Source of the DNA: a virus
Lineage: Duplodnaviria > Caudoviricetes
IMG/VR virus record: IMGVR_UViG_3300032217_000636
Location: 1 to 38,625 of that record
DNA length: 38,625 nucleotides
Strand: one strand, 5' to 3'
Numbering within the stretch: position 1 is the stretch's first letter; each line of letters opens with the position of its first letter. The notes under the pieces were generated by a model. The model worked only from the letters and a program-made list of their open reading frames with translations, had not been told where the DNA came from and ran no database searches. Both the position numbers and the translations under genes were made by a program. This document shows, in pieces, positions 1 to 38,625 of the stretch.

Positions 1-123
1 GCTTACGTTACCTGTTGTAGGACTAGCACCAACGCCTAATGACCCTGTAACGCTATTAACTGCACCACCTCCTCCACCGGTAGTCGTAGAGCCTGTTGCT
101 GGTGTGCTATCAGGTTTGCTACC
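1..123. repeat. Terminal direct repeat, left copy (identical to 38503-38625)
   Basis: Exact 123 bp match gcttacgtta...tttgctacc at both ends. It lies inside a CDS, so it is most likely circular-assembly overlap. Confidence 0.95.
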
Positions 124-183
124 ACTTGCTGTGCGGTCAGTAATTTTAATATTACCTGTATTACTCGTGGGTAAAATAGCCAT
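1..183 (-). CDS. 5' part of tailspike gene (continues at 38502 across the circular junction)
   Basis: ATG at 183-181 overlaps the TerL stop (TAATG). 61 open codons (MAILPTSNTGNIKITDR...GNVS) join in frame with the 35929..38481 ORF. Confidence 0.9.
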   Translation of the reverse strand, partial: MAILPTSNTGNIKITDRTASGSKPDSTPATGSTTTGGGGGAVNSVTGSLGVGASPTTGNVS

Positions 184-1550
184 TAACGTATAGATTTGTT
201 CTTCTTCTTAACCGAGTAAGACTGAGGTGATGGTCCACGCAACACTTTATGTGGTGTATGTCTAGACTCGCGAGCAACAAACGATGTGCCTTCAATCATA
301 CCTAAACGGTGTGCTTCAGACATCGTCCTAAGTGCGTCTGCTCCATGTGAGAATTCGTCATGCACTGGTTTCTCATATATAGTATCTCGATCGGTTTCTT
401 CCCTTTTATGGTAATATTCCAAGCAATCAAGTCCTGATGGTGCAGAGTTGTCTGCTGTTCCAAAAGTTTTGCTACAGTTTGTTTTGTGTATATAACATCT
501 TGGGAGCAATGACCTAAGTTCGTTAATCCCGAGCCAAATGTCAGGCGTTCTAGGCACAATCGTAATATGTTTAAGACCTGCGTTAGTAAGATCAGTTCTC
601 CACGATCCTCCACGTCTGATGTGATCTGCGTCATGGGGTAAAAAGTTTGTACGTATTGTTGTTTTGTAAGTGTCTCCCCACTCACGTACTTTGTTTGCAT
701 AATGACCTGTGGTTTGTCCGTTTGCTGAATAATAATCTACTAAATTGATGTGTCTGCCTTCCATTTGCACTAGCCATATAGACGTAAAATCGCTATCACC
801 TACGTCCCAGAATGTATCAAACGGCAAGTCATTGTCTGGCGTGTAATCTTGAATTTGATTGTTTGCACGTAGTTTTGCTATGATATCACCGTATATACTG
901 CCTGGTATAGCTGCTTCAAAGCTGCACTCGTACTCGCGGTTATATTCTGACTCGTTCATGCTTCTGCGTGCTGATTCAAGTTCAGTCACAGGTATAATGC
1001 CTGATCTAGACGCTGGTAATATCATTGTGTACCATTCTGGGTCATTAACTGCTTTGTCATACAATCTATAAAAACTGTTACGACCTTTAGGTGTGCCAAT
1101 CCATGTAGCCCAACCTTGTCTATCTGACAATGCAGGACGTATAACAGACGACCAAACCGATGCGTCCATGTCTGCTGGCTCGTCAATAATAATGCCATCA
1201 AGGTATATACCACGCAATGCTTCGGCATTATCTGCACCGTATAAGGTCACACGTCCACCATTAGGTAGTTTAACATGCAATTCTGACTCAGAAACCACAC
1301 GACCAGGTATTGGTGCTGTATATTGTTTAACATAATCCCATGCTATAGCTTTGGCCTGTGTCCTGTATGGTGCTATGTAAGCAAACCTTGGAGCACGTAA
1401 TGTGCATTTCATAGCCTCTTTTATCAGCTCATTAATACCCGATACGGTTTTACCACCACGTCTATGCACAACTAACACAGACCAACGCTGAGTTCTGTGA
1501 TGCCATTCTACGAAGGCAGGTCTAGGCTTATAAGGGATTATTATGTTCAA
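183..1550 (-). CDS. terL: Terminase large subunit
   Basis: Walker A-like HRRGGKT, Walker B GIIIDE, coupling motif IGTPKG, RNase H-like nuclease WDVGDSD and C-terminal SHGADALR. Confidence 0.97.
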   Translation of the reverse strand: MNIIIPYKPRPAFVEWHHRTQRWSVLVVHRRGGKTVSGINELIKEAMKCTLRAPRFAYIAPYRTQAKAIAWDYVKQYTAPIPGRVVSESELHVKLPNGGRVTLYGADNAEALRGIYLDGIIIDEPADMDASVWSSVIRPALSDRQGWATWIGTPKGRNSFYRLYDKAVNDPEWYTMILPASRSGIIPVTELESARRSMNESEYNREYECSFEAAIPGSIYGDIIAKLRANNQIQDYTPDNDLPFDTFWDVGDSDFTSIWLVQMEGRHINLVDYYSANGQTTGHYANKVREWGDTYKTTIRTNFLPHDADHIRRGGSWRTDLTNAGLKHITIVPRTPDIWLGINELRSLLPRCYIHKTNCSKTFGTADNSAPSGLDCLEYYHKREETDRDTIYEKPVHDEFSHGADALRTMSEAHRLGMIEGTSFVARESRHTPHKVLRGPSPQSYSVKKKNKSIR

Positions 1551-1586
1551 GGGGTAGTGGCGTATCCCTTTAAGTGTTGTAAGGCT

Positions 1587-1982
1587 TTATTTTGGCTCAG
1601 TCTGCCATGAAATGACAAGTGGTGTACCGTCAGTACCTGTTAATTCAGTATGTGTGCGTTCACCGTACTTCTTTGGGTTCATCTTGGTAATGTACCATTG
1701 CCTGGCATGAACCCTAAGTTTATCAACTGCTACATCTTGTGGGTTAGAATTGTCAGCAATCTCAATAATCTCACTTACAAGACTTTCAACCCCAGCCATT
1801 CTAGCTTTTTCAATAGTTGTTGCAAATGCTGCATCATCACGCATCTTAACCCAGAACCTACGTGCAAAGCTATGTTTGTAACTCCTACATATAGCGTTAG
1901 TTGTCTCACCTGAAGCCAAGCGAGCACACACATCACCAATAACCTTAGGGTTATCTAAATCATCTTCTGGAGGTATTACCAT
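1587..1982 (-). CDS. terS: Terminase small subunit
   Basis: Directly upstream of TerL. N-terminal HTH (RLASGETTNAIC), IIEIAD and KLRVHARQWYITKMNPKKYG resemble Sf6-type TerS. Confidence 0.9.
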   Translation of the reverse strand: MVIPPEDDLDNPKVIGDVCARLASGETTNAICRSYKHSFARRFWVKMRDDAAFATTIEKARMAGVESLVSEIIEIADNSNPQDVAVDKLRVHARQWYITKMNPKKYGERTHTELTGTDGTPLVISWQTEPK

Positions 1983-2044
1983 ACGGTATTACTTCTTTGG
2001 ATTAACAATAGTGTCTAAAATAGTATCGTTCGTGGAAACCATAG

Positions 2045-2085
2045 GATTATAAGTATATGTTTTAATGACGTATGCAATCAAAAAA
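2045..2085 (-). promoter_or_regulatory. Putative leftward (late) promoter
   Basis: Minus strand TTGATT-N18-TATACT, followed by TATAAT, in the AT-rich divergent intergenic region upstream of terS. Confidence 0.4.
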
Positions 2086-2130
2086 AGTTGTGTAGTTAAG
2101 CAACTAATTAAATAAATAATTACAAATACA

Positions 2131-2167
2131 TATTGACAATGTTATACATTGTTATACTTTGTAATAC
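2131..2167 (+). promoter_or_regulatory. Rightward promoter overlapped by three tandem TGT(T/A)ATAC operator-like repeats
   Basis: TTGACA 2133-2138, 16 nt spacer, TACTTT. TGTTATAC at 2140 and 2150 and TGTAATAC at 2160 (10 bp period). Confidence 0.6.
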
Positions 2168-2170
2168 GAA

Positions 2171-2254
2171 ATGAAAACTATTACTAACTTATTACTGTTT
2201 GTAGCTATCAATGTAGCTTTTGCTTACATTTTATTTGTTTGTTTCACATCCTAA
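2171..2254 (+). CDS. Small hydrophobic peptide (27 aa)
   Basis: MKTITNLLLFVAINVAFAYILFVCFTS. First ORF after the promoter; stop abuts the next ATG (2256). Confidence 0.5.
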   Translation: MKTITNLLLFVAINVAFAYILFVCFTS

Positions 2255-2255
2255 C

Positions 2256-2564
2256 ATGAGCCCATTACAACAAAACAAAGCTATAGCCATATTCTGTGGA
2301 TGGTATTATGATAAAGATCGTACTTGGCAAAATAGTCACCATGCAGGTTTAATAAGATGGTCTCCACCAGAATATTCTAGCTGTTTAAATTATATGCACG
2401 ATGCAGAAAAACATTTGTCTGTTGAGCAACAACTTATATATTCAACACACCTTACACCAGGCTATAATTCTAAAGAAGATACTATGGAGATATTTGCATC
2501 AGCTAGTCGTAGGGCAGAAGCCTTTTTGAAAACTATAAATAAATGGAAAACAAAAGAAGTATAA
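2256..2564 (+). CDS. Hypothetical phage protein, ABA-sandwich-like
   Basis: NKAIAIFCGW...PEYSSCLNYMHDAE...RAEAFLKT pattern resembles the phage ABA sandwich domain. ATG 2256 preferred over TTG 2220. Confidence 0.65.
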   Translation: MSPLQQNKAIAIFCGWYYDKDRTWQNSHHAGLIRWSPPEYSSCLNYMHDAEKHLSVEQQLIYSTHLTPGYNSKEDTMEIFASASRRAEAFLKTINKWKTKEV

Positions 2565-2746
2565 GACAATTAGAGAGCGATGCAGACGGATTACAAAGAA
2601 TGATTACTCTTATTGAAAAACATGGCCCACGCATGATGCGTTTAGGTGGTTATGTTAGTAAGGAATTAGAAAAGTATTTGGAACGAAAAGTAGATATAAA
2701 AACAACAAGAACTAGAAATGAAAACAAAAACAAAGAAACCGTTTAA
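2543..2746 (+). CDS. Hypothetical protein
   Basis: 67 aa ORF overlapping its neighbours in a packed operon. Confidence 0.6.
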   Translation: MENKRSIRQLESDADGLQRMITLIEKHGPRMMRLGGYVSKELEKYLERKVDIKTTRTRNENKNKETV

Positions 2747-3041
2747 AGTACCAACCGCAGAGCAATACAAAAAAGATATTGCACTGTTTAAAAAACTGTT
2801 ACGTGAAAAAAATAGACTAATAGAAGATGTTAGTTTTTACGTAGATTTAAACACTAAGACAGAAAAACGTTTAAGAGATGCTGAAAAAACAATTGAGATC
2901 TTACGCCAAAATAGCCAAATTTTAGAATCACAAATCAACAATGCTGTTTGGTTTGATCCTAAGTGGGGCAGTAAATTCTTTTTTATTACTGGGTTTAAAA
3001 TGCTTTGGACTAAAATCAAAGCTAAGTTTAAACGCAAATGA
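2718..3041 (+). CDS. Hypothetical basic coiled-coil protein
   Basis: 107 aa ORF with heptad-like middle and ATGA coupling to the next ORF. Confidence 0.65.
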   Translation: MKTKTKKPFKVPTAEQYKKDIALFKKLLREKNRLIEDVSFYVDLNTKTEKRLRDAEKTIEILRQNSQILESQINNAVWFDPKWGSKFFFITGFKMLWTKIKAKFKRK

Positions 3042-3184
3042 CTACACATCCTTACGCTGTATGGTTGCCTATGCATACTGGCAATCATCTTATAACGTTT
3101 AAGACGTTAGATGATGCACACCAGTTTATAATAAAATATGGTGGTGGTTTAGAAGTTATAGCGAACACATACGAAACTTTTTAA
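3038..3184 (+). CDS. Small hypothetical protein (48 aa)
   Basis: MTTHPYAVWLPMHTGNHLITFKTLDDAHQFIIKYGGGLEVIANTYETF. ATGA overlap with upstream stop. Confidence 0.6.
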   Translation: MTTHPYAVWLPMHTGNHLITFKTLDDAHQFIIKYGGGLEVIANTYETF

Positions 3185-3194
3185 ATATAATTAA

Positions 3195-3287
3195 ATGACA
3201 TTAATTATACCAAACCAATTACATTTGGTTTATACATTAGCCAATGTTACTAAAGATACTAAGTCAGAACTACACAAAATAAACTAA
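3195..3287 (+). CDS. Possible small protein (30 aa)
   Basis: MTLIIPNQLHLVYTLANVTKDTKSELHKIN fills a gap in the operon. Confidence 0.3.
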   Translation: MTLIIPNQLHLVYTLANVTKDTKSELHKIN

Positions 3288-3312
3288 CGCTTTATTAAGC
3301 ATTTCTTTTAAA

Positions 3313-3630
3313 ATGAACCCTGAACAACAAGAAATTGTATTTGATGGTTTAGAAACCAGATTAGAAAAAAAGTTTAACGAGTTTATAGCTAAGAATCCCA
3401 GTGTATGGGATATGTTTATAGACTTTACATTTGAAGCTATCAAACGTGGTCATAAGCATTTGTCATCTGATATGATTTTACATCGGATTAGATGGGAAAC
3501 AACCATTATGACTGTAGGCGGTCAGTATAAAATCAGTAACAATACGTCACCTTATTTTGCTAGGAAGTTTCATAAAGATTACCCTATGTATGACGGATTC
3601 TTTAGGACTAAACAACTTTCTGAGTCTTGA
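3313..3630 (+). CDS. Conserved-looking hypothetical phage protein
   Basis: 105 aa. NPSVW..F, ILHRIRWE, YKISNN.SPYFAR and GFFRT resemble a common uncharacterised phage family. Confidence 0.8.
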   Translation: MNPEQQEIVFDGLETRLEKKFNEFIAKNPSVWDMFIDFTFEAIKRGHKHLSSDMILHRIRWETTIMTVGGQYKISNNTSPYFARKFHKDYPMYDGFFRTKQLSES

Positions 3631-3660
3631 CGCTAGAGTTCATAGCCTTACAAGAAAGCT

Positions 3661-3876
3661 ATGAACCTAGACATGAAATTCGGATTCTATGAAGTGGTCT
3701 ATCGTGTGACCAATCAAGAGCCTGGTCAGGTCATAGGTTATATAAATAATCCTGACGGTAGCTGGCAGTACGAAGTAGATTTCCAGCAAACTGGTGTGTG
3801 CAGACTATGGGAAGGCCAATTAACAACTCAGAAACCAGGCTACGATATGGCAATCATTTCTGGCGACGAGGTTTAA
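3661..3876 (+). CDS. Small beta-rich (SH3-like) hypothetical protein
   Basis: KFGFYEVVY...GQVIGY...WQYEVDF...LWEGQL pattern. Confidence 0.6.
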   Translation: MNLDMKFGFYEVVYRVTNQEPGQVIGYINNPDGSWQYEVDFQQTGVCRLWEGQLTTQKPGYDMAIISGDEV

Positions 3877-4123
3877 CTAAGCTGTAAAACTTAACATCAC
3901 ACGATTTGTTGTTGTGATTAATTATTCTGTATTTTTTACAAATAAGCTCACCTTGTGTTACGCCACGTTCCAATAAAGTATAAGCAAAATCTATACTTGT
4001 TTTGTACTTAGTGGCATATTGTCTAACAGAAATAGCATCTTTAGGTGGCTGCTCTATTACTCTATTTTTGTTAAAGTCAGACCACATTTTGTCATAAGAG
4101 TCTTTCCCAATAGTTACTAGCAT
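3854..4123 (-). CDS. Hypothetical protein, possible winged-HTH
   Basis: ISVRQYATKYKTSIDFAYTLLERGVTQGEL followed by a beta hairpin. Coupled to the phosphoesterase gene. Confidence 0.65.
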   Translation of the reverse strand: MLVTIGKDSYDKMWSDFNKNRVIEQPPKDAISVRQYATKYKTSIDFAYTLLERGVTQGELICKKYRIINHNNKSCDVKFYSLVKPRRQK

Positions 4124-4935
4124 TGTACAACCTTTGCTTTTGGTGGATTAAATGCTCTAAAATGAACTTCTGGCAACTCGCCTTCTTTGCGGTTACGCCA
4201 ATCTAAAATGTAAATACTAGGACAAGGTCTGCCGTCTGGTACTACTTTATATCCAAATCGTGTTAGTCCCTGCCATGCACCTGTAACAACAGTGAGCCTA
4301 TTACCATCACAATAATGACCTGTACGGTGTCGATGAGCACCAACTAATATGGTAGGTGCTTGATCACCTACACGTACAGCTTCGTTCACTGCATTACCTA
4401 ATTGTATGCTATGCTGAGATGCTTCTAAATAACTTCTACTTGTTGCTGGAAAATGATGCCTGACAGACATCAAGTTTCCCATAATATTTAAATCTAATCT
4501 GTCGAAAATCGGGATTTGCGTTTCAGGGTTTTTTTCCGCTTTGCACGTTTTCGCAAGGAAGGTTTCAACTCCTTTGACGTGACATTCTGTTCCTTTAATG
4601 AAGTAAGATTTAGTTGCTTGTGAGCAGACACTGGCAAGGCATTGTTCTGCAATTCTAACGTGTTCTCCTTCGTTTGCTGCAACGATTTCAATCGTCCTAT
4701 GATGGTTTCCTTCAATACAGTCACCGTTTACAATTAAACAGTGCGGATCTTTACCAAGTAATTTTGTTTTAAAATCATGAGCATAGATCCAACATTCCCA
4801 TAACCATTTTTGCAGTGCATTTTGACTTATTTCGTTTCCATCCTCGGTAGTAAAGCCTGGTGGCAATAAACCTACAGTAGATCCACAATGTAGATCAGAT
4901 ATTATTACTGCTATTTTTATTTTGGCAGTTGCCAC
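4117..4935 (-). CDS. Calcineurin-like metallophosphoesterase
   Basis: Motifs SDLHCG, NGDCIEG, KGTECH, RHH, GAHRH. Likely start GTG 4935; the track extension to 5019 runs through AT-rich regulatory DNA. Confidence 0.88.
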   Translation of the reverse strand: MATAKIKIAVIISDLHCGSTVGLLPPGFTTEDGNEISQNALQKWLWECWIYAHDFKTKLLGKDPHCLIVNGDCIEGNHHRTIEIVAANEGEHVRIAEQCLASVCSQATKSYFIKGTECHVKGVETFLAKTCKAEKNPETQIPIFDRLDLNIMGNLMSVRHHFPATSRSYLEASQHSIQLGNAVNEAVRVGDQAPTILVGAHRHRTGHYCDGNRLTVVTGAWQGLTRFGYKVVPDGRPCPSIYILDWRNRKEGELPEVHFRAFNPPKAKVVQC

Positions 4936-4989
4936 ATTATACCTACTTAAGTGTATAATATAATTGTCAATACAATTATAGTTTATGTT

Positions 4990-5360
4990 GTCAGTTCGAG
5001 GTAAGGGTCCACACTTCACCCCTTGAGAGGAGGAAGTGTAGTCTATAGCCTATGCCATCAGACTGAGTAGGGGTAGCCAACTAACATAAGCACGCTCGGT
5101 ATTGTCCTTTTTAACGTATTGCTTATGCCTTCACAGAACTTTCGTTCTACTGGAATTAAGACAGGTGGGTCTATAGTGTATCAAACCTGTCACCGATAAA
5201 CTCTAGAGTACCGCACCCAGTGGGCTTCAAGCGTCGTCTAGTTTTCTTACTGCATAAAAAGTCCCTAGTCTGGTAGAGCAAACTAGGGACATAACAAAGG
5301 AGGGGAAATGAATTAAACCTCCTAAAATGTACTGTGCTGCTCTACCAGCTTTAAAGAACT
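4990..5360 (-). ncRNA. Putative large structured non-coding RNA / leader (unclassified)
   Basis: No credible ORF. About ten nested stems; G-U pairs and a GAAA tetraloop favour the minus strand. Confidence 0.55.
5256..5290 (-). terminator. Intrinsic terminator / attenuator hairpin
   Basis: 9 bp perfect stem gtccctagt/actagggac followed by TTTTT on the minus strand. Loop is complementary to 5338-5348. Confidence 0.65.
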
Positions 5361-5415
5361 GAGGCCAACTTGGTAGTGCAGGTTTAAAAATCAACAACTA
5401 TTTTTACATATTTAT

Positions 5416-5449
5416 TTGACTTATGTATAAATTTGTAAAACATTGTCAA
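5416..5449. promoter_or_regulatory. Promoter/operator region upstream of the RHH gene
   Basis: Plus strand TTGACT-N17-AACATT. Minus strand TTGACAATGTTTTACAAAT (5449-5431) is 18/19 identical to 8370-8388. Confidence 0.55.
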
Positions 5450-5457
5450 AAGTTACT

Positions 5458-5640
5458 ATGAATAAACCGATAAACAAACGCCACATTATTGCATTTGAAT
5501 TACCTGAAGAAACTAAGAAAATGCTTGTAGATACTGCCAATAGATGCGGTATTTCAACAGGTAAGCTCATACGCTTTATTATTAATGAAGGCTATGCTGT
5601 TGCAGCAGAGAAGTTAACCATTTTGTCAGATAAACAATAA
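5458..5640 (+). CDS. Ribbon-helix-helix (CopG/Arc-like) regulator
   Basis: IIAFELPEETKKMLVDTANRCGISTGKLIRFII has the strand-helix-G.S-helix pattern. ATG at 5458. Confidence 0.8.
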   Translation: MNKPINKRHIIAFELPEETKKMLVDTANRCGISTGKLIRFIINEGYAVAAEKLTILSDKQ

Positions 5641-5651
5641 ACTAAATAAAA

Positions 5652-5831
5652 ATGAAAAATAAACTAGGTATCAGAATACAACACGAAGGATTAGAATCCT
5701 TCATTGATGATCTTATTAAAGGTCATTTTGACCAGACTAAGATTATGCTCGAAGAACAATTTAAAACACAAGATGCAGAAAAATACGGCATCATGGGTTA
5801 CAACACAAACAATGAAATTATAGATTTATGA
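5652..5831 (+). CDS. Hypothetical protein (59 aa)
   Basis: MKNKLGIRIQHEGLESFIDDLIKGHF...NEIIDL. ATGA overlap with the next gene; below the track cutoff. Confidence 0.65.
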   Translation: MKNKLGIRIQHEGLESFIDDLIKGHFDQTKIMLEEQFKTQDAEKYGIMGYNTNNEIIDL

Positions 5832-6586
5832 ACGAATTAGCAATTACTAACACAGCCCAGTTAAATCACCGTCAAGCCACTGATGTTGCTGGCCTATGCC
5901 GGGATATAGTATTAAAGACTTCTCAGCCTATACAGGGCAGGAAATACGTTAGAGTAGAGGGCTGGCAGTCTATTGCAGCAGCACATGGTTGCATAGCATC
6001 AATAGACAGTGTGAACGAAACAGAAGAGGGTGTAATCGCTATTGCATCTTTACTTGATTCTGCTGGCAAAGTTAGAGGCAAGGCAGAAGGCTATGTAGGC
6101 AAAGACGAAAAGCTCTGGGCAGCACGCCCAAAGTATGCACAACGTGCGATGGCTCAAACCAGGGCTATAAGTCGTGTATGCCGTAGTGCATTTGCTCACG
6201 TTGTTGTTTTGATGGACGCAGGTCTAGAAACTACACCAGCAGAAGAAATTCCTGTTGATGATGAGAAGCCAGTTTATGAAAATAAACCTGTCAAGGCTTA
6301 CGTTGCACCTAGCAAACCTAAACAGGATTTTGAACAAATAGCACCTGCTGGTGAAGGCTGGCGTAATGTAGAAATACATTTTGGTAAAAACAAGGGTAGG
6401 TCATTAGGTGAGTTAGATGAAAATTCATTGCAATGGTATCAAACGAAATGGCAGCCTGCACCTTGGCAGGGTCAGATGAAACAAAGCGATTTAGAATTGC
6501 GTGCAGCACTTGATAGTTCGATGGGTAAAAGTGCAGCACCAGACCCCATACTTATTGAAGAAGAAATAGATGAAGTGCCATTCTAA
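5828..6586 (+). CDS. Putative single-strand annealing protein with FGK.KG domain and SSB-like acidic tail
   Basis: RKYVRVEGW and AMAQTRAISR resemble phage annealases. HFGKNKGRSLGEL..SLQW is DUF3820-like. Ends EEEIDEVPF. Sits near a Gp157-like gene. Confidence 0.65.
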   Translation: MNELAITNTAQLNHRQATDVAGLCRDIVLKTSQPIQGRKYVRVEGWQSIAAAHGCIASIDSVNETEEGVIAIASLLDSAGKVRGKAEGYVGKDEKLWAARPKYAQRAMAQTRAISRVCRSAFAHVVVLMDAGLETTPAEEIPVDDEKPVYENKPVKAYVAPSKPKQDFEQIAPAGEGWRNVEIHFGKNKGRSLGELDENSLQWYQTKWQPAPWQGQMKQSDLELRAALDSSMGKSAAPDPILIEEEIDEVPF

Positions 6587-6888
6587 TGGATTTAAGACCA
6601 ACAACATTAATTTGCTATTTTGTCGTAGGTAAGAAAAATGCAGAACTACTAACCCAAAGTTTTTCTGAAAACTACGACGAAGCTAGAGACGCTGCCGTAA
6701 AGCTGGGAGGTGTTGTAACAAACGCCTCCTGGTTGAGGTGGCAGGGTAAGAAAGTAGAAGTGTTAGAGAACGACAATAGAAGCCGTAAGGCTATACAAAA
6801 AGTATATGTAAATAACAAAAAAATAAACAAGGGATTCAAAAATGAAACTGTACGAAACGACAATCGAGTTAGAGAAACTATGGAATGA
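6586..6888 (+). CDS. Hypothetical protein
   Basis: 100 aa with TAATG coupling. Confidence 0.6.
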   Translation: MDLRPTTLICYFVVGKKNAELLTQSFSENYDEARDAAVKLGGVVTNASWLRWQGKKVEVLENDNRSRKAIQKVYVNNKKINKGFKNETVRNDNRVRETME

Positions 6889-7366
6889 AGCTGAACACTT
6901 ATTAGATTCTGCAAGTGAAGAATTTAATAACGAAGCAGCACTGCGTGATGTAGAAGCAAAGATGAAGCTTGTTGAAAGCGAGCAGAAAACTTTGGCATTA
7001 CACATTGCGACAATTATTAAAAATCAGCGTGCTGAAACATACGCTTTAGAAGTAGAACGTGAAGCATTAGATGCTAGAGTTAAGCGTTCTATAAAAAAAG
7101 AAGAGTGGCTAGAAACATACCTGCAAACATTTGTACCTAGCGGATCTAAAATTGCAGACAGCAGAGTAACAATTAGCTGGAGAAAATCTAAATCAGTTGA
7201 GGTATTAATTGATGTAGAGGATCTACCTGCTAAATATCAAAAGATTAACATCACAACTAAACCAGATAAGCAGTTTATAAAAGAAATGCTTGAAGTTGGT
7301 GATCCTAATAACGAACTACAAGGTAAGGCTAAAATTGTTGAAAAAGATAATATACAAATCAAATGA
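6842..7366 (+). CDS. Siphovirus Gp157-like protein
   Basis: MKLYE start, long coiled coil, TISWRKSKSVEV, LPAKY, PDKQFIKEML, GKAKIVEKDNIQIK. Confidence 0.88.
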   Translation: MKLYETTIELEKLWNEAEHLLDSASEEFNNEAALRDVEAKMKLVESEQKTLALHIATIIKNQRAETYALEVEREALDARVKRSIKKEEWLETYLQTFVPSGSKIADSRVTISWRKSKSVEVLIDVEDLPAKYQKINITTKPDKQFIKEMLEVGDPNNELQGKAKIVEKDNIQIK

Positions 7367-7680
7367 GCCTTACTCAACACATGAGGGCTTACTTTGGTAA
7401 GCAAATTAGAAAACATAATCTTACAAAAATAGGACCTTGGGACGGTGAGCAATTTGAACATCATCTTAAGACTGCAATTAAGTCTTATGATGATTTAAAG
7501 AAAGCATCACAAGTTACACAAAACAGTGCTTTAATTACAGCTATGAATTTAGTTGAACCTAAAAATTGGGAAGAAGTTTGTAAGAAAGATGCAGATCTAT
7601 GTGGTCTTGTACGTTATGAATGGAATCGCTTAAACCCAACAGATAAGAAATTAATAATATTAAAAATGCAAAAACTATGA
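7363..7680 (+). CDS. Hypothetical protein
   Basis: 105 aa with ATGA couplings on both sides. Confidence 0.7.
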   Translation: MSLTQHMRAYFGKQIRKHNLTKIGPWDGEQFEHHLKTAIKSYDDLKKASQVTQNSALITAMNLVEPKNWEEVCKKDADLCGLVRYEWNRLNPTDKKLIILKMQKL

Positions 7681-7814
7681 ACTATTTAGACATTGAAACC
7701 CATGTACCTAAATACGTAGCTGAGAAACAAGAACAAAACGCTTTGCTAAAAGGTTTAATTATAGGCTTTTTTATAGGTGTTATGTTCGGTTTTGCCTACG
7801 TGTTTTTTAAATGA
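7677..7814 (+). CDS. Small membrane protein (45 aa)
   Basis: MNYLDIETHVPKYVAEKQEQNALLKGLIIGFFIGVMFGFAYVFFK. ATGA overlaps. Confidence 0.6.
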   Translation: MNYLDIETHVPKYVAEKQEQNALLKGLIIGFFIGVMFGFAYVFFK

Positions 7815-7948
7815 ATCTATCTAAAACAGAAAGATATATCATCATTACAGGGATAGTTAGTTGCCTAATTATCCTTTCTATAGGTACAAGTTACCGAATA
7901 GCCCATCCTAAACCTATAGTTAATTTCAACATTAACAAAAAACCATGA
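7811..7948 (+). CDS. Small membrane protein (45 aa)
   Basis: MNLSKTERYIIITGIVSCLIILSIGTSYRIAHPKPIVNFNINKKP. ATGA overlaps. Confidence 0.6.
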   Translation: MNLSKTERYIIITGIVSCLIILSIGTSYRIAHPKPIVNFNINKKP

Positions 7949-8373
7949 CAAACTATGAGCTCCAAACATTACTCAAAGCAGCTTCTAAAGACTTCCGTAG
8001 GGCTAACGAAAGAATTACGGCAGAAATATCAAAAGACAATAAACTTAAAACCAAAAAGAATAAGTCTAAAGTTGGTAGGATACGTACCGCCATCCCCGAA
8101 TCAGATCTACGGCAGCCATTGGAGCAAAGCCCACAAGTTGAAACACACAGCACAACACAGTGTACTCAACGCATTAGGGTTTTATTCACTTGCTTCAGAA
8201 CCAAGCTCTTGGATACCGATAACAAGTTCGGTTCTGTAAAATATGCTTTAGATGCTTTGCGTTATGCTGGACTCATAGAGGACGACAAAGAAAGTGACAT
8301 AGAATTAGTCGTAAACCAGTACAAATGCAAAAAGACAGAAGAATGTACTACGATTGATCTAATATACTATTGA
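7945..8373 (+). CDS. RusA-like Holliday junction resolvase, catalytic portion
   Basis: LLDTDNKFGSVKYALDALRYAGLIEDD matches the RusA DxDN..K...DAL...G.I.DD motif. The N-terminal half does not look RusA-like. Confidence 0.8.
   Translation: MTNYELQTLLKAASKDFRRANERITAEISKDNKLKTKKNKSKVGRIRTAIPESDLRQPLEQSPQVETHSTTQCTQRIRVLFTCFRTKLLDTDNKFGSVKYALDALRYAGLIEDDKESDIELVVNQYKCKKTEECTTIDLIYY
7955..8239 (+). CDS. Overlapping ORF encoding a RusA-like N-terminal strand / PPSxN / helix
   Basis: ISLKLVGYVPPSPNQIYGSHWSKAHKLKHTAQHSVLNAL. Has its own ATG 10 nt downstream of 7945. Confidence 0.55.
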   Translation: MSSKHYSKQLLKTSVGLTKELRQKYQKTINLKPKRISLKLVGYVPPSPNQIYGSHWSKAHKLKHTAQHSVLNALGFYSLASEPSSWIPITSSVL

Positions 8374-8382
8374 CAATGTTAT

Positions 8383-8416
8383 ACAAATAAACCCTACTGT
8401 CGGCGAGACAGTAGGG
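8383..8416 (-). terminator. Probable terminator of the late (minus) unit
   Basis: 10 bp stem ccctactgtc/gacagtaggg followed by TTTATTTGT on the minus strand. Confidence 0.55.
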
Positions 8417-8455
8417 CTGCATATTGATGCCTGATCGCTGGCGAGTGATCGTCTT

Positions 8456-8483
8456 AACCTCAGTCGAATAGACTGGGGTTTTT
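8456..8483 (+). terminator. Intrinsic terminator of the early (plus) unit
   Basis: aacctcagtc-gaata-gactggggtt stem with one G-U pair, followed by a T run. Confidence 0.65.
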
Positions 8484-8697
8484 ACTTGATACGCCACGTA
8501 GCGTAAAGTGTCAATAAGCTAAAGGTTACAACTACTATTATATATATTTGTCCTTTGAATCCTTCTAAAGCAGTAACACGTCCATTTGTTTTAGTTGTCT
8601 GATCTCTAATATCAGCAAGTACTTTATCCTGGTTATCCATCCGCTCAAATATTTTAGCGAAGTTGGAATCTGATGATTGTGGATTAAAGTTACTCAT
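8482..8697 (-). CDS. Small coiled-coil + C-terminal TM protein (holin-like)
   Basis: QTTKTNGRVTALE followed by hydrophobic IYIIVVVTFSLLTLYATW. Confidence 0.7.
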   Translation of the reverse strand: MSNFNPQSSDSNFAKIFERMDNQDKVLADIRDQTTKTNGRVTALEGFKGQIYIIVVVTFSLLTLYATWRIK

Positions 8698-8733
8698 GCA
8701 CTGTGTTTGTTTGTAAATATCGTTATTACAGTG

Positions 8734-8859
8734 TCAATCCTTGTCCTGACAAAAATTCTTATGCCACCATAAAGTAAATATAGTAAATAGTGTTAAACAA
8801 ACACTTGCTAATAAAAACAGAGATACAAAAATTGCTACTACCCATTCAAACCAGTTCAT
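8734..8859 (-). CDS. Small membrane protein (41 aa)
   Basis: MNWFEWVVAIFVSLFLLASVCLTLFTIFTLWWHKNFCQDKD. ATGA overlap with upstream gene. Confidence 0.55.
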   Translation of the reverse strand: MNWFEWVVAIFVSLFLLASVCLTLFTIFTLWWHKNFCQDKD

Positions 8860-9203
8860 GGTTTAAACCCTTGTCTTTTAAGTTTAGACAATAAAACCAT
8901 GTTAGCCATACCTTCTTTGTTAATAGTGTATGTGCCGTCTTTATTGTCAGTTATGCCAGTGTTTTTAATTAAAGCAGGTGTAAATATAGGACTGCCGTCT
9001 GCCAACGTTGCGTCACCATAAATAGCTATTAATGCGTTATATCTGTCTTTAAAATTAGCTGTAACTATAAAACCATCGTAATTCTTACAAATAATACCTG
9101 CGTTTTGATTGTTACCATCAAAGCTAATTACTTTATTTTGTATAGGAGTTTGCACAACTGTACACCCAGATAAAATCAAAATTGCTAATAAACAGTATTT
9201 CAT
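8856..9203 (-). CDS. Lipoprotein (o-spanin-like candidate)
   Basis: Lipobox LSG-C in MKYCLLAILILSGC. Confidence 0.75.
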   Translation of the reverse strand: MKYCLLAILILSGCTVVQTPIQNKVISFDGNNQNAGIICKNYDGFIVTANFKDRYNALIAIYGDATLADGSPIFTPALIKNTGITDNKDGTYTINKEGMANMVLLSKLKRQGFKP

Positions 9204-9391
9204 TGGCTTACATCTTCTCTTAATTTGTTTAAATCGCCATTCACTTCTGCTGCTGCTTGTGCTTTGTCTTTAGCAATTTGTTCTGCTTGTGCGTTAGCAA
9301 CTATAACAGGCGTGTTTTCTAAGGTCTGTTTATCTTTAACAAACCCAAAAAAACTAGCTATGGCATTAAACAATGAAGATATAAAATCCAT
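9200..9391 (-). CDS. Small amphipathic/helical protein (i-spanin-like candidate)
   Basis: Hydrophobic N-terminus followed by an Ala/Gln-rich helix. ATGA-coupled to the lipoprotein gene. Confidence 0.6.
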   Translation of the reverse strand: MDFISSLFNAIASFFGFVKDKQTLENTPVIVANAQAEQIAKDKAQAAAEVNGDLNKLREDVSQ

Positions 9392-9855
9392 TAGCCTTTT
9401 GACTGGCTGTTTTGCCAGGTTGTTACACCGTTTTGTAAACCTGTACTAAATGCTTGCAACAATGCTATGACGTTTGGATCTGTAGCTGATGCAACTTGTG
9501 TACCGTAACTTGATTGATAGTAAGTAACAGCATCAAGTAAGGCTACACTAATAGCACTTTCAACTTCGCTGCTAAGGCCATTACTTTTGCCTATAAGGGC
9601 AACTGTAGCTGAAATGCTATTAGCGTCTAGGTTGCCTGTAGAAAACGCAGCAGGGATAGCTGTAGCTACTACAGATATGACAGGAGCGTAAGACTTGTTC
9701 TTGTTAAGAATTAACGGTACGGCAGTTTGGGCAAGTTGTGTAACAAACGGTGCTACGTTTTTAACTTCATTGCTTACTGCTGGTTTAGTGCCAACAGGAA
9801 AACTAACGCAACCACTAAGCGTTAGGAGTGGTAACAGGAGGAGTAGGCGTTTCAT
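9391..9855 (-). CDS. Lipoprotein
   Basis: Start ATG 9855 gives MKRLLLLLPLLTLSG-C lipobox, followed by an Ala-rich helical body. Confidence 0.8.
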   Translation of the reverse strand: MKRLLLLLPLLTLSGCVSFPVGTKPAVSNEVKNVAPFVTQLAQTAVPLILNKNKSYAPVISVVATAIPAAFSTGNLDANSISATVALIGKSNGLSSEVESAISVALLDAVTYYQSSYGTQVASATDPNVIALLQAFSTGLQNGVTTWQNSQSKG

Positions 9856-10054
9856 AAGATGGATATTTTTGTAAATAGGCTGCAAACACTGTACCAGCAG
9901 CAGCAACAAACTCTGCCATACTAACAGCCCAGTCGAGCCAATTCATACTGGCTACCTGTGCGTGGGTAACGCCTTTAAATTGCTGTGCAAAGGCATCGGC
10001 TAATGCCATAACGACTAAGCAATAACCAACTGAATGTCTGCGTATATGGTTCAT
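9815..10054 (-). CDS. Small membrane protein (holin-like candidate)
   Basis: Two hydrophobic segments; ATGA coupling. Confidence 0.6.
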   Translation of the reverse strand: MNHIRRHSVGYCLVVMALADAFAQQFKGVTHAQVASMNWLDWAVSMAEFVAAAGTVFAAYLQKYPSYETPTPPVTTPNA

Positions 10055-10437
10055 GCTCCAGCAACAAAGCCACTAGCTGACCAATAAACACCTGCACCTG
10101 TAGTAGCACATTGAATGTTTAAAGCTGTGTTAGGGCTGCCACGTAAAGGCGTGTTAAGATTAACGACAACAGGTACTGCTGGTTGTGCACCCGGATTATG
10201 ATCTGCGTACCCTGTCCATATCACTGTAGAACCATCAAGGATGCTTATTGCTGTAGCTGTAGATGAATTATTAACAAATGATAGATCAGTGAGATAGTTA
10301 CGTAAGCTAATAGTCTTGCTTGTAGCACCATCTGCCACTGTTTGTGCAGGATTAATAGTGGTAAGAGTCGTAGTAGCTAACGGAGTAGTGCCTGAAGTTG
10401 ATTGCCAAGAATAGCGGGTAGTAGAGTAAGTGGACAT
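10051..10437 (-). CDS. Small beta-rich structural/accessory protein
   Basis: Thr/Ser-rich, jelly-roll-like pattern (LNTPLRGSPNTALNI...SASGF). Confidence 0.7.
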   Translation of the reverse strand: MSTYSTTRYSWQSTSGTTPLATTTLTTINPAQTVADGATSKTISLRNYLTDLSFVNNSSTATAISILDGSTVIWTGYADHNPGAQPAVPVVVNLNTPLRGSPNTALNIQCATTGAGVYWSASGFVAGA

Positions 10438-10826
10438 TATGGTGAATTATTAGTTGTTATAGAAATGTTATTAGTCGTTACAACAGGCGTTGCAATGTTG
10501 TTTGTTGAGAATGTAACAGGCGTAGGATCTTGTAACGTAAATGCTGAAGGAGCTTTACTTACATCTACTGTTGTTTCCGCAAGAGGAGCTGTAAACGTGT
10601 TAGTCGTAGAGTCGTAATGCCAGCCCATGCCTGCACCTGTAGTCTGTACAGCCCCTAAAGCATCTGGATAGATAGATTGTATAGACTGAGGGTATGTAGC
10701 CCCTACAGATTGATTAGCAACCAGCACAGCTATCACCGTACCATCGCCGTTGGTTATAGCCCAGTTGTACATTGCGTCTTGAGCAAACGCCGTAGCCGTA
10801 AGAAGTATAAAAAGTATGTATTTCAT
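10437..10826 (-). CDS. Tail-fibre-associated protein with signal peptide
   Basis: MKYILFILLTATAFA-Q leader. Body NWAITNGDGTVIAVLV...AGMGWHYD..TNTFTAP resembles small proteins that follow Gly-rich fibre genes. Confidence 0.75.
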   Translation of the reverse strand: MKYILFILLTATAFAQDAMYNWAITNGDGTVIAVLVANQSVGATYPQSIQSIYPDALGAVQTTGAGMGWHYDSTTNTFTAPLAETTVDVSKAPSAFTLQDPTPVTFSTNNIATPVVTTNNISITTNNSP

Positions 10827-13243
10827 TAGAAAGTAATAGTACCTCCACCAGTGAATGTATAGACACGGTATCCGCCAGTCGTTGTTACCGTTGGTGTACC
10901 AGTTGTAGATGAAGCTGCTGGGAATGTAGAAGGATAAGCAAGTATGATTACGCCAGATCCGCCGTTACCACCGCTATATGATCCTGATTGTGATCCGCCA
11001 GCACCTGCTCCTGTATTAGCTGATGCTGAATTTCCGTTACCAGAAGCATTACCATTAGCACCACCACCCATACCACCATAACCACCAGTAGGAGAAAAAG
11101 CGCCATTAGGACCACCACCTCCACCCCCTGCGTATGAAGCACCAAATGGGTTTTGAGAGGCTATGTATGGAGAACCAGCAGTTGTTAATGTAAAGTTATT
11201 ACTGCTATTATCTACAAATGTAGGACTTTGGCAGGTTAATAATTGAGTATTAGTAATAGCCGTTAAAGGTGTAGTTGAAGGCGTAAAACTAGATGTGTAA
11301 AGACAGGTTCCATTTACTATGCGTAAATTAGATATATATCCTTGCCAGAAATTTGAATAAGTACCGCCGTAATAATAAGCACCGCATGACAATAAACCTG
11401 TAGTACTAAAATTTAAACCACCGCTATTTGCATTTGTGTCTGTAGCTTGCAACGCACCATTTATAAACATATACATGGTTGATGTAGAATACTTTCTAGT
11501 AATTGCTACATGATACCAAGTGTTATTGTTTACGCTAGAAGTAGATACTAACGCTACCCTGTTGGAACCACCAGAATAGTAATTAAAGAACGCTATTTTA
11601 TTTGGATAACTACCTTGGTTTACAAATAAAGTCCATTCACCTGTATTTCCATTCCAACCTGTACCTATAGGTTGCTCTAAAGATGTAGCTCCAGTGTATA
11701 TCCAAAATTCAATAGTAAAGTCATTTGTACCAAATGTAAGATTACTACTGCTTGGAACTGAAAAATAACCTGTGCTATTAAAATTATTAGACCAACTATA
11801 CGTTGCTGGGTTGGCTATGTAGGTAGTGAAGCCATCGCCTCCGTTACCACCTCCTGCTGATGATCCTATTGAGCCAGCCATAAAATATCCACCACCACCA
11901 CCGGATGAATAACCGTTACTAGAGCCTATTGAATTACCACCGTAATTTCCTTGGCCTATTGTTCCTGTTCCACCAGATACAGGAGAAGTGGTTACACTAG
12001 CACCACCACCAGAACCACCATTGCCGGGTGTGGTACTTGCTACACCAGCATAAGATCCACCTCCACCACCACCAACTGCCGTAACAGATACGCCTGTACC
12101 AGAAATTGTACTATTAACTCCGTTAGAAGCTGTAACTGTAGGAGATGTTGATCCTGCACCGCCTGTACCAACTGTAATTGTATATGTAGCACCAGAAGTT
12201 ATTTGAGCTATACCTTGTAAGACACCTCCTGCACCACCACCACCTCCACCGTAATATCCTGAACCTCCGCCCCCAGCCACCGCTAAATATTGCACATAAG
12301 GTGTCTTAGCTGGGGTAGCTATAGGTGACCATATAACAACTATGCCTGAACCTCCTGCTCCGCCTGATGCGTTTGTTCCGCCTCCCCCTCCGCCTCCGCC
12401 TGTGTTAGCCGTGCCATTAGAACCTGTAGAAGTTGATCCATTGCCTCCTCCCCCTGTTCCACCAGAGCCTGCTGTGCCACTAGATATGCCACCTCCACCT
12501 CCTCCTGCATAAGTTGTACTAGATCCTGCAACAGGTAAATATATTGCTAAACCTGTACCTCCTGAACCTGATGTTGTACCAGATCCATTGCTTCCTATAC
12601 CCCCAGCTCCGCCACCACCGCCTGTTGGATATGGAGAAGATGTACTTCCGTTACCGCCACCTTGCCATCCTTCACCAGCAACTCCTACAGCACCAGCTAC
12701 AACGCTACCACTAGGTCTTGCCCCACCACCTGAACCACCAGAATTTCCAAGTGTACCATTAGCTGTTTGACTATCGCTTCCGCCACCGCCACCGCCAACA
12801 GCACTAAATCCAAATGCTGAACTATTACTACCATTGCTTCCTGTTGTAGTATAAGAACTAGCACCAGCACCACCAGCACCTACAATAATAGTGTAAGTTC
12901 CAGCGGTTAAAGTTGTTTGTCCTATTACAACGCCCCCTGCACCTCCGCCAGCTCCACCAGCAGAAGCTCCAGAACCAGCTCCGCCCCCACCGCCTCCACC
13001 TCCAGCCACTATAGCATAATAAACAGTGCCTCCTGTTGTAACAGTGAATGTATTAGAGCCTGTCGTTGTAAACGACCATTGGTTATATCCGTTAGCTGGG
13101 GTGGCTTGTGTACCACCAGATGCTACAACACCACCAGCAGCTACGCTCTGCCAATAGGCAAAATTCATTTGCCCGAAGTTGTTACCACGAAGAGTCGTAG
13201 CAATGAGAACGCAGACTAATATAAACTTAGAAGTTCTGAACAT
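10826..13243 (-). CDS. Glycine-rich tail fibre/adhesin with LamG (ConA-like) domain and N-terminal signal-like peptide
   Basis: Two VAGGGGGG...GGSG(I/V)(V/I)I Gly-rich domains. LamG motifs DFTIEFWI, WYHVAITR, MFING, GYISNLRI. Confidence 0.88.
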   Translation of the reverse strand: MFRTSKFILVCVLIATTLRGNNFGQMNFAYWQSVAAGGVVASGGTQATPANGYNQWSFTTTGSNTFTVTTGGTVYYAIVAGGGGGGGGAGSGASAGGAGGGAGGVVIGQTTLTAGTYTIIVGAGGAGASSYTTTGSNGSNSSAFGFSAVGGGGGGSDSQTANGTLGNSGGSGGGARPSGSVVAGAVGVAGEGWQGGGNGSTSSPYPTGGGGGAGGIGSNGSGTTSGSGGTGLAIYLPVAGSSTTYAGGGGGGISSGTAGSGGTGGGGNGSTSTGSNGTANTGGGGGGGGTNASGGAGGSGIVVIWSPIATPAKTPYVQYLAVAGGGGSGYYGGGGGGAGGVLQGIAQITSGATYTITVGTGGAGSTSPTVTASNGVNSTISGTGVSVTAVGGGGGGSYAGVASTTPGNGGSGGGASVTTSPVSGGTGTIGQGNYGGNSIGSSNGYSSGGGGGYFMAGSIGSSAGGGNGGDGFTTYIANPATYSWSNNFNSTGYFSVPSSSNLTFGTNDFTIEFWIYTGATSLEQPIGTGWNGNTGEWTLFVNQGSYPNKIAFFNYYSGGSNRVALVSTSSVNNNTWYHVAITRKYSTSTMYMFINGALQATDTNANSGGLNFSTTGLLSCGAYYYGGTYSNFWQGYISNLRIVNGTCLYTSSFTPSTTPLTAITNTQLLTCQSPTFVDNSSNNFTLTTAGSPYIASQNPFGASYAGGGGGGPNGAFSPTGGYGGMGGGANGNASGNGNSASANTGAGAGGSQSGSYSGGNGGSGVIILAYPSTFPAASSTTGTPTVTTTGGYRVYTFTGGGTITF

Positions 13244-15923
13244 AAGATCCGTAATATTTAGCAGCAGTGGCGTTGTAGTAAAATGTATATACGTCTGTCT
13301 TACTTAATGTAGCAGTTTGTGTAGGAGCTGTACCACCAGCCCATAGTATGGTTGTTATGCCAGACCAGCTTACAGTGGTAGGAGTGCCTGATGCTGGCTG
13401 ATGAATAGCAATCGTTATCACTTGTCCATCTTGGGCGTTAGTAAAGGCCATAGAAGCAGCCGTAGCGGACGTAAGCGTAAGATCAAAGCTATTGCTTAAA
13501 GACCAATTAACTGAAGGAGAAGCTCCTGTAGTCACTGTACTTGTTGCTGGTGTTAGAGCACGTTGAGCAGCAGCAGCCGTTGTTTGGCTTGTACCACCAT
13601 TTGCTATCGAAAGCGTACCAGCACTCACGACACCACTGCTCGCTGATAAAGCTCCTGTTAAACTCGTAGCTAGCGTAGTAGTTCCTGTAGCTGTAAGATT
13701 GGCTGCCGTTAATGTTCCAGTGAATGTAGGACTAGCAGACAACACAGTTGAACCTGTGCCTGTTGAAGTGGTAACGCCTGTTCCTCCGTTTACTACAGGA
13801 AGCGTACCGCTTACTTGGGACGTAAGACTTATTGTACCAGACAAAGCTGATGTAGGTATTGTTGTAACAGCACTTACTACGCCTGATGTACCGTAAAGAT
13901 AACCTGTAAGACTTGTAGCTAAAGTAGTTGTACCAGTAGCTGTAAATGCTGGAACGGTTACAGAACCACTAAAGACGTTAGCATCAGTGCCTGCTTGGTA
14001 TATGCCGTATTGTGTAGAAGCTGTTGGATCAGCAGCTAAATACAATTGGTAAGCAGAACTAAGACTACCTGTAACAGTAGGAGTGTCTAAATAGTTTCCG
14101 TAATAGCTAACGCCTGTGTAAGAACCTACTGTAACAAAAGGCTTAGTGTATATAGCCTTTAATGAATCACTGTTTACCGAAGCGGTAAATGTAGGACGAT
14201 TGTAAAAGCCAGAAGCTAAACCTCCAGCGCCATCATTTAAAGCTGAATAATTAACAATAGAATCAGCAGCAACAGCAGCAGATCCTAAACCTAATCCAGC
14301 AAACTGAGGACTAGAAGTGGTCGTAATTCCTTGCACAGATGTAAGTGTAACAGCACCAGTTTGAGCTCCGCTAGTTGTACCGTTGGCTAATATATTAACT
14401 GAACCAGTAATAGACGATACACCGCTAGAAGCTCCTGTAGTCCATGATGGATTGGCTGACGCACCACCTGTTGTAAGATATTGTCCTGATGTTCCGGGAG
14501 ACAAAGCAGCCCAACCAGAAGCACCACGATAAAGAACAGATCCTTGTGTGTTGCTAAATGCATTGTCTAAAAAGCTACTTACAGTGTTAAACGCTGGTGC
14601 TGCTGTAGAGCTAGTGTTGTTTCCAAATACTGTGTTAGCTGCTGATGTAGTTGCTCCTGTTCCACCATTGGCGACGGGTAGAGTGCCGCTAACTTGAGAT
14701 GTCAAGCTAACTCCAGAAAGCGTACCACCTAAACTAAGATTGCCTGTAGTAGTTACACTACCTGTGAGAGTTATTCCATTTACGCTGCCTGTACCACCCA
14801 CTTGTGTTACCGTACCTGTACCGCCTGCTGCTGCCCATGCAAGACTGCTACCAGCTCCTACAGTAAGTACTTGTCCTGTTGTGCCCGCAGGAAGTGCAAC
14901 CCACTGAGCAGAACCACGGTAAAGCAAAGCACCTTGTGTATTACCTAAACTATCTAAATAAGAAGTTAATGTGTTATAAGCAGGAGCACCAGAACTAGAA
15001 CCGTTATTACCAAAGATTGAGTAACCAGCAGCGTTACTTAAACTAAAACTTAGGGCTGGTGTGCTATTGGATGTAGCTACAGCAGTAGTAAACAAAGGAC
15101 TTAAATTGCCTGCTGTAAAATTAGTTACAGTTCCAGAGCCTCCACCACCAGAACCATTAGAAGCTAGAGTAATACGACCATAACTATCTACAGTAAGATT
15201 AGTATTCGTATATGATCCGGGCGTAACAGCCGTAGCCACTAAACTAATCGTGGCATTATTGTTAGTTGTAACAGCAGCTATCTGTCCTGACGTACCAGAA
15301 ACACTTTGTATGCCATACGTAGCTGTTATGCTGTTAGTGGTAAACGCAACATTACCGTTACTATCAAACGCAAGGTATTTACCAGCACGAGCGTTTTTAG
15401 TCATAATTAATTGCGGAGGCACACTGTTAGTTGTTTCGTATGCTTCTACACGTAAACTAGCATTACCTGTGTTAAACGCCATTTGACTAAGCGTTGCTTG
15501 CTTGTCTAACGCTTGTTCAATCATAGCAGCCGTTAAATATCCACCATTAGCAAATACCGTAAGTTGGTTAGCTGGTACATTACGTAACACGTAGATATTA
15601 TCACCTAGTAAAATACTACCGCCACCTGTGTTTGTAAGTGTAAACGTACCTAATTGCATTTGATTAGCACTGTTATAGCCACCGCCAGATACAGTGTAAT
15701 CTGATCCTAAAACCAATACTGTAGCAGGATAGCGTGGTGCAGTAGTTTGACCTGCATCAACAATAATAAGGTCTGACGACTGCTGAAAAGCTAATCCAGT
15801 TGTAAAAGTAGCAGTTAATGATGCTGGCTGTTGTGGGCCGTAAACATCTGCGGTTGGTGTAATAGTGGCACTTAAACGTGCAACTAATAAAACCAAGGGT
15901 AATAGATAGCGTAAAACTTTCAT
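13227..15923 (-). CDS. Tail fibre with T7-gp17-like N-terminal anchor, preceded by a signal-like peptide
   Basis: SDLIIV..LVLGSDYTVSG..IYVLRNVP..IEQALDK anchor motif; repeats GTLPV.NGGTG and QG..LYRG...W.AL..GT.GQ.L; C-terminal beta-sandwich. Confidence 0.88.
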   Translation of the reverse strand: MKVLRYLLPLVLLVARLSATITPTADVYGPQQPASLTATFTTGLAFQQSSDLIIVDAGQTTAPRYPATVLVLGSDYTVSGGGYNSANQMQLGTFTLTNTGGGSILLGDNIYVLRNVPANQLTVFANGGYLTAAMIEQALDKQATLSQMAFNTGNASLRVEAYETTNSVPPQLIMTKNARAGKYLAFDSNGNVAFTTNSITATYGIQSVSGTSGQIAAVTTNNNATISLVATAVTPGSYTNTNLTVDSYGRITLASNGSGGGGSGTVTNFTAGNLSPLFTTAVATSNSTPALSFSLSNAAGYSIFGNNGSSSGAPAYNTLTSYLDSLGNTQGALLYRGSAQWVALPAGTTGQVLTVGAGSSLAWAAAGGTGTVTQVGGTGSVNGITLTGSVTTTGNLSLGGTLSGVSLTSQVSGTLPVANGGTGATTSAANTVFGNNTSSTAAPAFNTVSSFLDNAFSNTQGSVLYRGASGWAALSPGTSGQYLTTGGASANPSWTTGASSGVSSITGSVNILANGTTSGAQTGAVTLTSVQGITTTSSPQFAGLGLGSAAVAADSIVNYSALNDGAGGLASGFYNRPTFTASVNSDSLKAIYTKPFVTVGSYTGVSYYGNYLDTPTVTGSLSSAYQLYLAADPTASTQYGIYQAGTDANVFSGSVTVPAFTATGTTTLATSLTGYLYGTSGVVSAVTTIPTSALSGTISLTSQVSGTLPVVNGGTGVTTSTGTGSTVLSASPTFTGTLTAANLTATGTTTLATSLTGALSASSGVVSAGTLSIANGGTSQTTAAAAQRALTPATSTVTTGASPSVNWSLSNSFDLTLTSATAASMAFTNAQDGQVITIAIHQPASGTPTTVSWSGITTILWAGGTAPTQTATLSKTDVYTFYYNATAAKYYGSYVQNF

Positions 15924-15931
15924 GGTGTTAG

Positions 15932-17500
15932 TTAAGATTGTTCTTCTTCGGATTCAATGGAAAATGGTGAAACGCCGTATTCTTCAATTTTGGCTATTTG
16001 TTGTTTAGCCATTTCTACAGGACCTACGTTAAACTTTATACCGTAACCTTCTATGGTTTCACCTGCTTCTTTAACCATCTCAATAGCATCTTCTAACGTA
16101 TCTCCCCATCCTACAACTGCACCAATCTCTATCATTTCGTCATCTTGTGGTACAATGTAATAATTATTATCTACTTTTACTGCGTTAAATAACTTGATGT
16201 TTCTGCGATATTTAGGATCAAAACTGATCTGCTGCCAGTTCTTTTCAGCCCATGCAGATTTAAGAATAACTTCTACGCCAAATTTACCTGCTGGTATAGG
16301 CTCAACTACAACGCCATTAGAGCCATGCCAAATAATTTCTGATAAGTTAGTATAAAGTTCGCAATAAAGTTCGTTAGGTGGGCAAGGAGCACGACAAGTA
16401 GCGTCTATCATGTAAGGCTCTTTATCCTTACCTATACGTATTTCGTTGCTAAGAAAGCCTCTGTAACCTGCACGCCCCATGTACTTTGCCATTGTATTAG
16501 TCCAGCGTGTAATAGGTTCTGGTATAGATTTGTATGGCATCATTTCGCCTACGTAGCCTAAGTCTTTTACTTCTATACCACATAACGTGTTCTTAGGGTA
16601 TTTACCGTCTATGCAATAGCAGTCTAACCCAACTTCTACGCAGTCTGGCAAATCATCTTCTACTATAAATTCTAACACTTCTTGAAACGCACCTAGCTTG
16701 GCTGCTATTTCATCTAACTTTGGTGCTACTATATCGTAACGTGGTGCAAAGAAAGATTCTGTTACGCCACGCCATTTATTTATCTTAACGTGTTGGTTCT
16801 CGTGTGCTTGCAAATATTCACGCAAGGCTTTCATGCCAGTCATCATTTTCCAAGGTTGTACTGGCAAACCTTCTTTTTCCATTAGTTCTTTAGTAACATC
16901 ACGATATATTTCTAACTCCTCACCGTAACGTGCTCCCCACACACGTTTACCCATCTTTTCTAACTGCACTTGTAATGCTGCATGACCTAGATCTGGAAAC
17001 ACGTACAAATCTATTTCATCGTACTTGTCCCACATATTATCAACTAACTCTATATCTTCTAAACCATAGCCTACCATGCCATGATTCATAGTAGGAAACG
17101 AACCGCTTACAGGAACGTACAAATAGACTTTTTTAAAGTCTCGTGCAAGTCGTGTAGCCATATCCACGAAAAGCGGATTGCAAACAAACAAAACAGTCTT
17201 TGTAGATACATCATCGTCTTTTGTATTTTCATCTGTAGATTCATTACTGTGTGCAGGACCTTTGTCACCAGGATAATCATCCATCATAGTCATGTGACTA
17301 TGCAATTCTTCACTGCCTTCATCATCCATAAGTTGTCCCGACTCACGAGCAACTTGCATACCTTCTACACGATCTACAAACGATCCATCGTTTAATAAAA
17401 AACCACGTTCACCATCTACACCTGTATCATCGTGTACACGTCCTAAATGCAATTTACCTTCTGCATCTTTAACTGCTGCTGATTTAATCCGTCGCTTCAT
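15932..17500 (-). CDS. PurD-like ATP-grasp ligase with extra N-terminal domain
   Basis: VWGA..EELE..R...KELM...GLP, HVKI, FIVED, VEVG, GYRGFL, IDATCRAPCP (compare PurD EFNCRFGDP). GGAGG RBS precedes ATG 17500. Confidence 0.8.
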   Translation of the reverse strand: MKRRIKSAAVKDAEGKLHLGRVHDDTGVDGERGFLLNDGSFVDRVEGMQVARESGQLMDDEGSEELHSHMTMMDDYPGDKGPAHSNESTDENTKDDDVSTKTVLFVCNPLFVDMATRLARDFKKVYLYVPVSGSFPTMNHGMVGYGLEDIELVDNMWDKYDEIDLYVFPDLGHAALQVQLEKMGKRVWGARYGEELEIYRDVTKELMEKEGLPVQPWKMMTGMKALREYLQAHENQHVKINKWRGVTESFFAPRYDIVAPKLDEIAAKLGAFQEVLEFIVEDDLPDCVEVGLDCYCIDGKYPKNTLCGIEVKDLGYVGEMMPYKSIPEPITRWTNTMAKYMGRAGYRGFLSNEIRIGKDKEPYMIDATCRAPCPPNELYCELYTNLSEIIWHGSNGVVVEPIPAGKFGVEVILKSAWAEKNWQQISFDPKYRRNIKLFNAVKVDNNYYIVPQDDEMIEIGAVVGWGDTLEDAIEMVKEAGETIEGYGIKFNVGPVEMAKQQIAKIEEYGVSPFSIESEEEQS

Positions 17501-17630
17501 TATAATCCTCCCATTCTGTATCAGATGATGTATCTGGCTCGTCATCTAATTTAGGTATAAGACAACCTTTACGACCTGTTTCAGCAGCGTCCATATTGGA
17601 TTCTATTTCATCTGGAAATGGGCTACTCAT
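17484..17630 (-). CDS. Acidic 48-aa peptide
   Basis: MSSPFPDEIESNMDAAETGRKGCLIPKLDDEPDTSSDTEWEDYNEATD. ATGA overlap with upstream stop; overlaps the ATP-grasp start. Confidence 0.55.
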   Translation of the reverse strand: MSSPFPDEIESNMDAAETGRKGCLIPKLDDEPDTSSDTEWEDYNEATD

Positions 17631-20600
17631 GGTTTATCAGGTACTTTAATTTGTCCGTTTTGTCTAAATTTACTGTATATATCTCTAGTAGGGCTAGGTA
17701 CATATTCTCTTGGTTGATACTCTATGTTGTTATCTTTAGCGTATTTATCCAATAAGAATAAAAACTTACCATACATAGCTTCACGCATAAACTGTGCTTT
17801 AAGAACCTTGTATTGATTTTTGGGACTTAAACTTGCAATAAAAGCTGCATCACCTTTAGCACTGCCAGTCCAAAGATGTGTTAATGATGCCTGTAATGAA
17901 CGTTCAAGTTTCTTTACTTCATCACTATTCTTAGGACCTATTTTATTAATTTCAGTTAAAACTCTATCATCGCTTTTATCTTCCAAAGCATAACGTATTT
18001 GTTGATATGGGCTAACAGGGTAAACGCCTGTATCATCTTTCTTTTTAAGCGGATCACCTTCTGGTAATGAATCATTCCATTCTTTTTTAATTTTATAGGC
18101 ATCACTTATATCTGATACACGTCCAACTTGTAAACCTTGTGAAGATAAAAATTGATCAAATATAGATACCTCTCGTGCTTTTTGCGTAGGGCTTATATAA
18201 TCGTTTAGCGTTTTAACACCAGGCAACCAACGGAAAGATAATGGTATAACTTTAGCTGCAAAATCTCTTAAGCTTTCTGTTACAGTTTCTGCTTCGCCAC
18301 GATAATTTCTGCCAGTAAACATATCTACAGCAGTACCAACTACAGGCGATGTACGACCAGATATATATCTACGTGTGCTTTTTATAGCACGCCATAGATC
18401 TTCTGCTTCATTTCTCATGGTGTAAGATTTGCCGTCGTGTATAACACCAAACGGTTCTTCCCAATGATAATCATCATCTACTGCTTTATTTAATACACGA
18501 GCAGCTACATACATACCAACTGCTGTAACTAAAAATGCTTTTAATGGTTCACGTCCAACTTTAGAACCTGTGAAACCTACTGCAACTTGTCCGTAATTAC
18601 GTAAATTGGATTCAAAAAAATCAGGAGCTAAAGCAACAAAACTATACAAATGTTGCATAGTAGGATTGCGTCCCATATCTGCGTAATTTAATTCACCAAA
18701 CCTTGCATTGACTTGTTTTGCTGCGAGATACTCTGCATCAGCACGAGTAACTTCACCACGACTTATTTCATCTTTTAATAAATTTAAATTACGTTCACGT
18801 AATGCCAACCAAGTAGAATATTTTAATTTAGGTATTACTTCTTTAAAAGTCCAATCAGATACTGTTTTGTTTATATCTCTAATTACTGGAATTTTATCTG
18901 TTAAACTTCTACCACCCCCTAAACCTTCTTGAAACATTGCTGCTGCATCGTGATCACCATATAGCATTAGTGAAGATTTAACTGCACGCTGTACCATAGG
19001 ATCATCGTAACTAATTTCTTTAAGATTAAATATATTGACTTGATTTCCCGCAGCACGTTTAACTTCGTGTACTATGTGGAATGTAGGTATGCCTGATAAC
19101 ATAGTGTTACCTAAAGTTTTGTTTGCTGTATCTACAAACTTAACTGCACCTTTACCTAATTTACCTACAGGACTGCCGGGTTGATCGTACCATTCCCTAA
19201 TGGCAGATTTACCTAAAACATTACGTAAATGCGATGCAATATCTTCATGTAACTTTATGTTACGCAAAGATGGATGATCTACAGTTTGATAAGAGCCTGT
19301 TTCTTCATCTGGTATTTTACCTGAGTATGCTAACTTTTGGCCTTGATCGTTTACTTCGTTTTTCAAGGCTTCAATCATTTTTCTAGTCTCTATAGCTTTG
19401 GTAAGAGAATTAGAATAAGCACCTATAATTTCGCCAATATCTTTAGTCTTAACACTAAAGTCTGCTGCTTCTAATTCACCGAAATTTGGAAATGTACGTT
19501 CTTTGCTATATTGAAATACAGTAGATAATTTGCCAAAAAATTTAGAAGCAACGCCACCGCCCACGTAAGGACGATCAATTAATTGTGTAACGTAATTTTC
19601 TCTAAATTGTTCGTCTTTTAATATGCCAGCTTTGTTACCACGTTCAAATTCGTCATCAAAATATTTCTTAATATTTTGTGCTAATTGTAATTGTTCTGGT
19701 GTTAATTTAAGTGCTGCTTCGTAACCACGTTTTAAACCTGCTTTATTTGTCGCACCTAAGCGTTTGTTTAATTCCGCATTATCACCGCCAGCATCTATCC
19801 AATTAGCTATACCTTCACGTATAACTTTTTCTGGTGCTAAACGTTTAACTTCTTTTAAAAAGTTTTCTAACTGCATAGACGCTAATTGTCTATTGCCAGT
19901 CCATTCATTTATAATCTTTTTAAATCCCTCTAATTTTGGTACTGCCCTAGCAAAGTTCCATGCGTTTGCTACTGAATCAGCAGCATCTGCAATAAATTTA
20001 CTTACGCCTGGAAATTGTGATATGCCTAAACGTTGATCACTTTTTTTAAGTTGATCTAATAAACTTTGTTTTTCTGGGCTACCTATTTTTTTTAAATCTT
20101 GTGCTGCTTGATCTGAAGGCAAATTAGACACCGTGTCTTGTGCTAATTTAAATGCCATTTCATGTGAATCTGCCGTACCTACTAATTCACCTGTAGGTTT
20201 AAATACATTAAATCGTCCATCACCTGTAGCAGTAATTTTTACTTTTTGTAATGGTGCGTCAGGACTTTTAAGATCTTCCATCTTGGAATTAAGATCTTTT
20301 ATAAAACCAGATACATCACCTATATCTTTAAATTTAGGATAATTCTTTTGTAATATGTTTACTTGTTCAGACACGCTTTTTGCTGCTGACATCTTAGCAA
20401 TAGTATCATCTGTAACGCCTAAACCTTTTAACGCATCTGTGTTTTTAAGTAATTCTCTGCCATACGCAGGATCTCTAAAACTAGCAGCACCTGTGCCTAA
20501 CAAAATAAACGGCAACATCATTACTGCGGTTTCTGGTGCAGCGTCTTTTATCTTTTTAAATTCATCTGACCAATCTATACCTTTTATGTTACTATCAAAT

Positions 20601-21919
20601 TTACTAGCAGCCCATTGAAACGTAGGTTCTACTAATTGTTGTGCAGTTGTAACAGCACCTAATGCACCAACTTCTACAGCAAAATTAGCTGCAAGCCTAC
20701 CGCTAGTGCTGCCTATATTTGTAAGTAAATTACTTAAACCAGGTATCTTACCTTCAATAAAATTTCTGCTAACAAATTGTAAAGCAGTGTCAGGTACGGC
20801 AGCAGCAGCACCTACTAAAGCAGCTTTATCACTGTCCATACCTGCTTCACGCAATCTACGAGAATTAGCACCTGTGCTTGCAGAATAAGCTAAAGCTATA
20901 CCTCCAGCATTAGATAATGCTGCGATTCTAGGCAACATATCGGCAGATTTTAAAACTGCTTCACCAATAAAATTAGATGATTTTGCAGGATCTACTTTGC
21001 CAGTAAGTACATCTTGTATCTCATTTTTAATATCGTTTTCTTTATCTTGTTCAGTGTATGCTTTGCTTATATCAGACTTAGGGTCTAACGCTTCTGGCAT
21101 AGCTACTGGTGCAAACAATCTAGATAATTGCCCAAATCCTTCAGCAGCATCTATGCCTAATTGTCCTATGCCACGTTCTAAACGTTCTGCTATTTTTTGT
21201 TCAAATCCTTTCTGTTGTGGTTGTGTACCACGAGACGCAACAGACATAACAAAAGGTCTATCTTCTTTTGGTATATCTTTTAAAGAAGTTATTGCTTGTT
21301 CGTATGCTGCTTCTGCTTCTGCTTCTTTATTAGGAGCAACACCATTCCTAGCTAAATCAAAATAACGTTTTAGTGGATCTATTGCAGTGCCGTATTTTTG
21401 TGCATGGTCTTGATACTTCTTCCACACGTCCGTAGCAAATTGTTGATATTTATCTACGTGCTGTGGATCATAACCATCGTGGCCTTCTAGCATTTTCTGT
21501 TGTGCAGCATAAGCATCAGAAAAATTAGTTGTTTTAGTAAATTGATCTGCGATGCCATGAGCCATCTCATTGAGCATCATATTCTCATTTTTTTCTTTCT
21601 TTAAATGTGTTTTAGCTAAACCCTTAAAAGTTTCCGTATCTACGTGATCCATTTTAAACACTTGTTTAGCATAAGCGTCTTGGTAAAAACCCAAATGATC
21701 AGATATTTCTTGTACTGGTTTGTTTGTACGATCAGCTAAAAACGAGGTAACAGCTATACGACTTTGCAACAATCTAGGCATACCAGATTGCGATAAATTT
21801 TGTTTAATTCTATCTCTATCATCTGCTGGTAATTTTGCAGCAAATTGATCGCCTTCTTCAAAAAGGCTATCCATGTTTTGCTTGTAAGAATCTGGTAAAT
21901 CAGTTCCGTTCGTCATCAT
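17627..21919 (-). CDS. Large internal virion (ejection) protein
   Basis: 1430 aa, helical, third of three ORFs after tail tube B (position of T7 gp16). Confidence 0.8.
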   Translation of the reverse strand: MMTNGTDLPDSYKQNMDSLFEEGDQFAAKLPADDRDRIKQNLSQSGMPRLLQSRIAVTSFLADRTNKPVQEISDHLGFYQDAYAKQVFKMDHVDTETFKGLAKTHLKKEKNENMMLNEMAHGIADQFTKTTNFSDAYAAQQKMLEGHDGYDPQHVDKYQQFATDVWKKYQDHAQKYGTAIDPLKRYFDLARNGVAPNKEAEAEAAYEQAITSLKDIPKEDRPFVMSVASRGTQPQQKGFEQKIAERLERGIGQLGIDAAEGFGQLSRLFAPVAMPEALDPKSDISKAYTEQDKENDIKNEIQDVLTGKVDPAKSSNFIGEAVLKSADMLPRIAALSNAGGIALAYSASTGANSRRLREAGMDSDKAALVGAAAAVPDTALQFVSRNFIEGKIPGLSNLLTNIGSTSGRLAANFAVEVGALGAVTTAQQLVEPTFQWAASKFDSNIKGIDWSDEFKKIKDAAPETAVMMLPFILLGTGAASFRDPAYGRELLKNTDALKGLGVTDDTIAKMSAAKSVSEQVNILQKNYPKFKDIGDVSGFIKDLNSKMEDLKSPDAPLQKVKITATGDGRFNVFKPTGELVGTADSHEMAFKLAQDTVSNLPSDQAAQDLKKIGSPEKQSLLDQLKKSDQRLGISQFPGVSKFIADAADSVANAWNFARAVPKLEGFKKIINEWTGNRQLASMQLENFLKEVKRLAPEKVIREGIANWIDAGGDNAELNKRLGATNKAGLKRGYEAALKLTPEQLQLAQNIKKYFDDEFERGNKAGILKDEQFRENYVTQLIDRPYVGGGVASKFFGKLSTVFQYSKERTFPNFGELEAADFSVKTKDIGEIIGAYSNSLTKAIETRKMIEALKNEVNDQGQKLAYSGKIPDEETGSYQTVDHPSLRNIKLHEDIASHLRNVLGKSAIREWYDQPGSPVGKLGKGAVKFVDTANKTLGNTMLSGIPTFHIVHEVKRAAGNQVNIFNLKEISYDDPMVQRAVKSSLMLYGDHDAAAMFQEGLGGGRSLTDKIPVIRDINKTVSDWTFKEVIPKLKYSTWLALRERNLNLLKDEISRGEVTRADAEYLAAKQVNARFGELNYADMGRNPTMQHLYSFVALAPDFFESNLRNYGQVAVGFTGSKVGREPLKAFLVTAVGMYVAARVLNKAVDDDYHWEEPFGVIHDGKSYTMRNEAEDLWRAIKSTRRYISGRTSPVVGTAVDMFTGRNYRGEAETVTESLRDFAAKVIPLSFRWLPGVKTLNDYISPTQKAREVSIFDQFLSSQGLQVGRVSDISDAYKIKKEWNDSLPEGDPLKKKDDTGVYPVSPYQQIRYALEDKSDDRVLTEINKIGPKNSDEVKKLERSLQASLTHLWTGSAKGDAAFIASLSPKNQYKVLKAQFMREAMYGKFLFLLDKYAKDNNIEYQPREYVPSPTRDIYSKFRQNGQIKVPDKP

Positions 21920-23660
21920 AACCTTTTATTTCTACGGAATCTTTTTTATTATATTTCCCAGCAGCATAATCTTGATGTAATTGCTCTGCGTATTTATCAG
22001 CTTCTTCTACAGTATCAAATTTACCTAGATATTTACCTGTAGCTTTATAGTAATCTAAGACTTCTTTATCAGTCTTTAAAAACTTACCTTCTGGTGTAAC
22101 ACTACTTAACAAAACTTCTTTTCCGTTAATACCAAAAGATTTTGAAAAAACAGTGCTAGTTTCACCAGTAATAGGATTAAATACTTTAGGTTGTTTATAT
22201 AAATCTATATTGCCAGGAATATAATTTATACTATTCGTTTCTTCTGCAGAATCTTGTTTGATAATTCTGTTTGTATTTTTACTTATAGGTAAGATAGATT
22301 GTACAGTAGCAGGTGATGCAGCTTGTGAATCAACAAAGTCTATTTGATCTTGTACGCTAGCATTAGGATTTTGCTTTAAATATTGTTTTAAGTTTGCACC
22401 AATAGTGACAAGTGCTTTAGCAGCATTTCTAGCTTGTGCTTCATTTGCAGGTGTACCTGGTCTAACTCTAGACATTGAAATATTGCCAAGCAGTCCCTTT
22501 TGATAAATAGTGCTAATATATTTTTCAGCAGCAGATCCGCTTTCTGTAGAATCTGGTTTTTCGTTATATCTTTTATTTAATTGCTGCTTAAGAAATTGTT
22601 GTTCACCTGCGGAATAGCCAAGCAACTGTGTACTTAAATATGCAAATTGTTCATTTTTAGGATCGTCTTGCCTATTATATTGATTAATTGCAGTAAGAAA
22701 ATTAGCGTATTTTAATTCGTGATTAGGGTCTGGTGTTAAACGATTACGTTCTTGTTTAATGTATTTAGCTTCACTTGCTTTTATTACTTTTGTTTTAACT
22801 AAACCGTCTATTTCTTTATCACCAATAATTTCACCTGATTGCATACGTGCCATTAAACTATCTGTTTGTTGTACACGATATTTATTAGCAGCTATTTCTG
22901 CTTTGTTAATTAATTGTATTCTGTCAGATGGCGACATTTCGGGTAAATTTTTATAAACATACAAACCGTCTTTGTCTTTAATTGTATCACCATTTTTGTC
23001 TTTTAAAGTCTCGTTTAAATAATCAACGCTTTCTATAGGTTGTTGATTTATGCGAGCATCAGTTATATTTCTGTATGCATCAGTTTTAATACTTTCAAAT
23101 TCTGATTCTTTTTGTTCTGCGGTTAAAGCATGGTGATCTACTGCATAATTTAATGCAGCTTCCGCAGAATTAATATCACCTTTGTTTGCATAACTTTGTG
23201 CCACAGTTAATGCGTGCAATTTGGTGTTACTTGCTTGTTGTAGTAATTGACCCATTTTTACTTCACCGCCTGTCTGAGCACCCCACAAATCAAGTTTGTT
23301 ATTTAATAACTTTCTTGTTTCATTATCTATGTTGGGATCTGCAATAACTTGGTTTTTAGTAGCAACAACCATTTGTTCATGCTGATTTTCCCATTCATTA
23401 GAATCGGGCATATTTTTAAGCTGTGCCCTAAAATTATCCATGTTTTTAGTCATGGCTAAATCTGCTTTAAATACAGCGTCTGCTTGTCTGTTTTCTTTTA
23501 TCTTTTGACCTACTTGTGAAAACAAATCACTTGCTGCTGCACCTGCACCTGCAAGCAATCTACCAGATGACATTGCAGCTTCACGAAATGGACCTGCGTC
23601 AATTTTAACACCTGCTGTTGGTGTTTGGATTTCAGAACCTGGTACAATAGGTAAAGCCAT
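21900..23660 (-). CDS. Internal virion protein
   Basis: 586 aa helical protein in the T7 gp15 position, with a distinct C-terminal GNIDL...LGKFDT.EEA..YAE.LH domain. Confidence 0.8.
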   Translation of the reverse strand: MALPIVPGSEIQTPTAGVKIDAGPFREAAMSSGRLLAGAGAAASDLFSQVGQKIKENRQADAVFKADLAMTKNMDNFRAQLKNMPDSNEWENQHEQMVVATKNQVIADPNIDNETRKLLNNKLDLWGAQTGGEVKMGQLLQQASNTKLHALTVAQSYANKGDINSAEAALNYAVDHHALTAEQKESEFESIKTDAYRNITDARINQQPIESVDYLNETLKDKNGDTIKDKDGLYVYKNLPEMSPSDRIQLINKAEIAANKYRVQQTDSLMARMQSGEIIGDKEIDGLVKTKVIKASEAKYIKQERNRLTPDPNHELKYANFLTAINQYNRQDDPKNEQFAYLSTQLLGYSAGEQQFLKQQLNKRYNEKPDSTESGSAAEKYISTIYQKGLLGNISMSRVRPGTPANEAQARNAAKALVTIGANLKQYLKQNPNASVQDQIDFVDSQAASPATVQSILPISKNTNRIIKQDSAEETNSINYIPGNIDLYKQPKVFNPITGETSTVFSKSFGINGKEVLLSSVTPEGKFLKTDKEVLDYYKATGKYLGKFDTVEEADKYAEQLHQDYAAGKYNKKDSVEIKGYDDERN

Positions 23661-23664
23661 AATA

Positions 23665-24243
23665 TTAAGGTGTCATCGTTTCCATTGCACTATATGCTTC
23701 TGCGGAATCTGGTACGCCACTTGCACCAGCAACGCTACCACCTAAACCGCTACCAAAAGCCATAAATGCCATACCTGCCATTTTAGCTGCACCGTCTATT
23801 AATGCTAAATTGCCAGCGTTACGATCGGCTTTTGCACGAGCTTGTCCTTCTGTAATACCAAGCGTAGCTTGTGAATATAATGATTGCTGACGCTGTTGCG
23901 AATTAACGTATTCTTGTTGTATCTTTTGTTCCATGCGACCTGCATTAACAATTTGTGCGTGCAAGGGGGAAGCCGATGTAGATAAAACACCTGCTGCTGC
24001 GTATGAAGCTGCTTGGTCTGAAAGATATACTGCGTTTTCTTGACGCTGCGTGCGTATGTTTTGTAACGTATCTAAATCAATTTGCTTTGCTTGGACACGA
24101 TCTACTTGTGCATTATGTTCAGCAGTGGCTATATCTACGGCAGCAGCAGACCTACTGGCCTTATATTGACCGTAAGCCCCTACACCTGTTGCTACGGCAG
24201 AAGCTCCTGCAAATATTGCTGGTAGTGCTGGTGCTATAGGCAT
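23665..24243 (-). CDS. Internal virion protein (T7 gp14-like position)
   Basis: Ala/Gly-rich hydrophobic ends, Gln-rich coiled coil, AAAGV..S.SPL motif. Confidence 0.8.
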   Translation of the reverse strand: MPIAPALPAIFAGASAVATGVGAYGQYKASRSAAAVDIATAEHNAQVDRVQAKQIDLDTLQNIRTQRQENAVYLSDQAASYAAAGVLSTSASPLHAQIVNAGRMEQKIQQEYVNSQQRQQSLYSQATLGITEGQARAKADRNAGNLALIDGAAKMAGMAFMAFGSGLGGSVAGASGVPDSAEAYSAMETMTP

Positions 24244-24644
24244 GGGTTACTCTTTCCGTAAGTTACGTGAGGTTCACCTTGTAAATCTTGATAACTTGTT
24301 TTAGCCATAATTCTAGCTTCACCAGAATTAGGTTTAACAAATGACAATACACAGGGACTAGCGTTGTCCCATGCTATTTGCTCTAAATGCGAATATAATA
24401 ATTTAACTGCGTTTACTAAATTTTTAGATAGTTTATCTACAGGATTAGTTGTAGTAAATTCAATTACTGAAATGCCACCTATGCAACAGTACAGAAAAGA
24501 TGCAGCTATTGGATGTTCGTTAATTTCTACTATTGCACCTGTAGCTGGTAAAAACACTTCTGCTGGCATAACCGCAGCACCATGTATTTCCCACCATGAT
24601 CGTATCATGTTATAATCTTCTGATTTATAAGGTCTAATAATCAT
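24234..24644 (-). CDS. GNAT-fold-like protein (T7 gp13-like position)
   Basis: MIIRPYKSEDY start and strand/helix pattern. Lies between tube B and the internal proteins. Confidence 0.65.
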   Translation of the reverse strand: MIIRPYKSEDYNMIRSWWEIHGAAVMPAEVFLPATGAIVEINEHPIAASFLYCCIGGISVIEFTTTNPVDKLSKNLVNAVKLLYSHLEQIAWDNASPCVLSFVKPNSGEARIMAKTSYQDLQGEPHVTYGKSNPCL

Positions 24645-27600
24645 GGTGTAGCTATTACATCGTACTTAATAATAACAGCTAATACGGTCAATGGCAATGC
24701 ATCACTACCTGTAATTACGATAATAGGGTCAGTATCAGGTGTTAAGTTTAATTGCGGTGTAACTCGTATATCTGTAGGTGTACTTATAAAATTAGACTGC
24801 GGACTAGCAAACGGATTAGCTAAATTGCCATACGGTATAGGTACAGGTAAAGCTGCATAACCACCGTAAGGCTTCCAGTTAATAGGATCAGCAGGTGGGG
24901 GTGTAGAGCTGCTTACTATTGCAGTAATTACCTGATAATAGATGCCATTATAGCTTACTTGGCTGCCTTGCGTATAAGATGTGCCACTAATCCATTGTGC
25001 AGGTCCTGATGCTTTGTTAGCTATGTAACCGCCTAAACTGTTCCATACCCTTAAGAATACGTCAGAGATTTGCTTTACAAGCCCTTGTGTACTGCCAGCC
25101 CTACCATCGCTATCATAACGCATAGCTTGAGCCGTATAAGTAATAGTAAGGCCAACGTTAATGATGCTAGGACCAGAAGCAGGTCCGTAAGGTATAGTTA
25201 AAGTGCCGTAGTCTGTAACTGTTTTGCCTACTTGTATAGGTCCAAATGCGTAACCATCAGCTAAACCTACAACATAGCGACCAGCTAAGTTGTTAAGACC
25301 TGTTACTACATTAGAACCGTTGTTAATAATGGTAGTACCTGAATCAACGTAAAAAGCATTACTGACGTTAGCAACTGAACTACTTGGTGCAGAACTCCAT
25401 GTTTGTTCCCAATTATATGGGTTGATGCGTTCAATGTAATTTTGACCATAAGTGTATGGAGCTACACCTAGCCAGTTTGTATGATCTCGATCTGGCGGTG
25501 TGCTAGATTGTACAGAATAATTAGGTGCAGGTGCTATACACACGTAATTATTACCATTATAACTTACAGTATTATTAAATGCATAAACGTCACGATGCGA
25601 ATAATAACGTGTACTTAAGTTCCAAAGTGGTGGTGTGGTAAAACGATTAGCAACTACCCACACTTCGTCATCTGATATGCCTTGACCAAACACTGTTGCT
25701 ACTGATTGAAAACCGTTGTCTGGCGTATTAAAATCAGGATTTGCGTTATTTGTACCTGTGTTATGTCTATGCCAACTAAACACGTTTTGTTCCATTTCAT
25801 AGGTCATACCGCAAAGCTGGCCTTGCTGTGTAACAGCCCATAGCTCGCTTTGACCATGCCACATAGACTGATAGTCTAATTGTGCTATACCTGTGTTAAA
25901 CAAATGGCTAGAGAAAGTAGTTAAACTTTGGCTCATGTATTTCTCAGTATAAACTGAGAATAACATTTGTCTAATTTGATTAGCTTGTCTTTGTAAGAAT
26001 AAAACGCCGTCACCTACAACTAACGGATTAACGCCAAATATAGAACCCCATGTAGAATGTTCTGTAGCTGATACTGAGGTTGGCGTTATAGCACCACCTG
26101 TAGAACTACCTGCTTGTCCAGAACTGCCGTTAATTACCCATTCTGCACCAGAGAATCCTGCAAATAAATTATTTTGACCTATTAGCCATACAATAGGACC
26201 ACGTCCTGGTGCATTAAGATCAAACGCAAATGAATCGGTAGCTTTAGTTTGATCACCTAAAGCAAAATTTTCGATGTCATTGGTGACTGTGCCCCATATA
26301 CGTTGCGGTTGATAAGCGGACGCTCCATATACAATGCGTTGCTGATAAGAGGTAACCGCTTGGGGGTAGCCACGGTAATCAGACCAGGCTCCTTCTGACC
26401 AGTATTCAGTTGTAGGTCCTTGCGGAGACCAATGGGTTGGATCTGCTGGCGGTACTGAATAGCTTGTGAGTGCTGATGTGCAAACGTAGTTTTGAGAGCC
26501 ATAATTGACTACAGCGTTAGTAGTATAAGACGTACCAGATACCCACAACGCAGCTAATGGTGCGTTATTGTAAAGCTGTTGTATTACATTAGCCGTAGCC
26601 GTGTACGGACCTGTAACGCTTGTTATTTGTACTAAGCCGTATAGAAAACCATCTTGTGCTTCTAATACAATACGTGGTGCTGTTGCACCTGCTGTTGTAG
26701 GAGCAGTAGAAGTTATTACGTTAATTCTAAATAAAGCAGGTTCTGCTGCTGTACCTGTAATATCTACGTTACGGTCAGAATAACCTGTAACGTTGCGTAC
26801 TGCATCCCAAGTTTGACCACCGTCTAATGAACGTTCTATATTAAAATTAGCGTTCCATACGCCGTAAGTGTGTGCTTCCCAATTACCGTATATCTCTATT
26901 TGTTGCGATAATCCATTTGCACCATAAGGGAAAGCTGATGATGGACTTGCAGCGTCTATTTCGACAGATGATGAACTGCGTAGTGTAGCTATTTGCCAAT
27001 AAGAATTTACATGGCCTTGATTGCTACCGCTAGGTGCTTGAAATATAGTAACAAGTTGCCATAAACCAGCAGCTAAATCTGCGGGAAAACTAGGCGATGA
27101 ATTGTTTTGTATTACACATTGGTAAATATTGCCACTGTTTGATACGGTGTTACCTACTTCGTAAAAGTTATACGATACCCAAGCAGGTGCATTAGCAGTT
27201 AAAGTAATGCTGCCACTTGCTGAACTAGCAGTTAATGTTGTTTGATTAGCGTTTTGATCAAGTAAAGCAGGTGTTAAAAACTGCACTTGTTTCATAACCC
27301 AGTACGTATCAGAATAACGTGTAAGACTATAAACAGGGTAATTAGGATGTGTTATGTACAATACATCGTTTACTTGGCAAAAAGCTAATTTCCAAATATC
27401 GGTTGAGTAAGGGGAATTTATAACACCTAAACTATTAGTAGTATAAGACGCTTGGTACGGTGTAGGTACTTCTAAAATTGTCTGTTGTATAAAACGTGCT
27501 GGCTGACTGTAAGGATCAGCAGGTGCTGTACCTGCTATTGTGTTGTAATAAATTAAACTGGTTGTTGGTGACGTTATATACGCACCCGCAGGGTAAGCAT

Positions 27601-27964
27601 TGCCCGATACCCAAGTTGGTGCAGTAGCTACATTAACTTGCTGACCGTTGCTGTAAAAACGTATGTACTCGTGACCAAATTCTAAAACAAATGTAGTCGT
27701 AGGACTGTAAATAAACTTTTGTAATCTTGTAGCGTAATTAGTAACTGTTGTTACGCCACCTACCGTATTAGCGTATGAACCTGCTTTAGCTGTAGCTATA
27801 AATTGTGTACCTGGCCTTCTTGTGACTGGTCCCTGTTTATAAGGGATCATGTTCACCATCTGTCTAGATGCTGATTTGTATTTCTCTTGGTCTATTCTAG
27901 CGTCTAGCTTTGGGCTAAACTCTCCACCAGTGAAACTAATTTGTGTATCTATTGATTTAGCCAT
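24641..27964 (-). CDS. Tail tubular protein B / nozzle with five CBM-like inserts
   Basis: SFTGGEFSPKL.AR.D, RRPGT.F, LEFG..YIRFY, Q.NDV.YITHP, WSEGAWS..RGYP, DSG, LPLTV. Start MAKS at 27964. Confidence 0.92.
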   Translation of the reverse strand: MAKSIDTQISFTGGEFSPKLDARIDQEKYKSASRQMVNMIPYKQGPVTRRPGTQFIATAKAGSYANTVGGVTTVTNYATRLQKFIYSPTTTFVLEFGHEYIRFYSNGQQVNVATAPTWVSGNAYPAGAYITSPTTSLIYYNTIAGTAPADPYSQPARFIQQTILEVPTPYQASYTTNSLGVINSPYSTDIWKLAFCQVNDVLYITHPNYPVYSLTRYSDTYWVMKQVQFLTPALLDQNANQTTLTASSASGSITLTANAPAWVSYNFYEVGNTVSNSGNIYQCVIQNNSSPSFPADLAAGLWQLVTIFQAPSGSNQGHVNSYWQIATLRSSSSVEIDAASPSSAFPYGANGLSQQIEIYGNWEAHTYGVWNANFNIERSLDGGQTWDAVRNVTGYSDRNVDITGTAAEPALFRINVITSTAPTTAGATAPRIVLEAQDGFLYGLVQITSVTGPYTATANVIQQLYNNAPLAALWVSGTSYTTNAVVNYGSQNYVCTSALTSYSVPPADPTHWSPQGPTTEYWSEGAWSDYRGYPQAVTSYQQRIVYGASAYQPQRIWGTVTNDIENFALGDQTKATDSFAFDLNAPGRGPIVWLIGQNNLFAGFSGAEWVINGSSGQAGSSTGGAITPTSVSATEHSTWGSIFGVNPLVVGDGVLFLQRQANQIRQMLFSVYTEKYMSQSLTTFSSHLFNTGIAQLDYQSMWHGQSELWAVTQQGQLCGMTYEMEQNVFSWHRHNTGTNNANPDFNTPDNGFQSVATVFGQGISDDEVWVVANRFTTPPLWNLSTRYYSHRDVYAFNNTVSYNGNNYVCIAPAPNYSVQSSTPPDRDHTNWLGVAPYTYGQNYIERINPYNWEQTWSSAPSSSVANVSNAFYVDSGTTIINNGSNVVTGLNNLAGRYVVGLADGYAFGPIQVGKTVTDYGTLTIPYGPASGPSIINVGLTITYTAQAMRYDSDGRAGSTQGLVKQISDVFLRVWNSLGGYIANKASGPAQWISGTSYTQGSQVSYNGIYYQVITAIVSSSTPPPADPINWKPYGGYAALPVPIPYGNLANPFASPQSNFISTPTDIRVTPQLNLTPDTDPIIVITGSDALPLTVLAVIIKYDVIATP

Positions 27965-28802
27965 TGATGAAATACCAACGTGCAGCAACGAAACGTGAGG
28001 AATTTACAGGCGTAAAACGTACAGGTACACGTTCACCTGCGTTCTTAGTCATAGCATGGGACAATGTTTGTTTATAGATAGCAAGCATAGCTTCTTCTAT
28101 TCTGCCACCGTCTTGACGAAGTGGTGTTGCAATAGCTGCTGCTAATTTATAAGTTACACAATCAACAAATAAAGGGTCCCAACGTGTAGTGTCTTGATTG
28201 TTAGAAACGTACTTAATTGAAGTTTGTGGCGTGTTTGTAAATATTAACTGACCGTTAATTTCAAATTCATCTGAGTTCATGTTGCCATAAACTTCATCGT
28301 TAGAACCTTGATTTATTGTATCAAGTAATATGAAGTCACTAGGCAAAGCGAAAGAGTAAGGCCAACCAGAAGGATAAGATGATCCATCGGGATACCCTCC
28401 GAAGGCGTTGTAGTCTGGATAGTCCGCTTGTACGAGAGCACCTGTAGTAAGATCGTTAGTAAAATTACCCGACGAAGTGTAAGCGTATTGAGTAAGATAA
28501 ATGGCGTTGCCATAAGATAGATATACGTTTGCTGCGTAAGACGTATATGGTGCCCAAGGTATAGATGCAGGAGTACCGCCTTGAGTTGGTAGCGGAGTTT
28601 GCGGAACTTGGTTTAATACCGCAGTAGTAAGTAAACAATTCCAACGTGTAGCACGAGCTACTGTTTCAAATGCTATTTGGAAATTACTGTTACAAACAAT
28701 CGCCGACGGATTTGTTAGATCGGTAAGTGATTGAATAGATTGTGCACCAATCTTTGCTAACGCTAAGTTAGCTATGTCCGTAGGTGATAATGTTGTAAAC
28801 AT
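27957..28802 (-). CDS. Tail tubular protein A / adaptor
   Basis: DIANLALAKIG, RWNC, W.YSF.LPSDF, IKYV, WDPLF..C...KLA. Confidence 0.9.
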   Translation of the reverse strand: MFTTLSPTDIANLALAKIGAQSIQSLTDLTNPSAIVCNSNFQIAFETVARATRWNCLLTTAVLNQVPQTPLPTQGGTPASIPWAPYTSYAANVYLSYGNAIYLTQYAYTSSGNFTNDLTTGALVQADYPDYNAFGGYPDGSSYPSGWPYSFALPSDFILLDTINQGSNDEVYGNMNSDEFEINGQLIFTNTPQTSIKYVSNNQDTTRWDPLFVDCVTYKLAAAIATPLRQDGGRIEEAMLAIYKQTLSHAMTKNAGERVPVRFTPVNSSRFVAARWYFING

Positions 28803-28809
28803 ATAAAGT

Positions 28810-28851
28810 AAAAAGCCCGATAGTCACGTCGCCACAACGCAACTATCGGGC
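28810..28851 (-). terminator. Intrinsic terminator after the capsid/cement genes
   Basis: gcccgatagt/actatcgggc 10 bp stem (extendable with G-U pairs on the minus strand) plus TTTTT. Confidence 0.8.
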
Positions 28852-28882
28852 AGGTTTTAATTACGTCAAACCACTAACCCAA

Positions 28883-29590
28883 TTAGTTGTTATCGATGAT
28901 CTCGAAGCGGAACACACTGACTGCTCCTGCAACTGGACTACCAATAGTAGCAACAAGTGCTTGCAACCAGCAATCTTCAGACACGAGGTATGGAGCATAT
29001 AATGCTGTACCACCTGTTGTAGATACGTTACCGCTTGCACTAGCACAGTTGATAGCTGTCGAATAACGTACTGAATTTGCAATCCAGTATGTAGTATCCG
29101 AGTGTGGAGCTGTCGTCTGTGAGCTTGTTGTAGCTTTGATACAGGTGTATGTTTGGTTCGCAGGACTTGAAGTTGCGTCCAATACAATCTGTCCAACTGC
29201 GTAAACAGTTCCAGAAACCCAAGTTGGAGCTTGGATAACAGTTAATGAATTTGGTGCTGTTTGTGGATTTGGGATTGGCAAGTTAGTTGCCAAACCTTGA
29301 TCGTTATCACCAATCGCTAATGTTAATGTTGTCGCAGGAGCTGTTGTGCCACTGGAAACACGTCCGTTAGGATCGATCATTGCACCAGAAGGTATGATAG
29401 CAATGTTGATAAGGTCGTATTGTGCTTCGTTACCGGTCCATGTGTATGTTGCGGTAATTTTGCCCGGACCTTCAAGGATAGGGTTGTTCTGTACACCCGG
29501 TTGGGTAGTCAACATTGTCAGGCCAGTTTGGCCCGGAAAGTTGACACCTTGGATTTGATTAGACGCTACGTCTGTATAATAGATAGCCAT
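28883..29590 (-). CDS. Capsid cement/decoration-like protein with CBM-like insert
   Basis: Directly after the MCP with an AGGAG RBS; jelly-roll pattern IAIIPSGAMI...TLAIGD. Confidence 0.7.
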   Translation of the reverse strand: MAIYYTDVASNQIQGVNFPGQTGLTMLTTQPGVQNNPILEGPGKITATYTWTGNEAQYDLINIAIIPSGAMIDPNGRVSSGTTAPATTLTLAIGDNDQGLATNLPIPNPQTAPNSLTVIQAPTWVSGTVYAVGQIVLDATSSPANQTYTCIKATTSSQTTAPHSDTTYWIANSVRYSTAINCASASGNVSTTGGTALYAPYLVSEDCWLQALVATIGSPVAGAVSVFRFEIIDNN

Positions 29591-29614
29591 GTTAGTTGTC
29601 TCCTATGTTAATGG

Positions 29615-30529
29615 TTAAACGGATTCGTCGCAATTTACTTGGACTACACCCTTTTCTTCCATACGAGTCGCATCCATCAAAAGTGCGGTACGCACTTGTA
29701 TTGCATGACTTTGCATAGGTAGAATGTCGATGTGAGTACGTACATCTTCGCCAATACCCATTAAGAGGAAATCTTTTTGGTAAGCTACACAAGTACGGAT
29801 TGTTGTTGAACCAGCTTGGTAAGGAACCAACTGTGTACGAACGAAATGGAAGCCCATAAAGTCACGGATCATACCGTCACGTAGAGCACGCACGTCGTTA
29901 TAAAGTACGCTGTTTACTTGATCAACGTTAGTGATTAAGTTGTTTAATTGTTTTGCAGAATAGATGAATACGCGACCCTCTTCCTTAACGTCGTTAGCAT
30001 CCATGATGTAGGATGTTTGCGTTAATTTAGCGAGTTGCAGACCCGAATTTGCAGAACCTGATCCATAAGTAACACCAACTTGTTGCGTAGAAGGCAGCGT
30101 TGTAGCTGTAGTTCCTTGAGCACCAGTATAGTTTGTACCTAATAGAGCATTGATTAAGATAATATCCTTCTGTCTGTTAGCAGCGATAGCGTGTTGCTTT
30201 GCTGTTGGAGACTGTGGGTCAGGTAATTGACCGAGAAGGATATGATCAAAGTAATCAATCCAAGTGGTCTTATCGTATGGACGAGGACGGACCCAACGGA
30301 AGAATGTAGGAATGTCGGAAGGCTCAGATTTTTGAGCACGAGCGGTAATCTGACGCAGAGCGTAAGATTGGTCGCCGATTTGATCGAAACGCTTTTGATT
30401 GCCGTTTACGTTGTCAGATGTGTACATCCCAGCTAGACGGTGATCAACTTGTTGGGCCATGATTTCACGCCAAATGTCGTCGAACGCTGTCTCGTAGTGG
30501 GGAGGTAATGAGAATATTGCACCAGCCAT
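29615..30529 (-). CDS. Major capsid protein
   Basis: 304 aa, downstream of scaffold. QQ..HRL, AANRQKD.I.I.A, FMGFHF, A.RMEEKGVV pattern of BPP-1-like capsids. Confidence 0.92.
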   Translation of the reverse strand: MAGAIFSLPPHYETAFDDIWREIMAQQVDHRLAGMYTSDNVNGNQKRFDQIGDQSYALRQITARAQKSEPSDIPTFFRWVRPRPYDKTTWIDYFDHILLGQLPDPQSPTAKQHAIAANRQKDIILINALLGTNYTGAQGTTATTLPSTQQVGVTYGSGSANSGLQLAKLTQTSYIMDANDVKEEGRVFIYSAKQLNNLITNVDQVNSVLYNDVRALRDGMIRDFMGFHFVRTQLVPYQAGSTTIRTCVAYQKDFLLMGIGEDVRTHIDILPMQSHAIQVRTALLMDATRMEEKGVVQVNCDESV

Positions 30530-30680
30530 GAGAGTATGAGAATTGAGATTTAATACGGCGATATACCGTACTGATTTGTACGTTCGCTCCTCGGTTGTCC
30601 CATAAGGGATCGATCATCGAACACTATTGTTCGACAAGTGATCGGGTCAGCTTACGCTGGTTCTCCTCTGTTTGTCTGTG
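30530..30680 (-). promoter_or_regulatory. Structured 5' leader of the major capsid gene
   Basis: Four hairpins including a GUAA tetraloop; repeated GGA(G/C)AACC. Confidence 0.55.
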
Positions 30681-30685
30681 TGCAT

Positions 30686-30717
30686 AAAAAAGCACCTGAC
30701 TGTTTAGTCAAGTGCTT
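30686..30717 (-). terminator. Terminator hairpin with embedded TTGACT
   Basis: aagcacttgact-aaac-agtcaggtgctt followed by TTTT. Confidence 0.65.
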
Positions 30718-30742
30718 AGTATGTATGAACTATAATTTACTA

Positions 30743-31141
30743 TTAGGTAATAGCAGATGTGCGACTTGCTTCGTTCCAAGTTGTACCGTCAGAACAGAAT
30801 GTAACTAATATAATTTTAGATGCTGTACCTGTTACTGTACCTGTTGTGCGGAAACCAGTTGAGAACGTAATTGTACGTGCTCCACCAGAATCATTGTTAA
30901 TTTGTATAACTAAACGTGCTCCAGCCTGTGGAACGTATGCTGCCGTCAAGGTAGCACTGCCTACTGCTGATGTCGTGTTAATAGCTATGAAACGTGAGAA
31001 TTGTAATGTAGGAGCAAGCTCTATTGATGAAGCATATACAGGTGCAATACCTGTTGTACCTTGACCTGGAGCTGTAACGCCAGAACCTGTAATTTGTGCT
31101 ACAAAGTCTGGATTTGGTGAAAATGCTGTGTTTATTGCCAT
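30743..31141 (-). CDS. Small beta-sandwich structural protein
   Basis: GARLVIQINNDSGGARTITF...ILVTFCSDGTTW resembles the C-terminal domain of the 13227 fibre. Confidence 0.75.
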   Translation of the reverse strand: MAINTAFSPNPDFVAQITGSGVTAPGQGTTGIAPVYASSIELAPTLQFSRFIAINTTSAVGSATLTAAYVPQAGARLVIQINNDSGGARTITFSTGFRTTGTVTGTASKIILVTFCSDGTTWNEASRTSAIT

Positions 31142-31163
31142 GATGTAAGTTGGGGGACGAGGG

Positions 31164-31472
31164 CTAACTTAGGACAGATTGAGGTATTGTCAATGCTTCG
31201 CCGTCAAGTACGCCGTTAATATCACGTAAACGACCACAGATAAACATATTACCCTCGTAAATAAATTTCTCACCCCATGATTCTGACACATGAATTATGC
31301 TACCAACAGGTGCAGTTTCTTGTGCTTGCGGTCCAGAACCTACTACAACACATCTAAAATGCGTGCGTAAAGCTTGTTGATAGTTAGGTGGTATGATTAA
31401 TATGCCTTGTTTATTTGTTTCTTCTACTGGTCTAGCTATTAAGTTATCTTTTAAAGGACGTGGTATCTTCAT
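31164..31472 (-). CDS. groES: GroES-like co-chaperonin (Cpn10)
   Basis: RPLKDNLIARP, mobile loop GILIIP, VVVGSGP, VGSII, DINGVL. Confidence 0.82.
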   Translation of the reverse strand: MKIPRPLKDNLIARPVEETNKQGILIIPPNYQQALRTHFRCVVVGSGPQAQETAPVGSIIHVSESWGEKFIYEGNMFICGRLRDINGVLDGEALTIPQSVLS

Positions 31473-32464
31473 TATTTCATTCCTCTTTTACCTGCTTCAA
31501 CCATAAGGCTTTGGTAACGAGCTTTTGCTATACCGTTTTGTGGATGTGAACCATTTGTAAGTGCTTCGTATAATGGATTAGATTTGTTATGTATCATATC
31601 ACGAGCAAGTTCTAATGGATTATTAGTAGCATTTGTACTTGATGTACCAGACACGAATTTATCCTCAGATGTAGTCATAGCATGACGCATAGCCATTAAG
31701 AAAACATTACTGTTTTTCATTAATGTTTGATGCTCTGGATTATTCATATCTAAACCCAAACGCATAGCACCACGTTCTGCTAATTCTTGTGCTTTAGTTA
31801 ATGGAATATTCTCATTACGCAGGGTTGCTTCTAAGTTTTTCTGCTGAGTAGAAAAAAAGTTCTTTTCATAGTCTGCTTGTGCAGCAACTTGCTTTTGTAG
31901 TTCTGCGGTTTGCAAAGCTACAAGGTCTTTTAGCATCTGTGGAGATGCAGAATACTTATGTGCTATTTCTGCTGCACCTTTAGCTAATGCTTCGTTCCAT
32001 AGTTCATTAGCAATGTTTTCAGGTTTAGCTATACCGTAATCTTTAGGATCTTTAGGTACGCCGTTGATAGAATCTAATAATGCTTTACGTTCAGCAATTA
32101 CTTCTGGTGCTGCGTTTGCTGGTAAAGGTGCAAGACCTTTTTTGCCAGCAAGCGTTTGCTGATTAGCCATTACAGTTAATACATCATCAAACGTCTTTTG
32201 ACGTGCTAATGTATTTTTAAGTGAAGTGTGATGATCTGGTAAATTATCTAATGCTTTATGGTTTAGTGTACCGTCAGCATTGATAAAACTTTTATAAAAC
32301 GGCTCTTTAACAGCAGATGTGGCAGTCTGTGTTGTAGGTGCAGTTTGATTAAGTGCAGGTATGTTTGCTTCTACTGGTGTAGGAGCAAAATTTAAAGCAG
32401 GTGCAGATCCACCACTAGGTGCATCGCCTGTTATAGAATCATACAGTGGCGTGTGTGGAATCAT
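31472..32464 (-). CDS. Capsid scaffolding protein
   Basis: Between portal and MCP; low-complexity N-terminus, GVPKDPKDY, helical core, SED, HPQ near the C-terminus. Confidence 0.85.
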   Translation of the reverse strand: MIPHTPLYDSITGDAPSGGSAPALNFAPTPVEANIPALNQTAPTTQTATSAVKEPFYKSFINADGTLNHKALDNLPDHHTSLKNTLARQKTFDDVLTVMANQQTLAGKKGLAPLPANAAPEVIAERKALLDSINGVPKDPKDYGIAKPENIANELWNEALAKGAAEIAHKYSASPQMLKDLVALQTAELQKQVAAQADYEKNFFSTQQKNLEATLRNENIPLTKAQELAERGAMRLGLDMNNPEHQTLMKNSNVFLMAMRHAMTTSEDKFVSGTSSTNATNNPLELARDMIHNKSNPLYEALTNGSHPQNGIAKARYQSLMVEAGKRGMK

Positions 32465-32661
32465 TTGGTTTTAACAACAGGTGCTGCTTCGGTGTTATTT
32501 TCTTCACGTTGTGCATACATAGCTTGAGCAAGTTTAAATGCCATAGCTGAACAATCTGCATAATCTTGTTCACGAGAGAAATCAAACTTCTCACGAAATG
32601 CTACCATAGCAGCTATTGCTGCATCATCTATAAATTTTACTTTTTCAGTGTTGTTACTCAT
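32461..32661 (-). CDS. Hypothetical protein
   Basis: AAIAAM...AFKLAQAMYAQR helical hairpin; ATGA couplings. Confidence 0.7.
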   Translation of the reverse strand: MSNNTEKVKFIDDAAIAAMVAFREKFDFSREQDYADCSAMAFKLAQAMYAQREENNTEAAPVVKTK

Positions 32662-33296
32662 AATTCGTCATCTCCGTCTGTTATTGTGTTTTCACCAACA
32701 ATTTCGTCTTTAGTAAATACTAGAGAACATTTACGAGTACCAATTAACTGGTTATCAAGTGTAACTACTTGCATCTCATAATTAATTGCACCTGTGCTCC
32801 ATGTTTTTGCACCTTGTTGTATTTTTTCAAGGTTGTTATCGTCTGCTGTGTTACGATCGTCACGTATTACAGGTATCAAACGTTTTACTGTAGCTCTGCG
32901 TGGTTCATTGTACTGATCTACAAATACGCCAAAACGTGCATAAAATTGTTGTGGGAAATGCTTAAGTTCCCATGCGTTAAATACTGGATCATCTTCACCT
33001 AATAGCTTGTTACGCTTAGGTGCAGGTGGCGTGTTAGTTTTTACTTCGTCACGCTTTTGTCCTTTAATGCTAATTTCTTTTATTTTACGCTCTGATACTT
33101 GGCGACCGTCACCAATAGTACCAATTAATACTGCAATACGTTGTCCGTGTTTGGCAGATATTTCTTTTGATTCGTATTCAATATGACCTGTTTCTTGGTC
33201 ATACGTAGCAAGCAAGGTTTGTTTACCTCTGCGATTGTTTACTATTCTTCCGTCATCCAAGAGTTCAAACTCTGGAGCTGATGTGGCATCTGACAT
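32658..33296 (-). CDS. Hypothetical protein
   Basis: 212 aa ORF in the head module. Confidence 0.75.
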   Translation of the reverse strand: MSDATSAPEFELLDDGRIVNNRRGKQTLLATYDQETGHIEYESKEISAKHGQRIAVLIGTIGDGRQVSERKIKEISIKGQKRDEVKTNTPPAPKRNKLLGEDDPVFNAWELKHFPQQFYARFGVFVDQYNEPRRATVKRLIPVIRDDRNTADDNNLEKIQQGAKTWSTGAINYEMQVVTLDNQLIGTRKCSLVFTKDEIVGENTITDGDDEL

Positions 33297-33299
33297 ATT

Positions 33300-33620
33300 T
33301 TACCTTTTAGTTATGGGTTGTGGCTTATTATCTTCTGCTTTCTGAGAAAGTTTTAACTGTCTTTCAATTATGCGTAAGACAGATGATGCACCGTCACGAT
33401 GTGCTGCTGCTAATGCGATCTTGTATCCGTCTGCTTCTGCAAACTGAAATATGTTTCCGCTTTCACCTGCACATCTTTTTAGATGTTCTATAACATCGTT
33501 TTGTGCTTGTGAGCGTTGTCCTTCTAAACCAATGACCTGCAAGAAAGAATCTGCTACTCTACCTTGCTCTATTTTGGTTTGTACTAATGGGTCTAATTTA
33601 TCAGTAGGTGCTAATGACAT
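33300..33620 (-). CDS. Bbp19-like protein
   Basis: Follows the portal; VIEHLKRC...AAHRDG.SSVLRII pattern. Confidence 0.7.
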   Translation of the reverse strand: MSLAPTDKLDPLVQTKIEQGRVADSFLQVIGLEGQRSQAQNDVIEHLKRCAGESGNIFQFAEADGYKIALAAAHRDGASSVLRIIERQLKLSQKAEDNKPQPITKR

Positions 33621-33628
33621 TATTTGGG

Positions 33629-35317
33629 TTATTGTTGCATAGCGTTCTTAGCAGCATCTTGTACAAAGTCAGGTGAACCACCTAGACCTTTACCTGCTTT
33701 ACCAAGCTGTTCGGCGGCTTGTAGAGCTTGCTGTTGCTGTTGTAGCTTCATGCGTTGCTGACGTAATTGTTGTACCTCTCTATCGCTTCTTAACAGTTCG
33801 GCATCCATACCTGAATTACTTGCATAACTTCTAATAGTTTTATCGAAGTTAATGTTGTCTGCAATTTCTGGCTTAAATTGCATAACAGGTTGCATGAACT
33901 GAAATAGTTGTTCTGTGCCACGATTTTGCAGTGCTTTTAAAGCAAGGCTAATACGGCTAGTAATTGTAATCTCAGGTAATACTAAACCACGAGTGTTTAC
34001 GCCTGATTGTACTAATAATGAATCTGGTGCTTGTCCAAATTTACCTTGGCGATACAATATGCCAAATACTCTACGTAGTAATGGATTTAAAAATTCTGTA
34101 ACTCTACGATCAAATACTGGGGTAAATTGTTCTAGCTTTTCTGCAAGACGCTGCGAGATTTCGTAAGCAGTCATCTTTTTGTCAATAAGCGGATCTGATC
34201 CTAACATCTTAAACATATTAACAAAGAACGCTTCGTTAATCATTTCCTTCTTATTAGCGATTAACTCCATGCCCATTTTATAATCGCCTATTGTAGCCCA
34301 TTCTGCTGGCCTACCGTTAGGTTCGTTTATATCCCAAGTAGTTACACCACCTGCTCGTAAATCAACGTCACCATCAAGGTTTGATGGCACTAGAATACGT
34401 GGGTATGCTTTTAGTTCTGCTAATGCGTCTGTATATTGTGTGATGTAATTAATCTGACGTACATCAGGTAGTGCCAAATAAGCAGGCGAATATCCCCAAG
34501 GACTGTCTGTACCCCATTTTGCAAAACGACTGCAAAGGTATGGCATTTCATCGTAACCGCTAACACTAACACACTGACTAAAATCCATTGATATATAAAC
34601 AGATGCTATAGGTTTGTTAGCACCGTCTTGACGCTCTGGCAGACGTGACGAGTCCTGGCGTGGAAATACGGCGTGTACAAACTTAAAATCACGATCCATA
34701 CCTTTGCCACCCTTAAGTGCTTGCTGCATCTTTTCTGGCAAATTGTCCTCGCCAAACATTTGCATAGCTTGACGACCTGTAAGTTTAAACTCACGGCGTA
34801 CAGTATCAACTATACCTTCATCGTTTTCTTCTATTGTGTATGTACCTACTTTAGTATTCCTAAAGTTTAGTGATGCAGACTTACCTTCTTCGCAAAGTAT
34901 AAGGTCTGTACCGAATATACCTACGTGCAAATAACCTATGTTTATTACAGAATAAAAGTTAGAACGTGCTAACTCACGCATCGTAATATCAGATGCTCTG
35001 CTTAACCATATAGCTGCGTCATCACCGTCTTGTCTCATTGGCTGTGGTGGCTCAAACACAGCCCACGGTTCACTACTCGGTGTTAGCCAATTACGCTGAC
35101 CAGCAGCCATTGTTTGTGCTGCTAGTATTGCTGTTGTATCAAAAATGCGGTCTGTCCAGCCTGTTACACCTTCAGTCTTAGTAACATTGATGTCAGACTC
35201 TTGCGGTAAAAAATATTGTGAGATCGTTTGCCAATCAGAATCAAATATAGCTGAACGCTTACTGCGTCCAGATTCGTACTTATTTAGCTGCTCTTTGGCT
35301 AGTGGATCTGTTGCCAT
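33629..35317 (-). CDS. Portal (head-tail connector)
   Basis: 562 aa; IFDTTA, SNFY, FGT, PY...RF, WGYSP, MTAYEI..R..EK, EFLNPL..R.F, Gln-rich C-terminus. Confidence 0.95.
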   Translation of the reverse strand: MATDPLAKEQLNKYESGRSKRSAIFDSDWQTISQYFLPQESDINVTKTEGVTGWTDRIFDTTAILAAQTMAAGQRNWLTPSSEPWAVFEPPQPMRQDGDDAAIWLSRASDITMRELARSNFYSVINIGYLHVGIFGTDLILCEEGKSASLNFRNTKVGTYTIEENDEGIVDTVRREFKLTGRQAMQMFGEDNLPEKMQQALKGGKGMDRDFKFVHAVFPRQDSSRLPERQDGANKPIASVYISMDFSQCVSVSGYDEMPYLCSRFAKWGTDSPWGYSPAYLALPDVRQINYITQYTDALAELKAYPRILVPSNLDGDVDLRAGGVTTWDINEPNGRPAEWATIGDYKMGMELIANKKEMINEAFFVNMFKMLGSDPLIDKKMTAYEISQRLAEKLEQFTPVFDRRVTEFLNPLLRRVFGILYRQGKFGQAPDSLLVQSGVNTRGLVLPEITITSRISLALKALQNRGTEQLFQFMQPVMQFKPEIADNINFDKTIRSYASNSGMDAELLRSDREVQQLRQQRMKLQQQQQALQAAEQLGKAGKGLGGSPDFVQDAAKNAMQQ

Positions 35318-35320
35318 GTG

Positions 35321-35551
35321 TTATCCGAGCTTTGGTGTCGTTGGTGCAGGGCCAGCACCAGCACCTGGCATACCCTTGTAACCGCCAGTATCACCTGCAA
35401 ACACAGTTTTCTTAATAGATTTCTTCATCAAGTTCTGTTGTGCAATGTCTTGTTGTGCCTGTATAACCTCTGCTGATGATGTAGTCACAGGTGGTGCAGC
35501 CACTGGTAAAGGTGCTGCTTGAACTGCTGCTGCTGGTGATCCTCCGCCCAT
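35321..35551 (-). CDS. Small virion assembly protein upstream of portal
   Basis: MGGGSP, Pro/Ala-rich, ends KLG. Position equivalent to T7 gp7.3. Confidence 0.7.
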   Translation of the reverse strand: MGGGSPAAAVQAAPLPVAAPPVTTSSAEVIQAQQDIAQQNLMKKSIKKTVFAGDTGGYKGMPGAGAGPAPTTPKLG

Positions 35552-35555
35552 AATG

Positions 35556-35924
35556 TTAATTAGTTAAAAATTGTGCCAAACGTTGTAAATCTTCTGTTTT
35601 ATAGAACCTTAGCTCTCTTTTATTGTCAATAATTCGCTCAAAAGCAACCCAAGGAAGTGTAAAAGGCATACAATTAAACGCTTTTCCTATGTTTCCAGCC
35701 ATTGCAAAGATGTACCAACAGTCAGAATCTTCCTTATTAAATATGTGTTCGCAGTCAGCAATCTCGTTTGCTGGTGCTAATTTACGGCAATTTTTGCCCA
35801 TAATAAAGTAATCTGGCGTAGAATAGACAAAACCGTTGTGTAAATGCCACTCAACGTAATCACCAAACGGTGCTTCTTGAGGTACATCAAAATACTTTTG
35901 TGCTATAGTCTCGTATGGGCTCAT
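35556..35924 (-). CDS. Hypothetical protein (possible degenerate GNAT fold)
   Basis: 122 aa; GFVYSTPDYFIMG, DCWYIFAMAG, LPWVAFER. Confidence 0.7.
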   Translation of the reverse strand: MSPYETIAQKYFDVPQEAPFGDYVEWHLHNGFVYSTPDYFIMGKNCRKLAPANEIADCEHIFNKEDSDCWYIFAMAGNIGKAFNCMPFTLPWVAFERIIDNKRELRFYKTEDLQRLAQFLTN

Positions 35925-35928
35925 CCTT

Positions 35929-38625
35929 TTATGGATTTATATACAAAGCTGCGTTAGAAGTACCGTTATCTATGTTTAAACTAGATCCACTACTTTGTTG
36001 TACAGCTATAACAAAATAATCTCCGGGTACTACATCAATGATTCCGCTATCAACTATTCCAGCAGACTGAGCAACAGCATTGCCATAAACAGAAGCTATA
36101 GTAGATCCGTTCTTTTGTATAAGGAGGATACGGTAGCCAGTGTTGTTAGAATACCATACAATATTTGCATACACTCTAACTTTGTAAATGCCGGCAGGTA
36201 CAGTTAGTCGTGTACTACTACCACTAGACCAAATAGATAAATCGTTAGGTTGTGCTGCTCCCCAAGTTACAGCATAAGGAGTTCCTGCGTCGTTAGGTAT
36301 GGACTGAGCTGATGTTATTGTAACTCGAGCCCCAGTCTTGCCGTAATAGGTATTATTAATGGCATAAGAGTTATTATAGAAGTCTAAATATTGGGTAGTT
36401 ACTGCACTGCTAGAAAGATAAATAGGAGAAGTTACTACACCAAATTTTGAACTGGTAACTGATACACCTGTAACGCTTGTACCGTCTATTTGTACGCCGT
36501 AAGCCCAAGTAACACCACCGTCTAAAGTATTTCTAACATCAAGTCCTGTAATGTGTACTTCATTAGAGCTACCACCTATGTAAACAAAAGCATTAGTTGT
36601 TGGTTGAGTTTGACCTGTTGTAGCACCCCCTGTGACGCAATCAGATATATCTATACATCTAGCATTAGACATCCACACTCCATAATGGATGTTATTACCT
36701 ATGCAGTCGCTGATTTGTACTTGCTGTACGTTGCTGCCAACTCCCTTAAGTACAACGCCGTAGTCACCAATATCCCATAAGCTATCATGGATTTGTAACT
36801 TAGCTGTACCGTAAGTTGTTGTACCATCTACAAAGATCGCACAGGTGTTAACAGATCTTGTTCCACCCTGACCTATATCTTGGAATATACCTGAGATGGA
36901 AGTCTCGTTCATTCCAGAGACAGTAGCCCCAAACCATGCACAAGGATATTGACTAGAGCTATTGTATTGCCCTGCACCTGAGAAATTAACTTCGTCTATA
37001 CGTAAGCTATTACAGCTATCAGCTACTAAACATGGAAAACTATAATTACTGCCTGTGTTAGTCAAAGGACCGCCTTGTACGGCTTGTATGCCATTTATTA
37101 CACCACCGCATACATAAACGTAATAAGGAATACCGCCTGTAGAAACTCCACTAATTACAGATACCGATACTTTAGTATTTAATAATGAAAGATAATTAAC
37201 ACGTTGAAAATTAAAACCATGAGATAGAATACTCATTTCAATATTATTAACAAAACAGTTAGATATGTTTTGTATTTGCAATGTTGTAGATCCGTATCTG
37301 TCTCCATTGAATCCGTTAAAACTAAATCCTGATACAGTTAATGTCGTGATGGATTGACTTGTAGATGTGTTACCTATCTTCCAGCATATGCCAACAGATG
37401 ATAATATTGGTGCTATGTATGTAGCACCGGGTCCATCTCCTAAAAAATTAACTTGATAGTTTGTAGCCCCAGATACGTTTTTAGTAAAATCACAAGCAGT
37501 TTTACAATAATACAATCCTGCTGGAAAATATAACGTACCTACAAATTGTGGTCCTGTCGCTGTTGCAGTTAAAGCTTTCCATGCATCTAATATTCCTATT
37601 GAAGCATTAGTTCCACCTTGATCTGGTATAGCACCAAACCAACGTACATCATAAGTATTATTAGTTACGTATGTGCTGCTATAGGTAACATTAGCCATTG
37701 CTGTTTGGCTTAACCAACGACCAGCCCCAGAATTACCTGTTGGGTTTATAATGGTTCCGCAAGCATTAGTGCCACCATTATCGCTAGCAGTTGATATGCT
37801 ATTCCAAATAAATGTTTGCCCGCCTCCATCTCCTTGCGTCAAAGCCCCAGCAACGATTGCTACAGTGCCATTTGTTAAACCAGAATAGGAAGCTGCCCTA
37901 AGACCAGCAATGGTTGTGTAAGCCAAAGTAGGGGGTGCTGTAATGGTTGCAGACGTTAATGCCGTCACACGACCTTTAGCATCTATAGTTATTACAGGAG
38001 TTGTTGTGCCGCTACCTATAGGACCAGAGGCCGTAACAATAGAAGCTAACGTACCAGCTGCCGTAACATTAGCAGATCCATCAAATGCTGATGATGTATA
38101 AGCTAAATCACCTGTAATGCTAATAGTTCTGCCTGTAGCTAGTTTTGTAGCCGTACCAGCATTGCCTGTAATGTTTGTTTGATCGCCTGTGTTGGTCCCA
38201 GAACTAGATCCAGAAATATATGATGTTCCTGTAACCGACAGCGTAGGTGTGCTACTACCTGACAACGTAATGCCATTAACAGATGTTGGTGTTATAGCAG
38301 CTAGTCCTAAAGTAACAGCGCCGGTAGTAAGCGTTGATGGAGTGATGCCATTAGTGCCAGTGATGCTTGATACACCACTGCTGCTTGTAATTGCTACATT
38401 GCTAGCTGATGTTATTTGACCCTGTGCATTAACTGCAATTTGTGGCACATGGGTAGCGTCACCATACGTAGCAGCAGACACGCCTGTTGTGTTAAGATAT
38501 ACGCTTACGTTACCTGTTGTAGGACTAGCACCAACGCCTAATGACCCTGTAACGCTATTAACTGCACCACCTCCTCCACCGGTAGTCGTAGAGCCTGTTG
38601 CTGGTGTGCTATCAGGTTTGCTACC
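35929..38625 (-). CDS. Tailspike / depolymerase with pectate-lyase-like beta-helix (918 aa when circularised; starts at 183)
   Basis: GDGGGQTF.W, YDVRWFGAIPD, TLYFPAGLY, beta-helix repeats, C1q-like C-terminus. Frame is open to the contig end. Confidence 0.88.
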   Translation of the reverse strand, partial: GSKPDSTPATGSTTTGGGGGAVNSVTGSLGVGASPTTGNVSVYLNTTGVSAATYGDATHVPQIAVNAQGQITSASNVAITSSSGVSSITGTNGITPSTLTTGAVTLGLAAITPTSVNGITLSGSSTPTLSVTGTSYISGSSSGTNTGDQTNITGNAGTATKLATGRTISITGDLAYTSSAFDGSANVTAAGTLASIVTASGPIGSGTTTPVITIDAKGRVTALTSATITAPPTLAYTTIAGLRAASYSGLTNGTVAIVAGALTQGDGGGQTFIWNSISTASDNGGTNACGTIINPTGNSGAGRWLSQTAMANVTYSSTYVTNNTYDVRWFGAIPDQGGTNASIGILDAWKALTATATGPQFVGTLYFPAGLYYCKTACDFTKNVSGATNYQVNFLGDGPGATYIAPILSSVGICWKIGNTSTSQSITTLTVSGFSFNGFNGDRYGSTTLQIQNISNCFVNNIEMSILSHGFNFQRVNYLSLLNTKVSVSVISGVSTGGIPYYVYVCGGVINGIQAVQGGPLTNTGSNYSFPCLVADSCNSLRIDEVNFSGAGQYNSSSQYPCAWFGATVSGMNETSISGIFQDIGQGGTRSVNTCAIFVDGTTTYGTAKLQIHDSLWDIGDYGVVLKGVGSNVQQVQISDCIGNNIHYGVWMSNARCIDISDCVTGGATTGQTQPTTNAFVYIGGSSNEVHITGLDVRNTLDGGVTWAYGVQIDGTSVTGVSVTSSKFGVVTSPIYLSSSAVTTQYLDFYNNSYAINNTYYGKTGARVTITSAQSIPNDAGTPYAVTWGAAQPNDLSIWSSGSSTRLTVPAGIYKVRVYANIVWYSNNTGYRILLIQKNGSTIASVYGNAVAQSAGIVDSGIIDVVPGDYFVIAVQQSSGSSLNIDNGTSNAALYINP
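38503..38625. repeat. Terminal direct repeat, right copy
   Basis: Identical to 1-123. Confidence 0.95.

Follow-up and report, generated by a model that had tools for sequence, protein, structure and literature searches.

Tailed-phage particles are taken to be built wholly in the cytoplasm. The closest described relatives of the fibre analysed here are the T7 gp17-type fibres, which share its anchor fold (Carin-1 Dpo31/Dpo36, PDB 28lx and 8ck1; LME-1, 9efk; BcepC6B gp18; and Pelagibacter Skadi) and its position in the late operon. The fibres of BcepC6B, Skadi-4 and Carin-1, whose starts were checked, begin at the anchor. In the phage described here, however, a cleavable-type leader precedes the anchor, and two further genes of the module also carry leaders. 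The T-even proteins gp37 and gp38 are a fibre and a glycine-rich tip adhesin. Our module resembles this pair in that a fibre gene is followed by a gene for a glycine-rich protein, with an aromatic motif that co-occurs with the fibre-tip domain, but it has no gp38 match in the PDB and both partners have leaders.

The pIII protein of filamentous phages is a virion adhesin that carries a Sec signal peptide and matures outside the cytoplasm; inoviruses assemble during extrusion, and pIII stays membrane anchored. In contrast, the phage described here is tailed, with a portal and a terminase, and its mature module proteins lack a transmembrane segment. Sec-exported or SAR endolysins and spanins are late proteins of tailed phages that use host export, but they are lysis enzymes or membrane proteins, unlike the virion appendages considered here. 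A report on the MAT proteins of Bdellovibrio describes phage-fibre-like trimers behind a signal peptide (PMC10769870), so such folds can mature after export. The same report describes these proteins as host encoded and surface displayed, with a conserved, beta-rich N-terminal domain of ~130 amino acids (PMC10769870); by this description the domain is not a phage tail anchor, which sets them apart. In the literature covered, chiefly titles and abstract openings, the fibres of tailed phages were nowhere described as carrying signal peptides.

The fibre module and its genome

The window, the whole stretch of DNA analysed (IMG/VR record IMGVR_UViG_3300032217_000636; 38,625 nucleotides), is the circular genome of a podophage. 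Coordinates are window positions, and the leader-bearing module lies on the minus strand.

13227..15923, minus: gene 1, tail fibre, 898 aa, no Cys, S+T 30%
15867..15923, minus: gene 1 leader, 19 aa, predicted signal peptidase I cut after Ala19
15339..15866, minus: tail-anchor domain of T7 gp17-N/Carin-1 Dpo31-D1 type and start of coiled coil; sole copy in the genome
13230..13553, minus: gene 1 C-terminal tip domain, resembling PF26209 Phage_phiTE_241_C
10826..13243, minus: gene 2, glycine-rich protein, 805 aa, putative fibre-tip adhesin
13184..13243, minus: gene 2 leader, 20 aa, followed by a conserved aromatic motif
10437..10826, minus: gene 3, 129 aa, no Cys, phrog_14370-like domain (function unknown)
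10782..10826, minus: gene 3 leader, 15 aa, start coupled via TAATG
15932..17500, minus: ATP-grasp/PurD-like gene directly upstream of the anchor gene, no leader
10051..10437, minus: 128-aa gene, no leader, coupled to gene 3
8482..10054, minus: putative lysis cassette with a holin-like gene, lipoproteins and small membrane/coiled-coil genes; no endolysin recognised
9815-10054, minus: holin-like gene, role assigned from sequence only
9391-9855, minus: lipoprotein gene in the cassette
8856-9203, minus: lipoprotein gene in the cassette
1..183, minus: 5' part of the tailspike gene, no leader, continuing across the circular junction
35929..38502, minus: remainder of the tailspike gene; 918 aa in all, 13 Cys, no leader

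The initial annotation had described the three leader-bearing genes as coupled. This holds for genes 2 and 3, since gene 2, counted from its ATG, shares 17 nt with the end of gene 1 and a TAATG overlap contains the start of gene 3, whereas gene 1 starts 8 nt past the upstream stop and is adjacent rather than coupled. As in podophages, the anchor fibre is encoded in the late operon with the portal, tube A and tube B. No tRNA was found in the window, and a cluster look-up of 10 proteins returned no names.

Leader sequences

Leaders were called with our own n/h/c-region heuristic on the ATG-initiated open reading frames of the window (n=61). Of the nine that were flagged, three were shadow frames and the others were genes 1 to 3, two lipoproteins and a holin-like gene. 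The three leader N-termini were found at 15923, 13243 and 10826 on the minus strand, exactly where they had been reported. The accompanying observation that leaders are missing from the capsid, portal, tube A, tube B and tailspike also stood: all were unflagged by the heuristic, the tailspike being read from its true start at 183, as were the nozzle and the internal virion proteins.

A survey of homologues for leader presence, as the initial annotation had proposed, covered 178 anchor-bearing proteins: 100 carried a leader, 69 began with a Met that coincides with the predicted cut or adjoins it, and 9 were ambiguous. The suggested resemblance to Sec-type leaders extended to these 100 proteins, in which a positive n-region (K or R within the first six residues in 98) is followed by a hydrophobic h-region (core present in 97). 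The residue at -1 was Ala in 83, Gly in 16 and Ser in 1, a pattern independent of our rule for choosing the mature start, which used residues +1 to +4 only. By our tally the -3 residues were small or aliphatic (A50, V13, L12, C9, G7, S7, T1, F1). Small residues at -3 and -1 constitute the signal peptidase I rule, and such residues were found here. The c-region of leader 1 is less typical, with Leu at -3 and Arg at -4; relatives carry Ala-x-Ala. In eight aligned genomes, leader 1 retains an invariant ATG and an open frame and changes codon-wise from hydrophobic to hydrophobic residues, with pN < pS. Gene 3 homologues begin with the leader in 90 of 92 cases, and the other two start further inside the domain. 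Taken together, the alignments indicate that the leaders are real and not due to chance, are translated and conserved, and are under purifying selection. They also support the view that the leaders behave like cleavable Sec signals.

Two other readings of these N-termini were considered. Shine-Dalgarno motifs are rare in the window genome (4 of 29 starts), and with starts thus unmarked the leaders could be annotation artefacts, the true starts lying downstream, an objection that the initial annotation had itself anticipated. In the eight genomes, however, the ATG is invariant, the frame stays open and change is codon-wise; with the TAATG coupling of gene 3 and the lack of any Met between residues 2 and 88 of gene 1, an artefact is scarcely credible. 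In the window genome a Met does follow closely after the cut in genes 2 and 3; that of gene 3 was unconserved in an alignment of homologues read by eye and, being absent in many of them, was rejected as the true start. Alternatively, the N-terminal hydrophobic segments could be uncleaved signal-anchor or SAR-like tethers, placing fibre assembly at the inner membrane. Such tethers lack a peptidase site and are of membrane-spanning length, but the -1/-3 pattern was present in 100 of 100 leaders and the cores of the three leaders are short (best 19-residue hydrophobicity means of 1.78, 1.31 and 1.23), so that this appears improbable. Moreover, under the positive-inside rule a positive n-region leaves the downstream part outside, and a tethered fibre would be outside regardless.

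The tail anchor and its leaderless relatives

The initial annotation had placed the first cut at the start of a T7-gp17-like anchor. Structure matches confirmed the anchor (PDB search, 28lx/8ck1, E 2.6e-7; Foldseek, 8ck1, 9efk and T7 gp17), and the predicted cut coincides exactly with its start. A beta-sandwich followed by a coiled coil is the arrangement of T7 gp17-type fibres, and gene 1 shows it; in those fibres, however, the anchor lies at the translated N-terminus, whereas here the 19-aa leader precedes it. Gene 1 appears to work like a T7 gp17-type fibre, yet it is not a canonical member. Tail attachment of an anchor-bearing protein goes through that domain, according to one report (PMC13317679). 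The window genome and each of five relatives (5 of 5) encode a single anchor, which is leader bearing in four of the five relatives. The tailspike has no anchor, and the sole anchor of the window genome is the leader-bearing one. Anchor columns conserved at >=80% numbered 31 in the leader class and 33 in the leaderless class, with 24 in common. Since it contains the only anchor in the genome, and one as conserved as leaderless anchors, the gene 1 product most likely still joins the virion, and the same grading applies to the exported parts in general.

The offsets of the anchor-domain start were bimodal, with 68 at -1/0, 96 at 15-25 and none at 1-8, and the predicted cut gives an N-terminus equal to that of leaderless relatives. 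In the leaderless cultured BcepC6B and Pelagibacter phages the Met lies at or beside the cut, and residue 2 of Carin-1 aligns to profile position 2. The leaderless form likewise has a Met at or beside the cut in a partner protein (L010 compared with L005/L009) and in the tip pair of a Leptospira phage. On the anchor tree the leader state changes at least 20 times, compared with 52 for shuffled labels, an approximate count given the weak resolution of the tree, in which 65 of 154 inner branches are open, and one that module swapping can inflate. A single leader clade was rejected (AU p 0.00017), and on the portal tree the leaderless G648 is sister to the leader-bearing G645 (97/95). These trees indicate that the leader has been switched on and off repeatedly across the family. 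Wholly leaderless modules occur in the same family (L010/G648 and L111/L112), and export is therefore dispensable. Modules of mixed type, in which the anchor is leaderless but distal fibres are leader bearing, were read by eye in loci that include some near-duplicates (L108, L115, L120, L122-L126, L128, L132, L011/L047 and L085); genes 2 and 3 both have close homologues in L125. If compartments mix freely, such modules can be explained without a dedicated machine.

Fibre tip, partner proteins and cysteines

The tip domain of gene 1 resembles PF26209 in Atlas features (0.97), in structure (TM 0.86) and by alignment. Gene 2 contains three PF21722 matches (E 1.5e-23) and a LamG domain (PF13385) at residues 490-645; a clostridial-toxin-domain match was below the Pfam cut-off and overlapped the stronger LamG match, and so does not mark a toxin. 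Its glycine-rich repeats are of the gp38 type, but in a PDB search for gp38 homology the only match was an S-layer-domain protein (E 0.006). The aromatic motif behind the gene 2 leader sits at the Met in the leaderless Leptospira phage counterpart. Among 13 distinct fibre ends it accompanied the fibre-tip domain in 12, and the remaining one is cut by a contig end; this co-occurrence suggests that the gene 2 N-terminus may pair with the fibre tip. Gene 3 matches phrog_14370, a family of unknown function. Its leader does precede this domain, as had been claimed; the label "fibre-associated" reflects gene order only. Among cultured phages there was no match for the N-terminal third of gene 2 or for gene 3.

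The mature products of genes 1, 2 and 3 contain 0, 3 and 0 Cys. Leader forms had a median of 2 Cys, compared with 9 in leaderless forms, and 43% of the leader forms that have Cys had an even number, which is no even-number bias. A disulphide rationale was rejected for this phage family on these grounds; with cysteine-free fibres, disulphide formation is not the general reason for export. We speculate that export spares the cytoplasm sticky adhesins rich in Ser, Thr and Gly, or makes these adhesins accessible to folding or glycosylation in the periplasm.

Putative lysis cassette

The lipobox genes at 9855 and 9203 are real lipoproteins, and no endolysin or peptidoglycan hydrolase was found among the window proteins. 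The initial annotation was therefore right on both counts, but the link that it drew from them to the leaders was unsupported. A complete relative with a leaderless module, G648, also has no recognisable endolysin, so the missing endolysin is a family-wide trait and not tied to leaders, and endolysin loss as part of a leader system was rejected. Putative holin and spanin roles in the cassette were assigned from sequence features. With no lysis enzyme identified in the window, the way in which compartments would mix is a candidate step only.

A model for fibre assembly and its alternatives

We propose that the tail fibre, the glycine-rich tip protein and the small partner are made with secretion-type leaders, that Sec would export them and that signal peptidase would cut the leaders. 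The fibre and tip protein would then assemble outside the cytoplasm, and completed fibres would attach to particles already tailed and filled with DNA once the inner membrane opens at lysis and the compartments mix. We judge Sec export and cleavage of the module proteins very likely, and export followed by joining to cytoplasm-built particles at lysis probable on balance. We lean to a similar degree towards the wider proposal that the family builds its particle from two compartments, arms the virion at envelope breach and switches single fibre genes between routes via a 15-25 residue leader, here without disulphides or a recognisable endolysin. Finished T4 long fibres join fibreless particles as a separate step, as one report describes (PMC3004832).

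Export might instead be leaky, with a cytoplasmic fraction that assembles normally and an exported fraction that masks receptors, blocks superinfection or helps adhesion. Fibres trimerise fast and could perhaps escape Sec, leaderless relatives show that cytoplasmic assembly works, and the Met just behind the cut in genes 2 and 3 would suit such dual use; gene 1, however, has none at residues 2-88, that of gene 3 is often missing and the leaders appear strong and under purifying selection, which makes this reading doubtful. Passage of particles through the inner membrane, followed by arming in the periplasm and exit without classical lysis, is unlikely. That course would fit the lack of a peptidoglycan hydrolase in the window and among 73 proteins of three complete relatives, and the cassettes of 15 related loci, five of which contain Lipase_3. 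Yet the leaderless G648 lacks a recognisable endolysin too, the window has holin-like and lipoprotein genes, and Pfam holins occur in two relatives. In addition, there was no recognisable export machine, and the nozzle is leaderless. The exported proteins might also never join the virion, acting as surface adhesins or receptor decoys while the virion relies on its tailspike only. Bacteria do export phage-fibre-like trimers behind signal peptides, to judge from the report on the Bdellovibrio MAT proteins (PMC10769870), and the window has a leaderless tailspike. But this tailspike lacks an anchor, the only anchor is leader bearing and fully conserved, and in the complete relative G646 the genes seen after terL are all leader-bearing fibre genes, without a tailspike (ORFs >=100 aa, by eye); we consider such decoys very unlikely, and display on the infected cell alone, one of the options initially offered, is unlikely.

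If the tail anchor is indeed exported, a morphogenesis step would cross the inner membrane and infectivity would be tied to lysis. Virion adhesins would be open to periplasmic folding and host glycosylation, and the annotation of signal-peptide genes in phage late operons would change. The family offers a natural experiment, as near relatives differ in which fibre genes carry the leader.

Host and distribution

The fibre-tip profile matched 0 of 401 sampled genomes of the phylum of Spartobacteria, and the anchor profile matched 10 of them, all leaderless as read. Fetched prophage stretches, mostly shortened remnants, contained no leader-bearing anchor. The ATP-grasp gene matched 1 of 251 genomes of the order sampled in the host search. 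In a Spartobacteria MAG two contigs carried relatives, and in an Armatimonadetes MAG one contig did; these contigs are possibly misbinned. The host is plausibly a member of the Verrucomicrobiota.

Signal-peptide-like leaders open the three fibre-module genes

The initial annotation described signal-peptide-like leaders on the tail-fibre gene (gene 1), the adjoining glycine-rich gene (gene 2) and the short gene that follows (gene 3), and the N-termini read from the window DNA were as described. An n/h/c-region heuristic flagged 9 of 61 ATG-initiated open reading frames, namely, genes 1 to 3, two lipoproteins, a holin-like gene and three shadow frames. The claim that a T7 gp17-like anchor begins at the predicted cut of gene 1 also held: residues 20 to ~195 match the N-termini of tail fibres from BcepC6B and from Pelagibacter, Vibrio and Enterobacter phages (35 records), the anchor profile matches Carin-1 Dpo31/Dpo36 from residue 2 on (E 2.6e-7), and the predicted anchor structure (pLDDT 76) retrieves the N-termini of Carin-1 (8ck1), LME-1 (9efk) and T7 gp17 in a structure search. 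At the C-terminus, 108 residues form a phage fibre-tip domain resembling PF26209. Attachment to the tail is stated for the Carin-1-type anchor domain (PMC13317679), and LME-1 fibre trimers contact the adaptor and nozzle (PMC12407071). Gene 1 would work like a T7-type fibre, yet its leader breaks the leaderless feature of that family. Six-frame searching revealed a single anchor in the circularised genome; each of five related records likewise has one. One viral contig (loci L011 and L012) has two leaderless anchor genes, one at each end.

We surveyed the window protein and 178 homologues, of which the anchor profile matched 178 of 179. Among the matched proteins the distance from Met to anchor was bimodal, with none at 1 to 8 residues, giving 100 leader-bearing proteins (89 distinct anchors), 69 leaderless proteins (68 distinct) and 9 ambiguous ones, which were excluded from later counts. 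The residue at -1 in the leader forms was Ala in 83, Gly in 16 and Ser in 1; 98 had K/R near the start and 97 a hydrophobic core. The 69 leaderless anchors had Met at or adjoining the cut position, and no upstream in-frame leader was seen in the DNA of L010, L011, L012, L046, L047 or L058. Across eight aligned genomes the ATG of leader 1 was kept and variation was codon-wise (15, 11 and 7 variable columns at codon positions 3, 1 and 2), with pN below pS in leader and anchor alike.

For gene 3, the leader was present in 90 of 92 homologues; an internal Met, considered as a possible true start, was dispensable across homologues. For gene 2, a leader-bearing gene followed all 13 distinct fibre-tip ends among the related loci examined; in 12 of these genes a conserved aromatic motif comes directly after the cut (9 identified by pattern, 3 by visual reading), and the remaining one is truncated by a contig end. 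Leptospira phage LE1 also has a comparable fibre end (E 2e-3); the next gene there has no leader and bears a similar motif, judged by eye, at its Met. Export and cleavage of the leader-bearing proteins, taken together, are very likely. The gene 2 homologue after position 4498 of L100 has a longer leader that resembles a degenerate twin-arginine (Tat) signal more than a Sec one.

Leader state switches within the family

On the anchor tree (169 rows), which is weakly resolved, leader state changed at least 20 times, compared with a shuffled mean of 52 and minimum of 44; a single leader clade was rejected on this same weakly resolved tree (AU p 0.00017). Anchor conservation was alike in both classes. 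By eye, from gene order, we assigned three architectures. In type A, which includes the window, the anchor-fibre is predicted to be exported. Type B combines a short anchor that lacks a leader with distal fibres that carry one and, mostly, a leaderless tailspike. L125 is an example, and close homologues of both gene 2 and gene 3 are present in it. Type C (L010, in the complete phage record G648) has no leaders anywhere in the module, and its partner protein has Met at the cut, where counterparts in L005 and L009 carry a leader. The portal tree pairs G648 with G645, which has the leader, within a clade that is itself leader-bearing; this placement suggests loss or a module swap. Repeated leader switching within one family is one contribution of this locus.

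Proposed export of fibres, joining to particles and possible purpose

In type A, an exported anchor would have to meet a cytoplasmic tail; in type B, exported parts would have to meet a cytoplasmic anchor. Once the inner membrane fails at lysis, the compartments would mix freely and fibres could then join, so that both meetings would follow from simple mixing. We consider such joining at lysis the somewhat favoured route. T7 fibres and P22 tailspikes are added late and in a step that can be separated. For T4 fibres, too, attachment comes late and is separable (PMC3004832).

Disulphide formation was excluded as the purpose for genes 1 and 3, which have no Cys; the locus supplies a cysteine-free case of a leader-bearing fibre. 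Median Cys was 2 in leader forms versus 9 in leaderless ones, and the cytoplasmic tailspike has 13. Because Ser/Thr content is high (25 to 30%), glycosylation or sequestration of sticky adhesins is a possibility.

Virion adhesins that are exported occur in filamentous phages. Bdellovibrio exports phage-fibre-like trimers (PMC10769870). Our literature search, within the text accessible, found no published account of such exported fibres in tailed phages; there, PMC5723332 goes no further than counting the signal peptides of two Bacteroides phages, and PMC12309495 mentions one for Lom alone.

Absence of a recognisable endolysin is uncoupled from the leaders

As the initial annotation had noted, no recognisable peptidoglycan hydrolase was present among the window proteins (33 searched in Pfam and PHROGs, 31 in NCBIfam). 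None was found among the 67 of 110 downstream open reading frames scanned at 15 related loci, or among 73 proteins chosen from three complete relatives; divergent enzymes could escape any of these searches. In choosing the 73, terminase, portal and tube proteins were set aside, along with most capsids, probable shadow frames and most of the proteins searched earlier. Judged from these searches, the missing recognisable endolysin is a family-wide trait, since leaderless G648, one of the three, shows the gap too. The proposal that this absence belongs to the leader system consequently fails, and the family separates the two. A Lipase_3 gene occupies the lysis-cassette slot in 5 of the 15 related loci, all relatives without a recognisable endolysin.

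Lipase_3 genes in the lysis-cassette slot
L001:16169-16846
L005:14368-15093
L093:17198-17905
L103:16390-17097
L105:11365-12018

In L008 and L114 this slot holds a protein with no Pfam match that resembles a permuted papain-type hydrolase in its motif.

Genome context and host

The window, a whole virus record, has a terminal overlap of 123 nt; CheckV estimates 73% completeness despite this repeat. The podophage late operon encodes terminase, portal (PF12236), capsid (PF19821), tube A (phrog_394), tube B (phrog_376) and internal virion proteins, and an ATP-grasp-like gene is followed by genes 1 to 3 and the inferred lysis cassette.

Further features of the window
1-183 + 35929-38502, minus strand, tailspike gene crossing the circular junction, start at 183, no leader
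15932-17500, minus strand, ATP-grasp/PurD-like gene between internal virion proteins and fibre gene
24641-27964, minus strand, tube B with inserted CBM5/12-like modules
28883-29590, minus strand, gene after capsid with a motif similar to these modules (phrog_6278)
31164-31472, minus strand, GroES-like (Cpn10) gene of the head module (weak match, clearer in G646)

The tailspike had been reported to have no leader, and its true start, at 183, bears this out. It follows terL at a distance from the tail genes and lacks an anchor domain. A similar N-terminus stands at the corresponding position in G648; in type B relatives a tailspike lies behind a short anchor.

The lipoboxes of the lipoproteins suggest a two-membrane host. 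Relatives lie on contigs binned, possibly wrongly, in a Spartobacteria and an Armatimonadetes MAG. Portal matches occurred in 37 of 401 sampled genomes of the former's phylum, Verrucomicrobiota (best 41%), and in 1 of 151 of the latter's; identity to cultured phages was 31% at best. The portal tree nests the window with portals from Verrucomicrobiota genomes (100/100), which, with two phyla and five cultured phages sampled, makes a Verrucomicrobiota host plausible.

The ATP-grasp/PurD-like gene, whose product could modify virion proteins, had matches in 53 locus records, some of them duplicates, and lay directly upstream of the anchor gene wherever order was read, in leader and leaderless types alike. 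A Shine-Dalgarno-like motif preceded just 4 of 29 window starts examined.
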